DNA of 64,000 bases from an uncultured Clostridia bacterium (lineage in GTDB: Bacteria > Bacillota > Clostridia > Christensenellales > CAG-314), in NCBI GenBank assembly GCA_947629985.1, contig CANRFV010000004.1, positions 26,308 to 90,307 of the forward strand. Direction: 5' to 3'. Shown in pieces: positions 1 to 64,000 of this stretch. The first letter of the stretch is position 1. Every line of letters begins with the position of its first letter. Made by a program: the position numbers and the translations under genes. A model generated the notes under the pieces. It made no database searches and had not been told where the DNA came from. It worked only from the letters and a program-made list of their open reading frames with translations.

Positions 1-767
1 GCCGCAATTTTGCCAAACAGCGCCAGCGCGTTGGCGCGTATTTGTTCTTCCGCTTGTCGGGCGGTTACCGCGTAAAAACTTGCAATTTTGTTTACTATTA
101 TGGGAATGTTCAGCGGCGTATTGATTTTGCCGCGCAACGGTTCGGGCGACATATACGGGCTGTCGGTTTCGCTAAGCACGCGGTTTAGCGGAATTTGCGC
201 AAAAACGTCGGCTTTATCGGCGTTTTTGAAGGTTATCGCCCCGCCGAAAGCGAAGTAGTGCCCTTGCATTACGGCTTGACGGGCAAATTCGGCGCTGCCG
301 CTGTAACAGTGCCACAGCACGCCGTTGTTAAGATATCTTTTTTGCGCGCGCAATATGTCCCACGCGTCGCCGTATGCGTCGCGAATGTGCAGCGTTACGG
401 GCAAGTGCAATTTGTCGGCAATTTCCAACTGACGCGCAAATACGTCTCGCTGAATTTTTCTGTCGGACAAGTCGTAGTAGTAATCCAGCCCTATCTCGCC
501 CACGGCAACAACTTTGGGGCAGGCGGCAAGTTCCGTCATTTTGCGCTCGAATTCGTCGTCGAAATCCTTGCTGTCGTGCGGATGCATGCCCACGGTGGCG
601 TATACGGCGTCGTACCGACGAGCCAATTGCACGCCGTCAAGCATACTTTGCAAATTGCAACTGTTGTTTATAACAAATTCTATGCCGTTTTGCGGCAGGG
701 ACGCTATTATTTCGTCCGCCTTGTCGCGCAGTTTGTCGTCGTCAAGGTGCAAATGGCTGTCTATCAT
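1..767 (-). CDS. tatD: TatD-family metal-dependent hydrolase/DNase (3' end cut by window edge)
   Basis: Own translation of the minus strand from ATG 767-765 gives MIDSHLHLDDDKL..ATVGMHPHD..VGEIGLDYYYD..LHIRDAYGD..CYSGS..SETDSPYMSP, the TatD/YabD motif series. ATGA overlap with the metG stop. Not in the ORF track because there is no stop inside the window. Confidence 0.85.
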   Translation of the reverse strand, partial: MIDSHLHLDDDKLRDKADEIIASLPQNGIEFVINNSCNLQSMLDGVQLARRYDAVYATVGMHPHDSKDFDDEFERKMTELAACPKVVAVGEIGLDYYYDLSDRKIQRDVFARQLEIADKLHLPVTLHIRDAYGDAWDILRAQKRYLNNGVLWHCYSGSAEFARQAVMQGHYFAFGGAITFKNADKADVFAQIPLNRVLSETDSPYMSPEPLRGKINTPLNIPIIVNKIASFYAVTARQAEEQIRANALALFGKIA

Positions 768-2692
768 CGTACGGTACAACCGCTCGGCAAGTCGCTTTCG
801 GGGCTTACCACAACAACTTTGTCGCCGTCGGTGGCGCACAATATCATGCCGTTGCTTTCCACGCCGCGTATCTTGGCGGGTTTTAGATTGCTTACCAACA
901 CGACTGTTTTGCCTGTCAACTGTTGCGGAGAGTAGTATTGAGCAATGCCGCTTACCACTTGGCGCGTTTGCGTACCCACCTGCAATTTAAGCAGTAACAA
1001 CTTGTCGCTTTTGGCAACGGGCTCGCACGCGATCACCTTTGCCGTAAGCAGTTGCACCTTGGCAAAGTCGTCTATGGTAATTTGCGGCGTTTGCTCGGTT
1101 TGCGGCGCGGATTCCTTGGCGTTGTCGGCGGCGGCAAGCGCGGCAAGTTCGCGCAATTCCTTTTCTACATCTATGCGGTTGAACAAATTGTCTCCCTTGT
1201 TTACGCGCAGACCCGCAACCGCCTTGCCGAAGGAGTTAAGTTGCGCAAAGTCTTTTGTGTCGGCGTAGCCGATTTTTGCAAATATTTTGTCCGCCGTTTG
1301 CGGAATAAAGGGCGCAAGCAACGTTGCTGCAAAGCGAATACACTCGGCAAGCACGTTCATCACTGTGGCAAGGCGCGCCTTGTCTCCGTTTTTGTTTAGC
1401 GCCCAGGGCATGGTTTCGTCTATATATTTGTTTGCGCGTTGAATTATTTTGAATATATCCGCCAACGCGTCCGGCGCGGACAGATTGTCCATATCTACAC
1501 GCACCTTGTCAAGCGCGCCCAGACACAGCGTTTGCAGTTCGTTATCCAACGGCGTGTACTGCGTAGCCGCGGGAACCGTTCCGTCGAAATATTGCGTTAT
1601 CATTGCGGTGGTGCGCGATACAAGGTTGCCCAAATCGTTTACCAAATCGGCGTTTGTGCGGGCAAACAGCGCTTCGGTAGAGTAGTTGCCGTCGCTGCCG
1701 AAGGGAATTTCGCGCAACAAAAAGTATCTTACCGTATCTGCGCCGTAGCGGTCGGCAAGCACAAAGGGGTCCACAACGTTGCCCTTGGATTTGCTCATTT
1801 TGTCCCCGTCAAACAGCAGCCAGCCGTGCCCGTAAACCTTTTTGGGCAGGGGCAGATCCAACGCCATAAGCAACGCGGGCCATATTATGGTGTGAAAACG
1901 CACAATTTCCTTGCCCACCATGTGCAGATCCGCCGGCCAATACTTGTCGAAAGCGGCGTGATCTTCCTGCAAATAGCCCAATGCGGTAATGTAGTTTGTA
2001 AGCGCGTCCACCCAAACGTAAGCGACGTGCTTTGGGTCGAAGGGCAGTTTTATGCCCCAATCGAAGGTGGTGCGCGATATGCACAGATCTTTAAGCCCCG
2101 GCTTGATAAAATTGTTTATCATTTCGTTCATTCGCGATTTGGGCGAGATAAAATCGGGGTTTTGATTGTAAAATTCGATAAGCCTGTCCTGATATTTGGA
2201 CAGACGGAAGAAGTAACTTTCTTCTTTTTGCAATTTTACTTCGCGTCCGCAGTCGGGGCACTTGCCGTCTGCAAGTTGACTTTCCGTCCAAAACGATTCG
2301 CACGGCGTGCAATACCACCCTTCGTACGACGATTTGTAAATATCGCCGCTGTCCAGCAGTTTTTGGTATATTTTTTGCACGGTTTTTTCGTGATAGTCGT
2401 CGGTGGTGCGGATAAACTTGTCGTAACTTATGTTAAGAGTAGCCCACAGTTTTATTATTTGCTCGTGAAGCGCGTCCACAAACTGTTTGGGGCTTACCCC
2501 CGCGGCTTGGGCTTTTTGCTGAACTTTTTGTCCGTGTTCGTCCGTGCCGGTAAGGTAAAATACGTCGTAACCGTCGCGGCGCTTAAAGCGAGCGATGGCG
2601 TCGCAAATTACTGTGGTGTAACAATGCCCTATGTGGAAATTTCCGCTGCTGTAATAAATGGGCGTGGTAATGTAAAAGGTTTTTTTGTTCAT
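764..2692 (-). CDS. metG: Methionine--tRNA ligase with C-terminal tRNA-binding domain
   Basis: 655-aa ORF. Start moved to ATG 2692 (MNKKTFYITTPIYY). HIGH-type motif (GNFHIGH), KMSKS motif (KMSKSKGN), and a C-terminal Trbp111/EMAP-like domain (LLKLQVG..VVSGIAQYY..VVLVSNLKPAKIRGVESNGMIL). Confidence 0.95.
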   Translation of the reverse strand: MNKKTFYITTPIYYSSGNFHIGHCYTTVICDAIARFKRRDGYDVFYLTGTDEHGQKVQQKAQAAGVSPKQFVDALHEQIIKLWATLNISYDKFIRTTDDYHEKTVQKIYQKLLDSGDIYKSSYEGWYCTPCESFWTESQLADGKCPDCGREVKLQKEESYFFRLSKYQDRLIEFYNQNPDFISPKSRMNEMINNFIKPGLKDLCISRTTFDWGIKLPFDPKHVAYVWVDALTNYITALGYLQEDHAAFDKYWPADLHMVGKEIVRFHTIIWPALLMALDLPLPKKVYGHGWLLFDGDKMSKSKGNVVDPFVLADRYGADTVRYFLLREIPFGSDGNYSTEALFARTNADLVNDLGNLVSRTTAMITQYFDGTVPAATQYTPLDNELQTLCLGALDKVRVDMDNLSAPDALADIFKIIQRANKYIDETMPWALNKNGDKARLATVMNVLAECIRFAATLLAPFIPQTADKIFAKIGYADTKDFAQLNSFGKAVAGLRVNKGDNLFNRIDVEKELRELAALAAADNAKESAPQTEQTPQITIDDFAKVQLLTAKVIACEPVAKSDKLLLLKLQVGTQTRQVVSGIAQYYSPQQLTGKTVVLVSNLKPAKIRGVESNGMILCATDGDKVVVVSPESDLPSGCTVR

Positions 2693-3217
2693 AACGTACC
2701 TCTGATTTATGCGTCCGCGCGGCAACCGCACCGTCGGAATAATTATTTTACGATCGATATTCGGACAGACGTATTTACAAAAGTATTCCCTACTCGGGCT
2801 TGCGTACTACACACAACGCGATTGCAAATTGCTTTTGCTTTTCGCTAAGATACACTTGTGTTATATCCGAATAAATGTATTTACAATTATATCTTGTTTG
2901 CAGATTTTTGTAAACAGTTTACCGTGTCGGCGCGCAAAATTAACTTTGCCGCGGCGTTGCGCGTTTGCTTGCCGCTGCAACGGCGCAGTCGGCACGCATT
3001 TGACGACTACATTGCGGCATGCATTGTACGGCTACGTTAAAGCATAAAATAAATTTCGGGTCGGTTGTAACGTTTTCGGGAGTAAAAACGGCATTGCGCC
3101 ACGTTTCAAACAGCAGTTTGGGCGCGAGCGCGGTTGCGTTCTTGCGGCAACGGCAATGCTCTTTGCCGATAACGTTCGCCCGCAAACCGCGGTAGGCAAT
3201 TGTGCAGGAGGTCTGTT

Positions 3218-3772
3218 GTGAATATTATTTGGACGGTAATTACGGCGGCGGCGTTGGCGGCGCTTACGGCGGTTGATCCGCAAAACGTGCTTTCGGTGTG
3301 CTTAAACAGTTGTTCGCAAGCGCTGACTTACGCGTTGGGGCTGTGCGCCGTGTACTGTCTGTGGTTGGGCGTGTTCAACGTGGCGGAGCGGTGTAATCTG
3401 GTGCAAAGTCTGTCGCGCCTGCTAAGCCGAGTAAACAAATTGCTGTACGGCAATTTGCAACAAACCGCGGCGGATTACGTGTCGCTCAATATGGCATCCA
3501 ACCTGTTGGGAGTAGGTAACGCCGCAACTCCGTCGGCAATTGCGGCAATTTCGCAAATGGAACGCGGCGACAAACTCAGCCGAAACGGCGCAATGCTGTT
3601 TGTAATAAACGCGGCGGGCGTGCAACTTATTCCCACAACGGTAATAGGTCTGCGCGCGGCGGCAGGCTCGGCAAATCCGTCGGATATTTTGCTGCCCAAT
3701 CTTATTGCCACGGCGCTCGGCTGTGCGGCGGGCATAGCGCTGGTATTTGCGGCGTACGGTCGCGCCAAATGA
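3218..3772 (+). CDS. spmA: Spore maturation protein A (nucleoside-recognition/Gate-domain membrane protein)
   Basis: ORF 3200-3772. The likely true start is GTG 3218, 6 nt after AGGAGG (3206-3211). Hydrophobic; ..NLLGVGNAATPSAIAAI..FVINAAGVQLIPTTVIGLR.. is typical of SpmA. It overlaps spmB by ATGA. Confidence 0.8.
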   Translation: MNIIWTVITAAALAALTAVDPQNVLSVCLNSCSQALTYALGLCAVYCLWLGVFNVAERCNLVQSLSRLLSRVNKLLYGNLQQTAADYVSLNMASNLLGVGNAATPSAIAAISQMERGDKLSRNGAMLFVINAAGVQLIPTTVIGLRAAAGSANPSDILLPNLIATALGCAAGIALVFAAYGRAK

Positions 3773-4272
3773 ATTACGTCGTTCCCTGCCTTATCGTCGC
3801 CGTGCTTGTGTACGGGCTTGTTCGCCGCGTGCCCGTGTACAATGCGTTTGTGGACGGCGCGCGCAAGTCGTTCGACTTGTCGTTGTCGATATTTCCGTAT
3901 CTGGCGGCAATTTTCATAATGGTAAACGCCTTGCACGCAAGCGGTTTGGACGTGTACGTTACGCAGGTGTTCGCTCCGCCCTTTCAATTGTTGGGCGTGC
4001 CGTCGGAAGTCGTCCAACTTGTGCTGTTGCGCCCTTTTACGGGCAGCGGAAGTCTGGCAATACTGTCTGATGTGTACGCCAAGTACGGCGCGGACAGTTA
4101 CGTTGGGCGTTGCGCGTCGGTAATTATGGGCAGCAGCGAAACGGTCTTTTACGTGGCTTCGGTGTATTTTGCCAAAACATCGGTGCGCCGCACGGGCTGG
4201 GCAATACCGATAGCGCTGTTTTGCAACCTGTTGGGCGCGGTTGCCGCATGCGCGCTGTGCAAAATTATGTAA
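3769..4272 (+). CDS. spmB: Spore maturation protein B
   Basis: 167-aa membrane ORF translationally coupled to spmA. ..LLRPFTGSGSLAILSDVYAKYGADSYVGRCASVIMGSSETVFYV.. matches the SpmB family pattern. Confidence 0.8.
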   Translation: MNYVVPCLIVAVLVYGLVRRVPVYNAFVDGARKSFDLSLSIFPYLAAIFIMVNALHASGLDVYVTQVFAPPFQLLGVPSEVVQLVLLRPFTGSGSLAILSDVYAKYGADSYVGRCASVIMGSSETVFYVASVYFAKTSVRRTGWAIPIALFCNLLGAVAACALCKIM

Positions 4273-4294
4273 ATTTGCGCGCGGACGTTGCGGT

Positions 4295-4364
4295 AAATGA
4301 ATTGCGTCGTTCCCCGCCTTATTGTTGCCATGCTTGTGTACGGGCTTGTTCGCCGCGTGCCCGT
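4295..4364 (+). repeat. 70-bp degenerate direct copy of the spmB 5' end (source 3767-3836)
   Basis: taaatgaattGcgtcgttccCcgccttatTgtTgccAtgcttgtgtacgggcttgttcgccgcgtgcccgt compared with 3767-3836. About 6 mismatches; the last ~36 nt are identical. It opens a 66-aa ORF (4297-4497) whose first 23 aa mimic SpmB. Confidence 0.9.
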
Positions 4365-4486
4365 TGAACTTTTTGCGCTTTTTTACGGCGTATTTTACCT
4401 ATATTTACAAATCTCTACACATAATTTCAAATTAAGCGGTTGTTTTTGTTTTAATATTGCATATAAGCCCATCGGGAGATATGTAA

Positions 4487-6745
4487 ATGAAGCGTAAATT
4501 AAGTGCAAAAACTATTCTGCTGTACCTTACCTACGTGGCTTTGGCGGTAATTTCGGGCGGCGTATTCGACGGCAACCTTACTTTCGGTTTGTTTGTCGGC
4601 GCAACCTATTCGTCCAACCCGATAATCGCCTGCGTAATATATGTTGCGTGTTCGGCGGTGTACGGTTGGAACGCCGTTTTGCAATCAGCTGTAAGGGCGG
4701 CGGTAATAATGCTGGCGATATTACTGCACAAACTCATTCGCAAAAAAATCGGCAAACTAAACCTGTTGCTGTACCTGGTATCGGCAAATATTTTTTATTG
4801 CGTTTACAAGTGGGACGGCTATTTTGTTCTGTTTGACAGGTTGTTGTACGCCGCTTGCGGAATTGCCTTTGCCTACGTGTGCGTGTATGTGTTCCGCGCG
4901 GTGTTCGTTCGCGGGCTGTGTTACCGCCCCGCGCTGGACGAATCGGTGTGTATAGGGCTGTTTACGGTGGTTTTTGCGTATTGCCTTGCTCGCATTACGG
5001 TGGGGCAGTTGCAACTTGTGTACTTTGTTGTGCCCTTTGCCATACTGTTTGCGGCAACGTGTTTCGGCGATACCGCGGCGCTTGCGGGGGCGGTTTTGAT
5101 GGGCATAGGCAGTATTTTTGCCGACGGAACCTACGAGTGCTGCGCTTTTTGCGTAATTGCGGCGTTGGCGGCGGTTACTTTGTGCAAGGTAAACCGCTAC
5201 GCGGGCGCGCTGGCGGTGCTTATTGTGGACGTGTTGATGTCGTTTTTTCTCGATTTGCACGGACAATTCGGCGCGTTGGTATTTGCGCCGACGTTTGTGT
5301 CGTGCTTTGTGTTTGCGGTAATTCCGTCGTCGGTGTACCGATATGTTCACGATTACTGTTGCGGCAGTGCCGAGCGCTACTTGGGCAAAAGCGTCGCGCA
5401 AAAAATCGGCGACACCGTTTCGCGCCGCCTGTACAGGCTGTCGGACATATTTTTGTCTATGAAAAACGCGTTTTTTACAATGGCGTCGGGGCAAATATCC
5501 GAAGACGACGCCCGCAAAGCGTTGGTAAAGCAATGCAGCGACGCAATATGCGGCGGCTGTGCCAATCGCACGCGCTGTTGGCGGCAGGATCTTCGCGCGA
5601 CCGAAACGGACTTTTTGCAACTTGCGGAGTGCGCCGTAGGCAAAAACAAGTGTACCATATTGGACGTTCCGCAAACGCTGTCGGTCAAATGCGACAAAAT
5701 ATCCGCCGTTTTGGCGGAAATAAACGCTCAGGCGCAGATATATAGCGCTTACCGCAAGCGCGCCGAGCAAGCGGACAACGGCAAAACGCTGTTGGGCGAG
5801 CAAATGGGCGGCGTGTCGCGGCTGTTGTTGCAGTTGGCTTCCGATTGCAAAAACCGCACCGATTACGACCGCTCGCGCGAGCGCGAAATAGTAGAGCGGT
5901 TGGTTTTTCACAACGTGTTGTGTACGGGCGTGGCAATAGCGCGCCAACGCGACGTAATTACGGTAATAGCCACCGTTGCGCACAAGGACGTGGACGCGCC
6001 CACCATCGAAAAGGTGGTTTCGGCTGTGCTTAAACAAAATATGACCGTCGAGCGCGTGGATAATACCGACAGTCCCACCTGGGCAAGCGTGTATTTGGCG
6101 GTAAAACCGCGTTTCGACGTGGTATTCGGCATAAGTTCCGCGGCAAAGCAGGGCAGCGAAGTAAGCGGCGACACCCATTCGGTACTGCGCACGGATAACG
6201 GCAAGTGTATAATTGCGCTGTGCGACGGCATGGGCAGCGGCAGCAAAGCCGAGCAAATGTCGGCAACGTCCATCGGCTTGGTGGAAAACTTTTACCGCGC
6301 GGGTTTCGACAGCGACGTAATACTGTCCTGCGTAAACAAATTGCTGGTTACGGGCGGCAACGAAATTTTTTGCGCGGTGGATATGTTGGTGCTGGATCTG
6401 TACAACGGCTTGGCGGATTTCATCAAATTGGGCGCTTCGTCGGGGCTGGTAAAAACCGACGGCAAGGTGCAGATCGTCAGCGGCAGCAGTTTGCCGTTGG
6501 GCGTGCTGGAAGAAATGACTCCGTCCGTTACCAAAAAGGCGCTGTCGTCGGGCGACATTGCGGTAATAGTGTCCGACGGCGTTGCCGATTGCTTTGCCGA
6601 CGGCGAACGTCTTGCCGCCGTGTTCAACGATGTGTCGCTCAACGTCCCCCAAAGCATTGCGGAAGTAATACTTGCCAAGGCGCTTGCCGTATGCAAAAAC
6701 AAACCTGCCGACGATATGACCGTAATAGTGGCAAAAATAGTGTAA
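4487..6745 (+). CDS. spoIIE: Stage II sporulation protein E (polytopic membrane PP2C-type phosphatase)
   Basis: 752 aa. The N-terminal ~300 aa are multi-TM. The C-terminal PP2C domain reads ..GDTHSVLRTDNGKCIIALCDGMGSGSKAEQMS..FCAVDMLVLDLYNG..IAVIVSDGVAD..DDMTVIVAKI. Confidence 0.9.
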   Translation: MKRKLSAKTILLYLTYVALAVISGGVFDGNLTFGLFVGATYSSNPIIACVIYVACSAVYGWNAVLQSAVRAAVIMLAILLHKLIRKKIGKLNLLLYLVSANIFYCVYKWDGYFVLFDRLLYAACGIAFAYVCVYVFRAVFVRGLCYRPALDESVCIGLFTVVFAYCLARITVGQLQLVYFVVPFAILFAATCFGDTAALAGAVLMGIGSIFADGTYECCAFCVIAALAAVTLCKVNRYAGALAVLIVDVLMSFFLDLHGQFGALVFAPTFVSCFVFAVIPSSVYRYVHDYCCGSAERYLGKSVAQKIGDTVSRRLYRLSDIFLSMKNAFFTMASGQISEDDARKALVKQCSDAICGGCANRTRCWRQDLRATETDFLQLAECAVGKNKCTILDVPQTLSVKCDKISAVLAEINAQAQIYSAYRKRAEQADNGKTLLGEQMGGVSRLLLQLASDCKNRTDYDRSREREIVERLVFHNVLCTGVAIARQRDVITVIATVAHKDVDAPTIEKVVSAVLKQNMTVERVDNTDSPTWASVYLAVKPRFDVVFGISSAAKQGSEVSGDTHSVLRTDNGKCIIALCDGMGSGSKAEQMSATSIGLVENFYRAGFDSDVILSCVNKLLVTGGNEIFCAVDMLVLDLYNGLADFIKLGASSGLVKTDGKVQIVSGSSLPLGVLEEMTPSVTKKALSSGDIAVIVSDGVADCFADGERLAAVFNDVSLNVPQSIAEVILAKALAVCKNKPADDMTVIVAKIV

Positions 6746-6818
6746 AATCGCACCCCATATTGCACTTTTTGCCGATAACGCGCATATTGTATGGTATATT
6801 AGGCAAGGGGGCAAACGG

Positions 6819-7430
6819 GTGTCGCAATTTGTATTGGACGATACTGTCAAGGTGGGGCGCGGCGTAACTATCGAGCCGTACGCCGTGGTAAAGGGCAATT
6901 CGGTGCTGGGCGACGGCTGCGTTATAGGCAGTTTTTCGTATGTAAACAATTCCGTCATCGGCGCAAATACGGTAATTTGCGCTTGTCGCATTACCGATAG
7001 CGTCGTGGGCAACAACTGCACCGTCGGTCCCAACGCGCATCTGCGCCAACACGCGCAAATAGGCGACGATTGCCGCGTGGGCAACTTTGTGGAAGTAAAA
7101 AACAGCGTTGTCGGCAACGGCGTAAAGGCGGCGCACCTGTCCTACATCGGCGACGCGTCGGTGGGCGACGACACCAACATCGGTTGCGGAGTTATTTTCG
7201 TCAATTACGACGGCGTATACAAGCACCGTTCGCAAGTGGGCAAGCGGTGTTTTGTCGGCAGCAATTCCAACATTATCGCGCCCGTAACGTTGGGCGACGA
7301 CTGTTTTGTCGCGTGCGGCACAACCGTCAACAAAGATATGCCCGACGGCGCGTTCGGCATAGGTCGCAGTTATCTTACCGTAAAGGAAGGTCGGGCGCAA
7401 CTCTATCTCGGCAAACGTGCGGGCAAGTAA
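6819..7430 (+). CDS. Hexapeptide-repeat (left-handed beta-helix) acetyltransferase resembling only the C-terminal half of GlmU
   Basis: 203 aa with a GTG start 8 nt after AAGGGGG. Serial [LIV]G-x4 hexapeptides and ..HLSYIGDASVGDDTNIGCGVIFVNYDG..KHRSQVGKRCFVGSNSNIIAPVTLGDD.. match the GlmU acetyltransferase domain. There is no N-terminal uridyltransferase domain. Confidence 0.7.
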   Translation: MSQFVLDDTVKVGRGVTIEPYAVVKGNSVLGDGCVIGSFSYVNNSVIGANTVICACRITDSVVGNNCTVGPNAHLRQHAQIGDDCRVGNFVEVKNSVVGNGVKAAHLSYIGDASVGDDTNIGCGVIFVNYDGVYKHRSQVGKRCFVGSNSNIIAPVTLGDDCFVACGTTVNKDMPDGAFGIGRSYLTVKEGRAQLYLGKRAGK

Positions 7431-7719
7431 CTCCGATCGACAACTTGCGCGCACGCGTCGGTTCACAACGCAACGGAAGCGGTATATTCGTCTTTCTCAG
7501 CCGCGTCTGTTTGACGCACGCGTAAGCGCGAAATTTACCCTATTTTGCCACCCATATCCGCAATTACGACGTTTTGCCCGCTTGCAAACGTAGGGCAAGG
7601 CGGTGGCTGTCGGACACTGTGGCGTGTTTACGCAGTTTTACAAGCAAATAATTTGTGTAGTACCGGGCGCGCCGAGGCGGGGCTTGCTTTGGGAGCGTTA
7701 TTGCGCTGTGCTTTTTATA

Positions 7720-7748
7720 TTGACAGCGCGCGCGTAAAAATTTATAAT
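7720..7748 (+). promoter_or_regulatory. Sigma-A-type promoter upstream of the PPTase gene
   Basis: TTGACA (7720-7725), 17-nt spacer, TATAAT (7743-7748), about 50 nt upstream of ATG 7801. Confidence 0.6.
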
Positions 7749-7800
7749 ATTTATAAATAACACGCGGCAAGTCCGTCCGCGTATTTCAACAGGTTACTTT

Positions 7801-8622
7801 ATGGCACAATTTTTACACGCCCCTCATTCCGTATACGTTTACGTTGCGCATTTCGACAACGGCGTTTGCGTGCGCGACGTTTTGCCCGCAAGCCGCAACG
7901 ATTACGTCGCTTCGGCGGCAAATTCGCTTGTGCGCGCGCAACGTTACTGCGTGTGGCGGCTGTTGGACGTCGCCCTTACGCAATGCACGGGCAAGGGCGT
8001 AGCGGACCTTTCGCTTGTCCGTTGCGACGACGGTTTGTGGCGGTGCGCGGATAGCGGCGTGTATTTTTCGTTGTCGCACAGCGGCAATGCGGTGGCGGCT
8101 GCGGTAAGCGGCGTTGCCGTAGGCGTGGACGTGGAGTTGTACCGAGCCGAGCGTTTTAACAGCCGACTTGCGCGGCGTATTGCGTCCGACGACGAGTTAC
8201 GTGCGTATTCGTTGTGCGCTCCCGGTGAAAACAGCCGATTTGTCGCCGAACTGTGGGCGCGTAGGGAAAGCGCGTTCAAGTATTACCGCAACTGCGCGCG
8301 CGACGGCGTTTCGCAGTCGTCCGCCCCCGCACCCGATACGTGTTGCCGTTGGATATCCGTAGGCGGCGCACCCTTTGTTTTGTCCGTGTCGGCAAGCCCC
8401 GCAGCGGTAAGCCCCGTGTCGGCAAGCCCTGCGTCGGCAAGCCCCACCCGCGGCGCAAATATGTCGTCCGCAGTAGCGCCCACGGCGCCCGTTTCCGTAG
8501 CCGACTCTGTCGCAAGCGCCGTTACGTCCCCGTCTGCGCCGGATTTGTCCCGCATTTCCGCACAAACGCAGCCGTTGCTCGCCCGTTTGCACATCGTCGA
8601 AATGCACGATATGTTCAATTGA
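7801..8622 (+). CDS. Sfp-type 4'-phosphopantetheinyl transferase with Ala/Ser/Pro-rich C-terminal tail
   Basis: FSLSHSGN..VGVDVE..ELWARRESAFKYY corresponds to PPTase motifs (SHS / G-x-D-x-E / W-x-x-KE-x-x-K). The last ~90 aa are low complexity (SASPAAVSPVSASPASASP...). Confidence 0.7.
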   Translation: MAQFLHAPHSVYVYVAHFDNGVCVRDVLPASRNDYVASAANSLVRAQRYCVWRLLDVALTQCTGKGVADLSLVRCDDGLWRCADSGVYFSLSHSGNAVAAAVSGVAVGVDVELYRAERFNSRLARRIASDDELRAYSLCAPGENSRFVAELWARRESAFKYYRNCARDGVSQSSAPAPDTCCRWISVGGAPFVLSVSASPAAVSPVSASPASASPTRGANMSSAVAPTAPVSVADSVASAVTSPSAPDLSRISAQTQPLLARLHIVEMHDMFN

Positions 8623-8696
8623 ATTTCCATTTTTGCTATTTATATGTTATATTTGAGCGAACTACGAAATTTTATTTTTATTATTGCGGTTAAGTA

Positions 8697-8725
8697 TTGA
8701 TATACCCTTAACAAAAGTCTATAAT
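8697..8725 (+). promoter_or_regulatory. Sigma-A-type promoter giving a ~275-nt leader for the lipoprotein gene at 9005
   Basis: TTGATA (8697-8702), 17-nt spacer, TATAAT (8720-8725). Confidence 0.5.
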
Positions 8726-9004
8726 GTTAATCGTGCAAATGTTGCCTGCATTTCGGGGCGATTGCGTTTTGAAATCGACAGGCGCGTAGGCGCATGCATA
8801 TATAATAATGTTATTTGGGCACAATGCCGTGCGGTGTGTACAAATAACGCGGTAAAATTGCGAGTCAACCCCTTGCAAGGGGTTCTTCGTTCTCCGAACG
8901 AAGAACGCTCCAACCGTTAATCCGCAAATGTGCGTAGTTACAAAACAGGTTTTAAGGGGCAACCCTGAAATAAAAAAAGAAAATCTTAATAAGGAGAAAA
9001 ATCA

Positions 9005-10492
9005 ATGAAAAAAAGATTATTGATAATCTTAATGGCACTTGTACTTTGCCTTACCTTGGGCTTTGCAGTGGCGTGCGACCCGGACAAACCCGGTCCCAAC
9101 CCCAATCCCAATCCCTCTCCCAACCCACCGAGCGGAGACATTCCCACGCAGGAAGGCAAAATCACGTTGTACTTCACTATCAAAAACGTAGGTACAATGA
9201 ACCCCAAATGCTCGTATTATATTTGCGGTTCGTTCTTCGGTGAAGGCACCGGTTGGAAAGAAGGCAACCTTGAAGGTAAACTTACCAATATCGAAGGTAC
9301 CGACACATATTACTGCTTTGCGGATCCGTCCAGAGCAACGCCCGGCGCCGGTTTCAAAATCGTTATCGGTTACAACGAAACCAGCGGCGTAGACGTATCG
9401 CAACAAGGTCCGTTCTGGTCTAACGAAGGTTTCGGTCCTTGGCCCGCAGCGTCCGCCGACAACACCATTCCCGAATACGAAGCAGGCGCAACGTCTGTTT
9501 TCTGCCCGCTCAACTACGATCCCGCAGAATATTCCGACGTTATCGAATTCGACGGCAGTCTGGGAGATCCCGTTCCCGTTACCAACTTCCGTTTGAGAGT
9601 TAGTTTCGTAAAGGGACAACTTGACCCCGACAAGGCAGTGGTTTACATTCTCGGCGGCTTTACAAGTTGGGCTAACACCCCGGCAGACGAAAGAATAATC
9701 GCTTCCTACAACGAAGATGTTTCCGAAGAAGTTGACGTTTGGGAACTTACCATTGCCGAAATGTTTGCAAAACCCGACGTAGACTATCTCGTAGTCGTAT
9801 TCCCCCACGGACTTGAAGGTTTGACTCCGCTTGACGACGACGGCAACGTAGCAGACGCCGCAACGGCAACCGTTTGGTATTACTTCAATGCCGAAGGCAG
9901 CGATGCAATAAAAGTTGCGGACGGCACTGCAAATATGAAGACTGCCGTAACAAGCAGCGACAACAATCAATACATCGACCTTGCCGGAACTATCAGCGAA
10001 GCGTATGTCGGAACCCCGGCAAAAGGACTTGATACTACTCTTGTCGGAGAAGACGGCGTATTGGATATGAACGCTGACCAACCCACCGTTGAAGTATCCT
10101 TGAAAGTTAAATTTGCGAGCGCCGTTGCTGCGGATCTGCACGTTTATCTTATCGGCGATCTCAACAGTTGGGAAGCGGTTGAAATGACTGCAAATGCCGA
10201 TCGTACGGAATTTACCGCAAAATTGACTATGTATCAAAGAGACGCGGCTGCGTTGCTCAGCGGCGCTAAAAACGAGCGTCCCGACGGTGCTTGCCAATAC
10301 AAAGTGGTTTTGGCTACAGGCGCTTTCAGTTGGGAAGATACGACCCGTATTGACATCGGTTGCGCAGGCGACACAGACGGCGGCAGCGAAGTTCTCGTTA
10401 AACAAGGCGCTAAGAACTACGGACAAAAAGGTTTTACCGTAGAAGGTCCGAACGAACTGTTTGACGGCGCGGTAATCGAACTCCCCGCTTAA
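9005..10492 (+). CDS. Surface lipoprotein with Pro/Asn linker and three CBM-like repeats (putative alpha-glucan binding)
   Basis: Signal peptide plus lipobox (LGFAVAC), then PGPNPNPNPSPNPP. There are three ~130-aa segments, each with a hydrophobic-G-x-F/L-x-x-W signature (YYICGSFFGEGTGW, VYILGGFTSWAN, VYLIGDLNSWEAV). It lies at the head of the starch/maltodextrin locus. The function is inferred. Confidence 0.55.
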   Translation: MKKRLLIILMALVLCLTLGFAVACDPDKPGPNPNPNPSPNPPSGDIPTQEGKITLYFTIKNVGTMNPKCSYYICGSFFGEGTGWKEGNLEGKLTNIEGTDTYYCFADPSRATPGAGFKIVIGYNETSGVDVSQQGPFWSNEGFGPWPAASADNTIPEYEAGATSVFCPLNYDPAEYSDVIEFDGSLGDPVPVTNFRLRVSFVKGQLDPDKAVVYILGGFTSWANTPADERIIASYNEDVSEEVDVWELTIAEMFAKPDVDYLVVVFPHGLEGLTPLDDDGNVADAATATVWYYFNAEGSDAIKVADGTANMKTAVTSSDNNQYIDLAGTISEAYVGTPAKGLDTTLVGEDGVLDMNADQPTVEVSLKVKFASAVAADLHVYLIGDLNSWEAVEMTANADRTEFTAKLTMYQRDAAALLSGAKNERPDGACQYKVVLATGAFSWEDTTRIDIGCAGDTDGGSEVLVKQGAKNYGQKGFTVEGPNELFDGAVIELPA

Positions 10493-10505
10493 TTGCAATG
10501 TAATT

Positions 10506-10558
10506 AAGGCTCACACTGCCGTAACGCTTGTTTGTTGCGGCAGTGAAAGCCTTTTTTT
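10506..10558 (+). terminator. Rho-independent terminator after the lipoprotein gene
   Basis: AAGGCTCACACTGCCG...CGGCAGTGAAAGCCTT stem followed by TTTTT. Confidence 0.7.
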
Positions 10559-10636
10559 CGGAATTGGAAAATAACTGCGATATCGCAGTACAAAATAATA
10601 TCCCGCAAGGGAAATAAAAAAACGGAGAAACAATAT

Positions 10637-12352
10637 ATGAAAAAAACTGTTACAAAAATTTTGTGCGTTGTCCTTTCCGTGCTGATGATGGGGGGAATCG
10701 TCTCCGCATTGGCAGCATGCCAAGGCAGCGTAATACTTGTTTGGGGTCCGGACGATCACGAAGCGATTTACAAAGAGTATCTTGCCAAGTTTGCCGAAAC
10801 CCACAAAGATCGACTTGCAGGTTACAAGTTCGGCTATGCCGGCAGCGGCGACGCGGGCGCGTACGACGCAATGTCGGTTGACGTAAAGGGCGGCGCAGGC
10901 GTTTACACGTTTGCCAACGACCAAACGGCTAACCTTCGTAACGCGGGCGCGTTGGCGGTTGTAAACGGGGCCAATCTCGAATGGTCCATTGCCAACAACA
11001 GCGCAGCCGCAGTAGAATCCACCAAGTTGAGCGACGGCAGAAGTTACGCATATCCTTTGCAAGCGGATAACGGTTACTATATGTACTACAACAAGTCCGC
11101 TTTCCGCGGAACCGACGTTTGGGACGAAGAAAACGACTGCCTTAAAGAAGAATATACTTTCCGCGATCTGTATGCCGCTTTGCAATCGCACGGCACCGAA
11201 AAGACCAAGTATACATCCGAAGTTAGGATAAAGACCGGCGAAGTAGACAAAAACGGTAAACCCATTTACAGCGAAGAAACAGAGAAAAGAGAAGTAGAAG
11301 TAGAATGGGCAAAAGGCGTTGTGTCTTGGCCTATGGGCGACAGCTGGTACGGCAGCGGCGTATTCTTTGCGGTAGGCGGCGACTACAACGTTGCATACGA
11401 CGCCAAAGGTAAGCAAATCAACGCCGACGCTTGGTTCGGTTACACTTTGCCCGACGGAGTAGACGATTGGCACAAGGGTGATTTTACTATCGGTAACAAC
11501 GCCGTACAATGTATGAAGAATACGTTTGTTCTTGCCGACGGCACGGTAAGCACCAACTATCTGTACACCGACGGTAATGCGGCGCCTCTTAACGATTACA
11601 TCACGTATCACACCGACTTCAACGACGCTATGCACTGGGGAAAACAGCCCTTGGCAGCGGTTGTATGCGGCACCTGGAAAGCGAAAGAATTGCAACTTGC
11701 TTGGGGCGACGACTATGCGGCAACCGTTCTTCCCATTTTGGAAAACGACCAAGGTCAACGCTTTACAATGAAGAACTTTGCAGGTTACAAAAATATGGGC
11801 GTAAACCCCAACTGCGCTTTCGTTGTTGACGCTCCCGAAAGCGAAAGATTGGATCGTCTTAACCTGTTGCACGAGTTGGCACAATATCTGTGCGGACCGG
11901 AAATTTCCATTGCACGTTACAAGGCAACAGGCGCAGGCCCCGCTAACTTGCAGGCATTGGCAGACCCCGAAATCGCTAACGACGCGGCGTTGTTGGCTCT
12001 TAACGCTCAGTACGATCGCGTATGCGTATATCCCGAAGGATATCACGGCTACGAATATGAGTTTGACGTAAAGGAAGTTACTTCCCAAGACGAGAACGGT
12101 AACGACGTAATAACTTACGAATTTACGCGTAACCGCGTCGAAAAGAACGGCGGCGACCCCGTAGGCAACGGCAAAGGTTTCCGTACGCAGGACAGCGTTC
12201 CCGCAAACTATTGGACGCCCATTCAAAACTTCGGCAATACGTTGTACAACGAATTGACCGGCAAAACATCCTTAACGAACTTTGCCAACAACACCAGCAT
12301 CATGCAATATCTTAAACAGTTGCAGGGCGACATTCAAAACTCCGCACAATAA
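10637..12352 (+). CDS. ABC transporter sugar-binding lipoprotein (maltodextrin/alpha-glucan type, oversized)
   Basis: Lipobox (SALAAC). Family-1 SBP-like N-terminus (VILVWGPDDHEAIYKEYLAKF). Immediately followed by MalF/MalG-like permeases. 571 aa, compared with about 420 for a typical SBP. Confidence 0.8.
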   Translation: MKKTVTKILCVVLSVLMMGGIVSALAACQGSVILVWGPDDHEAIYKEYLAKFAETHKDRLAGYKFGYAGSGDAGAYDAMSVDVKGGAGVYTFANDQTANLRNAGALAVVNGANLEWSIANNSAAAVESTKLSDGRSYAYPLQADNGYYMYYNKSAFRGTDVWDEENDCLKEEYTFRDLYAALQSHGTEKTKYTSEVRIKTGEVDKNGKPIYSEETEKREVEVEWAKGVVSWPMGDSWYGSGVFFAVGGDYNVAYDAKGKQINADAWFGYTLPDGVDDWHKGDFTIGNNAVQCMKNTFVLADGTVSTNYLYTDGNAAPLNDYITYHTDFNDAMHWGKQPLAAVVCGTWKAKELQLAWGDDYAATVLPILENDQGQRFTMKNFAGYKNMGVNPNCAFVVDAPESERLDRLNLLHELAQYLCGPEISIARYKATGAGPANLQALADPEIANDAALLALNAQYDRVCVYPEGYHGYEYEFDVKEVTSQDENGNDVITYEFTRNRVEKNGGDPVGNGKGFRTQDSVPANYWTPIQNFGNTLYNELTGKTSLTNFANNTSIMQYLKQLQGDIQNSAQ

Positions 12353-12476
12353 GATAGCCTTGACGGTGCAATGGTCGGCAAGCGAGTATTGACGGTACGC
12401 TTGCAATATTCCGAACGAATATTTGCACACAATTACCATTGATACTTATGCCGACGACAAGCCAAGTGTTTTACAA

Positions 12477-12507
12477 CTACCCCCAAGGCACTTGCCCTTG
12501 GGGGTAG
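12477..12507 (+). promoter_or_regulatory. Intercistronic 12-bp perfect stem-loop between the SBP and permease genes
   Basis: CTACCCCCAAGG-cacttgc-CCTTGGGGGTAG with no U-tract after it. The position is analogous to mRNA-stabilising hairpins after malE-type genes. Confidence 0.5.
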
Positions 12508-12544
12508 CGGTAATTATAAGCACGTTAGTATTAAAGGAGAAATA

Positions 12545-14074
12545 ATGAGACAGATTTCAACTTTGGAATATTTGTCCATGTCCAAAGCGAGACGGGCGTG
12601 GTTCAAATTTTCTTCATTTATACTCAATATTCCAAGGGCGATCGGTCGTTGGTTCCGCAACTTACCGCACAAATTCGGCGCATTTTTCGGCAAGATCGGC
12701 GGTTGGTTTGCGGGATTGTTTGACGCACTTCGCTACGGCAATTGGAAAACTCGCATGTCTGCCCTTATTTTGGGCTTTGGGTGCTTTGCCTATCATCAGA
12801 TAGGCAGGGGCTTACTGTATTTGTTATACGAAATAATATTTGTGTTGTTTATGGTGTTCTTCGGGGCAAAATACATAGCTAAATTGGGCACTTTGGGCGA
12901 CGTTGCTCAGGTGCGCGACCCCGACACCGACCTGGTACTAATAGAAGGCGACAACTCGTTTAGTATTTTGTTGTATTCTATGCTTACCATTGCGGTCATC
13001 GTATTTACGTTGATCATTTGGGTCAAGTCTATCAAGGACGCATACAACAATCAATTGGGCTATTCCATCGCTCAACGCGCCGCTTCCGCCAAGGACGACG
13101 TGGGACAATTGTTAAACCACAAGTTCCACCTTACCATATTGGCGTTTCCGTCGTTGACGTTGGTGGTATTTACCATAGTGCCGTTGATGTTTATGATATT
13201 GGTGGCATTTACCAACTACAACCGCAATACGATTCCTCCCGCAAACCTGTTTACCTGGGTGGGGTTTGACAACTTTGCCGCGGTACTTACAGGTCAAGCC
13301 AAGGGACTTAGCGGCGCGCAAGACGCAAGCCGTTGGAGTTACACATTCTGGCGCATACTCGGTTGGACAATGGAATGGGCAGTGCTTGCCACGTTTACCA
13401 ACCTGTTCTTGGGCATGATCGTCGCTCTTATCATCAACAAAAAGAGCATCAAACTCAAAAAGTTTTGGCGTACTTGCCTGGTAACGGTTGTTGCGGTTCC
13501 GCAATTCGTTTCGTTGCTGTTGGTATCCAAGATGCTCAACAACGCAGGTATTTTCAACTCGATTCTGTTCAGTTTGGGATTGCCCACCGTCGACTGGCTG
13601 CACGAAAGCGCTTCGCTTGCCAAGTTTATGATAGTTGTCGTAAACCTGTGGGTAGGCGTGCCGCACACCGTGCTTACTTGTACGGGTATATTGATGAATA
13701 TTCCCGACGACTTGTACGAGGCGGCAAAGATAGACGGTGCAAACCCCGTAAAAATGTTCAGCAAAATTACGTTGCCGTATATGATGTTTGTATTGGGTCC
13801 CAGCCTTATTACGACATTTGTAGGCAACATCAACAACTTTAACTTGATATTCCTGCTTACGGGCGGTTCTACCGGTATTGCCGACTCTCGTTTGGCAACG
13901 CAGGCAGGCGACCTTGACCTGTTGATAACTTGGCTGTACAAACTTACCGTCAACGGACAACAGTACGACGTCGCTTCCGTAATAGGTATTTTGATATTTA
14001 TTGTTGTTGCATTCTTCTCGTTGATTGTGTATTCGAGAATCGGTTCTGTTAAGAACGAGGAGGACTTCCAATAA
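12545..14074 (+). CDS. ABC sugar permease, MalF-like
   Basis: 509 aa, multi-TM, with EAA loop ..LYEAAKIDGANPVKMFSKITLPYM.. Confidence 0.85.
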   Translation: MRQISTLEYLSMSKARRAWFKFSSFILNIPRAIGRWFRNLPHKFGAFFGKIGGWFAGLFDALRYGNWKTRMSALILGFGCFAYHQIGRGLLYLLYEIIFVLFMVFFGAKYIAKLGTLGDVAQVRDPDTDLVLIEGDNSFSILLYSMLTIAVIVFTLIIWVKSIKDAYNNQLGYSIAQRAASAKDDVGQLLNHKFHLTILAFPSLTLVVFTIVPLMFMILVAFTNYNRNTIPPANLFTWVGFDNFAAVLTGQAKGLSGAQDASRWSYTFWRILGWTMEWAVLATFTNLFLGMIVALIINKKSIKLKKFWRTCLVTVVAVPQFVSLLLVSKMLNNAGIFNSILFSLGLPTVDWLHESASLAKFMIVVVNLWVGVPHTVLTCTGILMNIPDDLYEAAKIDGANPVKMFSKITLPYMMFVLGPSLITTFVGNINNFNLIFLLTGGSTGIADSRLATQAGDLDLLITWLYKLTVNGQQYDVASVIGILIFIVVAFFSLIVYSRIGSVKNEEDFQ

Positions 14075-14943
14075 TGAAATACTTAAAAACATCCAAAAAA
14101 AGCGCCAAGGGCGCAATAATAGACAGTTTTATATACCTGCTGTTGGCAATAATAAGTATCATTTGGGTCTTTCCGTTTGTGTATCTGATTTTGTGCTCTT
14201 TGCGCGGCGAATCCGGCGGTATGGTAACGTACCTGTGGCCCAAACAAATTACCTTTGACAACTTTATATACTTGTTTAAGGGCGACTTTTTGACCTGGTA
14301 TCTCAACACGTTGATCATTGCGATAGTGGTATCCATCATCAACACATTGATCACGTTGCTTACCGCGTATGCGCTTAGCCGTATGCGTTTTAACGGCAGA
14401 CAGGCGTTGATGAAATTTATGCTTATCTTGGGCATGTTCCCCGGATTTTTGGGAATGATTTGCATTTACTATCTGTTGAATGCAATGGGAATGATCAACT
14501 CGTCGCTGTCTATTGTGGGATTGATGTTGGTGTACGTATCCGGCACAATGATGGGCTATTACGTATCCAAGGGCTTCTTCGATACCATTTCCCGCTCGCT
14601 GGACGAAGCGGCAATGATCGACGGCGCCAGCCGTGCCAAAATATTCTTCTCGATTATTTTGCCGTTGTCCAAGCCCATTATCATTCAAACGCTGTTGGGC
14701 GCATTTGTAGGCCCTTGGGGAGACTATATGATGGCAAACTACATCGTCGGCCGCGGCGGTACGGACTTCAAGACCGCAGCGATCGGCTTGTATCAAATGG
14801 TAGATACCCTGCCCGAAATAAGCGAAAACTTTACTCAGTTTTGCGCGGGCGGCGTAGTGGTATCGCTGTTGCCGATAATTATGTTCTTCTTTATGCAACG
14901 CTTCTATGTTGCAGGCGTAACGGGAGGCTCTGTAAAGGGATAG
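14074..14943 (+). CDS. ABC sugar permease, MalG-like
   Basis: 289 aa, six TM, with EAA loop ..LDEAAMIDGASRAKIFFSIILPLSKP.. It overlaps the previous gene by 1 nt. Confidence 0.85.
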   Translation: MKYLKTSKKSAKGAIIDSFIYLLLAIISIIWVFPFVYLILCSLRGESGGMVTYLWPKQITFDNFIYLFKGDFLTWYLNTLIIAIVVSIINTLITLLTAYALSRMRFNGRQALMKFMLILGMFPGFLGMICIYYLLNAMGMINSSLSIVGLMLVYVSGTMMGYYVSKGFFDTISRSLDEAAMIDGASRAKIFFSIILPLSKPIIIQTLLGAFVGPWGDYMMANYIVGRGGTDFKTAAIGLYQMVDTLPEISENFTQFCAGGVVVSLLPIIMFFFMQRFYVAGVTGGSVKG

Positions 14944-14947
14944 CATT

Positions 14948-16546
14948 ATGACAAAAAACAGAGTTGTTTCAACAGTCGCTTTGTTGTTGATAGCCGTAAC
15001 GGCGTTTGCGCTGTTTGCGGGCTGTAACAACGACGTGTTGGGTGATCTGCCCGAAACTACCGACAACTACCGTACGATGTATCAGATATTTCCCATTGCG
15101 TTTGCCGACAGCGACGGCAACGGCAAGGGCGATATTCAGGGCATAATAGACAAATTGGACTACATTGCCGATATGAACTTCGACGGAATATGGCTTACTC
15201 CCGTACACGAATCGACCACGTACCACAAGTACGACGTTGTAGATTACAAATCCATCGACGACGATTTCGGCACTTTGGAAGACTACGACCGTTTGGTGCA
15301 AGCCTGCCACGAGCGCGGAATGACCATCATTATGGACCTTGTTATCAACCACACTTCCAGCAAAAGCCAATGGTTTATCGACGCGTGCAACGCGCATTTG
15401 CGCAACAGACCGGACAATCAGTATTACAATTACTACAATTTCAGCCAAACTCAATACGGTTCCACTTGGTACAGCGTGGGTAACGGCTGGTATTACGAAG
15501 GTCAGTTTTGGAGCGAAATGCCCGATCTCAATTGGACCGAAGTACTTGAAAACCCCGATGGTTATCTTGCAAAAGATCTGGAAGAAGTAATGCGTTATTG
15601 GCTTGTCGACCACGATGTGGACGGCTTCCGCTTGGACGCGGTAGGCGAGTTTTTCAGCGGTAACGACACGCGCAATATCGAATGTCTTAAATGGATCAAC
15701 GATACAGCCAAGGCTATCAAACCCGATTGCTACATCGTGGGCGAAGGACCTTGGGGCGCCAATGCGTACAAGTATCACGAATCCGGCATCGACAGCTTTT
15801 TCCTGTTTACGCACGGTTACCGTACCGACAACTCAATAGCCATGGCGGCGCGCGGTATGCCGGGGGCATTCGGTTGGTTTGCCGACATTGATCGTACGGA
15901 CGCTTCCCGAGTGGGCTGTTACGAAGGCAGTATCCCCGCGTTGTTCATATCCAACCACGATACGGCTCGCGCTTTGGGTATATTGCAGGGCAACATCAGT
16001 GTGGACAATATGAAGATGGGCTACGCGGTAATGGCGATGTGTTGCGGCACAACGTACGTGTACTACGGCGACGAAGTGGGTATGTCGTCTTACGATACTT
16101 CGCGAGACGAAAACAAACGTCAGCCGATGCCGTGGGAAGACGAATATCTGTGCAAGCCTGTAAAAGGCTCTACAAGTGCGGAAGATACCGTAAAATATCC
16201 GTTTGGTACGGTGGAACAGAATCTTAAAGACAAAGATTCGCTTATCGCGTTTATTACCCGTGCCAACGCCGTACGCAGAGCGTTTCCCGCTATTGCGCGC
16301 GATTACGGCAAAATATTGTACGAGGACGAACAAAACGACGGTTTGGGAATAATTCAAAAGGGCGAAGGCGAAGACGCTGTGTACATTGTGGCAAACCTGT
16401 CTCACGTGTACGGTTCAACCTTGGATTTGTCGCAATTCGGCAAATTTGAGTTGCTTGCAACGTTAAATGTGAACGGCGCGCCTAAACTTAAAGGCAGCAG
16501 CATTTCGATGCCCGCTATGTCATTTGCAGTGCTACGCAAAGTTTAA
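14948..16546 (+). CDS. GH13 alpha-glycosidase (oligo-1,6-glucosidase/alpha-amylase family), lipoprotein
   Basis: Lipobox (LFAGC). GH13 regions YQIFPIAFADSDGNGKGD, IIMDLVINHTS, DGFRLDAVGEF, YIVGEGPW, FISNHDTARA. PDLNW motif as in exo-acting GH13 enzymes. Confidence 0.85.
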   Translation: MTKNRVVSTVALLLIAVTAFALFAGCNNDVLGDLPETTDNYRTMYQIFPIAFADSDGNGKGDIQGIIDKLDYIADMNFDGIWLTPVHESTTYHKYDVVDYKSIDDDFGTLEDYDRLVQACHERGMTIIMDLVINHTSSKSQWFIDACNAHLRNRPDNQYYNYYNFSQTQYGSTWYSVGNGWYYEGQFWSEMPDLNWTEVLENPDGYLAKDLEEVMRYWLVDHDVDGFRLDAVGEFFSGNDTRNIECLKWINDTAKAIKPDCYIVGEGPWGANAYKYHESGIDSFFLFTHGYRTDNSIAMAARGMPGAFGWFADIDRTDASRVGCYEGSIPALFISNHDTARALGILQGNISVDNMKMGYAVMAMCCGTTYVYYGDEVGMSSYDTSRDENKRQPMPWEDEYLCKPVKGSTSAEDTVKYPFGTVEQNLKDKDSLIAFITRANAVRRAFPAIARDYGKILYEDEQNDGLGIIQKGEGEDAVYIVANLSHVYGSTLDLSQFGKFELLATLNVNGAPKLKGSSISMPAMSFAVLRKV

Positions 16547-16576
16547 TTACAAATATTGACGGAGGAAATATAACAA

Positions 16577-19192
16577 ATGTCTAATCTGAGTTTAAGACAC
16601 ATATACAAAGTTTATCCCAACGGAGTCAAAGCAGTAAACGACTTCAATATGGAAATAGAAGACAAAGAGTTTATCGTATTCGTCGGTCCGTCCGGTTGCG
16701 GCAAATCCACAACCCTGCGTATGATTGCGGGTTTGGAAGAAATTACCGCAGGCGAACTGTACATAGGCGACAGTTTGGTAAACCGTGTGGAACCCAAGGA
16801 CAGAGATATCGCAATGGTGTTCCAAAACTACGCTCTTTACCCGCATATGACTGTTTACGAAAACCTTGCTTTCGGTTTGAGACTGAGACACATTCCCCAA
16901 GCCGAAATTCACAAAAAAGTGCTGTGGGCGGCAAAAATCTTGCGTTTGGAAGAATATCTCGACCGCAAACCCAAGGCGCTTTCCGGCGGACAACGTCAGC
17001 GTGTTTCGTTGGGCAGAGCGATCTTGCGTACCCCCAAAGTATTCCTTTTGGACGAACCGCTGAGCAACCTGGACGCCAAATTGCGTACCGAAATGCGCGC
17101 GGAAATAGCCAAATTGCACAACGAACTTAACACAACGTTTATTTACGTTACGCACGACCAGGTAGAAGCGATGACTATGGGTACCCGTATCGTAGTTATG
17201 AGCATGGGTTACGTTCAACAAATCGACACCCCGCAAAACCTGTACAACTACCCCGAAAACAAGTTTGTAGCAGGCTTTATCGGAACGCCGCAAATGAACT
17301 TTTTCGAAGCGACGCTTACCCGCAACGGCGACGTCGTTCGCGTAAAGTTTACGGGAGTAGACAAGGAACTGGAAGTTCCCTTCGAACAAATGCTTAAAGT
17401 TCGCCCCGAATACCTTACCGGCGACAAAAAGGTTATTGTCGGCTTGCGTTGCGAACACATCTCGGTTGACCCCGAAGTGCTTGCCAAATCCAAGAACATC
17501 GTTCCCATCAAGATCTCGATATTCGAAGAACTCGGTAACGAAACGCTTATTTACGGCGATATGAATACCGAAATAAGCGACCTTGCGGACAGCGGCACAC
17601 GCCTTATCGTCAAACAATACGGCGGCACGCACGACGCAAAGCGCGGCGACATAATCGACGTTGCGTTCGATATGTCCAAGGCGCATTTCTTCGACATCGA
17701 AACCGAGCAGACGATCGCTCCGCGTATCCCCGTTGACAACGTATTCGACGCAAAAGTGGACGGCGGCAAACTTACCCTTTTGGATACGGAAGTTGCCCTT
17801 CCCGCAGCGGTTGCGGCTCAAATAGGCGGTCTCAAAGCCGACGACGCGTCGTTGCTTATCCCCACCGACGCCTTGCACGAAGGCGGCAACGATCTTGTTG
17901 CCAAAGTGGTGGAAGAAGAAATTATCAACAACGTTCGCATTACGCACTTGCGTATCGGTAGCCGTACGTTCTTTATGCTTAACGGTTCCGAACACAAAGC
18001 GGGCGACAAAGTTTCGTTGGCAATCGACTTCAAAAAGATCTCCATCAGCCGCGGCGGCGAAACGATAGTAAAACCGCTGCCCGAGTACGACACGTTCTAC
18101 GGTTCGTATTTCGACAGATCCAACGCTTCTCGTTCGATCGGTCAACTTGTAAAGTATTACAACTCGCTCAAAAAGAAAGAACTTACCGAACACAACAAAA
18201 AGTTGCAAGCGGCAATTTCCGAAGTGGTACTTCAACCGTCGGTGTTGGCAAGCATCAAGCAAGATTATGCCGATAAGAAGAAGGAAATTCAGGGCAATAT
18301 GTCTTATCGTCTCGGAACGGAAAGTTTGGGTAAGGAAGGCAAAAAGAAGGTAAAGGCGGAAGCCGCCGAGGCTCTTGCCCAAGCCACAAGAGATTATCAG
18401 GCGCAGGTTGAAGAGTACAACACCAAAAAAGCCGCTTACGACGCTCTTCCCGACGACGAAAAAGCCGTCCGCGTACAGAAAGTAGAGCAAATTAAGGCAC
18501 AGTATGCCGAACAAGCGAAAGCGATAGAAGCAAGATACGCCGAAATCATCAGCGAAATTCTATCCAATATCGGTAGCGTGGGCGCATTGTTGCAACCTAT
18601 CGAAAAGGACAACGCGGCTGTCGCTGCGAGCGAAGCGGCGGAAGTAAATCAAAAATACGCCGAACTCAAAGCGCAAAAGATCAAAGAGTGCGACGACGCG
18701 ATCGAACAAGCCAAAGCAAATGTTGCCACAAGCACCGGTCCGGACAAAGACAGAGCGATCATTGAACTTAAAGAAGCCAAACGCGCCAAGGTGGATACCC
18801 TTAACGCTTTGGTTGCGGAAAACAATGCCGCAGTAGACGACGTAATGTTCAAATCCAAAGTATTTGCGGCGTACATCAACGGCACCCCGACAATTACCAC
18901 CTTGGAGATCAACAAAAAGATCGTCAAAGGTTTGGGCGCGCAACTGTTCCTTAGCCATTACCGTTTCGAAGTTCCGCACGACGCTTACACCGTTGGCGAC
19001 AGCGGCATAACGGTAGTTGTGGAAAACGTTATCGATTACGGCGCGGAACAGTACGCCAAGTGCAATTTGCACGGCGAAACAGTCTACGTCAAGGTTGACG
19101 CTCCTTGCAAGGCGGGTCAGGAATTTAAATTGCAGATCGCAATCGACCGCGCAAGAATATTCGAAAACCTGTTCGACATCAGACTGTACTGA
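16577..19192 (+). CDS. MalK/MsmX-type ABC ATPase with ~500-aa C-terminal extension
   Basis: Residues 1 to ~385 form a complete MalK-like unit (GPSGCGKST, LSGGQRQRV, LLDEPLSNLD, plus a regulatory/TOBE-like part ending ..AHFFDIETEQTI). A second beta-rich segment follows, then a K/E/A-rich helical stretch, then a terminal TOBE-like segment (..VYVKVDAPCKAGQEFKLQIAIDRARIFE). Confidence 0.85.
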   Translation: MSNLSLRHIYKVYPNGVKAVNDFNMEIEDKEFIVFVGPSGCGKSTTLRMIAGLEEITAGELYIGDSLVNRVEPKDRDIAMVFQNYALYPHMTVYENLAFGLRLRHIPQAEIHKKVLWAAKILRLEEYLDRKPKALSGGQRQRVSLGRAILRTPKVFLLDEPLSNLDAKLRTEMRAEIAKLHNELNTTFIYVTHDQVEAMTMGTRIVVMSMGYVQQIDTPQNLYNYPENKFVAGFIGTPQMNFFEATLTRNGDVVRVKFTGVDKELEVPFEQMLKVRPEYLTGDKKVIVGLRCEHISVDPEVLAKSKNIVPIKISIFEELGNETLIYGDMNTEISDLADSGTRLIVKQYGGTHDAKRGDIIDVAFDMSKAHFFDIETEQTIAPRIPVDNVFDAKVDGGKLTLLDTEVALPAAVAAQIGGLKADDASLLIPTDALHEGGNDLVAKVVEEEIINNVRITHLRIGSRTFFMLNGSEHKAGDKVSLAIDFKKISISRGGETIVKPLPEYDTFYGSYFDRSNASRSIGQLVKYYNSLKKKELTEHNKKLQAAISEVVLQPSVLASIKQDYADKKKEIQGNMSYRLGTESLGKEGKKKVKAEAAEALAQATRDYQAQVEEYNTKKAAYDALPDDEKAVRVQKVEQIKAQYAEQAKAIEARYAEIISEILSNIGSVGALLQPIEKDNAAVAASEAAEVNQKYAELKAQKIKECDDAIEQAKANVATSTGPDKDRAIIELKEAKRAKVDTLNALVAENNAAVDDVMFKSKVFAAYINGTPTITTLEINKKIVKGLGAQLFLSHYRFEVPHDAYTVGDSGITVVVENVIDYGAEQYAKCNLHGETVYVKVDAPCKAGQEFKLQIAIDRARIFENLFDIRLY

Positions 19193-19224
19193 TAATTGTT
19201 GTAACGTTATTATAACAAATATGC

Positions 19225-19250
19225 ATAACCACCGACCTTTCGGTGGTTAT
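19225..19250 (+). terminator. 10-bp perfect hairpin after the ABC ATPase gene (no clear U-tract)
   Basis: ATAACCACCG-accttt-CGGTGGTTAT. Confidence 0.45.
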
Positions 19251-19260
19251 GCGCTGAAAT

Positions 19261-19351
19261 CGGCTGCTGTTTAGGAGACGGAAGCCCAATCGGCTGCTGT
19301 TTAGGAGACGGAAGCCCAATCGGCTGCTGTTTAGGGTAACAGAAGCCCCAA
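19261..19351. repeat. 30-bp tandem repeat, about 3 copies
   Basis: cggctgctgtttaggagacggaagcccaat twice, perfectly (19261-19320), then a degenerate third copy cggctgctgtttagggtaacagaagccccaat. Confidence 0.9.
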
Positions 19352-19476
19352 TGGCGACAGTGCGGCGGCAAGTCAAACGCGCAACCGCGCATACCGTCGC
19401 CCAAAACGAAACCAACGCAACATGCGTTCGCATATGCGGGCGCATCGCGTGGGAAATAAATTAAAAAGAGGTAATT

Positions 19477-22338
19477 ATGAAAAGAAAATATGCAATTGTG
19501 CTTTTGAGCATTGTTATGGTGCTTAGTTTGGTGCTTGTTGCATGTCAGCAGGAACACACCTACAGCGAAGAGTGGTCCTACGACGAAACGCATCACTGGC
19601 ACGCCGCAATATGCGAGCACGCGGACGAAAAGTCCGATTATGCCGAACACGACATGCAAAACGGCAAATGTTCCGTATGCGGTTATACGGTAGGCGGTGG
19701 CGGCACCGGCGGCGAAGCGAACGGTTTTAAGTGGAGCGCTTACAGTTCGGGCAGCGGTTCCTTCGGAGACAGCAGCGCTTCGGGTTTGCCCGAAGTTCCG
19801 TCAGGCAAAGCCGACAAGCCGAGTATTCAAATTCACTACCGTCGCACCAATGCAAGCGAATACAGCAAGTGGGGTTTGTGGCTGTGGACAAAGAGCGGAT
19901 CTGTCGGTACTGAGGACGAGGCGCAAATAGGTTGGAAATTCAATTATCGCGACGATTACGGCGTGGTTGCGCTATATTCGTTTGAGCAATTGGGCTCCGG
20001 CTATAACGGCAGCGAAGCGCTGGGCTTCATTGTACGTCAAGCCAATTGGGCGGCAAAAGACATCGAAGCGGATAGATTTTGGTCGCCTACCGCCGGCGAA
20101 ATCGACGAAAACAATTACTATCATCTTTATTTGACGCAAGGAGATCCCGGTTTGTATACTTCACCCAACGATATTCAATACGGTATGACCGCTTCGTTCC
20201 AAAGCACAGCCGCAATTACGGTTACGACAAAGTCGGCAATCAAACATATCGGCATTTACGAAGGCGGTACTCTGTTGGCGGAAACCGACACGACAGACAC
20301 GGCAAATATTACGTACACGCTTCCGCAAGGCAAATCTCCCGATTTGAGCAAAGAGTATACTGCAAAAGTAACCTTTGTTGCCGGCGACAAAGAAAAAGAG
20401 ATAGGCGTTTCGATGATTTCTTTGTACGGAACGGATTTGTTTAACGAAACGTATTATTACGACGGCGAACTCGGCGCTTTGTACACGCAGGACGCCACCG
20501 AATTCAAAGTATGGTCTCCCGTTTCCACAAAAATCGTGCTTAATTTGTACGAAAGCGGCAACGGCGGCAGCGCTTACAAAACCTACGATATGGTCAAAGG
20601 CGACAGGGGCGTGTGGAGCGTTAAAGTAGACGGCGATTTGGCTGCCAAGTATTACACCTACACCGTAACCAATTCGTCCAACCCCGTAGGCACCGAAATA
20701 GTAGACCCGTACGCAAAGAGCGCGGGACTTAACGGCAAACGCGGACAAATCGTTAATTTTGCCGAAACCAATCCCGAAGGCTGGGATGAAGTTCAACCGC
20801 TTCCCTACAAGCGTAACGAGTTGGTAGTATGGGAAACTCACGTTGCCGACGTTACGTCTTCCGCAACTTGGGGCGGCAAAGCCGAATGGAGCAAAAAGTT
20901 CCTTGGTATGGCTCAGGAAGGGACCACCTATACCGAAAAGGGCGTAACAGTTAAAACAGGTTTCGACCACATCAAAGAATTGGGCGTAAACGCAGTACAA
21001 CTCGTACCCATTTTCGACCAAGATAACAACGAAGCCGCACCGACGTTTAACTGGGGTTACAATCCCCTGAACTACAACGTTTTGGAAGGCGCTTATTCCA
21101 CCGACGCATCCGACGGTTATGTGCGTGTAAGAGAGTTTAAGCAACTTGTACAGGCGTTTAACGGCGCAGGCATCAACATCATTATGGACGTTGTTTACAA
21201 CCACGTAAGCGCAGCCGTAGGCTCCAACTTCGACGTGCTTATGCCCGGTTATTATTACCGTTACACAACAAGCGGCGATATGGCAAACGGTTCCGGTTGC
21301 GGCAACGAAACGGCAAGCGATCACCTTATGTTCCGTAAGTTTATGATCGACTCCGTCAAGTTCTGGGCAAGCGAGTACAAACTCGGCGGTTTCCGTTTTG
21401 ACCTTATGGGCCTGCACGACGTTGAAACTATGAACCAATTGACTGCCGAACTGAAAAAGATCAACCCCGATATCGTTGTATACGGCGAACCTTGGGAAGG
21501 CGGCACAACTCCGTTGTCCACAAGTCAGCAAGCCGATCAGGCAAACGGCAACAAGTTTGTAGGTTTCGGTCAATTTAACGACAAGATGCGCGACGCGTTG
21601 ATCAAGGGCGGTATGGCTGCCGCGTCCGAAAACTCCGGTTGGGCAATGGGCGCTCCTTCGGCGTCCAATTCGAGCGCGATCGTTGCCGGACTTAAAGGCT
21701 TTACGGCTGCAAGCCCCGCAATCAACGATTTGGAAAAGAGCATCAACTACGTAACCTGCCACGACAACTACACTTTGAGAGACCGTTTGTGGGCAACCAA
21801 CTCGTTCAGACAAGGCCGCGACAACAAGCGCGTTGAAGAACTTGCAATGCTTGCCAACTCCGTCGTGCTTACGTCCAACGGCGTCAACTTTATACTTGCC
21901 GGCGAAGAATTTTTACGTAGCAAGCAGGAAAACGGCGCAACGGGCGACGCGATCCACAACTCGTACGAATCGAGTTACAAAGTAAACGAACTCAGTTACA
22001 ATCTCAAAATAACCTACAACGACGTGTTCCAAAATTACGTAAAATTGATTGCATTCAAACGTATGTTTGTTGATACGTTCGGTATTGCCACCAACGATGA
22101 CGTAAGCAGCAGATATTCCGTGCAGGCTGTCAACAACGGATCGGTAATAGAAATTACTATCAACGCCAAGGACGGCACGGTTTGGAAGGTTATCCACGCC
22201 AACGAATCAGTCGGTAGCGGCTACAACGTCGATTTGGCGGGATATGAACTGTATCTCGACACATTAAACGTAGAAGGATTGACATTAACGTCGGCAACGC
22301 CCATTCAGCAACGCCAGACGATAATAGCGTCCAAGTAA
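19477..22338 (+). CDS. pulA: Type I pullulanase (GH13), lipoprotein
   Basis: Lipobox (LVLVAC). FNWGYNPLNYNVLEGAYS, IIMDVVYNHV, GGFRFDLMG, VYGEPWEG and YVTCHDN are the debranching-enzyme signature blocks. Confidence 0.9.
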   Translation: MKRKYAIVLLSIVMVLSLVLVACQQEHTYSEEWSYDETHHWHAAICEHADEKSDYAEHDMQNGKCSVCGYTVGGGGTGGEANGFKWSAYSSGSGSFGDSSASGLPEVPSGKADKPSIQIHYRRTNASEYSKWGLWLWTKSGSVGTEDEAQIGWKFNYRDDYGVVALYSFEQLGSGYNGSEALGFIVRQANWAAKDIEADRFWSPTAGEIDENNYYHLYLTQGDPGLYTSPNDIQYGMTASFQSTAAITVTTKSAIKHIGIYEGGTLLAETDTTDTANITYTLPQGKSPDLSKEYTAKVTFVAGDKEKEIGVSMISLYGTDLFNETYYYDGELGALYTQDATEFKVWSPVSTKIVLNLYESGNGGSAYKTYDMVKGDRGVWSVKVDGDLAAKYYTYTVTNSSNPVGTEIVDPYAKSAGLNGKRGQIVNFAETNPEGWDEVQPLPYKRNELVVWETHVADVTSSATWGGKAEWSKKFLGMAQEGTTYTEKGVTVKTGFDHIKELGVNAVQLVPIFDQDNNEAAPTFNWGYNPLNYNVLEGAYSTDASDGYVRVREFKQLVQAFNGAGINIIMDVVYNHVSAAVGSNFDVLMPGYYYRYTTSGDMANGSGCGNETASDHLMFRKFMIDSVKFWASEYKLGGFRFDLMGLHDVETMNQLTAELKKINPDIVVYGEPWEGGTTPLSTSQQADQANGNKFVGFGQFNDKMRDALIKGGMAAASENSGWAMGAPSASNSSAIVAGLKGFTAASPAINDLEKSINYVTCHDNYTLRDRLWATNSFRQGRDNKRVEELAMLANSVVLTSNGVNFILAGEEFLRSKQENGATGDAIHNSYESSYKVNELSYNLKITYNDVFQNYVKLIAFKRMFVDTFGIATNDDVSSRYSVQAVNNGSVIEITINAKDGTVWKVIHANESVGSGYNVDLAGYELYLDTLNVEGLTLTSATPIQQRQTIIASK

Positions 22339-22347
22339 AATAGTGCG

Positions 22348-23091
22348 ATGAAGAAAAAATTTGCAATTGTATTACTGTTGCTGTTTGTTGTAATTGCAGT
22401 TGCGGGTTGTCAAAAAGAGTACACTCCCGACCCCGCCGTCAGAGAATTTCTCAATACGGGTCTGACGGCGGAAAAGGCGTACGCCAAGTTGGCGACTGCC
22501 AAGTACACCGAAGTACGAACCTTGCTTAACAAACAAGGCGAGCAAACGGGCAAACTTGTAACGGAAGTTTATTTGGACAAACGCGATGTAAACAACCTTG
22601 GGCTTACCATACACAACACCTACGAAGGTAAGGCAATCGAGTCGAGCAACGTAATAGAAATGACGTCGGTGCTGTCCAAGCAGGACGGCGAGTATGTTTA
22701 CACCGTAACCAAGGTGTATAACAACCTGTCGCAACCCGAAGTAACAACCGAACAAATGGCAGATTCGGACGCGTCCAATCTTGTAGTTGCAATAATCTAT
22801 TCCGACAACGGCGCGTACGACGAAGGGCTGTATTTCGGCGATTTGTTTATGCTACGCATATTCAAATTTCCGCCCGAATCTTTTTACGTGGATACCGTAA
22901 ATAATTTGTGCGTGTTTGACGAAGGTATGCTGATAAAAGATTACGGCGACGTCGGCGACGTTACGTTGCATCAACTAACCAAAATAAACGTTTTGGGTTT
23001 GTTGGTGTACAATTACGAAAGGTACGAAAGCGTGCAGTCCGATTACGTTATGACTTGCGAATTGACGCCCGAATACGAGTATCTTCCGTAA
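22348..23091 (+). CDS. Lipoprotein of unknown function
   Basis: Lipobox (AVAGC). 247 aa. Starts 10 nt after pulA. I recognise no family. Confidence 0.6.
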   Translation: MKKKFAIVLLLLFVVIAVAGCQKEYTPDPAVREFLNTGLTAEKAYAKLATAKYTEVRTLLNKQGEQTGKLVTEVYLDKRDVNNLGLTIHNTYEGKAIESSNVIEMTSVLSKQDGEYVYTVTKVYNNLSQPEVTTEQMADSDASNLVVAIIYSDNGAYDEGLYFGDLFMLRIFKFPPESFYVDTVNNLCVFDEGMLIKDYGDVGDVTLHQLTKINVLGLLVYNYERYESVQSDYVMTCELTPEYEYLP

Positions 23092-23125
23092 CGCAAACGG
23101 TGCGTGCATTATTGAAATTTGCAAA

Positions 23126-23157
23126 TAAAAAACCGCCCCAAAATCGGCGGTTTTTTT
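23126..23157. terminator. Bidirectional rho-independent terminator
   Basis: AAAAAACCGCC-ccaaaatc-GGCGGTTTTTTT between convergent genes. Confidence 0.75.
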
Positions 23158-23194
23158 ATTGCATCTGTGCAAACGATGGTGTATAATTTGTTTG

Positions 23195-23719
23195 TTAAAT
23201 TATTGCAAACGAACCCGATTCGTGTCGGAAAGTAATAAAGTAAGCCAACGTAAATCCGAGATTTACCAATACAATTGCGCCCACCGCCAAAATATAGCGT
23301 TGCGCAGGTAAGGAAATCTTGATCCAATCGGTGGCAAAAGCGGAAATTGCCAATGCAATGCATGCCGCAAGCGACAGCGCCACGCCTATACACACAAGTA
23401 TCAAACCGGGCAAATAGGGCGTGCCGTCGTTTTTGAACACGAGATTCTTCATCAGCAACGTGGGAAATTTGAACGACCGCACAATAAAACCGATGATCGA
23501 CCCTTCAAAAAGTATAGCAACCAATGTCGCTATCAACAACACGATATCGTCAAATACCAACTGTTGTTCAATGCCGTGTACAAGGCGCTCAATCAGCAGG
23601 TACAGGCAGTAAGCCTCAACCGCTACCGACAGCACAAGGTAAATGATCTTAAACGCCAGCGATTTTTTACGCGTCGGCATGTATTTCACAACAATATCCT
23701 CCCTGTTACATATAACCAT
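23195..23719 (-). CDS. Membrane protein of unknown function (4-5 TM)
   Basis: 174-aa hydrophobic ORF. The true start is probably GTG 23689 or ATG 23680, just after GGGAGGA. Confidence 0.6.
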   Translation of the reverse strand: MVICNREDIVVKYMPTRKKSLAFKIIYLVLSVAVEAYCLYLLIERLVHGIEQQLVFDDIVLLIATLVAILFEGSIIGFIVRSFKFPTLLMKNLVFKNDGTPYLPGLILVCIGVALSLAACIALAISAFATDWIKISLPAQRYILAVGAIVLVNLGFTLAYFITFRHESGSFAII

Positions 23720-23785
23720 TAAATTATATAATTTACCGACGGTTTTGTCAATAGCAAGCGTCGGAGCATAATTAAAGGAGATTTT

Positions 23786-25483
23786 ATGGAAAAAAGCGCA
23801 ATATTACATCAAAGCGATTCTAAATTTTCGTTTCCCGTGTCGGAAACAAAGGCAATAGTGCGTTTACGCACCAAGCGTAACGATACTATCCGCAGCGTAA
23901 ACGTCTTGTGGAACACCGCGCACAAGTTTTGGCAAAAACAATTGCGTTTGCCGCTGTCGGTAAAGTACCGCGATCAACTGTTTGATTGGTACGAAGGCGA
24001 ATTGGACAACGGTTGCCCCGGTTACTCGTACTTGTTTGAAATTACCGACGCCGACGGAACCGTGTGGTACTACAACGAAAGCGGTTTCGATACGGTAATG
24101 CGCGTAGAACACGCCTTTGAAGACAATTTTACGGTAATATTTCCCAACGTAAAGGACATCGTCGTGCCCAACAAACAATTTGAAGGCAGGGTTTTTTACC
24201 AAATATTCCCCGAGCGTTTTGCGCGTTCTTCTCACAAACAAAATACGGAATATATCAATATGGATTGGAACACCGAACACCCCGACAATATGCGTTTTGC
24301 CGGCGGTGATTTGGACGGTATCCGCGAAAAATTGCCCTACTTAAAGGACCTTGGCATAGGCGCAATTTATATGACGCCCATTCATCAATCCGTCAGCGCG
24401 CACAAGTACGATATCGACGATTACTTTTCGGTGGACAAGATGTTCGGCAATATCGATACGCTTGCCGCATTGGTAACCGAAGCGCACAAACTCGACATCA
24501 AAGTGGTAATGGACTTGGTATTTAACCATTCAAGTTACTACAACGCGCTGTTTCAGGATGTAGTTGCCAACGGCAAAAAAAGCAAATATTACAATTGGTA
24601 CTTTGTCTACGGAGACAAGCCTTCGCGCCGCAAACTTAATTACAACACCTTTTGCGACGTGTGGATGATGCCCAAACTTAACACAAACAATCCCGAAGTT
24701 CAGCAATATTTGTGCGACGTGGGCAAGTTTTACATAACCAAATGCAACGTAGACGGCTACCGTTTGGACGTCGCTTCCGACGTTTCGCACGATTTTTGGC
24801 GTCTGTTCCGCCGTCAACTTTCCGAAATCAAGCCCGACGTGTTTATTATAGGCGAAGATTGGCAAAACTCCGAGTCGTTTTTGGGTAACGACCAATGGGA
24901 CAGCGTTATGAATTACCCCTTCAAGTACGCGTGCGAGCGTTATTTTGTCGAAGGCAGGTACAATGCCGAACAATTTTGCGATTTTCTCAACGCAACGCTT
25001 ATGCGTTACAAGGACGGCACCAATCGTATGATGCTCAATCTTGTGGATTCGCACGACACGCCGCGTTTTTACCAAGAACTCAACAAGGATCGCAGCCGTA
25101 TGCTGCAAACGTTGGCATGCCTGATGTTTTATTTGGGCAACCCTATGATATATTACGGCGACGAAATATTTATGGACGGCAAACGCGACCCGTACAACCG
25201 CAAATGTATGCGTTGGGATAGCCCCGAATACGCCTCGGCGGAACATGCCGTGGTGCGCGACCTCTTGCGTCTGCGCCAACGCGACCAACTTAAATACGGC
25301 GATATCGGCATATTTGCCAAGGACGGCGTTGCGCACATCGAACGCTCGTTTAACGGCGTAACATTGGGTTTGGCGGTAAATAACAGCGGTAGCGCAGTGC
25401 AACTCGACGCCGACATAATTTACGCTTATCGCACCGACGGACGCACTGTAAACCACGGCGGTTTTGCCGTTTACACAAAATAG
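23786..25483 (+). CDS. Cytoplasmic GH13 neopullulanase/cyclomaltodextrinase-type enzyme
   Basis: No signal peptide. N-terminal beta domain, then FYQIFPERFA, GGDLDGI..LPYLKDLGIGAIYMTPI, VVMDLVFNHSS, DGYRLDVASDV, FIIGEDWQ, LVDSHDTPRF. Confidence 0.85.
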   Translation: MEKSAILHQSDSKFSFPVSETKAIVRLRTKRNDTIRSVNVLWNTAHKFWQKQLRLPLSVKYRDQLFDWYEGELDNGCPGYSYLFEITDADGTVWYYNESGFDTVMRVEHAFEDNFTVIFPNVKDIVVPNKQFEGRVFYQIFPERFARSSHKQNTEYINMDWNTEHPDNMRFAGGDLDGIREKLPYLKDLGIGAIYMTPIHQSVSAHKYDIDDYFSVDKMFGNIDTLAALVTEAHKLDIKVVMDLVFNHSSYYNALFQDVVANGKKSKYYNWYFVYGDKPSRRKLNYNTFCDVWMMPKLNTNNPEVQQYLCDVGKFYITKCNVDGYRLDVASDVSHDFWRLFRRQLSEIKPDVFIIGEDWQNSESFLGNDQWDSVMNYPFKYACERYFVEGRYNAEQFCDFLNATLMRYKDGTNRMMLNLVDSHDTPRFYQELNKDRSRMLQTLACLMFYLGNPMIYYGDEIFMDGKRDPYNRKCMRWDSPEYASAEHAVVRDLLRLRQRDQLKYGDIGIFAKDGVAHIERSFNGVTLGLAVNNSGSAVQLDADIIYAYRTDGRTVNHGGFAVYTK

Positions 25484-25577
25484 TTTCGCGCGTTTTTGCG
25501 CGGGCGGCATAATTCCGTCAAATTACAACCGTCTATTGCCGTTACGCGTTTTGCTGTGTGAGCATTTTTGCATTGCG

Positions 25578-26270
25578 CTACGCAAGCAGCAGCATAATGC
25601 TTGCAAATTGCAAAACCGTACCCGCAATATCAAACAAGTGCCATACAGAGTGGAAATATTTTACTTTTTTGCCCACGGCGTAAAACGCTATTCCTACGGT
25701 GTATGCCAATCCGCCCGCCACAAGCAGCCACATGCTTGGGACGGGCATTATTTGCGCAAGCGGACGTATGGCAATTATTATCAGCCAGCCCATTACGCAA
25801 TACAGCGTCATCGATAGCGACTTTATTATTTTGTTGTTCATTGCAATGGCGTTGCCCGCAATACCAAGCGCCGCCAGCACCCACTCGGTTGCAAGTATGC
25901 CCACGCCTATTGACGCGCCGCGCAGTGCAATCAGGCAAAACGGCGTATAAGTGCCGGCAATCAGCAAAAAAATGGTGCAGTGATCCAAAATTCTGAATAC
26001 GCGTTTTGCCGTGCCGTTGTGCAAAAAGTGGTACAGCGCGCTTATCGTATACAGCAGCGTTACGGACATTCCGAACACCGCCATTGCGCACGTGTTTATT
26101 GTCGATGGGTAAGCCGCCGCCATACCCCACAGCGATATAACCAACCCTATAACTCCGCCCACTATGTGCGATACGGCGTTGAATATTTCTTCGCCCTTGC
26201 AGTACAGCGCGGTTTCGGTCGCGGTCGGCTTGGCGAGATTAGCGGTTGTGTAACAAGATTTTGCTGACAT
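25578..26270 (-). CDS. Hemolysin III / PAQR-family membrane protein
   Basis: 7-TM, 230 aa. ..FNAVSHIVG..LYHF..RILDHCTIFLLIAGTYTPF..YFHSVWHLFD.. are the family His/Asp motifs. Confidence 0.85.
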   Translation of the reverse strand: MSAKSCYTTANLAKPTATETALYCKGEEIFNAVSHIVGGVIGLVISLWGMAAAYPSTINTCAMAVFGMSVTLLYTISALYHFLHNGTAKRVFRILDHCTIFLLIAGTYTPFCLIALRGASIGVGILATEWVLAALGIAGNAIAMNNKIIKSLSMTLYCVMGWLIIIAIRPLAQIMPVPSMWLLVAGGLAYTVGIAFYAVGKKVKYFHSVWHLFDIAGTVLQFASIMLLLA

Positions 26271-26529
26271 AATGTTGCGTGCCCCCTAAAATTTGTTCGG
26301 GTTGCCCCTTAACAGCATTATATGCCAACCTTTGCCGAGAGTAAATCTCCCGATCGGTTTGCCGACTACACCGTTTGTACGGCAAGTAAATGCGGGGTAG
26401 AGCGGTCTCTACTGACAGTAGAACGCTGTTTCTACCCCGTTTTAACGTTATTTTTGCCATATTATTTTGAAAAATTTGCACTAAATCTCTTGATGTGGAG
26501 TTGCTCCATATTGTATGATCTGTTCGGAG

Positions 26530-26908
26530 ATGGCGGAAATGACAATACAACAGGCGTGCAAACAAAGCGGGCTTACTATTGATACAAATATGATATTACG
26601 AACGTATAGGGCTTATTGAAGCGGAAAAAGGCGCTTATTTCAAAAATTACAGTCGGCAAGCGCTTGAAACACTTGTCGCAATCAAAAAACTGCGCTCGGC
26701 AGGGCTATCGATATCCGAAATAAAGTTGTTGTTATCTATCGAAGATGCCCTAACGGATCTGAGCCGAAAACAAATGGATTCGATATATACTGTTATCTAC
26801 AATGCAATAGAACGCGCCAACATTCGCGCAAAAGAAATTGCCGAATCGCAACTGTTGCCGGAAAATATGAAACGTAAACTTATCGGCGCGGCAAATGAAA
26901 ATAAGTAG
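26530..26908 (+). pseudogene. MerR-family regulator interrupted by a +1 frameshift inside the HTH
   Basis: Frame A reads M(AE)MTIQQACKQSGLTIDTNMILRTYRAY* (stop 26617). Frame B from 26594 reads YYERIGLIEAEKGAYFKNYSRQALETLVAIKKLRSAGLSISEIKLL... to 26908. Removing one base near 26591 restores GLTIDTNRYYERIGLI, the canonical MerR HTH. Confidence 0.5.
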
Positions 26909-27194
26909 TGTAATTTTGCTTTTATTGTACAGCGTACTGATGTTTGCAACACTTTTTGTTAAAAACGACAAACTCAAATTGACAAAATTGGCGGCGATAT
27001 TGGGTATCGTTGTGGCAATTGTACACACAGTGTGTTTTTTCGTCGCACAAAGCCGTTGGGCGGTGTTGCTTACAAGCCTTGTACTGTTTATGGCTTATGG
27101 AATTGCCAATGGTTTAATTTTGAAAAAACACATATCGCATTGGTTAATACGATTTGTTGCGTCTGCTATAATATTCGTTTTATTTGTAATTTAG
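26895..27194 (+). CDS. Small membrane protein (3 TM), unknown function
   Basis: 99-aa hydrophobic ORF whose ATG overlaps the end of the MerR-like reading frame. Confidence 0.5.
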   Translation: MKISSVILLLLYSVLMFATLFVKNDKLKLTKLAAILGIVVAIVHTVCFFVAQSRWAVLLTSLVLFMAYGIANGLILKKHISHWLIRFVASAIIFVLFVI

Positions 27195-27227
27195 TAGCGT
27201 TACGTACATATTGGGGCGTAATTTTTT

Positions 27228-27538
27228 ATAAAGAGCGACAAATAAGCCGTGGTTAGTACACGGCTCGTTTCACAAAGCGAGGTGGAGTGGCGTGCGCAAA
27301 TCGAACAAAGCCCTACATTCTCAGCCCAGGAGTGTAGCGACGAACGCCACATCTTGCCGCACTCTCTTGTCAACCCCAACCGCAAACAATTTCGAAATAC
27401 ACAAAACCCGTGCTGCCGTCCTTGTCTGCGTCTCATGCCACCCAGGCGAATATCCATTCGCACGGGGACTCGCTCTTCCCCAAAAGTTTTGTTACGCTCA
27501 ACTTTTACAGGTTTTCGTATTCAATCTCCCGAACCCGC
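27228..27538 (-). ncRNA. Candidate structured RNA, copy A (unclassified family; long form)
   Basis: 311-nt element repeated at 30809-31086. It has many nested helices. The minus-strand 3' end is the hairpin AGCCGTG-tactaac-CACGGCT followed by TATTTGT. The closing helix works only in the minus-strand RNA (G-U instead of C-A). The ORFs across it are Arg/Cys-rich nonsense. Confidence 0.4.
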
Positions 27539-27563
27539 GGGCAACAAGCAAAAAGGCAGCAAT

Positions 27564-27595
27564 GGAAAAGGAAGCACCTTGTGTGATTCCTTTCC
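27564..27595 (-). terminator. Terminator of the helicase operon
   Basis: Minus strand: GGAAAGGAA-tcacacaaggtgc-TTCCTTTTCC, then ..GCCTTTTTGC. Confidence 0.5.
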
Positions 27596-27677
27596 GTTGC
27601 AACTAATAGGCGCAGTTGCCGCGCCTGCGGACCAAATGGCAAACAACATCGTAATTTAAGATATTGTTCTTATTATC

Positions 27678-29267
27678 CTATGCTATAAAATAATCTTGCA
27701 ATATTTTTTTGATATAGTAATATCGGCGTGCGTAAGAATTGTCAACTCTAATCAATTGAAATCCATATTGTTGACATAACTGCTGCTTTTTTACATCTCG
27801 TTCTTTTATTATGCTATCTTCAAAATGCTCTTTGCCGTCAAGTTCTATTGCCAAAATGGGCTGATTGTTAGATTTGTCGAATACCACAAAATCGAATGTA
27901 TCGGCAAAAAATAGCCCCGCTTTTTGGTCGGCGTCGTTAATAATTTGTTCGATAGGCACATTTGTCTTTGTTACATATTTTTTGTTTGTAGACTGAATAA
28001 CGCTCATTGCATGATTCAAACTTTCAAAAAACGCGGCTTCCGTATCGGCATTATATGGTTTTATGCCGAATGCTCTGGACTTAACTTGTTTGCTTGTTAC
28101 TTGCGATGTTCCATTGGATTGTATATATTGGATCAATTCGTACAAGTCGTCGTCTCCATCGGCACAGTGCAATCGCTCCAATTCTGTCAAACTTGCCAAT
28201 ACGATAAGTTGGTCTTTGGCGCGTGAAACAGCAACGTTTATTAGTTCTTTATTGTTTTTAAGCCAATCGTAAGTGCTTTGGCGAGTGGATTTTGTAAGCG
28301 CCAAGGAAAACATAATTACATTCTTTTCGTCCCCTTGAAACGCGTGTACGGTACCGCACGCAACATCATTGATTCCGTTAGCAACCAGCGCATCGTTGAT
28401 TAATTTTCGTTGATTTACAAATGGCGTAATAATTCCGATTTTTTTATCTCGGTTGAGCAAAATATATTTTAAAATTTGTTCGCACTCATTTGGTGCGGTA
28501 TTTTTTACTTCTGTTTCGTTGTCAAGTATATCCCAAATTTGCAGGGGATTAGGTTCGCAACTGTTGCTTCGTACTTTGAGTTTGCCGTTGTAATACTTTT
28601 TGTTGCTGAACTGAATAATTTTTTCGTTGGAGCGGTAGTGATAACTAAGTAAAACTTCTTCACTGCAACTATCGCAAGCCAGATATACATCATATATAGA
28701 TTTGTCTATGTAATCATATTCTTCGGCAACGTTGTACTTTTGGCGTAACAAGATATTTTTTTTCTTGTCCAACAAAATAACAGGTTTAAGTTGTTGCGGA
28801 TCGCCAACCAACATCAAAGAATTACCCCTTATGACAGAAAAAAGGGATACTGCGGAATTGCATTGGCTTGCTTCGTCCATTACCACCAAGTCAAAATACT
28901 GTTTTGGTTCTCCCAGTCTATACGACGAAATACACGTAGTTACAACAATTGGAAAAACTTTCAAAAACAGTTGAAAACTTTCATCGTTTCCTATATAATC
29001 ATTAAACGCTCTCCGCCGCGCTTGTTTGTCATCGATGTCCAAAATGTCATTCAACTCTTTGTATTCGGGATTATCCAATTGTTTAATTTGTTTTGCCGAA
29101 GTGTAGTACAAAAACTTTTGAAAAACATCCGAATCATCTTTCAGCAAATTAAGGGCTTCTTCGTTTGAAATTTCGCCGATTTCGTTTATGCGCTTGGTTA
29201 TTTTAGATATTTGGCGAGCCTGCAACTGTACCTTAAATGTCAAAAGTCCGGCATCTGCATTTTCCAA
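27678..29267 (-). CDS. SF1 (DNA2/Upf1-like) helicase C-terminal part fused to a PD-(D/E)xK (DUF2726/REase-like) nuclease domain
   Basis: VVMDEASQC (motif II), LVGDPQQLKPV (III), GTVHAFQGDEKNVIMFSL (V), NVAVSRAKDQLIV (VI). The C-terminus ..FDFVVFDKSNNQPILAIELDGKEHFED..ERDVKKQQLCQQYGFQLIRV is the endonuclease-like fold signature. There is no Walker A in this ORF. Confidence 0.8.
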   Translation of the reverse strand: MENADAGLLTFKVQLQARQISKITKRINEIGEISNEEALNLLKDDSDVFQKFLYYTSAKQIKQLDNPEYKELNDILDIDDKQARRRAFNDYIGNDESFQLFLKVFPIVVTTCISSYRLGEPKQYFDLVVMDEASQCNSAVSLFSVIRGNSLMLVGDPQQLKPVILLDKKKNILLRQKYNVAEEYDYIDKSIYDVYLACDSCSEEVLLSYHYRSNEKIIQFSNKKYYNGKLKVRSNSCEPNPLQIWDILDNETEVKNTAPNECEQILKYILLNRDKKIGIITPFVNQRKLINDALVANGINDVACGTVHAFQGDEKNVIMFSLALTKSTRQSTYDWLKNNKELINVAVSRAKDQLIVLASLTELERLHCADGDDDLYELIQYIQSNGTSQVTSKQVKSRAFGIKPYNADTEAAFFESLNHAMSVIQSTNKKYVTKTNVPIEQIINDADQKAGLFFADTFDFVVFDKSNNQPILAIELDGKEHFEDSIIKERDVKKQQLCQQYGFQLIRVDNSYARRYYYIKKILQDYFIA

Positions 29268-30340
29268 AAGGTCTTCTGCGGTTCCTTGCGTTCCTTTAAC
29301 TCAACAATTTCCATATATTTCTTTAACAATGTGGTAAGTTGCGTCATGCGCTCAACTTTTTCTTCACGGTATTTGTCTAAGGTTGACTCAAATATATTGA
29401 TATCTTTAACTTGTTCTCGCAAATGTTTTATATATTCAATTGCCAAATCAATCTTGTCGTTATTACCCAAACGTATTATGGGAAAAGGAATTATTTGATC
29501 GCGATATTTGAGACTTTTGAGAGATTCGGCAACGGTATCTATAGGGTGATTGTTGTATGATGAAAACAAAACCGTCTTTTTGTTAAAAAATGCGGTAACC
29601 AACGTGTTGATTATTGTCTTTGTTTTTCCCGTCCCGGGAGGCCCCTGTACATACGAAAGCGGACTGACAAATGCATTGTCAATTGCCAATATTTGATCGA
29701 GATTTATTTGATTGTTTACCAATGTAATGGGGTAATGCGCACCTCTTATTGGCGATACCAACTCTCCGAAAAAGGCTCTGATGGGTACAGGTATGGTGCC
29801 GTTTTCATACATATTTACAATGGACGAATATTCGCTTTCCAAGTTGACGGTAATATCCGATGCCAAAGCATAAATATACGGTAAATCGTCCACTTGTATT
29901 TTGTGGGCATGTTTAGAATAAATTTTGTCTTTTATTGCTTCTAAATTATTGGCGAAATTATCTAATAACGGCAAGTCGGTCTCGTCCAAATAATAAGTAA
30001 TATTGCAAACTTCCTGATTAACGTTAAATTCGTAACACAAAGACACATCGTCTTCTGCGCGCAGCGTACGTTTTATAGGGTTTAAGTATAGACGTTTGTA
30101 GGCCAGAACATACAAGCGATCTTTCTTATCTCTTATACTCAAAACATTCAGACCAAGTTGTTTCAGTTTCAATTTGTTTTGCTCCGACTTGCTATTTTGT
30201 TGAAAGTCTTTAACGATCGCATCAAATTGATTGTCGGAAAGGTGATACTCTCCGTTTATAAAGCAATCGTTGTCAAATTTTTCCAACAATTTGTAATCGA
30301 CGCAATATGGAACAGAATCCATCTTAAAGCAGTCCGCCAA
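29240..30340 (-). CDS. SF1 helicase N-terminal part (Walker A) - probably the same gene as 27678-29267, split by a frameshift
   Basis: ..YVQGPPGTGKTKTIINTLV.. (motif I) near the C-terminus. It overlaps the next ORF by 28 nt in another frame. The downstream frame is open only from ~29300, so the shift must lie within 29240-29300. Confidence 0.75.
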   Translation of the reverse strand: MADCFKMDSVPYCVDYKLLEKFDNDCFINGEYHLSDNQFDAIVKDFQQNSKSEQNKLKLKQLGLNVLSIRDKKDRLYVLAYKRLYLNPIKRTLRAEDDVSLCYEFNVNQEVCNITYYLDETDLPLLDNFANNLEAIKDKIYSKHAHKIQVDDLPYIYALASDITVNLESEYSSIVNMYENGTIPVPIRAFFGELVSPIRGAHYPITLVNNQINLDQILAIDNAFVSPLSYVQGPPGTGKTKTIINTLVTAFFNKKTVLFSSYNNHPIDTVAESLKSLKYRDQIIPFPIIRLGNNDKIDLAIEYIKHLREQVKDINIFESTLDKYREEKVERMTQLTTLLKKYMEIVELKERKEPQKTFWKMQMPDF

Positions 30341-30405
30341 ATAATTTAAGATTTTAAGATTGGGTATGTGTGAAAATAGTTTTTGGTATTTTACGCGATT
30401 TAGAT

Positions 30406-30675
30406 TTATTTCTCGTAAAGTTTTTCGTTTATAGGGTAATAAGTCCCATCTAAAACAACACTGCTAATAATGGATTTTATGTAAATTGTTTCAAACCTTG
30501 TAATTGTATGTTGCACCAAATGGAACCCTTCTACCGTGAGAGATTCCTTTTCGATATCGATATCAATTATGCCAATCCAATATTTGGTCTTTTTGTTTTC
30601 TTGATTTTGATATTCTATTTGTAGCCACTTACCCTCATGTATGGCGGTAAAAATATCTTTGCATATATTATTCAT
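30406..30675 (-). CDS. Small WYL-like (SH3 beta-barrel) domain protein
   Basis: 89 aa. The pattern ..WLQIEYQNQENKKTKYWIGIIDIDIEKESLTVEGFHLVQHTITRFETIYIKSI.. resembles a WYL domain. It is the first gene of the helicase operon. Confidence 0.45.
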   Translation of the reverse strand: MNNICKDIFTAIHEGKWLQIEYQNQENKKTKYWIGIIDIDIEKESLTVEGFHLVQHTITRFETIYIKSIISSVVLDGTYYPINEKLYEK

Positions 30676-30808
30676 AAAATCTACATTATTTCCATTAAAT
30701 TTTGATTAAATTATATCACAAAGCATTTTTAACCGCAAGGTGTTGTTTGTATGACAGTCGATTATATTGTAATTTAACAACGTTACTTGCCGATTGGGAC
30801 GCAATTTA

Positions 30809-31086
30809 ATAAAGAGCGGCAAATAAGCCGTGGTTAGTACAGGGTTCGACCCACATAGCGGGGTGGAGTGGCGCGTACAGAGCGAACAGAGCGCCACATT
30901 GGCGCCGCACTTCCTTGTCAACCCCAACCGCAAACAATTTCGAAATACACAAAACCCGTGCTGCCGTCCTTGTCTGCGTCTCATGCCACCCAGGCGAATA
31001 TCCATTCGCACGGGGACTCGCTCTTCCCCAAAAGTTTTGTTACGCTCAACTTTTACAGGTTTTCGTATTCAATCTCCCGAACCCGC
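30809..31086 (-). ncRNA. Candidate structured RNA, copy B (same family as 27228-27538)
   Basis: 278 nt. 30915-31086 is 172/172 identical to 27367-27538. The remainder is diverged but with compensatory stem changes. The same 3' hairpin-plus-T tract is present on the minus strand. It lies directly upstream (minus sense) of the WYL-helicase operon. Confidence 0.4.
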
Positions 31087-31164
31087 CCGCGCTTGAATGG
31101 CAAGTAAAAGGAGCGGTATGTAACTTCGCTCGCCCTTCCATATTTTTTTTGGGGGGGGCAGTTA

Positions 31165-31692
31165 TCACTTTTTGGGGTGGCGTGATTTCAGATATGCAAG
31201 AGTGTTGGGAATATTTTGTTTGACAACAATCAAATCTTCCTCCAAAATTCCAACCGGGTTTTCTGTCGTTACGTCAATTCCGTCTATGTTTTGCGTTTCT
31301 CCGTCGAACATGACCAATCTGAAACCGTTGCGTTTGCCAAGATTTACCCAACCGCGATCACCCCTTTTTACGCCTGCGGCAAGATACTCTGCTCTGTCTT
31401 TGGTTAACTCCACGATATCGTATTCTTGCATTGGTCGCACTTTGCCCTCGTACATATCCGTATCGTCGAATTCAAAAGGTTTTACGATTTGCAAATTTTG
31501 CGGCTGAACTCTGACGATATCATGTTTGTAATCATCGCCGAAAGGTGTGTGTGTTAGTGTTTCGTGAAAAAACACAATCATATCGCCCGTTTCTTCAACA
31601 TCAAAAATAAACCCCTCTTCGCCAATGGCAATATTCTTTTCAACGCACATTTCGTTTTGTTTTATCAATTTTACTATGTCGTATCGTTTCAT
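31165..31692 (-). CDS. Hypothetical protein with two tandem small beta-barrel-like halves
   Basis: 175 aa. Internal duplication of YDIV(K/E)L..(E/D)..G..G-type segments (MKRYDIVKLIKQ.. / ..EYDIVELTKDRAEYLAAGVKRGDRGWV). ATGA coupling to the upstream ORF. Confidence 0.55.
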   Translation of the reverse strand: MKRYDIVKLIKQNEMCVEKNIAIGEEGFIFDVEETGDMIVFFHETLTHTPFGDDYKHDIVRVQPQNLQIVKPFEFDDTDMYEGKVRPMQEYDIVELTKDRAEYLAAGVKRGDRGWVNLGKRNGFRLVMFDGETQNIDGIDVTTENPVGILEEDLIVVKQNIPNTLAYLKSRHPKK

Positions 31693-31919
31693 TGTTTTGC
31701 ATATCCTCCAAATGGCGTAGTCAACTGAATTTTGCCGTTGGGAAATATCATCCAGCCGACAACAATGGCAATGTACTTCCCTGTGTTTTTATCGAGTAAA
31801 TTAGTTGTTACGTTTATTTGCTGTCCGTATTCATTTTGTTTGTAAAGCACATAGTTGCCGCTTTTATACGCCGCTTGCGCTTGTTTTTGGGCGGCTGTTA
31901 GATGTAAGTAGCGCACCAA
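31689..31919 (-). CDS. Small hypothetical protein
   Basis: 76-aa ORF with a TTG/GTG start and no clear RBS. It is wedged between two coupled genes. Weak call. Confidence 0.35.
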   Translation of the reverse strand: MVRYLHLTAAQKQAQAAYKSGNYVLYKQNEYGQQINVTTNLLDKNTGKYIAIVVGWMIFPNGKIQLTTPFGGYAKQ

Positions 31920-31931
31920 AGGAGTGAAATG

Positions 31932-32393
31932 TCAACGAGTTATCTTGTCTGAAAACAAATTTTCAAACTCTTCAATAGTCCCTTTTGTAAGTAAACTCTT
32001 TTGACAAACAAATTTAGGACATCTATATGCCGAGTAGAATTTAATATAATACCCTTCCCCAAAATCAATCACGGTTTCCACCTGATCCAATTTTCTGCTA
32101 AAACTAAATTTTTCGTTTTCGCTAACAAGGATATCTTCTTCTATATAAACTCTTTGGGGTAGTATCAAGTGGTAGGTACTTTTGCCCGGCTTGGCAAATA
32201 TGGATATGACTACAAAAATAACGGGAAAAGCCAAACCAATAAAATATACCGTATCATAAATAACAGCGACAACAACTATGGCTATTGCCGCCAAAACGGA
32301 GACTATGCTGGCAGCAACGAGACCACGGTTTCTTTCTTGGTTTAATATGTAGTTCAATGTTTGTCCGGAAATTTCTCCTGAAAATTCTATCAT
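31932..32393 (-). CDS. Membrane protein with two TM helices and a bPH/YcxB-like C-terminal part
   Basis: Start moved to ATG 32393 (MIEFSGEISG) after GGGGTGG. Two adjacent TM helices, then a soluble beta-rich tail. Confidence 0.55.
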   Translation of the reverse strand: MIEFSGEISGQTLNYILNQERNRGLVAASIVSVLAAIAIVVVAVIYDTVYFIGLAFPVIFVVISIFAKPGKSTYHLILPQRVYIEEDILVSENEKFSFSRKLDQVETVIDFGEGYYIKFYSAYRCPKFVCQKSLLTKGTIEEFENLFSDKITR

Positions 32394-32800
32394 ATTGCCA
32401 CCCCATATTGCAATTTTGTATTTGCAGGATGTTTTGGTGCGTGTTGCACACAAGGCAAGTCGACATGCAAATAGTCGCTTTAATATCGTCTGCGCCTAAG
32501 CCGTAATGTGCTTGGCATTGCAATGGTATTATAGTGTATTGTTTGAAAAATGTCAAGCAAGATTCTTTTTCCGGAAAAATCCGGATCGCATAATATTATA
32601 CCATCTGTCTGTTTTTACCGCAACGTTGCTTAAAATTGCAACAATAAAAACACGCGCTTGTTTAACTTATATCAATTTTAATTTCCAACGCAATTATGTC
32701 GCGCAAGCGTAGCCATTTGTAAAATACCGATACGCATCTTTGTGCTAAAAGCGTTAAAATTCAATTGACTAATGGTGCAACAAAATAAAGGAGAAATACA

Positions 32801-33712
32801 ATGAAGTACAAAGAATGGTTGGAAATCTGGTTGAATAACTATGTAAAAATTACCTGTAAAGCACGCACAAGCGATATCTACCGTTATCGGATAGAACACT
32901 GTATTGCGCCGCATTTGGGCGAGTATGAATTGCGCGATTTGACATTGCCGACATTGCAACAGTTTGTTGCCAACCTACTGTTCAATCCAAGCAGCGGCAA
33001 ATCACTGTCGGCAAATACGGTAAACGGCGTAATTTCCATTGTGCAGAATTCTCTCAAAATCGCGCTATCGCTGGGGTATGTAGGCGCTTGCGACGCCAAT
33101 AAAATTTGTCGACCGAGAACAGTCGAAAAGAGAGTGGAATGTTTTTCGTTATTGGAACAAAAGCAAATAGAAATGCAAGTAAAAAACAGCAAAAAACTCA
33201 AACTCTACGGAATTGTAATTTGTATGTACACAGGTCTGCGTTTGGGCGAGTTGCTTGCTTTGGAGTGGAAAAATGTAGATTTGAACGCTTGTCAACTTAC
33301 GGTTGAAAAGACTTGTTACTACGTCAACGGACAACGCGTTGAAGACTCGCCCAAAACAAAAAACTCTTGGCGCGTAATTCCTTTTCCCAAACAATTGTTG
33401 CCGTTGTTCCAGGAAATGTATAAAGCGCATAAAACCGAGTATGTGGTCGAAGCGAACGGAAATCCCGTTTCGGTACATTCTTATCAGCGTAGTTTTGAGT
33501 TGCTGTTAAAAAAACTCCAAATTCCGCACAAAGGCTTTCATTCTTTGCGACATACATTTGCAACACGAGCATTGGAGTGCGGAATGGACGTAAAAACGCT
33601 TGCGGAGATATTGGGACACGCCAACCCGACCGTAACACTAAAACGTTATGCGCACAGTATGCAGGAATACAAGATTCAGATGATGAACAAACTTGGCAAA
33701 TTGTTGACTTAA
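32801..33712 (+). CDS. Tyrosine recombinase / phage-type integrase
   Basis: 303 aa. N-terminal SAM-like core-binding domain. The C-terminal catalytic region ..GLRLGELLALEW.. and ..HSLRHTFATRALECGMDVKTLAEILGHANPTVTLKRYAH.. carries the R..H-x-x-R..H..Y signature. Confidence 0.9.
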   Translation: MKYKEWLEIWLNNYVKITCKARTSDIYRYRIEHCIAPHLGEYELRDLTLPTLQQFVANLLFNPSSGKSLSANTVNGVISIVQNSLKIALSLGYVGACDANKICRPRTVEKRVECFSLLEQKQIEMQVKNSKKLKLYGIVICMYTGLRLGELLALEWKNVDLNACQLTVEKTCYYVNGQRVEDSPKTKNSWRVIPFPKQLLPLFQEMYKAHKTEYVVEANGNPVSVHSYQRSFELLLKKLQIPHKGFHSLRHTFATRALECGMDVKTLAEILGHANPTVTLKRYAHSMQEYKIQMMNKLGKLLT

Positions 33713-33720
33713 AACGAAAA

Positions 33721-33737
33721 AGACTCGTCGGCCGAGT
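33721..33737 (+). terminator. Hairpin after the integrase gene
   Basis: GACTCG-tcggc-CGAGTC preceded by an A-run; the T-tract is weak. Confidence 0.45.
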
Positions 33738-33754
33738 CTCGTCAAAATTGGAAT

Positions 33755-33915
33755 GTATTAGCATAATAGATGTACAAAATCCGGACTTTTTAAGTTTTAA
33801 TTGCTCTTTTATTTAATACAAAATTCGACAAAAAAACAAAATCGAAGCGAAAACTATTTACATTTCAAAATCAAAGCTATATAATATTTTTATATTGTAC
33901 ATCTATTATGCTAAT
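33755..33915. repeat. 21-bp perfect inverted repeat pair bracketing the operon promoter
   Basis: attagcataatagatgtacaa (33755-33775) and its exact reverse complement ttgtacatctattatgctaat (33895-33915). Confidence 0.9.
33857..33885 (+). promoter_or_regulatory. Sigma-A-type promoter of the 12.8-kb operon
   Basis: TTTACA, 17-nt spacer, TATAAT (33880-33885). The right IR arm starts about 10 nt downstream of the -10 box. Confidence 0.55.
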
Positions 33916-34151
33916 AGATGCTCAAAACGCTTCCCGCAATTTATATTCAAAAACACAAACAGATGCGCTATTTGTAACGGGAAATTTGACAAAATTTTGG
34001 CACAAAAATTGTAGAATGTTATTTGAAAAAAGAGAGATATTTTTACAAATTTTCAACATCGCGCTAATTGCGCAGACCTTCGGTCAGCCGTATCGGGTTG
34101 TTTCCCGTTCGGGACAAATACAATAAACAAAATAAGTAAGGAGAAATATTA

Positions 34152-34763
34152 ATGGCAGAAAAAATTATTCGATCACACCGTGAAAGGGTCAAAGCGGCAA
34201 AATCCTTGATCGCTTCTAATCCGTACTATCGTGCCGAACGCATTACAATTGTAGACAGGGAAGCGCTCGTGGAGTTTCTTCTTCTCGAGGACATTAAACG
34301 GCTATATGCGATGCGTCTGAAAAGAGAACAAAATCGTGTTATAATCGGTCCTATAGATCAAAGAGCCAAAGACAAGAACATAGAAAAGTTTTCTTGTATT
34401 ATCGATGTGTTTAACGCAGCAATCGGAGCCGCGGTCTCGGCAATAAACTCAGGAGACTACAAGCGTGTTTGGAAGGCGATTCCCGAAGGTGCATTAATGG
34501 CAGCGGCTAACAGCGTCAAAAATCTTCCCATACTTCGTGCTTTGGCAGTGGAAATGCTTCGCGATTTGTACAAAGATGCACAGGATGCTTCCAATATCAG
34601 TCATGGTTTGCTTGACGACATAAAAGAGTTGGACGAACACGATGTAAATGCTCGTAATTATTACAACATTCCGCTCACGCCGGAATCAATTGAAAATGTA
34701 ATCAGTGCTGTAGAAGCCGCAATACCCGACAAAAAAAGCACCAAAGCAACACCTAATACTTAA
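34152..34763 (+). CDS. Hypothetical alpha-helical protein (first gene of the operon)
   Basis: 203 aa, strong RBS (TAAGGAG). I recognise no family. Confidence 0.65.
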   Translation: MAEKIIRSHRERVKAAKSLIASNPYYRAERITIVDREALVEFLLLEDIKRLYAMRLKREQNRVIIGPIDQRAKDKNIEKFSCIIDVFNAAIGAAVSAINSGDYKRVWKAIPEGALMAAANSVKNLPILRALAVEMLRDLYKDAQDASNISHGLLDDIKELDEHDVNARNYYNIPLTPESIENVISAVEAAIPDKKSTKATPNT

Positions 34764-34784
34764 AATTACAAGGAGAAAATTATT

Positions 34785-35405
34785 ATGGCAAAAAAACAAA
34801 CAAATGATCAAAAGATTATTGCAGCATTGGACGCTCTCGACAAATCCGTTCGCAATCTTCAACAGTTTGGCGCCAAGTACGATGCTTATATCGACGAAGC
34901 GGCATTGCGGAACGATGACGCAAGGGCGAAGCAATTGATCAAACAAAAGATTCGCGTATATGCGCTTATCGAACAACTCAAAACGCTCAAGAGCAACATC
35001 GAACTCGGCGCATACACTGCGCAAGCAATTTCGGAACTCGGCAAACTCCCCGCGGCTATTGCGGGCTGTAAGGGGCTTCTTGCGGAATCTCCCGACTTTG
35101 CAAAACTCGGCAAGAGTATTTCGTCAATTTTCCAAGACATAAATCAATCCGAACAAGAACTTGCAAAATTGAACGATATCCTTAATCCCAAGCCCGTCGA
35201 AACTATTTCCAGCCGTTTGGACGGAACTTCGGCAGACGAAACCGAAAATACCGATCAATTCAAGGCCGAATACGCGGCAATGATAGAGCGAATCAAGGAC
35301 AAAATTGCTCCGGAGTCGGTATCTAAGCCGGGCGGATTGGACGTGTCCGCAACAGGAGACATCGATTATGCCGGCATAGTTGCCGAAGAGAACAAAAGGA
35401 AGTAG
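34785..35405 (+). CDS. Helical protein, candidate ESCRT-III/Snf7-like (PspA/Vipp1 superfamily)
   Basis: 206 aa. Long amphipathic helices (..AKQLIKQKIRVYALIEQLKTLKSNIELGAYTAQAISELGKLPAAIAGCKGLL..DFAKLGKSISSIFQDINQSEQELAKLNDIL..), a basic N-terminal half and an acidic C-terminal tail. It sits immediately upstream of a Vps4-like AAA+ gene. The fold assignment is by eye only. Confidence 0.45.
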   Translation: MAKKQTNDQKIIAALDALDKSVRNLQQFGAKYDAYIDEAALRNDDARAKQLIKQKIRVYALIEQLKTLKSNIELGAYTAQAISELGKLPAAIAGCKGLLAESPDFAKLGKSISSIFQDINQSEQELAKLNDILNPKPVETISSRLDGTSADETENTDQFKAEYAAMIERIKDKIAPESVSKPGGLDVSATGDIDYAGIVAEENKRK

Positions 35406-35413
35406 GTTAGTTT

Positions 35414-36610
35414 ATGCCGGAAGCAAGCATAATCGGTATTTTTAATAACAAGGTAAGCGCCTTTAACGATGCCGTAAATGCCGATGATGTTGACGCTGTT
35501 TGCGAAGTGGGCACCGAGATGCTTCGTATTGCTTTGGAGCAATGTGCCAACCCCAATGTCAGCGCAACACTCAAAGACACCTATCGCAAACAATGTGCCA
35601 CCGTCATCAGCCATTTTGTTCATTATGCAAAAAAATCGTCTGTTACAACCCGCACGGGTAACGACGAGAGCGGTAACGGAGCAGACCCGTACTATGCGGA
35701 AAAAAACTGGTTTTCAGACGATGTCCCGCCGCTCAACTTTACTCATATAATCGGCGCGCAGGAAGTTAAGGACGCCTTTATGGTGGATGTGGTGGCACCG
35801 CTTCGACCGGAGTTTCAGGCAACGTATCGCCGTTTCAGGGGAAATCAACTTGGCACGCAAATTTTGCTGTACGGTCCGCCCGGCACAGGCAAAACGCATA
35901 TTGTCAAATGCTTGGCAGGTGCGTTAAATTGCAAAATAGCCGTTGTGCCCACAAGCGAAGTATTGGCAAGCGTGGTCGGTGTGGCGGAAAAAAACATGCG
36001 AGATATTTTTGCCCAGGCGGAACAACTGGAACGCTGCATAATTTTCTTTGACGAAATCGACAGCTTATGCTCCGACAGAAGCAGTGATGATTCGAGACAT
36101 ACGAAATCCATACTTACCACAATGCTAACATGTATGGACGGCTTTATGAAAACAAAAAAGCCCAATCAACTTCGAATAATTGTTGCCGCCACAAATTTGC
36201 CTTGGAAACTCGATTCTGCGCTTAAACGGGGCGGAAGGTTTGAAACACAAATTTACGTTCCGCTTCCCGATGCGGACGCGCGCCAAAAGTTTGTCGAGCA
36301 GGATTTGAACAAAGTGCCGCATGCGCCCGATGTTACCGTCGAATATCTTGCAAACAGGCTAAACGGCTATGCGGGTGCAGACATCAGGGCGGTAATGAAG
36401 CAAATATCCAACGAACCTTTGCGCCGTGAAATTTTGAACATTATGAAGACGGGCAAAGAACGCGGCGAAATGGTTACGCTTGCGGATTGCGACAAAGTAA
36501 TATCTTCGTATATCAACGGCGTAACACCCGAAACGTTGCTCAGATTCAAGGCTTACGATCAGGGCATTTCCTATGAGCAATTACTAAAGCAAATCAAGGG
36601 GGACGATTGA
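35414..36610 (+). CDS. Classical/meiotic-clade (Vps4/spastin/katanin-like) AAA+ ATPase with helical MIT-like N-domain
   Basis: LLYGPPGTGKTH (Walker A), IIFFDEIDSLCSDRSSDDSRHTKSILTTMLTCMDG (Walker B region) and AATNLPWKLDSALKRGGRFETQIYVPLPD (SRH) closely parallel Vps4 blocks as I remember them. The ~75-aa helical N-domain precedes a linker. Confidence 0.75.
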   Translation: MPEASIIGIFNNKVSAFNDAVNADDVDAVCEVGTEMLRIALEQCANPNVSATLKDTYRKQCATVISHFVHYAKKSSVTTRTGNDESGNGADPYYAEKNWFSDDVPPLNFTHIIGAQEVKDAFMVDVVAPLRPEFQATYRRFRGNQLGTQILLYGPPGTGKTHIVKCLAGALNCKIAVVPTSEVLASVVGVAEKNMRDIFAQAEQLERCIIFFDEIDSLCSDRSSDDSRHTKSILTTMLTCMDGFMKTKKPNQLRIIVAATNLPWKLDSALKRGGRFETQIYVPLPDADARQKFVEQDLNKVPHAPDVTVEYLANRLNGYAGADIRAVMKQISNEPLRREILNIMKTGKERGEMVTLADCDKVISSYINGVTPETLLRFKAYDQGISYEQLLKQIKGDD

Positions 36611-37627
36611 TTGGTCGACCGAGACAAAATTGCAACATTTTATTTCAACGCGCGGGAATTTGTAAAACAAAACAATCCTAAAGCGGCGAGAGCGTACGTT
36701 CTCGCCATTTTGAACAATGCGGTTGCAACTTACAACCAAGCAAAAACCATTCTTGCCAAAGCAAAAACGCAAGTTTTTTTAGATACCTGGTTAGCGGTGT
36801 CGCGAGAATTGCGCACAAACGGCATAACAGACTTCGTCTTGAAGTGTTTTGGGTTACCTACAAACAAGAATGAACAGGTTTTGCCCAACAAGTCTGCCGA
36901 GCAACAACCCGAAATCTCGACAATTGCCGACACGCCCACTCAGCGCCACTTGCCGAGCAACGAAATAGACATTGCGGGGCTCATCGACGAATCTGCCGGC
37001 GCTCAAGGTTGGCGCGCCGAAGTATTTGAAAAAAACAAAATGGCTGTTGTGGGGATATCCGCTTCCAACTCGGAACATACGTCCACCGGCACAGGGTTCA
37101 TAATTTCGTCTAAAGGATATCTTCTAACCAACGATCACGTCGTTTATGATGAAAATGCGCAAGGATATTTTCCGAAAATTCAGATGACGTTTGCCGGGGA
37201 CAAAAAAAAGTACAAACTGACCGTTCTGTTTTCCGACAAAAATTCGGACGTGGCGCTTTGCTTTTTTGATCCGAACAACGTGGGAGAGTTTGCCGTCGTA
37301 AGGCGCATTGCCGATTACTCTCGGGTGTTACAGGGGGCGGAATGCCTTGTTATAGGCAACGCATTTGGCATGGGGCTTGCCCCGTTTGCGGGCGGCGTTC
37401 GTTTTACCAAGAGCAATGACGGTAATCTTGTGCATACCGCGCCGTCTAACCCGGGCGATTCCGGCGGGCCGGTATTAAACAGGCAAGGGGAATGTATCGG
37501 CATCAACAAGTCCAAGACGCTAACGGTAGACAACGTTTCGGCAGACGGCTACGTCAACGCCACGCCGATGGACAAGATCGACGAATTGCTGACCAAGTGG
37601 TGCAGTCAAAATGACATTGTGTTGTAA
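36611..37627 (+). CDS. Trypsin-like (S1/Trypsin_2) serine protease with MIT-like N-domain
   Basis: TTG start 9 nt after AAGGGGGA. N-terminal ~85-aa helical domain. The protease part reads ..GTGFIISSKGYLLTNDHVV.. (His), ..DVALCFFD.. (Asp), ..NPGDSGGPVLNRQGECIGIN.. (Ser). Confidence 0.75.
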   Translation: MVDRDKIATFYFNAREFVKQNNPKAARAYVLAILNNAVATYNQAKTILAKAKTQVFLDTWLAVSRELRTNGITDFVLKCFGLPTNKNEQVLPNKSAEQQPEISTIADTPTQRHLPSNEIDIAGLIDESAGAQGWRAEVFEKNKMAVVGISASNSEHTSTGTGFIISSKGYLLTNDHVVYDENAQGYFPKIQMTFAGDKKKYKLTVLFSDKNSDVALCFFDPNNVGEFAVVRRIADYSRVLQGAECLVIGNAFGMGLAPFAGGVRFTKSNDGNLVHTAPSNPGDSGGPVLNRQGECIGINKSKTLTVDNVSADGYVNATPMDKIDELLTKWCSQNDIVL

Positions 37628-40600
37628 TGTCGGGAGAGAGATGGCGAATGAAGAACGCAATTAAGGTAGGAAAATTTTTACAGATGCTTCAGGATAGTAC
37701 GTGGGAGTCCGACTATCCCCAATTATACGAAAAATATTACCGTCAGATAGCGGCTCTCCTTAGCGGATTTAATGATTGTACGCTCGAAGGATTGAGCAGT
37801 TTGGAAGGACTGACGGATAGTGCCAACTTTGCTTCGTTTCTCAGATGCGATACTCTGGGAGAAGAATCCGAAGATAGCAAAGAAAGAACAGTAGATAATA
37901 GGTTTTCTGCGATACTTGCCGATATTAAAACATGGCATGACAACGAAGTTAAGCGTTTACATAATAATAGTGCTACAGTCAAACAAGCAATCCGGGATGA
38001 CGCCAATTCAAAACGGGTAACACTTGTATCTGGGATTGTATCTGGGATCTTTACAGCGGCGTTTGGTCCCTTAGCGTATCTTCTCGGAATGTCGTACGAC
38101 GAAATCGCCTTTTATATCACGGGATTGGTTCCAATTATTCCTCTTGTCATTGCCCTTTTTGCCGGAATTTATAACGGAGTGCAGAATAAGAAATTTCATA
38201 GGACTTACGGCTGTTCCATTGCTAACGCGAAAAGGCTTATCATTACCGAAGAAGAATACAAAGCAGAAATCAAACAAGCGCGACAACTACGTTTAGTGAA
38301 ACATCATAGTGGCAACATACGCAAAGCAAAGCGCATATATAACAAATTGCTCAAGAGAAACTCAACGGATCCAAACTGTTTTGTTGGGTTGCTTGCACTT
38401 CTGTCCGATAATTTTACAAAATATTCTAGTAGACACAAGGAAGATAATTTAATTGAAGATATTGAAGCATCAAAAGGCGATGACAATTATTCGCGCTTAG
38501 ACGCAGACTACAAAGAGGATTATAAAAAATATACGGATGAAAAAGTTAACCCTTATAAACAAAGACAAAAGCAAAACCAAACAAGAAAAAAGGAACAACA
38601 TCGCGAGCGTGTTGCACACGCCATTTCGGTCGGGCAACAACTTGGAATATGTGCTGTTCTGCTACTTCCAACGCTTTTCTCGATCGCAGTTTTAGTTTTG
38701 GTATATTGCTTGCCCGTAAAGACATTTGACGATTGGACGGGTTGGCTATTCACAATTAGCTTTGCATTGGATTGCCTATCTGTGATAGCGGTAATTGTGC
38801 TTTGGATAGTACTTGCAGTAGCAGATAGAAATCCGGATTTTTCCGGTTTTGGGGCGGGACCTTTTGGTATAGTGGCAGCGGTATTTGGAATATGCGGGGG
38901 AAATGTTATTATTATTAGTATAGACATGCCGCACTGGCTGCCAATTCTGATGACGGTTGTTTGCCTTGCTATATGGTTAACTTCTCTTATTTGGGGTCTT
39001 GTAGACACAGACACATGCAAACGGCGTCTTCTTCTTGTTTGCATTTGCAGCGTTTTATTTGGTTGTGCGCTTCGCAGCGGTGGCTGGACTTTCTCGGAAT
39101 TTGAATCATATTATACTGAAAACCCGGACGGAACATATACATATCTTGTTTGGGATGAGAATGTGGAAATTTTGCAAATCCCATCCGAATATCAAGGAAA
39201 ACCTGTTACTGCTATCAGTCGAGCCGACAATGTCGATCTATTACACCTAAAATCTGTATTCATCCCCGAAAGTGTGACGTCGATTGAATTCGGGACTTTT
39301 TCCGGTTGTAGCGCGCTTACAAATATTACAGTGCCGTATGTGGGATATTATGATATATCCGGAGTTAATGGTTACGAGGGTGAAGCGGAGGCTTTGCGCC
39401 CCATTGGGTATTTGTTTGGCACTTCGCCTTACAGTGGGGGCGTAGCGACAGAGCAGGAGCATTGTTGGGGAAAGTATCTCAGCGGTGACAAGGCGGGCGA
39501 AGAATCTGAATTTTTCAACACTTACTATATTCCGGAATCACTGAAACATGTAACCGTGCTTGGCGGTGAAGTTTGCAACGGAGCGTTCTATGGCTGTACA
39601 AATCTTGAAAGCGTTACATTAGGTGCCGGAGTGACGGCGATTGGCAAACATGCGTTTCAAGATTGTACTTCTCTGGTGAGTGTCGCTATTGGCGAAGGCG
39701 TTACCGGTATTGGGGAAGATGCGTTTTTGAATTGTAGTGGACTTACGAGCATATATATCCCCGAAAGTGTGACGTCGATTGAATTCGGGACTTTTTCCGG
39801 TTGTGGCGCGCTCACAAATATTACAGTGCCGTATGTGGGATATTATGATATAGCCGGAGTTAAAGATTACGAGGGTGAAGCGGAGGCTTTGCGCCCCATT
39901 GGGTATTTGTTTGGCACTTCGCCTTACAGTGGGGGCGTAGCGACAGAGCAGGAGCATTGTTGGGGAAAGTATCTCAGCGGTGACAAGGCGGGCGAAGAAT
40001 CTGAATTTTTCAACACTTACTATATTCCGGAATCACTGAAACATGTAACCGTGCTTGGCGGTGAAGTTTGCAACGGAGCGTTCTATGGCTGTACAAATCT
40101 TGAAAGCGTTACATTAGGTGACGATGTGACTGCGATTGGCGAACATGCGTTTCAAGATTGTACTTCTCTTGTGAGTGTCGCCATTGGCGATGGCGTTACC
40201 GGTATTGGGAAAGACGCGTTTCTAAACTGCAATGCCGTTCAAAAAAACAAGGGCATTTTGTATGTTGGCCATTGGGTTGTCGGGTGTGATAACACTGTGA
40301 CAGAAGCAGAACTATCAAATGATGCTACGGGAATTGCAAATTATGCTTTTGCAGATTTCGCATCTCTTACTTCCGTAATCTTGAACGAAAAACTAAAGAT
40401 TATTGGAGAAGGCGTATTTCAAGGAACAGGAATAACCACAATGGTAATTCCACAATCGGTTGCGGTCATTGGCGCCAATGCTTTTAGTGGGTGTAAACTT
40501 TCAGAAGTTGTTTTTGATAATGTTGATGAATGGTATGCAGACAAAACTTATGTACCGTATTCCGACCTACTTGATGCTACAAAAGCCGCAAATTGCTTAA

Positions 40601-40638
40601 CTTCGACATATGTCGAATGTGTGTGGAAACGCGGCTAA
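37627..40638 (+). CDS. Giant polytopic membrane protein: cytoplasmic helical N-region, ~8 TM, extracellular BspA-type leucine-rich repeats
   Basis: 1003 aa. TM clusters at about aa 140-185 and 335-470. From ~aa 520 there are repeated ..IPESVTSIEFGTFSGC.ALTNITVP.. / ..AFYGCTNLESVTLG..VTAIG..AFQDCTSLVSV.. LRR_5-like units. Confidence 0.7.
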   Translation: MSGERWRMKNAIKVGKFLQMLQDSTWESDYPQLYEKYYRQIAALLSGFNDCTLEGLSSLEGLTDSANFASFLRCDTLGEESEDSKERTVDNRFSAILADIKTWHDNEVKRLHNNSATVKQAIRDDANSKRVTLVSGIVSGIFTAAFGPLAYLLGMSYDEIAFYITGLVPIIPLVIALFAGIYNGVQNKKFHRTYGCSIANAKRLIITEEEYKAEIKQARQLRLVKHHSGNIRKAKRIYNKLLKRNSTDPNCFVGLLALLSDNFTKYSSRHKEDNLIEDIEASKGDDNYSRLDADYKEDYKKYTDEKVNPYKQRQKQNQTRKKEQHRERVAHAISVGQQLGICAVLLLPTLFSIAVLVLVYCLPVKTFDDWTGWLFTISFALDCLSVIAVIVLWIVLAVADRNPDFSGFGAGPFGIVAAVFGICGGNVIIISIDMPHWLPILMTVVCLAIWLTSLIWGLVDTDTCKRRLLLVCICSVLFGCALRSGGWTFSEFESYYTENPDGTYTYLVWDENVEILQIPSEYQGKPVTAISRADNVDLLHLKSVFIPESVTSIEFGTFSGCSALTNITVPYVGYYDISGVNGYEGEAEALRPIGYLFGTSPYSGGVATEQEHCWGKYLSGDKAGEESEFFNTYYIPESLKHVTVLGGEVCNGAFYGCTNLESVTLGAGVTAIGKHAFQDCTSLVSVAIGEGVTGIGEDAFLNCSGLTSIYIPESVTSIEFGTFSGCGALTNITVPYVGYYDIAGVKDYEGEAEALRPIGYLFGTSPYSGGVATEQEHCWGKYLSGDKAGEESEFFNTYYIPESLKHVTVLGGEVCNGAFYGCTNLESVTLGDDVTAIGEHAFQDCTSLVSVAIGDGVTGIGKDAFLNCNAVQKNKGILYVGHWVVGCDNTVTEAELSNDATGIANYAFADFASLTSVILNEKLKIIGEGVFQGTGITTMVIPQSVAVIGANAFSGCKLSEVVFDNVDEWYADKTYVPYSDLLDATKAANCLTSTYVECVWKRG
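39262..40232 (+). repeat. 495-bp in-frame tandem duplication (2 copies) inside the LRR ectodomain
   Basis: 39262-39756 versus 39757-~40232. The first ~364 nt of each unit differ at only a handful of positions. The protein units are 165 aa. Confidence 0.9.
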
Positions 40639-40666
40639 TAAATGTTAATGAAAAAAGGAGAAACAT

Positions 40667-42196
40667 ATGACTTTTTCAGATGTATTTCGTGAAAAGTATA
40701 GATTGGTGCTTCGGGCTGCGAGAGCAAACGATCGTGATGCAACTCTTGCGGGATTGAATAATTTATACGACCTGTTTGCCGCGCAATATTCGCTCAACAA
40801 CGGCGATAGCATAGTAGTAAAGGCAAAACTTTCCTATTGGCAGGATGTGTTTGGCGGATATATTGAAATAATTCGCACAAACGGGCTGCAAGACAGGCGT
40901 GTGCAAAAGTTTTTCGGCATTATCGACGATGCGGACGTGCCATCGTTTGGAGACATCTTGAGCGGCAACGTCATTACGCCATTGCCGTTAACTCCGTCAT
41001 CGCCGTCCGTGGATATTGCAGGCATTGTAGACGCGGAGCGGAACGAGCAACCGACGGATTCGTCGCAAACTCAGCCTAGCGCTCCCGTTGGTTCGTCGCC
41101 GGTCGATTCGGATATTCCGCAACCTGTTGTCTCACCCCCGCGTGAAGCGCCCAAACAGCCGCCGTTGCAACCTTCCGCCGCAAACGACGGCGCAAAGGCG
41201 ATATCGGACGAAACCCCCGCCGAAACAATTGCCGCACCCGCTTTTACCCCCAACACGTTGGAAGGGTTTATCGGGCAGCAACACATAGTAAAGGTGTTGC
41301 TAAAGGAGATTGCCATAGCCAAGGCGGAAGGTAGACGTCATCTCGACAACATTCTGCTACTTGGCAATCCCGGTTTGGGCAAATCCACATTGATGAAACT
41401 GATCGCCGACAAGTTGGGGGTCAAATTCGAGTGGATGGATTGCTCGCAATATCACAACAGTCAGCAAGCGCTAAAGGCGCTGCAAAACTTTTTGCTGAAA
41501 ATAGCGCGCAACAACGAGCCTGTGGTAATTGCTTTTGACGAAATTCACTGCTTGCCGGAGATGTTGCAATCCAGCCTGCTTACCTTGTTGGAGAGCCGAA
41601 TTTACGTTTCTCCGCCCGATGTTAACGGGCAAATTAAGCGCATACCCATTGACGAATTTACATTTATTGCCGCAACCACCGACGATAACAAAGTGCTTTC
41701 CACAATCAAGGATCGTTGTCTTCGGTTAAAGTTTCAAATGAAGGACTACACGGCAGATGAATTGGCGCAGATTTACAGAACAAAAGTTTCGGCAATGGGG
41801 CTTACCATCACCGAAGAAGCAATACAAACTTGCATACCGCGCAGTCGCGGTTCAATGCGGTACGTCAACTCGTTTGTGGAAGGGTTGGGTCGAGAACTGT
41901 ATGACGCCGACGGCAACCGACTTTCCACCCACATAGACCTTGCAACCGCATTGCGCTTTTTTGAAGAGCGCGAAATCGACGATATGGGGTTGGAAAAAAG
42001 GGATTTGGAAATATTGTCCGTTCTCAACGAAATGTCGACGCCTATAGGGGCGGATGCCCTTGCGGCGCGAGTGGGCTTGGAACCGAAAAAGTACCTTTCC
42101 GAATACGAGCCCTATCTCATTCGTATTGGATTTGTTGATATCTCCGGCAGGGGCAGAAGTTTGACAGAAAAGGGGAAAGAATATTTGACTCGATAA
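40667..42196 (+). CDS. RuvB-like AAA+ ATPase (all three RuvB domains) with MIT-like N-domain and Pro/Ser linker
   Basis: ..LEGFIGQQHIVKVLLKEIAIAKAEGRRHLDNILLLGNPGLGKSTL.., ..VIAFDEIHCLP.., ..FTFIAATTDDNKVLSTIKDRC.., ..SRGSMRYVNSFV.. and a C-terminal winged helix ..GLEKRDLEILSVL..PIGADALAARVGLEPKKYLSEYEPYLIRIGFV.. follow RuvB block by block. The extra ~190 aa at the N-terminus are not found in RuvB. Confidence 0.75.
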   Translation: MTFSDVFREKYRLVLRAARANDRDATLAGLNNLYDLFAAQYSLNNGDSIVVKAKLSYWQDVFGGYIEIIRTNGLQDRRVQKFFGIIDDADVPSFGDILSGNVITPLPLTPSSPSVDIAGIVDAERNEQPTDSSQTQPSAPVGSSPVDSDIPQPVVSPPREAPKQPPLQPSAANDGAKAISDETPAETIAAPAFTPNTLEGFIGQQHIVKVLLKEIAIAKAEGRRHLDNILLLGNPGLGKSTLMKLIADKLGVKFEWMDCSQYHNSQQALKALQNFLLKIARNNEPVVIAFDEIHCLPEMLQSSLLTLLESRIYVSPPDVNGQIKRIPIDEFTFIAATTDDNKVLSTIKDRCLRLKFQMKDYTADELAQIYRTKVSAMGLTITEEAIQTCIPRSRGSMRYVNSFVEGLGRELYDADGNRLSTHIDLATALRFFEEREIDDMGLEKRDLEILSVLNEMSTPIGADALAARVGLEPKKYLSEYEPYLIRIGFVDISGRGRSLTEKGKEYLTR

Positions 42197-42216
42197 TAAT
42201 TTAAGGAGAAACACAT

Positions 42217-42435
42217 ATGAAAAACAGAAAATTTTGGTGGATGATTGCGATTGTTTGTATATTCATTTGTATTGCATTGGCTACCATAGTTTTATCGGCA
42301 CTATCCTTGGCAGACGTGTTTGGCGAAAACAACAATGTGGTTGAAGTTGTGATGATCGTCCTTGGCATTGTGAGTTGTTGCTGCGGGCTTGGTGCATTGA
42401 TTTACGAAATTTTGTCGGATAAAAAGAAAAAGTAA
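42217..42435 (+). CDS. Small 2-TM membrane protein
   Basis: 72 aa, strong RBS. The C-terminal ..GLGALIYEILSDKKKK echoes ..GISFFIYECISDKNKP in the next protein. Confidence 0.55.
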   Translation: MKNRKFWWMIAIVCIFICIALATIVLSALSLADVFGENNNVVEVVMIVLGIVSCCCGLGALIYEILSDKKKK

Positions 42436-42458
42436 AATACTAAAGGAGAGATAAAGAT

Positions 42459-45400
42459 ATGACAATTGAAGAATTAATCAGCGATATAAATTCGCTAATA
42501 GGAAATCTGTCAAGTGATGTGGAAAACTATACAGGCATACACAATTTATTGGAAAACACACTACAGGATCTCACAGCTTTTAGGAGATGTTGCGACGAAG
42601 AAAACTATTGTGTAGACAAAAAGGTGCGTAAGTTGGTCGAAAGTCGGAATCCGAATTTGTCAAGTCCTCTTACCTATACGTGGGCGAAACATTTATTTAA
42701 TGCCGTATCGGCTATGACCGATAAAAATTCTCAAAAGCCAAAGAGAAGTCGCCGTTATATTAGCATAATAATTATCACAGGAATATTATTGTCCGCCCTA
42801 TTGGGATTAAGTATAGCGAGTTTTTTCCTATTGCCGAAAAATGAAAGGAACCTGTATAGTCTTTTTACGATGTTGGTTGGGATAGCGGACTTTATTTGCG
42901 GTATTAGCTTTTTCATCTATGAGTGTATAAGCGACAAAAACAAGCCGTTGGCTACTAATGGCGATAATGCCCCAAGTGAAAGGACGTATTCTAAGAGCCA
43001 AAGAAAATGTGCATACATTTGTGCTGTCGGGGCATTTGTTTTGTCTATGTTTGCATTGGTAATTATGTTGATTTTGGCCTTTAAGCCGTTTCAAATACCA
43101 TATGAAAAGGCGCAATCAATGTGGGCGTGGTCTTGTATATCAAGCATTTTGTCTCTAATTGTTGTCGCGTTTGGAGTATTTCAACTAAAACGCGGCACAT
43201 TGGTTCAAGTATTTGTGTTGGTGACAGTAGTAGTTTGTATCGGTTCAATTGTCTTTCAACATCTTTTCAAACCGGTTGCGGCAAGGAACGATATTGTTGA
43301 ATATATTGCCAACGAAGACGGCTCGGCATATCAGGCAGTAATTATACCGCAGGATGTTGAAACAGACTATGTTATAGCGGCGAATTACGACGGTAAACCT
43401 ATTACAAGTATCGGACGAAAAGACCCCGAAAAACCGTTGTATATCAAATCGTTAGATATCGGCGCCAACATTACAACAATAGGCGACGAGTCCTTTGCAC
43501 ACAGCCGCGGATTGAGGCATATTACATTGCCGCAAAACGTTACCGAAATTGGCGCAAGAGCATTTTATGACTGCGTTGACCTTGTCGATGTTACGGTAAA
43601 CTGTAATTTAACCAAAGTGGGCAACGAAGTATTTGACAAGTGCAACGCGCTTTCCACTGTTTGGTGGAATAGTAACGGTAATTCTGTCGGATTTGGAGAT
43701 ATATTCGTGTCGTGTGAAAGTATCCGAACCGTTATCTTGGGACATTCGATTAATTCAATCGCAACCAATATGTTCAATAATTGTAAATCTATCGAAGAAG
43801 TTGTACTGTATGAAAATATCAAATCGATAGGTACCGGAGCATTTGCAAATTGCGATAGTTTGCAATCGGTATTTTATCGCGGGAACGCAGATCAATGGCA
43901 GAACATAACAGTGGGTAGAGATTGCCAATCGTTGATGTCTGCACAGATTTATTATTATAGTCAACAAGAGCCGCAATTAAGTGATGACGGACTTTCGTAC
44001 AATGGTAATTATTGGCACTCAGACGATAGTGGTTTGCCTGTTGTGTGGAAATATACTCCGCCTACTTACACGGTTAAATTTTATGCAGATGGTAAACTTT
44101 GTAAAGAAGTAACTTATATTAAAAATGATACGCATATAGAAGAGCCTGCAGTGCCGGCGAAAAAAGGTTATACCGGCATATGGGAAAATTATACTCTAAA
44201 TAACAATGATATTGTCGTAAACGCTGTTTATACGGCCAAAACATATACGCTTAATTTGGACTACAACGGCGCGGACGGCGAAAATAGCAAAAAATCTATT
44301 ACAGCAACATACGATCAACCCGTAGTGGGGTTACCGACACCAACAAAAACAGGTTATGCATTTGATGGTTGGTATATTGGTGAACAAAAAATATCTTCTT
44401 CAACCAAGTGGCAAAACGATGCCGAAGAATCTTATACGCTTATCGCACATTATAAGACAATATACGTTGTCAGATTCTATGTCGGGGGTAAACATTATAA
44501 GGATATTAAATATTTGGAAGGACAAAGTACAATAGAAGAGCCTGCAGTACCTGTAAAAAAAGGCTATACAGGCGCATGGGAAAAATATACACTAAATAAC
44601 AGCAATATTACCGTGAACGCAGTTTATACGGCTAAAACCTACAAGTTGATTTTTGACTACAATGGTGCCACAGACAGCGTCGGATTGGATTCGAAAATAG
44701 TAACGTATGGTGAAATAGTTGGAGATTTGCCACAACCTACGGCAGGCCTTGCCAATATATTTGTTGGGTGGTATATCGGCGATGTTTGTATCAAATCTTC
44801 AACTGTTTGGACATACGATGAGCAAGATGTTTATACCGTACAGGCACATTATGAATGTTTGGATTTCTATGGCGGCTCAGGAACGGAACAAAATCCGTTT
44901 TTGATTGAATCGGTTGATGATTTCTTGAACATCAAGCTTTATCCGACAGTTTACTATGAGTTAATTGCGGATATAGACATGACCGGTATTGATTATACAG
45001 TAATCAACTCTTTTTCGGGAAATTTTGACGGCAAAGGTCATTGGATTAACAACCTTTCTTTATATTCAAATGCTGTCGAAACTAACAAAATCGGCATATT
45101 CGGGGTCAATAACGGTACGGTGCGTAATTTGAATTTGCGAAACTGTTCGTTTACATTATCTCCGCCGCATCACAACAATACCGTAACAAATTATTGTGGA
45201 ACAATTGCGGGCGTTAACAACGGAACGATTGAAAATTGTCATATTCTTGAATCCAAGGTTATTTCGAATTCCAGCGATGTTGCGGATAAATTTATGGCGC
45301 AATTCAACGAAGATCCGCGTGAAATTGTACGTGGATCGGCAAATTGGGCAAAGTGGATAACACAAGAGTTTGCTGCGCACATATCAAGTTGGCCCGCTGT

Positions 45401-45878
45401 TCCAATGGGTGTTTTTGCAGGCGGTATTGTCGGACAAAATTCGGGCAATGTGATTAAATGCTCGTTCGGCGGCAAGGTTGAGGCGAACATGTATAATATG
45501 CATTGCTATTGCAACGACAACAAGGCTGGAACTAGTGGTAAGGGACAAGCCAATTGTTTTGCAGGCGGGTTGGCTGGACAAAACGAAGGAACAATATCGC
45601 AATCGGAAGCAAATGCACAAGTGCGTGCTTGGATTGAATTAAACAATAACGGAAATGGCAATGGTTGGGTTGGCGATATGTACGTTTGGGGAGTTTGTTA
45701 TGCTTGCGGATTAGTGGGTAGCAATGTCAATGGAACGGTAGATGGTACGTCTAATTGTACACAACAAGCGGATTACAGAATATTTGCTCCGCAATCTGTT
45801 TTCGGTCCACAATACAATTGGTCCACAAAAGGGCATGCCGACAACCTTACTATTGGCACATCGGATACTTATAAATAA
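42459..45878 (+). CDS. Giant polytopic membrane protein: helical N-region, TM block, BspA-type LRRs, Listeria-Bacteroides-type repeats and GLUG-motif domain
   Basis: 1139 aa. LRR_5-like units (..ITTIGDESFAHSRGLRHITLPQNVTEIGARAFYDC..). Two pairs of Flg_new/InlB-B-like repeats (..YTVKFYADGK..GYTGIWENY..; ..TGYAFDGWYIG..). C-terminal GLUG-like repeats (FAGGIVGQNSGNV, FAGGLAGQNEGTI, ACGLVGSNVNGTV). Confidence 0.7.
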   Translation: MTIEELISDINSLIGNLSSDVENYTGIHNLLENTLQDLTAFRRCCDEENYCVDKKVRKLVESRNPNLSSPLTYTWAKHLFNAVSAMTDKNSQKPKRSRRYISIIIITGILLSALLGLSIASFFLLPKNERNLYSLFTMLVGIADFICGISFFIYECISDKNKPLATNGDNAPSERTYSKSQRKCAYICAVGAFVLSMFALVIMLILAFKPFQIPYEKAQSMWAWSCISSILSLIVVAFGVFQLKRGTLVQVFVLVTVVVCIGSIVFQHLFKPVAARNDIVEYIANEDGSAYQAVIIPQDVETDYVIAANYDGKPITSIGRKDPEKPLYIKSLDIGANITTIGDESFAHSRGLRHITLPQNVTEIGARAFYDCVDLVDVTVNCNLTKVGNEVFDKCNALSTVWWNSNGNSVGFGDIFVSCESIRTVILGHSINSIATNMFNNCKSIEEVVLYENIKSIGTGAFANCDSLQSVFYRGNADQWQNITVGRDCQSLMSAQIYYYSQQEPQLSDDGLSYNGNYWHSDDSGLPVVWKYTPPTYTVKFYADGKLCKEVTYIKNDTHIEEPAVPAKKGYTGIWENYTLNNNDIVVNAVYTAKTYTLNLDYNGADGENSKKSITATYDQPVVGLPTPTKTGYAFDGWYIGEQKISSSTKWQNDAEESYTLIAHYKTIYVVRFYVGGKHYKDIKYLEGQSTIEEPAVPVKKGYTGAWEKYTLNNSNITVNAVYTAKTYKLIFDYNGATDSVGLDSKIVTYGEIVGDLPQPTAGLANIFVGWYIGDVCIKSSTVWTYDEQDVYTVQAHYECLDFYGGSGTEQNPFLIESVDDFLNIKLYPTVYYELIADIDMTGIDYTVINSFSGNFDGKGHWINNLSLYSNAVETNKIGIFGVNNGTVRNLNLRNCSFTLSPPHHNNTVTNYCGTIAGVNNGTIENCHILESKVISNSSDVADKFMAQFNEDPREIVRGSANWAKWITQEFAAHISSWPAVPMGVFAGGIVGQNSGNVIKCSFGGKVEANMYNMHCYCNDNKAGTSGKGQANCFAGGLAGQNEGTISQSEANAQVRAWIELNNNGNGNGWVGDMYVWGVCYACGLVGSNVNGTVDGTSNCTQQADYRIFAPQSVFGPQYNWSTKGHADNLTIGTSDTYK

Positions 45879-45904
45879 TCTAAAATATATTAAGGAGTAA
45901 ACCA

Positions 45905-46606
45905 ATGACAATCGACACACAAGCAATCAAAAATTTATTACAGCGCGAAGCACCGGAAAGCGACAGCGACGAGCAGTTGCTTTGTAGTGCCGACGGCAAA
46001 TTGAACGAGATTTTGCAACAGGCAACCGAAGAAGACTCGGCAGCGGTGGAGTCTATACGCGCATACGCCGAGTCCAACGAAACAAACAAGCGCAAATTGC
46101 TTGCTTTTTGCGCCAATTTCCAAGATCCAACCGTGCGCGGGCAACAGGCGGTTTGCGGCGGGGCGCAAATTCAATTACATGCTATGTTGGAAGATAGCGA
46201 ATTGTACCAATTGCAACAATTTGTCAAGAAACATCAATATGATATTTCTTTCCCGTCTACCGTGTACGAAATGATGGATCAACGCAATATGACCGCCCCG
46301 CAAGTGTATAGCAAAGCTATGATGAGTCGGCAAGACTTTGCGCGCGCAACCGACCCGCGTGGCAAAAATGTAACGCGCAGAGTGGTTTGGCAAATCATTA
46401 TCGGTTTGCACTGTACAATCGATGAGGCAGAAAGCGTTTTGTTTTCTGCGGGATATACAATGCACAAAACTCGTCTTGATTTGATAATGGAGTACTTTGT
46501 CAAACACAAAAACTACGATATGTATGCTATAAATGACGCCTTACAGAGTTGTAACGAAAAAATGTATCTGTTATACAGACAGGTAAGAGACGATGACGTC
46601 GGCTAA
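45905..46606 (+). CDS. Hypothetical protein with degenerate HTH-like C-terminal half
   Basis: 233 aa. ..MTAPQVYSKAMMSRQDFARATDPRGKNVTRRVVWQIIIGLHCTIDEAESVLFSAGYTM.. resembles a divergent XRE-type HTH module common in Clostridia. Last gene before the terminator. Confidence 0.5.
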   Translation: MTIDTQAIKNLLQREAPESDSDEQLLCSADGKLNEILQQATEEDSAAVESIRAYAESNETNKRKLLAFCANFQDPTVRGQQAVCGGAQIQLHAMLEDSELYQLQQFVKKHQYDISFPSTVYEMMDQRNMTAPQVYSKAMMSRQDFARATDPRGKNVTRRVVWQIIIGLHCTIDEAESVLFSAGYTMHKTRLDLIMEYFVKHKNYDMYAINDALQSCNEKMYLLYRQVRDDDVG

Positions 46607-46668
46607 GTACCGTACTAAAAATTAAAAACGCAAGTATCTCGCGCAAAAAATCGAATATTAAAAATTAT

Positions 46669-46696
46669 GGCGAAGCAATTTGGCTTCGCCTTTTTT
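46669..46696 (+). terminator. Rho-independent terminator ending the 34152-46606 operon
   Basis: GGCGAAGC-aatttg-GCTTCGCC followed by TTTTTT. Confidence 0.8.
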
Positions 46697-46781
46697 GTAA
46701 CGAAAATATTGACGCGGCGAGCACCATGCGTGTGCTAAAATACAGACAAAATCAAACGTCAAACGTTGGGGAGGGGCAAGT

Positions 46782-47162
46782 ATGAAAAAAACGAATAAAA
46801 CCAATATTGAAAAGCACGAGGACCTGCTTGATGTTCTGTTGGACGAGAACAACCGCGATCCGATCACGCTGATGGACGACAACGGCAAGACCATAGAGTT
46901 TGAGCAAGTTTGCGTTATTCCTTACGCTGTTGAAGGCAAGCAGCGCAAGTTGTACGTTGTACTAAAGCCAATCGATCACATTGACGGCGTTGCCGATGAC
47001 GAGGCAATAGTATTTCGCGCAGAAACCGATAACCGAGGAAATACTTTTTTGGCGCTTGAAGATAATGAGTCCGTTGCCATCGACGTGTTCAACCAATATT
47101 ACGATCTGCTCGAAGCGGAACAAAAAGCCAAACGACAAGGCAAAGGAGGGAAAAATGACTAA
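46782..47162 (+). CDS. DUF1292-family small acidic protein
   Basis: 126 aa. ..DPITLMDDNGKTIEFEQVCVIPYAVEGKQRKLYVVLKPID..DEAIVFRAE..FLALEDNESVAIDVFNQYYDLLE.. fits the DUF1292/UPF0473 pattern. Confidence 0.65.
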   Translation: MKKTNKTNIEKHEDLLDVLLDENNRDPITLMDDNGKTIEFEQVCVIPYAVEGKQRKLYVVLKPIDHIDGVADDEAIVFRAETDNRGNTFLALEDNESVAIDVFNQYYDLLEAEQKAKRQGKGGKND

Positions 47163-47730
47163 CAAAAAAGAACAATATTCGCCGCAATATGCGCTCAGCC
47201 GCAACACGGTAAATATTTTTGGCCCTATCGATGACGATATGGCGCAATCCGTCATCTCACAATTGCAATATCTCGACGACAACGGGGCAGAAGAAATTAC
47301 ATTGCAAATATGCAGTCCGGGCGGAAGCGTCAGCGCAGGGTTGGCAATTTACGATACGGTTAACTATATCAAGGCCCGTGTTGTTACAGTCGGCGTCGGA
47401 ATGTGCGCGTCGATGGGGGCGTTTTTGTTGTCGGCAGGCAGCAAGGGTTATCGCAAGGCCACGCAAAATTGCGAAATACTCATTCACCAACCGTTGGGCG
47501 AAGCACAAGGTCAGGCAAGCGATATAATCATTGCCGCCGAGCATATCAAGCGCACGCGTGAGCGTATCAACAGTATTTTGGCGGCAAACACAAACAAATC
47601 TATCGAAGCCATAGCAATAGATACCGATCGCGACAAAATAATGACCGCCCGTGAAGCAATGCAGTACGGGCTTATCGATGAAGTAATACCAAGTATCAAC
47701 AAAGCCAAAGGAGAAGAAAATGCCGCTTAA
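47155..47730 (+). CDS. clpP: ATP-dependent Clp protease proteolytic subunit
   Basis: Start set to ATG 47155 after AAGGAGGG. ..ICSPGGSVSAGLAIYDTVNYI..VGMCASMGAFLLSAG..ILIHQPLG..GQASDI.. contains the catalytic Ser (ASMGA), His (IHQP) and later Asp context. Confidence 0.9.
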   Translation: MTNKKEQYSPQYALSRNTVNIFGPIDDDMAQSVISQLQYLDDNGAEEITLQICSPGGSVSAGLAIYDTVNYIKARVVTVGVGMCASMGAFLLSAGSKGYRKATQNCEILIHQPLGEAQGQASDIIIAAEHIKRTRERINSILAANTNKSIEAIAIDTDRDKIMTAREAMQYGLIDEVIPSINKAKGEENAA

Positions 47731-49300
47731 TTTACAAGAAGAACACATACTTATCGACTATTTCAAAACGTGCATTGCGGTAGGCGACCGTGTGGATTAC
47801 AACACAATTTTTGATTTGTTAATGCGCATACATAACGTCGAAACGTCTCGCGCAATACAATTAAAAGAAAAGTGCGCTTTTGCGGAGTTAAACGAACTTA
47901 CGGATATGCAATCGTGCAATCTTTACACGCGCACTTGCGATTTTTTGCAAATGCAGCAAAAGCGAAACCCCTTATCCAAGGAGCAACAGCAGATTGTCTC
48001 AATCAAAATCAGCGCCGTAAAGCAACTTTCCGCGCAGGGATTGTGTGCGGACGCGTATACAACCGAAATACAATTTTGGCACAACCTGGAAACGGCTGCA
48101 AACAACGGCAGCGTGGACGCCTTGCGTATCGGCGGTTTGATGATGGCAGAAAAACTTTTGTCGCACAACGGCGATGGGCTCGATTGGCTCAACAAAGCGG
48201 GGTCTTGGCTGGATTACACTTCGCTTATGTATCTTAGCAACATCGTTATGCCCAACAAGCCTATTAAATACGACATCAATTCTACACTCGGAGCCGCTTG
48301 CGATTATTATGGATATCCTTACCCAAAGAAATTGTCGCGTGAACGCACGCATAACATTACCGCTCACAACGCTTTTTTGTTGACGTCTGCGGTGGATATG
48401 AACAAATTGTCGACGGACAAAATTCACCCACTCTACCACAAGTTGATTTATTCTCCCGTATTATCGGAAAGCGACAAGGACAGACTGCTTTTGCGCGGCG
48501 AGTATTCCGAAAGCGAACTCTCGTTGTTGCCCATAGATATTCATTACGGGGCGAGTATGTGCTTTGATAATTGCGGACGCAAATTCCCACGCAAGGCAGA
48601 TCTCAACCTGCTTGAAGACGCCTACGCAAAGCAAGGACAAACCACATTGTTTATCAATTGCGACGACGCCGATTCGACTGACAAATTGGTAGACCGCATA
48701 GTAAATGCACATATCGGCAGCAATTGCACGCATGTTGCAACAATCGACGCGGCAGACCTGCAATCGGTAGATTTCGATCGATCATCGCAAAACGTTTTTG
48801 TTCGCAATCTCGTCAACGGTGTGCCCAACGCGCTTTTGTTGCGTATAGCGGGACGCGTTTCGACAAACATATTGCAACAAATAAACGAATTTTTTACCGA
48901 CAAACAACACTACAAACTTTCAAGACCCAATGTGGTATTGGATCTGTCCGATGTGCCGGTTTATTGTTTGTGCGATGCGCAAAACGCCCAATATTTTTCG
49001 GACAAGACGTTTGTAGACATTGCACCTATGACCGCGGACGAAAAGATCGAATACATAAGGGACATCGAAGTTCGCATCGACGAACGAGTAACGGGCAAAC
49101 AACAACCGTATCGGTTGACCGATGAAATGTGTCAATGGTTGTGCCAATATCCGCTCAAAAGGGTCGAGAGAGTAATGCGCGAATTGTTTGGCGACAAGCG
49201 GGACGAAAACTTTTCGTTTGAACAACTCAAATCAGTTTTTGTAAAGCACAACAAAAGTATAAAGCAAAACAGCTTCGGCTTTGGAGGACACACGGTATGA
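47720..49300 (+). CDS. Hypothetical 526-aa protein (possible Sel1/TPR-like middle, degenerate AAA-like C-terminal part without Walker A)
   Basis: Coupled to clpP (11-nt overlap) and to the next gene (ATGA). ..AANNGSVDALRIGGLMMAEKLL.. is Sel1-like. I saw no catalytic motif. Confidence 0.5.
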   Translation: MPLNLQEEHILIDYFKTCIAVGDRVDYNTIFDLLMRIHNVETSRAIQLKEKCAFAELNELTDMQSCNLYTRTCDFLQMQQKRNPLSKEQQQIVSIKISAVKQLSAQGLCADAYTTEIQFWHNLETAANNGSVDALRIGGLMMAEKLLSHNGDGLDWLNKAGSWLDYTSLMYLSNIVMPNKPIKYDINSTLGAACDYYGYPYPKKLSRERTHNITAHNAFLLTSAVDMNKLSTDKIHPLYHKLIYSPVLSESDKDRLLLRGEYSESELSLLPIDIHYGASMCFDNCGRKFPRKADLNLLEDAYAKQGQTTLFINCDDADSTDKLVDRIVNAHIGSNCTHVATIDAADLQSVDFDRSSQNVFVRNLVNGVPNALLLRIAGRVSTNILQQINEFFTDKQHYKLSRPNVVLDLSDVPVYCLCDAQNAQYFSDKTFVDIAPMTADEKIEYIRDIEVRIDERVTGKQQPYRLTDEMCQWLCQYPLKRVERVMRELFGDKRDENFSFEQLKSVFVKHNKSIKQNSFGFGGHTV

Positions 49301-50994
49301 TTTTCGGAAAAGAATTGCTTTCGGGATACGAAAACACGCGATTGCTGCGATACGCCGACTTGGAACAAAGCGGCTTAGACCTGATTTCGTTTGATGAGTT
49401 GCCGCAGAAAGACCGAATCGGGTTTATCAAAGCGTGTTTTTACGGCAAAGACGGCAAACTCAAATTGCTGTGTAGCAAGCCGGACTCTCACGCGCTATTG
49501 ATCGGCGCAACGGGTATGGGCAAAACAACCGGCGGACTTATACCCAATATATGCGCATTCGCCAACTTAAAAGATCCGCCTTCAATGATAATAACCGACC
49601 CCAAGGGCGAATTGCAGCAGCGTTACGACAGTTACTTAAAGGCACACAATTACAAAACCGTTACGTTGAGTTTCAGAGATCCCATTCACTCGGAAAAATT
49701 CAACGTTATCGGGCACATATACGATTTGTATATCAAGGCATACCAAGTCGAAAATGAAGTTGAAGTGGTGGAAACGGACAAGGGACCGCGCAACAAATTC
49801 GACGGTATAATATTCGACAGTCAATCGGCGTTGGATTTTGCAGTGGAACAAAAAATGCAAATACTCAAGGAAGACGCTTACAATGCGGTTGATGAGTTGG
49901 CGACGAAGGTTGTACCTATGGAATTGTCGAAAGACGTGTATTGGCCCTTGTCGGCGCAGGCTCTGTTAAAGGGTATTGTAAACGGTATGCTCGAAGATAT
50001 TTATGATTACGGAGATCGTCCGCCAATTACTCGAGAAACCTTTAATATGAATACCGTTATACAAATCCTTACCGCCATTGATTGCGACGATTCCAGAGTG
50101 GACGATAAAGGCTTTTTCAAAACTCGTCCGGATAACTCTCGCGCAATGTCGTTTGCGAAATATTCTATGTTGAACAACTCTCCCGTAACGCGCCGATGCG
50201 TGATGGGTGAATTGGACAGCGGTCTAACCCCATATAAATCCAGCGTAATACGAATGCTTACGTGCGCAAGCAGTTTTGACTTTTCCGAATTGGTGGAAGG
50301 CGATCGGCCGATAGCGTTGTTCGTCAACTTCAAAGACGAGATAAAGACGCAATATATGGTTATCAGCCAATTTTTGCAAACGTGTTACACCTATCTGATA
50401 CAGTATGCAAACGATCGTCCCGATGGCAAATTGGCAAAGCCGATATATTTTATGCTCGACGAATTCGGCAATATGCCGGCTTTTCAAAGTTTCGATTGCG
50501 CCATATCCGCTTGTCGGTCAAGGAATATCTTTTTTATGATTGTGTTGCAAAGTTATGCACAACTTGATAACGTGTACGGACCGAAGGTGGCGGAAATTGT
50601 GCGCGACAACGTTAATACGCATCTGTTTTTGGGTAGCAACAACCCGGAAACATTGGAAAAATTCAGCCGCGAGTGCGGCGAATTTGCGCAGATTTCTCCG
50701 CAAAGCGTGTTGCAGGGCAATTCCGACAAAATCGACGCATTGCTGATAGAACAAAATGTCCCGTGCGTTCCCAAGAGTAGGCTGGCAGTGCTTGGCGAAG
50801 GAGAATGTGTTGTTACCGAGGCAAATTGCGGTTATGTTCTCCTGTCTCACATCGAACGGTCCTACAAATGCAAAGAATTTGAATGCAAAGAACTTTTCGA
50901 TCAAAAAAACTACGTGTCGTCAATTAACCCGTTTGACGCCAAATATGTGTATCGTGCCGCCACGCAGACAAAGCCGCCGCGCAAAATGTGGTAA
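49297..50994 (+). CDS. VirD4/TraG-family (type IV coupling protein-like) ATPase lacking an N-terminal membrane anchor
   Basis: ..HALLIGATGMGKTTGGLIPN.. (Walker A), ..PIYFMLDEFGNMPAF.. (Walker B context typical of TraG/VirD4), ..NTHLFLGSNNPETLEKFSRECG... The first 70 aa have no hydrophobic segment. Confidence 0.7.
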   Translation: MIFGKELLSGYENTRLLRYADLEQSGLDLISFDELPQKDRIGFIKACFYGKDGKLKLLCSKPDSHALLIGATGMGKTTGGLIPNICAFANLKDPPSMIITDPKGELQQRYDSYLKAHNYKTVTLSFRDPIHSEKFNVIGHIYDLYIKAYQVENEVEVVETDKGPRNKFDGIIFDSQSALDFAVEQKMQILKEDAYNAVDELATKVVPMELSKDVYWPLSAQALLKGIVNGMLEDIYDYGDRPPITRETFNMNTVIQILTAIDCDDSRVDDKGFFKTRPDNSRAMSFAKYSMLNNSPVTRRCVMGELDSGLTPYKSSVIRMLTCASSFDFSELVEGDRPIALFVNFKDEIKTQYMVISQFLQTCYTYLIQYANDRPDGKLAKPIYFMLDEFGNMPAFQSFDCAISACRSRNIFFMIVLQSYAQLDNVYGPKVAEIVRDNVNTHLFLGSNNPETLEKFSRECGEFAQISPQSVLQGNSDKIDALLIEQNVPCVPKSRLAVLGEGECVVTEANCGYVLLSHIERSYKCKEFECKELFDQKNYVSSINPFDAKYVYRAATQTKPPRKMW

Positions 50995-51200
50995 TAGGAT
51001 AACCGAATTAAGAACGATCGCGGATTCGACGCGTCGGACTTTAATCGTTTACAATCGAATTAAAAAAAACAGACGCGTCAAGCGATTTTTGCGTGCCGCA
51101 CGCCCAGCCCGAGTTTCCGTTGATACAAGGCATTTCGGGCATTTAACGTCAATTATTTGCGGCGTTGCAAATTCGACAAAATACAAATAAGGAGAAAAAA

Positions 51201-52460
51201 ATGGTAAATAAAGAAGAAATGAATTTATCGGACGAATTGTTGAAACGTAAAACGTTTTCTATACCGTCCGTACAAAAGGAATTGGGCATCGGATACAAAG
51301 AATTGCGTAACTGCGTAAGAGAATTGGAAAAAAACGGGCAGGCAACATTGTCGGATGACGGGTTGAATTATATAGTCGATAATTCTCGCCTTGTTGCGCA
51401 GCAATTGAATCAAGACGCCAAGTCGTCCGCTAAGCGCCCGTCGCAGTTTATACAGCCGTATGGCAAATCGGAAAAGGACGACGATGATGAGAAATCTCCG
51501 TTTGCTGAAATGATTGCCCGCCGCCGTCGTGAACTTATGGAAAGATTCGCCGAATTGAATGATGATGACGACGATGACGATGATGAAGAAGACGAAGAAG
51601 ATGAAGAAGACGATGACGACGATGATGAAGATGACGACGTCGCCGGTGCGCGCAAGGAAATTATGCGTCGCCGCCGCGAACAATATGAGCGTCTTGTTCG
51701 GCTTGAAAAAGAAACCCCAAATGATGACGAAGATGACTACAACAAGTTAACAATAAAAGGATTAGAGGAACTCCAACGTGAACTTGCAGAACATCTTGCC
51801 CATTTTAACAACGTAAATAATGGTGCGAATGACGATAAAGACGACGCGGAAGACAGTGATAAAAAAGCGTATGAGTTGTTGAAATCCGTCAGCGATCATT
51901 TGGACGAATACATTTCCGAAGCAAACGATTGCAAATTGATAGACGGAATAGACTATACCGACGACGTGGAGTATGCAAAAAAAATAACTAACAGGTTGGG
52001 AGACTTAGGATATAAAGTTAAACTTAAAGCCATTCAATACGGTAAAGCAACCACAAGATACGTTTTTGATTATCCCGTGCAAAATCAGGACATCAGGGCT
52101 GCGCATCTTCTTGTCGGCGTTATTAAGAGAGCAATATCCGCAAACGATGTAAAGATCGTGGCTCCGTGGTGCGGCGATACGGTTTGTATTACCGCATATC
52201 ACGCCGAAAAGTTTGACCCTTTGAGTAAATCGGCGCTGAAATATTGGATTTTGCGCAACGGCGGGCGCGCGTCGATTGCGTCTATACATAGGGGATTGGG
52301 CATAGAGTTTAACCGTGCTGGCGCAATAATGGAGCATCTTCAAAAAATCGGTTGTGTTGATCAATTATCTCCAAGTGATAACGTTTCCCAACCGCTAAGC
52401 GTAAAGATATCTTTACGAGAAATCGACATATTGTTTCCCAAATCACTCGGATGGGAATAA
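51201..52460 (+). CDS. FtsK-like protein with winged-helix (gamma-like) and alpha-like domains but no motor domain; long poly-Asp/Glu tract
   Basis: ATG 51201 after AAGGAG. The N-terminal WH reads ..FSIPSVQKELGIGYKELRNCVRELEKNG... The acidic run is DDDDDDDEEDEEDEEDDDDDDEDDD. The FtsK-alpha-like block is ..VKLKAIQYGKATTRYVFDYP..VKIVAPWCGDTVCI... The C-terminal gamma-like block is ..RASIASIHRGLGIEFNRAGAIMEHLQKIGCV... There is no Walker A/B. Confidence 0.55.
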   Translation: MVNKEEMNLSDELLKRKTFSIPSVQKELGIGYKELRNCVRELEKNGQATLSDDGLNYIVDNSRLVAQQLNQDAKSSAKRPSQFIQPYGKSEKDDDDEKSPFAEMIARRRRELMERFAELNDDDDDDDDEEDEEDEEDDDDDDEDDDVAGARKEIMRRRREQYERLVRLEKETPNDDEDDYNKLTIKGLEELQRELAEHLAHFNNVNNGANDDKDDAEDSDKKAYELLKSVSDHLDEYISEANDCKLIDGIDYTDDVEYAKKITNRLGDLGYKVKLKAIQYGKATTRYVFDYPVQNQDIRAAHLLVGVIKRAISANDVKIVAPWCGDTVCITAYHAEKFDPLSKSALKYWILRNGGRASIASIHRGLGIEFNRAGAIMEHLQKIGCVDQLSPSDNVSQPLSVKISLREIDILFPKSLGWE

Positions 52461-52751
52461 ATGCCGATGCAAACGGAACCACAAATCGGATTGACGACCA
52501 ATACACTATTAAAGGAAGAATTACCTGTTATGACAACGCAAACGCAACAAAGCAAATTTAACCAAAACACAACAACCGAAGCCGCACGCGACGCACAATT
52601 GATGCGTGGCGTTGCGGACGGGATAAGTAATAGACAGCGAGCAATCCGTTCTAAATTAAATTTTATCAATTATAGCAAAAACGTATCAGGATTGTATTCC
52701 CAAAAGATAGTCTGTCGTTACGTCAAAAAATATAGCAAAATCCGCCAATAG
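52461..52751 (+). CDS. Possible small protein (weak)
   Basis: 96-aa ORF starting immediately after the previous stop. Its 3' end overlaps the convergent XRE gene by 66 nt. Thr/Gln-rich, no recognisable family. Confidence 0.25.
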   Translation: MPMQTEPQIGLTTNTLLKEELPVMTTQTQQSKFNQNTTTEAARDAQLMRGVADGISNRQRAIRSKLNFINYSKNVSGLYSQKIVCRYVKKYSKIRQ

Positions 52752-52892
52752 TGATAGCGGCGGCTCTCGTTGATTTTTTTCATAGTGAAGGTACGTTACC
52801 GCATTTATATTAAACTTTTCGGCTATTTCTTTTTGCGTTAATCCGAACTCTTCTCGCAATTCTTTTAACCTTTGTCCCAAGATTATTTTCAT
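52686..52892 (-). CDS. XRE/Cro-CI-family HTH transcriptional regulator
   Basis: 68 aa. ..LGQRLKELREEFGLTQKEIAEKFNINAVTYLHYEKNQREPPLSLL..DYLLG.. is a canonical XRE HTH. RBS AGGGGAGG. Confidence 0.85.
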   Translation of the reverse strand: MKIILGQRLKELREEFGLTQKEIAEKFNINAVTYLHYEKNQREPPLSLLADFAIFFDVTTDYLLGIQS

Positions 52893-52911
52893 AGTTTTAT
52901 TGCCTCCCCTC

Positions 52912-52965
52912 TTGACATACTACCATTTTGGTAGTACAATATGTCCAGAACTACCGTTTTGGTAG
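52912..52965 (+). promoter_or_regulatory. Divergent-region promoter with two palindromic operator sites
   Basis: TTGACA (52912-52917), 17-nt spacer, TACAAT (52935-52940). CTACCATTTTGGTAG (52920-52934) fills the spacer, and a second copy CTACCGTTTTGGTAG lies at 52951-52965. Confidence 0.65.
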
Positions 52966-53036
52966 TTTGTGGCAAAAACAATGTTGTTATAAGAAAGGAA
53001 GAATAAACATTTAGCTTTATTTAAGGAGGTGAAGAT

Positions 53037-53216
53037 ATGAAGTGTTTTATTTGTGGCAAAGAAACCGATTGGGAAACAACAAACAACCAACCAATATGTC
53101 CCGATTGTAAAAATGAAAGAGGTTACGAGGTGTGTAATACACTGGGAAAAGTTATAGCCGACAGAACTTTCATTTGCGATCATATATGCAACGATTGCTG
53201 TTTGATAAACAAGTAA
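53037..53216 (+). CDS. 59-aa CxxC...CxxC zinc-ribbon protein (not in ORF track, under 60 aa)
   Basis: Own translation: MKCFICGKETDWETTNNQPICPDCKNERGYEVCNTLGKVIADRTFICDHICNDCCLINK. AAGGAGG 7 nt upstream. Divergent from the XRE gene and downstream of the operator-bearing promoter. Confidence 0.55.
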   Translation: MKCFICGKETDWETTNNQPICPDCKNERGYEVCNTLGKVIADRTFICDHICNDCCLINK

Positions 53217-53270
53217 GGCGATAATAATATTAAACCCATCAAAAAAATTTATTTTATAAAAGAAGAAATT

Positions 53271-54461
53271 ATGAGAAATACAATGAAAAAACACTTATTG
53301 TGGTTGCTATGTATCGTATTGTTGACAACAATAGTTGCTCTCGTGGCTTGCGATGGCGATGACGTTGAACCCGACACACAAGGTGTGGTATATACACTTT
53401 CCGATGACGGACAGGGCTACTGTGTGTCAGACGGCGACGAAGCAAGTGGCGACATTGAAATATTATCGAATTACAAAGGCTTGCCTGTCGTTGGTATAAA
53501 CGATGTGGTGTTTTCTGATAATAGTGCTTTAACGTCTGTTACCATTCCGAGTAGCGTTACACTAATAGGTGCATTTGCATTCAACGAATGCAACAATTTG
53601 AAAACAGTAAAATTTGAAAACGGCAGTAAGCTAAAAAGTATAGGAGCGTATGCTTTCAGCAAGTGTAGCAATCTGACAACGATCACAATTCCAAGTGAAG
53701 TTACAAGCATAGGAAACGGTTCTTTCGACAATTGTAGCAGTCTCACAACGATTAATGTACCAAATAGCGTTACGGACATAGGTAACGATTCTTTCTACAA
53801 TTGCAAAAATTTGCAAACGGTAGTATTAGAAAGAAACAGTAAACTGCAAAACATTGGCAACTCTGCGTTCAACCATTGCGACAGTCTTACAAACTTTAAG
53901 TTTCCAAGTAGCGTTACAAAAATAGGCGAGATGGCTTTTGGGAGTTGCAATTTGCAAACGGCAACATTTGGAAAAGACAGCAAGCTGGAAAGTTTAGGTC
54001 TTGGTGCCTTTTGGTATTGCAAAAATCTAACATCCGTCACCATTCCAAACAATATTAAAAGCATTGGGAAAAACGCTTTTTATGGTTGTGACAGTTTGAA
54101 GTACACCAAGTCCGATGGAGCTTCATACCTTGGTAACGAAGAGAATAATTATTTAGCATTAGTAAGACAAAGTACTTTTTCGTCATCTTGCACTATTGCA
54201 AATACAACAAAAATAATATGTTCCGGTGCATTCTCGGATTGTACGCGAATTACATCTATCACAATTCCTAGTAGCGTAACAAGCATAGGCAAGTGGGCTT
54301 TCTCGGGATGTACAGGGTTGAACAGTGTTGTATTTGAAAATCCCAATGGATGGAAGGCTGGCGATACAAACCTTACCTGTACAAACCCGTCTACAAACGC
54401 GAAAAATCTCGGAGATCTTTTTTACTATAATTACAGTGATTACGATTGGACGCGTTCCTAA
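53271..54461 (+). CDS. BspA-type leucine-rich-repeat surface lipoprotein
   Basis: Lipobox (ALVAC). About 11 consecutive ..SVT.IG..AF..C..L..I.IP.. LRR_5-like units. Confidence 0.8.
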   Translation: MRNTMKKHLLWLLCIVLLTTIVALVACDGDDVEPDTQGVVYTLSDDGQGYCVSDGDEASGDIEILSNYKGLPVVGINDVVFSDNSALTSVTIPSSVTLIGAFAFNECNNLKTVKFENGSKLKSIGAYAFSKCSNLTTITIPSEVTSIGNGSFDNCSSLTTINVPNSVTDIGNDSFYNCKNLQTVVLERNSKLQNIGNSAFNHCDSLTNFKFPSSVTKIGEMAFGSCNLQTATFGKDSKLESLGLGAFWYCKNLTSVTIPNNIKSIGKNAFYGCDSLKYTKSDGASYLGNEENNYLALVRQSTFSSSCTIANTTKIICSGAFSDCTRITSITIPSSVTSIGKWAFSGCTGLNSVVFENPNGWKAGDTNLTCTNPSTNAKNLGDLFYYNYSDYDWTRS

Positions 54462-54483
54462 GTTGATATATTACGAACAAACA

Positions 54484-54518
54484 AGAAAGGAACGGATTGC
54501 AAAATGCCGTTCCTTTCT
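54484..54518 (+). terminator. 12-bp perfect hairpin after the LRR lipoprotein gene
   Basis: AGAAAGGAACGG-attgcaaaatg-CCGTTCCTTTCT. Confidence 0.6.
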
Positions 54519-54665
54519 GTCTGCGCGTGAATTGTTTTTTCAGTAATTTTACCACATATTGTGTCGCTGCCTGTAATCTCACATTTTATACTTGGCGACA
54601 TGTTCTAATCAAAATCGCTATTCTCAAACATGTTTTGGCATTATATTCAAAGGAGTTGCTATAGG

Positions 54666-55223
54666 ATGAGTAAGAAAAACGGCGCTACAAAGGTAAAAAA
54701 TGACTGTAGAAATTGCCCAAATGTAAAAAAGAAGGTTATCAAATATATTGTTCCGAGCAAAATTAACGATACTGAAATAAAGAATCTACTTTTATATTTC
54801 CTTTATTTTGCGCCAAATATCGATAGCGTACATCATTCAAGTATACCGGATACAGAGAACCACGATGCGATATTTCATGAAATGACTGACAATGCAAAAA
54901 CACTATCGTTTTACGTAGAAATATCTTCGGTAAATAACAATTTGCAGAAAAGTCATTTGGCAAATAATTATGTTTGTTTGAAATGTGTGCGTGCCATATG
55001 TCAAAGAAAAGGATCGGACAAAACAGATTTAGACTGTTTCTTGAGACATATAAGAAATTCTATAGCTCATGGTAGAATTGTGTACTGTCATGAAAGCCAT
55101 AGACATTACATAATGTTTGAAGATGTAACCCCCAATGGAAACATATCCGCAAGAATTGTATGCAACAAATCTTGTCTATTGAATTGGAGAAGAATATTGG
55201 AAAAATATTCAACAAAAAGCTGA
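54666..55223 (+). CDS. Hypothetical protein with HEPN-like R-x4-H motif
   Basis: Start set to ATG 54666 after AAAGGAG. ..DCFLRHIRNSIAHGRIVY.. contains R-N-S-I-A-H, the Rx4H signature of many HEPN RNases. Last gene at the island edge. Confidence 0.4.
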   Translation: MSKKNGATKVKNDCRNCPNVKKKVIKYIVPSKINDTEIKNLLLYFLYFAPNIDSVHHSSIPDTENHDAIFHEMTDNAKTLSFYVEISSVNNNLQKSHLANNYVCLKCVRAICQRKGSDKTDLDCFLRHIRNSIAHGRIVYCHESHRHYIMFEDVTPNGNISARIVCNKSCLLNWRRILEKYSTKS

Positions 55224-55261
55224 TTTTACATATACGCAGACATTAGATAAATAGTCAAACA

Positions 55262-55412
55262 AAATACCCAGCCAAACCCCTGCGGGTTCGACGGGCGTTG
55301 TTCGGTGGTCGATACAGGGCTCGTCTCCCGCGCAGCGGGAGTAAGTGGAGCAACACATAGTGTTGCGGAACGCTACATAATTCGTCGTCCTGCACTCGCC
55401 CGCGCTTGAGCG
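55262..55412 (-). ncRNA. Candidate structured RNA, copy C (short, diverged member of the 27228/30809 family)
   Basis: Shares with copies A/B the 3' module (minus: ACGAGCCCTGTATCGACCACCG versus ACGAGCCGTGTACTAACCACGG), the GTGGAG box followed by a hairpin (GCAACAC-ata-GTGTTGC) and the 5' flank cgcccgcgcttga..ggcaagtaaa. It lacks the 172-nt block. Confidence 0.3.
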
Positions 55413-55426
55413 GCAAGTAAACAGGA

Positions 55427-55470
55427 GCAACAGAAAAAGAGCGTGCCTTGCGCACACTCTTTTCTGTTGC
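55427..55470 (-). terminator. Terminator of the tRNA operon
   Basis: Minus strand: GCAACAGAAAAGAGTGTGCGC-aagg-CACGCTCTTTTTCTGTTGC, a long imperfect hairpin rich in U at its 3' side, 25 nt after tRNA-Val. Confidence 0.65.
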
Positions 55471-55495
55471 GGCCAACAAACGCAGCCGCTCAATC

Positions 55496-55571
55496 TGGTG
55501 GGGAGTACAGGGCTCGAACCTGTGACCCCCTGCTTGTAAGGCAGATGCTCTCCCAACTGAGCTAACTCCCC
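55496..55571 (-). tRNA. tRNA-Val (anticodon UAC), CCA encoded
   Basis: Hand-folded: GGGGAGT/ACTCCCC acceptor, D arm GCTC..GAGC, anticodon loop CTTACAA, T arm ACAGG-TTCGAGC-CCTGT, 76 nt. Confidence 0.9.
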
Positions 55572-55573
55572 AT

Positions 55574-55648
55574 TGGTGACTCCTACGAGAATCGAACTCG
55601 TGTTACCGCCGTGAAAGGGCGATGTCTTAACCGCTTGACCAAGGAGCC
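55574..55648 (-). tRNA. tRNA-Glu (anticodon UUC), CCA encoded
   Basis: GGCTCCTTGGTCAAGCGGTTAAGACATCGCCCTTTCACGGCGGTAACACGAGTTCGATTCTCGTAGGAGTCACCA. Anticodon loop CTTTCAC. 75 nt. Confidence 0.9.
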
Positions 55649-55653
55649 GATTT

Positions 55654-55730
55654 TGGTAGCGGCGGTCGGATTCGAACCAACGACCTGCCGGGTATGAACC
55701 GGCCGCTATAACCAACTAAGCTACGCCGCC
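55654..55730 (-). tRNA. tRNA-Met (anticodon CAU, elongator-like; Ile2/lysidine type not excluded), CCA encoded
   Basis: GGCGGCGTAGCTTAGTTGGTTATAGCGGCCGGTTCATACCCGGCAGGTCGTTGGTTCGAATCCGACCGCCGCTACCA. Position 1-72 is G-U rather than the C-A mismatch of bacterial initiators. 77 nt. Confidence 0.8.
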
Positions 55731-55790
55731 ACATTGCTTACCTGACGTTTCGAGGCCATCCGCGCCTTTGCTACTGTCAAAAGCCTATTT

Positions 55791-55819
55791 ATTGTAACAA
55801 ACAAATCGAATATTGTCAA
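55791..55819 (-). promoter_or_regulatory. Sigma-A-type promoter of the tRNA operon
   Basis: Minus strand: TTGACA (55819-55814), 17-nt spacer, TACAAT (55796-55791), about 55 nt upstream of tRNA-Met. Confidence 0.55.
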
Positions 55820-55889
55820 CAAAATTGACGATGTTTTTGCACAAAATGAATTGGCGCCCCGCGCAATGTGATTTTTCGCGCCGCAATTT

Positions 55890-56320
55890 GCCGATAATGC
55901 GTTGTTCGATGTTGTTTTGGCGCATTATTTTGCCATTGCAAACCAAACATTAACGTTATTTTGATTGTCGTAATCTATGCCGCGGATATAATATATCGCC
56001 GCAAGCCGTTTGCAAGCGCGCAACATTGCCGCGCTCGCCCATATATGTTGAGTAAACGGCGGTGCGCATACGCAATTTTGCCGTCCATCGCGTTTAAGGT
56101 GCCGATAATGCATTGTTCGATGTTGTTTTGGCGCATTATTTTGCCGTTGCAAGCCAGCATTGATATTCATTGATTGCAGTAATCTATGCCGCAGATATAA
56201 TGTGTCGCCGCAAGCCGTTCGCAAGCGTGCCACATTGCCGCACTCGCCCATATAACGTAGGGTAAACAGCAGTGTGTATACGCCATTTTGCCGCCCATCG
56301 CGTTTGTTGTGCCGATGTCC
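55890..56320. repeat. ~211-bp tandem direct repeat, two copies plus the start of a third
   Basis: 55890-56100 versus 56101-56310, both starting gccgataatgc(g/a)ttgttcgatgttgttttggcgcattattttgcc. Roughly 80% identity. gccgatg.. restarts at 56311. Confidence 0.85.
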
Positions 56321-56721
56321 CCGCTCGCGCGCACACGGCGCCGCCTACCAAAACGCTTTTGCGCGAACGTCGCCTGTAATTTTTCATTTATATTTATATT
56401 CGGTTTGAAATATGCTATAATGCTTAAAACAGGCTTTAATTTGCCGCGACGGCGTTGCGCTTGTCGGTGCAAACTCGTCCGCAATGTGTTGCGTGCACAA
56501 AACGTACAAACGCGCGAGTTTTGCGTATGTATTTGCGGCAGTCGTTCTCACGTATTTGCAGCAGGTATATCCGTAAGCATTTGCCGTGGGCACAATCGTG
56601 TGTTTTGGGGCACGCATACCTGTATGCATTTGCAGTGGGAACACTCGCGTATTGGCGGCGACCGCATCGCGTGCAAATTGTCAAGCCAACAACAAACGCA
56701 ACGCGTTTGAAGGGAGTAATT

Positions 56722-58518
56722 ATGGCAGAAAAAGTAAAAAAGCAGCCGTTGTCTGCCGAAGACAGGCAGTTCAATCGCAACAAGTGGCTGTTTGGCGTAA
56801 GCGGCATTGGGCGCGATATGTCTTACCAACTTATTGCGTCGTTTTTGCTTACGTACATTCAGTTCGGAATGACGCTTAGCATTGCGCAATTTACCACCAT
56901 CAGTTTGCTTATCGGCGTGGTGGGGCGCATCTGGGACGGCATAAACGACCCGTTAATGGGCGCTATAATCGAAGGCACGCATCTGAAGTTCGGCAAGTTC
57001 CGCCCATGGATACTTATGGGCGCGGTGCTTACGGGCACAATGATAGTGTTGATGTTCAACGTGCAAAGCCTTACGGGTTGGTCGTTTGTTGTGTATATGA
57101 CGGTAATGTATTTGCTGTGGGAATCGTGTTTTACAATGAACGACATCGGGTATTGGTCTATGCTTGCCAGCCTTTCCAGCAAAAAGGAGCAGCGCAACTC
57201 GGCAACCATGCTTACGGTTGTATTTGCGGGCATAGGCGCGTTTATTGCGCAAGGCGGAATATCTTTCCTTTACCCCGGCAACGTATTGCAGGCGTTCAGG
57301 TGGATATCCATCGGTGTCGCCGCAATATTTGTACTAATGCAGGTAATAATGGCGGTGTTCATCAAGGAGCGTCCGCGCGCGCAGATGGAAGTAAACGAAA
57401 AAGTTTCCGTCAAGCAAATGTGGAAAACCATCAAAAACAACGACCAGATCCTGTGGATGACGTTGTCTATGCTTATTTATTCGGTGGGCAGCGCCTTGCT
57501 TGTGGGCTTTGCGTACAACCTGTATTATCTTGAAATCGGCTACGACGGCAACGCGATAGTGTTTATTGCCATATTCGGCGTGTTCAACATATTGGCGCAG
57601 GTGTTTTATCCCAAACTTGCGCAGTGGTTGGGCAGAAAAAAACTGCAAATAATATCCATAATTGTGGCGTGCGTAGGCTATACCGGCATTGCGCTCATCG
57701 GTTGGGTGTCCTGGTTCCCGTTTAACCTTGTTACGCTCAGCATATTCGGCATACTTGTATTTGTTGGACAGGCGCTGTACTATATGGCAAGTATTATCAA
57801 TATGACCAACTGCGTAGAGTACAACGAATACAAGCGCGGCGAGCGCAACGAAGCGGTCGTGTCCACTTTGCGTCCGCTTATGGCAAAGTTTTCCGACGCA
57901 ATAAAGTACGGAATAATTACGTTGGTGCTTACCGTATCGCTGGTGTACGGGCTGTCGCAAAATATTTCCGCGGCGGAAACGCAAAAAGGCGTATTCGACC
58001 GAATGGACTACGCGCAACAAACGCAATACATTACCAAAATCAACCAATATCTTGCCGAAATCGGCGACGGCGTGGACGGCTGGACGGACGAACAAATACA
58101 GGCGTTTAACGACCGTTTGGACCAAGACGAAGTGTTGGGCGGACACCAGATTACCGTAGACAAATTGAACGTAATAGGGCAACTTGCGGTAATGCGTAAA
58201 GACGGCGGCGACGGCGAATTTATTTCGCGCGTGGCGGACCTGGACGCAAATTCTCTTCCGCAAGACAAGTACGAATTGTCGCTGTCGTTTACAGACAAAC
58301 AAGGCAACAAAATAAACGTTGCCAACGACAACTTCAAGAGCGAGAGCAACCTGTCTATGCGGCTGTGGCTGCGCGCGGGCGTAACGGTGCTGCCCATAAT
58401 TATGTTGGTTTCGTCGCTGCTTATTCAGCACAAAAAGTTTATAATAGACGAAAAATATTACGATATGATGATGGACGAGATAGCCAAGCGCAAGCAAGCC
58501 GAAGCCGATCCGCAATAG
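56722..58518 (+). CDS. Glycoside-pentoside-hexuronide (GPH/MelB-like) cation symporter with ~170-aa insertion before the last TM
   Basis: Start set to ATG 56722 after AGGGAG (MAEKVKKQPLSAEDRQF..). ..GIGRDMSYQLIASFLLTYIQF..GRIWDGINDPLMGAIIEGT..FGKFRPW.. is the GPH N-terminal signature. The hydrophilic block ..ETQKGVFDRMDYAQQTQ...NFKSESNLS precedes the final TM. Confidence 0.8.
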   Translation: MAEKVKKQPLSAEDRQFNRNKWLFGVSGIGRDMSYQLIASFLLTYIQFGMTLSIAQFTTISLLIGVVGRIWDGINDPLMGAIIEGTHLKFGKFRPWILMGAVLTGTMIVLMFNVQSLTGWSFVVYMTVMYLLWESCFTMNDIGYWSMLASLSSKKEQRNSATMLTVVFAGIGAFIAQGGISFLYPGNVLQAFRWISIGVAAIFVLMQVIMAVFIKERPRAQMEVNEKVSVKQMWKTIKNNDQILWMTLSMLIYSVGSALLVGFAYNLYYLEIGYDGNAIVFIAIFGVFNILAQVFYPKLAQWLGRKKLQIISIIVACVGYTGIALIGWVSWFPFNLVTLSIFGILVFVGQALYYMASIINMTNCVEYNEYKRGERNEAVVSTLRPLMAKFSDAIKYGIITLVLTVSLVYGLSQNISAAETQKGVFDRMDYAQQTQYITKINQYLAEIGDGVDGWTDEQIQAFNDRLDQDEVLGGHQITVDKLNVIGQLAVMRKDGGDGEFISRVADLDANSLPQDKYELSLSFTDKQGNKINVANDNFKSESNLSMRLWLRAGVTVLPIIMLVSSLLIQHKKFIIDEKYYDMMMDEIAKRKQAEADPQ

Positions 58519-58667
58519 TTGTCGCCGCACATTATATATATTTTTGTTGATATGTGTGTACATTTTTGCGCATTTTGTAATAAGGTACAGTTGACACGGC
58601 AAAAATATATGTTATAATGTTATTAAGTAAATTTTTACAATTTATCAAAATACAAAGAGGAGCATTT

Positions 58668-60008
58668 ATGGAGACAATTATTACTTTAACCGTTATCGCA
58701 TTGACGTTATTGCCCATAATAATAGGCGCATTGCTCGGCTGGTTGCGCGGTTGGCGTCGCGCGGCGTTGCGTTTTGGGCTGGTAATACTCAGCATAATAT
58801 TGGCATTCGCTTTCCGCAAGGTTATCGGTAATGCCATTGCGTCCGCCAAACTTATCGAAGGGCAAACGCTGTCGGAATATCTTATGCAAATGTTGCAGGG
58901 TTCTATGTCGCAAGGCGCAAGCGGAGACGTGCTTGCCAACCTGCAAGGGATAGTGGACGCCATAGTAAAAGGCATTGCGTACGTACTGTCGTTTTTGCTT
59001 GCGTTCGGCATACTGTTGCTGTTTACCTGGGCGGTAGTGTACCCCGTTTGCAAAATTTTCGTCAAACCCAAACTTGTTGAACAACCCGTACAAGAAGACG
59101 GCAAAAAAAGCAAACCCAAGTACAAAAAGTACGGTTTGATCGGCGCGGGAATAGGCGCAGTGCAGGGTCTTATCGTTGCGGTTTTCTGCGGAATAATGAT
59201 TACGGGCATTGCGGTTCAGGGCAACAACGCCTTGGGCGCAATAGGTATGTTGCAATCTTCCGATTCGCCCAACGAAGCGTTGGATACGGTAAGCGCAATG
59301 TGCCAAAACTACACCGATTCGTCCACGTGCGCGTTTTACAACACGGGCATTTGTCAATCCATTTTCAACAAAACGTCCGAAGTTAAAATCGAAAAGGACG
59401 GCACCACCCAAACCAAAACGCTGGGCGGCACGGTAAGCGCGTTGAAAACCGCCGCAGGTATGTATCAACAGGCGCTTAAACTTCAAGACGTAGACTTCGG
59501 CTCGCTGTTCGACAAAAATGCCGACGCGTCCAACAAGGAAGAAGCCAAACAAAAAGTTCAGGACGTATTCAATAATCTTGCGGAAATGCAGGGTTCAATG
59601 TCCGAAGAAGCCAAGGAAACCGTCAAGGAAGTGTTGGACGGCGTAATCGACGGCTTGGGCGATCAGTTGGGCGCCGATTTGCCACTTGACCTTTCGTCCG
59701 TAGACTTCAGCAATGTGGATTTCAAAAAGGAAGGCGAAGTGTTGGGCAATTTGATCGAGTTCGCTTCCGCGCCCCCGACATCGGTAGAAGAATCCAAGGA
59801 AGATATCAAAAAAGTCGTTGACGAAGTTGTAAAGAGCGATCTGGTGTATTCCGTATTGGAAGGCAGCAAGGACAACATCAACTTGCAGGAAACTTTCCCC
59901 GAAGAAGAACTTGACAAACTCGCAGAAGTTCTCGACGAAGTTGAAGATAACGTCGACGAGGAACTGAAAGACAGATTGGACTCGTTGCGCGAAATGTTCG
60001 GTTTATAG
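58668..60008 (+). CDS. CvpA-like membrane protein with long acidic C-terminal region
   Basis: ATG 58668 after AAGAGGAG. The N-terminal TM pattern ..LLPIIIGALLGWLRGWRRAALRFGLVILSIILAFAFRKVIGN.. resembles the colicin V production (CvpA) family. The C-terminal ~200 aa are D/E/K-rich. Confidence 0.5.
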   Translation: METIITLTVIALTLLPIIIGALLGWLRGWRRAALRFGLVILSIILAFAFRKVIGNAIASAKLIEGQTLSEYLMQMLQGSMSQGASGDVLANLQGIVDAIVKGIAYVLSFLLAFGILLLFTWAVVYPVCKIFVKPKLVEQPVQEDGKKSKPKYKKYGLIGAGIGAVQGLIVAVFCGIMITGIAVQGNNALGAIGMLQSSDSPNEALDTVSAMCQNYTDSSTCAFYNTGICQSIFNKTSEVKIEKDGTTQTKTLGGTVSALKTAAGMYQQALKLQDVDFGSLFDKNADASNKEEAKQKVQDVFNNLAEMQGSMSEEAKETVKEVLDGVIDGLGDQLGADLPLDLSSVDFSNVDFKKEGEVLGNLIEFASAPPTSVEESKEDIKKVVDEVVKSDLVYSVLEGSKDNINLQETFPEEELDKLAEVLDEVEDNVDEELKDRLDSLREMFGL

Positions 60009-60319
60009 ACCGACCACACGTATACCGCTCGCATATCCCCTGCAAAAAGGCTTCGCTTCGTATGCCGCAGGGAATGGTAGAGGTAGCGCTCGTGCAATTG
60101 CATTCAAAACGGCTTCGCTTCGCGTGCCGCACCTTGTTAGGTGCGGCACACTTGTTGCAGATTGTTTTGCAGTAAACACACTCGCTCTGAGTATATATAA
60201 GGTTGTATTTTAATTAAAAACTTGTGTTGATAGTGTAAATGCAACAGCACTCGCGCTATAAAAAATAATATTTTGTGCGGCATACTCGTTGCAGATTATT
60301 TTGCAGTGGATACACTCGC

Positions 60320-60800
60320 TCGGGGTGTTCGCGTACGCGAGCAGTGATATTTACGCGCAAGCGCGTAAGTGTTATTCGCCTGCGGCGAGTGTTATTTTGC
60401 CTATCGGCAAAGTTAAGGTCGACATAATTTGAAAATTATTATTGCCGAAAAGATATTTTTTCGGCAATTATTTTTTATTGCTTAAAATTGTTTCAAATAA
60501 AAAAAGCCGCAACTGTTTGCGCAGCAAACAATCTCACTATTCGCGATAGCGAATAATTTCACTTTTTCGCCGTAGGCGGAAAAATATTTGCCCAAGGGCA
60601 ATGTTGCACTATTTGCGTTAGCAAATACTATCACTTCGCGTAGCGAAATATCACTTTGCAGTAAGGCAAACATTTGCCTTACTGCAAAATATAACTGCGA
60701 AGCAATATCACTTTACCGCTTGGCAAAAATTGCCAAGCGGTAAAATATCACTTTTTCCGTCGCAGACGGAAAAATGCCATTGCCGCAGGCACTATTTTTC
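60320..60800. repeat. Array of at least a dozen unrelated short palindromes joined by an oriented 8-9-nt linker (AGTGWTAT on the left half, ATATCACT on the right half)
   Basis: Examples: TTACGCGC-aa-GCGCGTAA, TTTGCC-tatc-GGCAAA, TATTCGC-gata-GCGAATA, ATTTGC-gtta-GCAAAT, TTTACCGCTTGGCAA-aaa-TTGCCAAGCGGTAAA, TTTTTCCGTC-gca-GACGGAAAAA. Linkers are at 60343, 60368 and 60388 (AGTG.TAT) and at 60533, 60558, 60629, 60648, 60705 and 60745 (..TCACT). Confidence 0.8.
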
Positions 60801-60809
60801 CCGTCGGTA

Positions 60810-60838
60810 TTGAATATTTGTCGTAATTGTGGTATAAT
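60810..60838 (+). promoter_or_regulatory. Extended -10 sigma-A promoter of pdp
   Basis: TTGAAT, 17-nt spacer ending TGG, TATAAT (60833-60838), 30 nt upstream of ATG 60868. Confidence 0.6.
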
Positions 60839-60867
60839 ATACAAACTCTCATAAGTAAGGTGCTTAT

Positions 60868-62184
60868 ATGACAATACTCGATATTATAGAAAAGAAAAAG
60901 AACAAACAGCAACTTTCCAAGCAGGAAATTGAGTTTTTCGTAAACGGTTTTACCGCGGGGACGATTGCCGATTACCAGATGTCGGCGTTGCTTATGGCAA
61001 TATTGCTCAACGGAATGACCGACGAAGAGACCTTTGCAATGACTACCGCAATGCTCAACAGCGGCGACGTGGTGGATATGTCCGCATTGGGCGATACAGT
61101 TGTAGACAAACACTCCACGGGCGGAATAGGCGACAGCACAACATTGGCGTTGGCGCCGATACTTGCGTGTTGCGGCGTGTACGTGGCAAAAATGAGCGGC
61201 AGGGGCTTGGGCTTTACGGGCGGAACCATCGACAAGTTGGAGAGTATTCCGCATTTCGACACGGCTCTGTCCGAACAAGAGTTTTTCGACGTGGTAAAGC
61301 GCGTCGGTTGCGCGGTAATAGGGCAAACCGCCAATCTTGCTCCCGCGGACAAAAAAATATACGCCCTGCGCGACGTAACGGGTACGGTCAATTCCATTCC
61401 GCTCATCTGCGCAAGCATTATGAGCAAAAAACTCGCTTCCGGCGCGGATACTATTTTGCTGGACGTAAAATACGGCAGCGGAGCGTTTATGCCCGATCCG
61501 CAAAGCGCCTTGGAGTTGGCTACCAAAATGGTGGCGATTGGCACTCTTGCCGGCAAACGCATAGGCGCGCTTATTACGGATATGCAACAGCCGCTGTCCG
61601 ACCACGTAGGCAACGCCTTGGAAATCGTTGGCATAATCGACGTACTCAACGGCAAACGCAACCGTTTGTATTACGAAATAAGGGAAGTTGCCCTGCGTTT
61701 GCTTGCGCTTACGGGCAAATACACCGCGCAAACCGCCGAGCAGGCGTTTCAGCGCGCAATAGACAGCGGCGCGGCGCTTGACAAATTTGCCGAAATGGTC
61801 CGCGCCCAGCACGGCGACGAAAGTTATATTTACCATCCCGACAAGTTTGAAATCGGTCAAAAGGATTGCGTTGTGGCAGCGCGCGACGGATATGTGTCGC
61901 ATATGGTCGCCGCGGATATCGGCAGGGCGGTAACGCTGTTGGGCGGCGGACGTTTGCAAAAGTCCGACGCTATCGACTTTTCGGTGGGCGTAATAATGGC
62001 GGTTTCTCTCGGTTCATACGTACGCAAGGGCGACGTGTTGTGTGAAGTTTACCACAACAACGGCAAGGGACTTGCCGACGCCAAACGCCTTATTTCCGAC
62101 GCGATCACGCTGTCCGACCAACAGCCCCAACCGCACAAAATTGCCTACGCTTACGTGGGTAAGGACGGAGTAGAACTGTACTGA
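60868..62184 (+). CDS. pdp: Pyrimidine-nucleoside (thymidine) phosphorylase
   Basis: 438 aa. ..YQMSALLMAILLNGMT.EE..VVDKHSTGGIGD..LAP..VAKMSGRGLGFTGGTIDKLESIP.. are the family-defining blocks. Confidence 0.9.
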   Translation: MTILDIIEKKKNKQQLSKQEIEFFVNGFTAGTIADYQMSALLMAILLNGMTDEETFAMTTAMLNSGDVVDMSALGDTVVDKHSTGGIGDSTTLALAPILACCGVYVAKMSGRGLGFTGGTIDKLESIPHFDTALSEQEFFDVVKRVGCAVIGQTANLAPADKKIYALRDVTGTVNSIPLICASIMSKKLASGADTILLDVKYGSGAFMPDPQSALELATKMVAIGTLAGKRIGALITDMQQPLSDHVGNALEIVGIIDVLNGKRNRLYYEIREVALRLLALTGKYTAQTAEQAFQRAIDSGAALDKFAEMVRAQHGDESYIYHPDKFEIGQKDCVVAARDGYVSHMVAADIGRAVTLLGGGRLQKSDAIDFSVGVIMAVSLGSYVRKGDVLCEVYHNNGKGLADAKRLISDAITLSDQQPQPHKIAYAYVGKDGVELY

Positions 62185-62852
62185 TGACAAATATTTTACT
62201 CAATTACTACAATTTCGACGGCGATTGGGCGCGCCCGTATCTCGAACGGTACATACGCCCCGGCAGCAAAGTGTTTATTTTGCCGTTGGCATACCGTCCG
62301 GTGCAGGCATGGGATAGTAACAGTTGGCTGTCCGTGTACGGCTTAGGCGGCGAAAAGTACGCCAACATCGTGCGTCCGTTTACCGAATACGGAATAGACG
62401 AGCGCTCGCTTGTGTGGTGCAATCCATACGATACCGCGCAGGACTATGCGCGCGTAATTGCCGATAGCGACATACTGTTTTTTACGGGCGGAATGCCCGA
62501 ACGCGCCGTAAAGCGGCTGGATCGACTCGGTCTTACCGCCGCCGTCAAAAGTTTCGGCGGAGTTGTCGCGGGCGCGTCCGCGGGCGCTATGTTGCAACTT
62601 GACAGGTATCACATAACGCCCGACGAGGACTATTCGTCCTACTCGATCGACCGCGGATTGGGCTTGGTTACGGGGCTGGATCTGGAAGTTCACTTTGTAG
62701 ATACGCCTTTGCAAAACGAGTGTACAGCCCGTGCGGCGCAGCAATTGCGCGTGCCCGTGTACCAAATGCGGCACGAAGGCGGTTTGCTTGTGGAAGGCGG
62801 CGCCGTTACCGAAATGGGCGCCGTGCGCAAAGTTTTGCCGCCTTGTTCCTGA
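62184..62852 (+). CDS. Peptidase S51 (dipeptidase E)-like / class-I glutamine amidotransferase-like protein
   Basis: 222 aa. ..DILFFTGGMPERAVKRLDRLGL..VAGASAGAMLQL.. fits the S51 nucleophile-elbow context. 1-nt overlap with the pdp stop. Confidence 0.55.
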   Translation: MTNILLNYYNFDGDWARPYLERYIRPGSKVFILPLAYRPVQAWDSNSWLSVYGLGGEKYANIVRPFTEYGIDERSLVWCNPYDTAQDYARVIADSDILFFTGGMPERAVKRLDRLGLTAAVKSFGGVVAGASAGAMLQLDRYHITPDEDYSSYSIDRGLGLVTGLDLEVHFVDTPLQNECTARAAQQLRVPVYQMRHEGGLLVEGGAVTEMGAVRKVLPPCS

Positions 62853-63079
62853 TTGCGGCAAACCGTAATTGCGTAAATTTGATATGTTTTATCTCGAAGT
62901 CGTCGCTCTCTCCGCATTTTTCGGGGAGAGTTTTGTTTGTTTTGTGCGCCGCCGTGGGCAAAACGAGCGTTTTTCGCTCAAAAAACAGCATAATTGTTGC
63001 GTTTTGGCGGTTTAGTTTATAGACATCAAACGTTATTTTTGGTATAATATTTTATCGGAAATGATCATACGGGTGAAAT

Positions 63080-64000
63080 ATGTCGGAAAAGTCTGCAAAT
63101 ATTCTTAAATTTTGCACTCCCGCACAGTGGTGGGGAGAAAAATGGCGCGAGGGGCTGTATCTCGGCAACGGCAAAATGGGCGCAAACGTGTACGGCGGCG
63201 CAGCGGAAGAGAAAATTCTCATCAACGACGCCGCGCTCAGTTGGATGGGGCGTACAACCGTTGTGCCCGACGTGTCGGACAAGATGAGCGAGATCCGTCA
63301 GCGCATAGACGACGGAGATTTTATGGGCGCGCAAAAAGTGCTGCCCACCGTTTTGGCGCAAAAAAACTTTCGTCCGCAGGCGGAATACCCGCTGCCCTTG
63401 TGCGAATTGGATCTGCGTTTTGTTCAATCCGACATCACAACTGACTTTTCGCGCACGCTGGATATGGAAAAGGGCGAAGCGAGCGTAAAATATTCCGTTT
63501 TGGACACAAAGTATCAACGCGATCTGTTTGTATCGCGCGCGGATAACGTAATTGCGTATCGCATTACCAAGCGCGGCGGCGGTACTATCAATCTCAAAAT
63601 GTTTTTGTCGCTGATTCACCGCGTAAACGCGCGTACGTACGAAGGAATATGTAACATGCCCGAAGGCGTGGCAACCAAGTACGACAAGCAATTTATGACG
63701 TTTGCCGCGCGTAACGACGACAACGGCACCGATTACGGCGTTGTGGTAAAAATGAGCGTTTTGGGCGGAAGCGTCCGTCCCGCCGACGACGGAGTGGAGA
63801 TTATCAACGCGCAGTCGGTATATTTGCTTGCCAAAACCTTTGTAAACGGCTTGCGCGAGCGCGATTGGAACAACATCAAGTTGCAACTCGGCGCAATAAA
63901 GGACGGCTACGAAAAGTTGCTCAAATCGCACGTGGCAATACATTCCAAACTGTACTCTTCGTGCAACGTCATCTTGGACAAAAATCGCGACGCCAACGTC
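63080..64000 (+). CDS. GH95-like glycoside hydrolase, N-terminal part (runs off window)
   Basis: Own translation from ATG 63080: MSEKSANILKFCTPAQWWGEKWREGLYLGNGKMGANVYGGAAEEKILINDAALSWMG..., open to the window end. W..E.LP/YLGNG..GA.VYGG...E.I.LN is the GH95/GH65-N-like signature. Absent from the ORF track (no stop). Confidence 0.6.
   Translation, partial: MSEKSANILKFCTPAQWWGEKWREGLYLGNGKMGANVYGGAAEEKILINDAALSWMGRTTVVPDVSDKMSEIRQRIDDGDFMGAQKVLPTVLAQKNFRPQAEYPLPLCELDLRFVQSDITTDFSRTLDMEKGEASVKYSVLDTKYQRDLFVSRADNVIAYRITKRGGGTINLKMFLSLIHRVNARTYEGICNMPEGVATKYDKQFMTFAARNDDNGTDYGVVVKMSVLGGSVRPADDGVEIINAQSVYLLAKTFVNGLRERDWNNIKLQLGAIKDGYEKLLKSHVAIHSKLYSSCNVILDKNRDANV

Follow-up and report, generated by a model that had tools for sequence, protein, structure and literature searches.

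What is the function of a gene block that encodes a ClpP protease, a relative of the coupling proteins of conjugation, and a relative of FtsK? Such a block lies in a 64,000-nucleotide stretch of DNA from an uncultured Clostridia bacterium (the window). A preliminary description, made from the sequence alone, took it for five translationally coupled genes that handle DNA in a non-canonical way, possibly together with an ESCRT-like operon upstream. We found that the block is one copy of a conserved, previously undescribed gut-bacterial gene cassette. We also found what the preliminary description had missed: the 526-amino-acid protein of the cassette is Lon-like, with an AAA+ module that is dead as an ATPase, and it ends in a tail that resembles the docking loop of ClpX. 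With middling confidence, we propose that the block encodes a self-contained cytoplasmic ClpP-coupled ring machine on a 24-kb integrase island, rather than a piece of a conjugation system or a phage, and that it is likely used in conflict or defence.

The cassette and its carriers

The five open reading frames (46782-47162, 47155-47730, 47720-49300, 49297-50994, and 51201-52460, all on the forward strand) were correctly delimited in the preliminary description. So were the overlaps of 8, 11, and 4 nt, but these couple genes 1-4 only: a 206-nt gap (50995-51200) separates the fourth gene from the fifth, which is not coupled. The second gene (clpP) starts with the ATG at 47155, with AAAGGAGGG 5' of the start. 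A terminator-like hairpin on the forward strand (46669..46697; 8-bp stem with 6 GC pairs, and a T-run) lies between the cassette and the upstream operon, and is the best terminator-like site within 45800-55500.

The first gene (46782..47162) encodes a DUF1292-like small protein of 126 amino acids. Its match to Pfam's DUF1292 (23.1 bits) is just under the cut-off of 24, and its homologue at another locus (L045) scores 30.8 bits. Homologues are found upstream of the cassette at L017, L018, L020, L021, L045, and L073. In three locus pairs, dN/dS is 0.04–0.20 for all cassette genes, including 0.17 for the DUF1292-like gene; all of them are under purifying selection. All of the cassette proteins are predicted to be soluble. 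PADLOC found no system that matches the cassette, just a weak match to mad8 (35.7 bits).

The cassette is rare, with 1 occurrence among 398 other genomes sampled evenly from the class. Its carriers differ. In the window and in genome G032 it is on an integrase island; at L015 there is no integrase, and the cassette is flanked by housekeeping genes only; and in G016 its neighbour is a prophage that has terminase, portal, and major head genes. The island in the window is 24.3 kb, and its putative ends are marked by an imperfect direct repeat of 34 nt (85%; repeat family D10), with copies at 31075..31108 and 55388..55421 (spacing 24,313 nt). The right copy adjoins a cluster of tRNAs (Val/Glu/Met, at 55496-55730), and a tyrosine integrase (32801-33712) is near the left copy. 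The window's cassette is also near HEPN and helicase-nuclease genes.

Some other loci have accessory genes with a proteolysis theme: Clp_N proteins (L045 and L055), or both DnaJ-Sel1 genes and a soluble double-AAA+/M41 protease (L043 and L050).

A dead Lon-like protein with a ClpX-like tail

The third gene (47720..49300, forward strand) encodes the 526-amino-acid protein, which did not match any family in Pfam, PHROG, NCBIfam, or PADLOC. Its AlphaFold2 model is confident (pLDDT 91.9, pTM 0.86), except that the C-terminal tail (residues 517-526) is below pLDDT 50, or disordered. The model has an N-terminal helical half (weakly Sel1-like), a LonA-type three-helix bundle with an AAA+ module, and a tail that reads F-G-F-G-G. 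The best Foldseek matches are Lon, ClpA, and ClpC. With VIA-align, residues 225-512 superpose on LONP1 (7ksm_A; Z = 14.5, 274 residues aligned, rmsd 4.2) and on E. coli LonA (6u5z; Z = 14.0), with roughly 275 residues superposed at about 8–12% sequence identity. Unlike LonA, the protein lacks both ATP-binding motifs and a Lon protease domain, and the protease comes from the separate clpP gene. A P-loop was found in none of 133 relatives, and Walker A and B are absent from all 133. As modelled, then, its AAA+ fold is LonA-type and incapable of binding ATP.

The family comprises 409 representative clusters, and its most conserved feature is the tail. G520 is invariant, F521 and G522 are each at least 90% conserved, and the pattern across the family is [F/Y/I/L]-G-F-G-G. 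The near-invariant G-F-G-G is similar to the docking loop of the host's ClpX (GLGFG). IGF or LGF loops of the ClpX type dock on ClpP. The combination of a dead Lon-like AAA+ module with a ClpX-like tail points to coupling with ClpP proteolysis, beyond the handling of DNA alone.

A dedicated ClpP, and its covariation with the tail

The second gene (47155..47730, forward strand) encodes a dedicated ClpP paralogue of 191 amino acids (Pfam CLP_protease, 211 bits). The intact Ser/His context noted in the preliminary description holds up: the triad Ser86/His111/Asp160 is invariant in 12 aligned sequences. This ClpP is 45% identical to the housekeeping ClpP (from the tig-clpP-clpX locus on contig C5) and is about 11 residues shorter at the N terminus. 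ClpP chains from the PDB align from its residues 13-22 (mostly 13-18), and their side of the alignment begins at chain residues 22-29 or later, except for two N-terminally truncated constructs. So the cassette's ClpP has its triad and lacks the N-terminal gate (axial-loop) segment.

A dedicated ClpP lies 5' of the 526-aa gene in 20 of 31 loci, and in all 20 of these an aromatic residue precedes the G-[FY]-G of the tail. In 9 of the 11 loci without a dedicated ClpP, this residue is I, L, or M (mostly a literal IGFGG); the other two, L073 and L076, have aromatic tails. All 9 of the checked genomes that have a ClpP-less, IGF-type cassette encode just one ClpP, the full-length housekeeping protein, while G462, whose cassette has a dedicated ClpP, encodes two. 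On the tree, the ClpP state changes 4 times and the tail class twice, which is too few for significance in a sign test; the covariation of tail and ClpP rests on few independent events.

We considered whether the 526-aa protein might instead hijack or modulate the host's ClpP. Its tail, which mimics the host's ClpX loop, would occupy the docking pockets of ClpP and redirect or block Clp proteolysis to the advantage of the mobile element. The role of the VirD4-like ATPase and the DNA-binding protein would be to regulate or localise the 526-aa protein, not to feed substrates. The dead AAA+ module and the IGF-type tails in genomes with housekeeping ClpP only are consistent with this idea, as is L054, where the 526-aa gene occurs without the VirD4-like gene. 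However, L054 is the single exception. In the other 30 of 31 loci, the next gene after the 526-aa gene encodes an intact ring ATPase, which is under purifying selection, and hijacking explains neither this nor the cassette's own gate-less ClpP in 20 loci. We think that hijacking is unlikely.

A soluble VirD4-type ATPase and a motorless FtsK-like protein

The fourth gene (49297..50994, forward strand) encodes a VirD4/TraG-type ATPase of 565 amino acids, with Pfam matches to T4SS-DNA_transf (135 bits), TraG-D_C (82 bits), and TrwB_AAD_bind (66 bits). Like the type IV coupling proteins (VirD4, TrwB, TraG, and the Firmicute pLS20/CD1115 type), it has the nucleotide-binding, all-alpha, and TraG-D_C regions. 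As the preliminary description had it, Walker A and B are present and the N-terminal transmembrane segment is not: G75-K76-T77-T78 and D388-E389 are invariant in 13 sequences, and there is no hydrophobic 19-mer (maximum 1.2), while by the same measure a canonical VirD4 on contig C1 of the same genome has two. This ATPase is the sole intact NTPase, the live motor, of the cassette. It differs from plasmid coupling proteins not just in being anchorless: it is at most about 30% identical to them, it scores 206 bits against NF045973's cut-off of 250, and it has no relaxase or type IV secretion neighbours. In contrast, a C. difficile plasmid has its CD1115-family gene (2,190 nt) beside the gene for a pLS20-type conjugation membrane protein.

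The fifth gene (51201..52460, forward strand) encodes a 419-amino-acid protein with the alpha and gamma domains of FtsK. It consists of an N-terminal winged helix, a long poly-Asp/Glu linker, an alpha-like domain (249-338), and a gamma winged helix (339-404). The model has a pLDDT of 75.4, or about 90 in the folded domains. The alpha-like domain scores just 12.7 bits against Pfam's FtsK_alpha, which is sub-threshold, but the fold is confirmed by structure (6t8b_B: Z = 11.9, 90 residues aligned, rmsd 2.1; in 2iut_A, residues 249-338 correspond to 330-419 of P. aeruginosa FtsK), and a homologue (P0165) bears a precomputed FtsK_alpha. The gamma domain matches 2ve8_G (Z = 10.0, 30% identity) and Pfam's FtsK_gamma (38.9 bits), once, at the C terminus. 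Of the two gamma-like winged helices that had been described, the N-terminal one is generic (IclR/ArsR-like). The beta (RecA-like) motor of FtsK/SpoIIIE is absent, as had been described, and so is the membrane domain; the N-terminal winged helix and the linker are extra. The absence of the motor fits with its being supplied by the VirD4-like gene. The FtsK-like protein lies 3' of the VirD4-like gene in 8 of the 17 loci whose downstream sequence was examined, so perhaps not every cassette recognises DNA.

Could the coupling-protein homologue and the FtsK-gamma protein instead help to mobilise the island, by bringing its DNA to a type IV secretion system that is encoded elsewhere in the cell? 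There are mobilisable plasmids that supply a coupling protein of their own. The ATPase has VirD4-family domains, the cassette is on an integrase island, and the same genome has a canonical cluster on C1, which encodes the two-TM VirD4 together with a VirB4-like AAA_10 protein; 8 further contigs of this genome encode relaxases. However, as the preliminary description had noted for the 24-kb element, no relaxase, VirB4, portal, or capsid families were found among the scanned ORFs of the island. Nor was a relaxase found beside any locus examined, and no cassette at these loci contains a gene for relaxase, VirB4, or capsid. According to PMC7431656, mutants of MobB, TrwB, and PcfC that lack the transmembrane domain are non-functional in transfer, which counts against a mobilisation role for an anchorless ATPase. 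Such a role also seems inconsistent with the stand-alone cassette at L015, and it does not account for the invariant partner, a dead Lon-like protein whose tail is of the ClpP type. We consider it even less probable than hijacking.

The upstream operon

The preliminary description had suggested that DNA is pumped into something other than a secretion channel or a capsid, in concert with the upstream Snf7/Vps4-like operon (for instance, to load vesicles). A motorless FtsK alpha/gamma protein does adjoin an ATPase of the FtsK/HerA superfamily type, and the two operons are adjacent and inherited together in the window's genome (G000), G032, and G007. But only these three related islands have both the cassette and the full operon, which was not found beside the cassette at the remaining loci examined. 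Because the three integrases are 84% identical, the islands are of one type and the co-occurrences are not independent. The Snf7 match is below Pfam's cut-off (23.5 vs. 27.3 bits), and the operon's AAA ATPase also matches PADLOC's IetA defence ATPase (118 bits). Given also the hairpin between the operons and a set of soluble proteins, we give this idea hardly any credence: pumping has no direct support and the link to the operon is unsupported, although the module is indeed non-canonical.

Outside those islands, only the last genes of the operon (for an LRR protein and a 233-amino-acid protein) recur beside the cassette. The 233-aa protein (45905..46606, forward strand; no family in Pfam) is a possible sixth component. 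Homologues are directly upstream of the cassette at L018, L019, L020, and L021, and are also found at L076 (47% identity) and L081 (36%); the matches at L075, L071, and L072 are weaker. Its look-alikes in the atlas are hypothetical proteins, a minority with an XRE-type HTH, which is a lead only.

A decayed ICE or prophage remnant, with a leftover coupling protein and prohead protease, is as improbable as the pumping idea: ClpP-like proteases and TraG-like ATPases are frequent in such elements, and the G016 cassette abuts a prophage, but the genes are under selection with invariant catalytic motifs, their order is repeated in 30 loci from diverged lineages, the ClpP scores as the cellular type (211 bits, and 83 bits vs. 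a cut-off of 120 for the head-maturation protease), and the 526-aa protein has no match in 50,697 phage records, 72,556 plasmid records, or a scan of IMG/VR.

A proposed ClpP-coupled ring machine

We return to our proposal of a ClpP-coupled machine. Like ClpXP, ClpAP, and ClpCP, the cassette has a ClpP-family peptidase whose gene adjoins that of an AAA+-fold partner with a [hydrophobic]-G-F motif similar to the docking loop of ClpX. Unlike in those systems, the partner is dead, the motif belongs to a tail at the C terminus instead of an internal loop, the ClpP has no gate segment, and the only NTPase predicted to be active has a VirD4-type RecA fold. We propose that, with its tail, the 526-aa protein docks on the dedicated ClpP where there is one and on the housekeeping ClpP elsewhere, and would thereby link ClpP to the VirD4-type ring. 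The ring, in place of an ordinary Clp ATPase, would supply ATP-driven translocation or unfolding. The ring would be tied to DNA by the FtsK alpha/gamma protein or, at other loci, by different winged-helix partners. Least certain is the last step: DNA-bound proteins may be the trigger of the proteolysis or its target, in conflict or defence between mobile elements.

Two analogies, and they are only analogies, come to mind. ATP-independent activators of the proteasome dock by C-terminal motifs, much as the flexible tail might. And the idea of a ring NTPase working with a protease, both encoded on a mobile island, has a parallel in ATPase-plus-protease defence pairs such as IetAS, although PADLOC detected no sequence relationship between the cassette proteins and such pairs (the IetA-like match is in the upstream operon).

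Overall, the cassette does not look like a conjugation or phage module that has broken down; it has the appearance of a new protease machine with a link to DNA, and it probably has a role in conflicts between mobile elements.

A cassette that encodes ClpP and a VirD4-like ATPase

The cassette comprises five genes on the + strand, which encode a DUF1292-like protein (46782-47162), ClpP (47155-47730, with an ATG start behind AAAGGAGGG), a 526-amino-acid protein (47720-49300), a VirD4-like ATPase (49297-50994), and a protein with FtsK alpha and gamma domains (51201-52460, with AAGGAG before its ATG). A longer alternative ORF for ClpP has a TTG start at 47056 and would overlap the preceding gene by 107 nt. 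The preliminary description had presented five translationally coupled genes. All five ORFs are present, with overlaps of 8, 11, and 4 nt, but the fifth ORF is set off by a gap of 206 nt, which leaves four translationally coupled genes, not five. A terminator scan found no strong terminator in this gap. The top terminator-like hairpin of the region (46669-46690, followed by a T-run) lies between the upstream operon and the cassette. A 96-amino-acid ORF (52461-52751) begins immediately behind the fifth gene's stop codon; it matches no family and has no counterpart in the related loci that we clustered, and it may not be a gene.

We compared the cassette proteins to Pfam, NCBIfam, PHROGs, and PADLOC. 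The DUF1292-like protein scores 23.1 bits against Pfam's DUF1292 (gathering score 24), and its homologue in locus L045 scores 30.8 bits. (A term search did not find DUF1292 in the main text of PMC8528326.) In PADLOC 2.0, the VirD4-like protein weakly matches mad8 (35.7 bits), and the other four proteins have no match. Between positions 26000 and 56500, Rfam found three tRNAs and nothing else. The sequencing runs that matched were of rabbit-gut DNA, with no RNA run among those listed.

We considered that the cassette might be a decayed remnant. In three pairs of loci, dN/dS was 0.04-0.20 for the genes encoding ClpP, the 526-amino-acid protein, the VirD4-like protein, the gamma-domain protein, and the DUF1292-like protein.

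A putative ATPase-dead Lon-like protein

The 526-amino-acid protein does not belong to any family in Pfam, NCBIfam, PHROGs, or PADLOC, and Pfam found no family in any of 14 members that we checked (14/14). An exhaustive profile search gave 409 representative clusters at E ≤ 0.001 and 236 at 1e-30, and almost all of the 150 matches listed have 510-561 amino acids. The AlphaFold model (pLDDT 91.9, pTM 0.86) is confident outside of the tail (residues 517-526). With this model, the top Foldseek hits were Lon, ClpA, and ClpC (E 5e-6). With VIA-align, residues 225-512 superpose on the 3-helix bundle and AAA+ module of LONP1 (7ksm_A, Z 14.5, 274 residues, rmsd 4.2) and on E. coli LonA (6u5z, Z 14.0). 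About 275 residues align to LonA or LONP1, and Z is ~12 for ClpA, ClpC, and HslU. Both tools thus indicate the alpha/beta plus lid fold of AAA+ proteins. The P-loop (Walker A, GxxGxGK[ST]) is found in 0/133 sequences of the family, and in the same alignment the columns equivalent to Walker B (hhhhDE) are not Asp-Glu. An AAA+ fold that lacks both Walker motifs makes this, as modelled, an ATPase-dead Lon-like protein.

In place of Lon's protease domain, the 526-amino-acid protein has a flexible tail, [F/Y/I/L]-G-F-G-G. This extreme C-terminus is the best-conserved feature of the family: in the alignment of 133 sequences, G520 never varies, and conservation of F521 and G522 is at least 90% each. 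The tail can be compared to the housekeeping ClpX of the same genome, which has GLGFG at the site of the loop that docks on ClpP. A complex prediction with three copies of ClpP and residues 300-526 scored 0.01 (mark 0.32) and gave no answer either way. A search for fused long forms, in itself weak evidence, found none.

The N-terminal half of the 526-amino-acid protein is helical, with weak likeness to Sel1 repeats (E 0.02-0.03). We had thought that it might be a fast-evolving head for target recognition. We dropped this idea because domain-wise divergence did not reveal a hypervariable N-terminus: identity is low throughout (0.20-0.33). A single-sequence tblastn search of phage and plasmid records found no match to the protein, nor did a search of IMG/VR contigs with two peptide patterns.

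The ClpP of the cassette

As first described, the ClpP of the cassette has an intact catalytic context: the Ser-His-Asp triad (S86, H111, D160) is invariant across 12 aligned sequences. The protein matches Pfam's CLP_protease at 211 bits and is 45% identical to the housekeeping ClpP from the tig-clpP-clpX locus of the same genome (on contig C5). It falls under the NCBIfam cut-offs for TIGR00493 (196 versus 308.6) and NF009205 (211 versus 228). We also considered whether it could be a phage head maturation protease. The match to NF045542 has 83 bits versus a cut-off of 120, and the scanned ORFs of the island include no portal or capsid gene. By its scores, the protein fits a cellular ClpP far better.

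The cassette ClpP is short at its N-terminus. Compared with the housekeeping ClpP, the window's copy is truncated by about 11 residues, and the first 10-12 residues are missing from this copy and from 6/10 other aligned copies. (The remaining four calls are longer and may start at upstream codons.) The Pfam match begins at position 12-14 of the profile, versus position 2 for the housekeeping type, and ClpP chains from the PDB align from residues 13-22 of the cassette ClpP, mostly 13-18. The N-terminal axial-loop segment, or gate, is not present in the window's copy or in most of the aligned copies. In ClpP, N-terminal deletions open the pore and weaken the coupling to ClpX and ClpA.

The C-terminal tail and the presence of ClpP

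We counted 31 loci with a full-length gene for the Lon-like protein, after setting aside one further locus with an internal stop, and we classified the tails by reading the C-terminal sequences directly. The VirD4-like gene comes directly after the Lon-like gene in 30/31 loci (the exception is L054). A dedicated ClpP is encoded upstream of the Lon-like gene in 20/31 loci, and in all 20 of these G-[FY]-G is preceded by an aromatic residue (FGFGG, YGFGG, FGYGG, or FGYMGG). Among the 11 loci without ClpP, nine have a tail with I, L, or M (IGFGG five times, LGFGG twice, and MGFGG and LGFKA once each) and two have an aromatic tail (L073 and L076).

A tree that we built without the tail columns has four changes of ClpP state and two changes of tail class, and each of the two groups with aliphatic tails is one starred clade. 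With so few independent changes, which are too few for statistics, the sequences are only suggestive of an association between tail class and the presence of ClpP.

One alternative is that the cassette is a hijacker of ClpP. All nine of the ClpP-less genomes that we checked have a single CLP_protease match, which starts at profile position 2, as in the housekeeping type (in G461 the match is partial, 2-85). A genome with the ClpP-bearing form, G462, has two CLP_protease matches.

The VirD4-like ATPase and the FtsK alpha/gamma protein

The VirD4-like protein has both the nucleotide-binding domain, with Walker A and B, and the all-alpha domain. It matches T4SS-DNA_transf (PF02534, 135 bits), TraG-D_C (PF12696, 82 bits), and TrwB_AAD_bind (PF10412, 66 bits). 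Across 13 loci, G75-K76-T77-T78, D388-E389, and many other residues are invariant. In NCBIfam, it scores 206 bits against NF045973 (VirD4-like, CD1115 family), under the cut-off of 250, and identity to plasmid coupling proteins is at most about 30%. On a C. difficile plasmid, an annotated CD1115-family gene spans 2,190 nt and adjoins a gene for a pLS20-type conjugation membrane protein.

The VirD4-like protein had been described as having no N-terminal transmembrane segment, and this held up in a simple Kyte-Doolittle hydropathy scan, rather than a dedicated predictor, in which no 19-residue window reached 1.6 (the maximum was 1.2). In contrast, the canonical VirD4 on contig C1 of the same genome has two hydrophobic segments. 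According to one paper, variants of MobB, TrwB, and PcfC without the transmembrane domain fail to support transfer (PMC7431656). We considered that the cassette might be a mobilisation helper. Neither the ORFs of the island nor the scanned neighbours of the related loci include a relaxase or VirB4-type T4SS partner for the VirD4-like gene.

The last protein of the cassette had been described as FtsK-like, with an alpha-like domain and two gamma-like winged helices and without the motor. The alpha fold, one gamma domain, and the missing motor are borne out, but the N-terminal domain (residues 5-77) is a generic winged helix, IclR/ArsR-like with Z ~8, and not a second gamma. In the model (pLDDT 75.4, with folded parts around 90), this domain is followed by a long acidic linker, which is partly disordered. 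Residues 249-338 then superpose on the alpha domain of FtsK (6t8b_B, Z 11.9, 90 residues, rmsd 2.1; also 2iut_A, Z 11.6, on residues 330-419 of P. aeruginosa FtsK), and residues 339-404 superpose on FtsK gamma (2ve8_G, Z 10.0, rmsd 1.8, 30% identity). FtsK_gamma (PF09397) scores 38.9 bits versus a cut-off of 30.6. FtsK_alpha (PF17854) is below threshold in the window's protein, at 12.7 bits; one homologue has a precomputed match. As for the beta (RecA-like) motor, we found no match to FtsK_SpoIIIE (PF01580) or another P-loop family, and there is no such domain in the model. In 8/17 loci whose downstream sequence we examined, the VirD4-like gene is followed by one that encodes a gamma domain.

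Mobile contexts of the cassette

The window lies within contig C4 of a 2.37 Mb assembly (157 contigs, 93% complete). Between about 26 and 56 kb of the window, the GC content drops from about 0.50 to 0.38-0.47. The proposed 24-kb element is indeed bracketed: an imperfect 34-nt direct repeat (85%) occurs at 31075-31108 and 55388-55421, with a spacing of 24,313 nt; a tyrosine integrase (32801-33712) lies inside; and a tRNA-Val/Glu/Met cluster (55496-55730) lies beside the right repeat. Just outside the tRNA cluster, at 55889-56254, are two families of tandem repeats, of 57 and 85 nt (95% and 89%; spacing ~210). At 53271-55223 are a BspA-type LRR protein (396 amino acids), behind the region's top promoter-like site (52912-52940, 11/12), and a HEPN protein (pEK499_p136-type) at the island's right end.

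To the left of the island, direct repeats of about 280-300 nt (27224-27538 and 30805-31086; 183 nt at 99%, 96 nt at 82%) lie on either side of an SF1-helicase/DUF2726-nuclease gene on the minus strand, which is split into overlapping ORFs (27678-29267 and 29240-30340). The right copy touches the 34-nt repeat at the island's left end, which suggests the tandem insertion of another element at this site, whose helicase-nuclease gene may be frameshifted.

We scanned the island's ORFs and found no relaxase, VirB4, portal, capsid, or terminase family. The earlier observation that these partners are missing from the element stands: in a search of the whole genome, all matches were on contigs other than C4. 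Relaxase (PF03432) is above the cut-off on eight other contigs, a VirB4-like AAA_10 match and a VirD4 with two transmembrane segments are on C1, and the sole HK97-type capsid match is on C48. The relaxase contigs (L031-L038) are mostly short; this could reflect an unusually high load of mobilisable elements or contamination of the bin (estimated at 3.3%).

The gene for the Lon-like protein is found in 8/36 genomes of the window's genus and in 1/398 other genomes that sample the class evenly. A sample of 301 genomes from the family of L045 had 13 full-length matches and four partial ones. The relatives are from uncultured Clostridia, Clostridiales, or Christensenellaceae of animal guts. In genome G032, the cassette is on the same integrase island, with an integrase that is 84% identical. 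In G014, it is a bare HTH-ClpP-526-VirD4-gamma insertion, with pullulanase and SAM-synthetase genes on either side. In G016, it adjoins a prophage (terminase, portal, and major head genes) and lies outside the head module.

The accessory neighbours of the cassette in other loci are proteolysis- or conflict-themed. They include HAD_SAK_2, ASCH, XRE regulators, and Clp_N proteins, one of which is fused to an FtsZ-like protein. This fusion (L045 14431-15792) has 453 amino acids, with tubulin/FtsZ GTPase, FtsZ_C, and Clp_N domains, and is encoded three genes downstream of a ClpP-less cassette. Just upstream of the cassette, L043 (4068-7697) and L050 (4302-7970) encode soluble proteins of 1209-1222 amino acids with AAA_2, AAA, and Peptidase_M41 domains (FtsH-like, double AAA+), and both loci encode a DnaJ-Sel1 protein downstream. 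In G016 (L016 238-1743, L062 10344-16184), genes for SSB and a polysaccharide deacetylase lie between the cassette and the prophage, whose genes encode a large terminase, portal, major head, and internal virion protein.

The upstream operon

The cassette had been proposed to be a DNA pump, possibly tied to the "ESCRT-like" operon upstream. Homologues of p203 and of the Snf7-like, Vps4-like, and trypsin-like proteins are found upstream of the cassette only in the window's genome, G032, and G007, and these co-occurrences represent one island type, so they are not independent. We did not find these genes beside the cassette in G014, G016, G010, G028, or other genera. With co-occurrence in three related islands only, and none at the other loci examined, this link is not supported.

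The upstream operon itself may be an ATPase-protease conflict system instead of an ESCRT membrane machine, judging from its protein matches. Within 34785-37627, the "Vps4-like" AAA ATPase matches PADLOC's defence ATPase IetA at 118.5 bits, nearly as well as it matches CdvC (136 bits, which is far under the CdvC cut-off), and its gene is followed by that of a trypsin-like protease. The Snf7 match is under the Pfam cut-off (23.5 versus 27.3). The operon also encodes a RuvB-like protein of 509 amino acids (40667-42196), with an N-terminal extension of about 190 residues that lacks a known family. This gene lies between two genes for giant BspA-type LRR proteins and is 74-78% conserved in G032 and G007. 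One of the giant genes contains near-identical repeats (39257-40051, 300 nt at 98%, spacing 495), and the other contains repeats at 44136-44668 (137 nt at 80%, spacing 396).

The last genes of the upstream operon do recur at the cassette: a BspA-type LRR or Flg_new giant protein and the 233-amino-acid protein (45905-46606, + strand) are found within the genus, in L045, and in other genera. In L045, a Flg_new giant protein and a 302-amino-acid protein precede the cassette; an LRR gene is beside it in L075 and L083; and the 233-amino-acid protein is beside it in L076 (47% identity), L081 (36%), and L075. Because it recurs beside the cassette, the 233-amino-acid protein may be part of the system.

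Proposed role of the cassette

To our knowledge, ClpP works with AAA+ unfoldases only, and we know of no VirD4-type coupling protein that acts other than at the base of a type IV secretion channel. Our data fit a cytoplasmic stack of the cassette's proteins. The dead Lon-like protein would dock via its tail on ClpP, either the dedicated or the housekeeping one; the VirD4-type ring would be the sole motor of the stack; and the FtsK alpha/gamma protein or other winged-helix partners would tie this ring to DNA. A full-text literature search, within the texts available to it, found no description of this gene combination.

Given the mobile and variable contexts of the cassette, a role in conflict or defence is plausible. 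A specific version, which we consider unlikely, is that the cassette encodes a decoy coupling protein armed with a protease. In this version, the FtsK alpha/gamma protein would guide the VirD4-type ring, which is free of the membrane, to DNA. The ring would capture proteins that are attached to DNA, such as relaxases bound to transferred strands or proteins at the ends of phage DNA, and would thread them via the dead-Lon collar into the gate-less ClpP. If so, conjugative elements or phages would face a new class of immunity, in which the pilot protein is destroyed and the DNA is spared, and ClpP would have its first natural partner other than an AAA+ ATPase.

More broadly, a conserved operon under purifying selection joins ClpP and a VirD4-type ATPase through a putative Lon-like, ATPase-dead adaptor, for which metagenomes contain 409 representative clusters. 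If the proposed coupling is correct, then it would widen the range of partners of ClpP and provide a natural model for how gate-less ClpP is regulated. It would also put the motor of a coupling protein to work outside of secretion, possibly in a new mobile-element conflict system of gut Clostridia.
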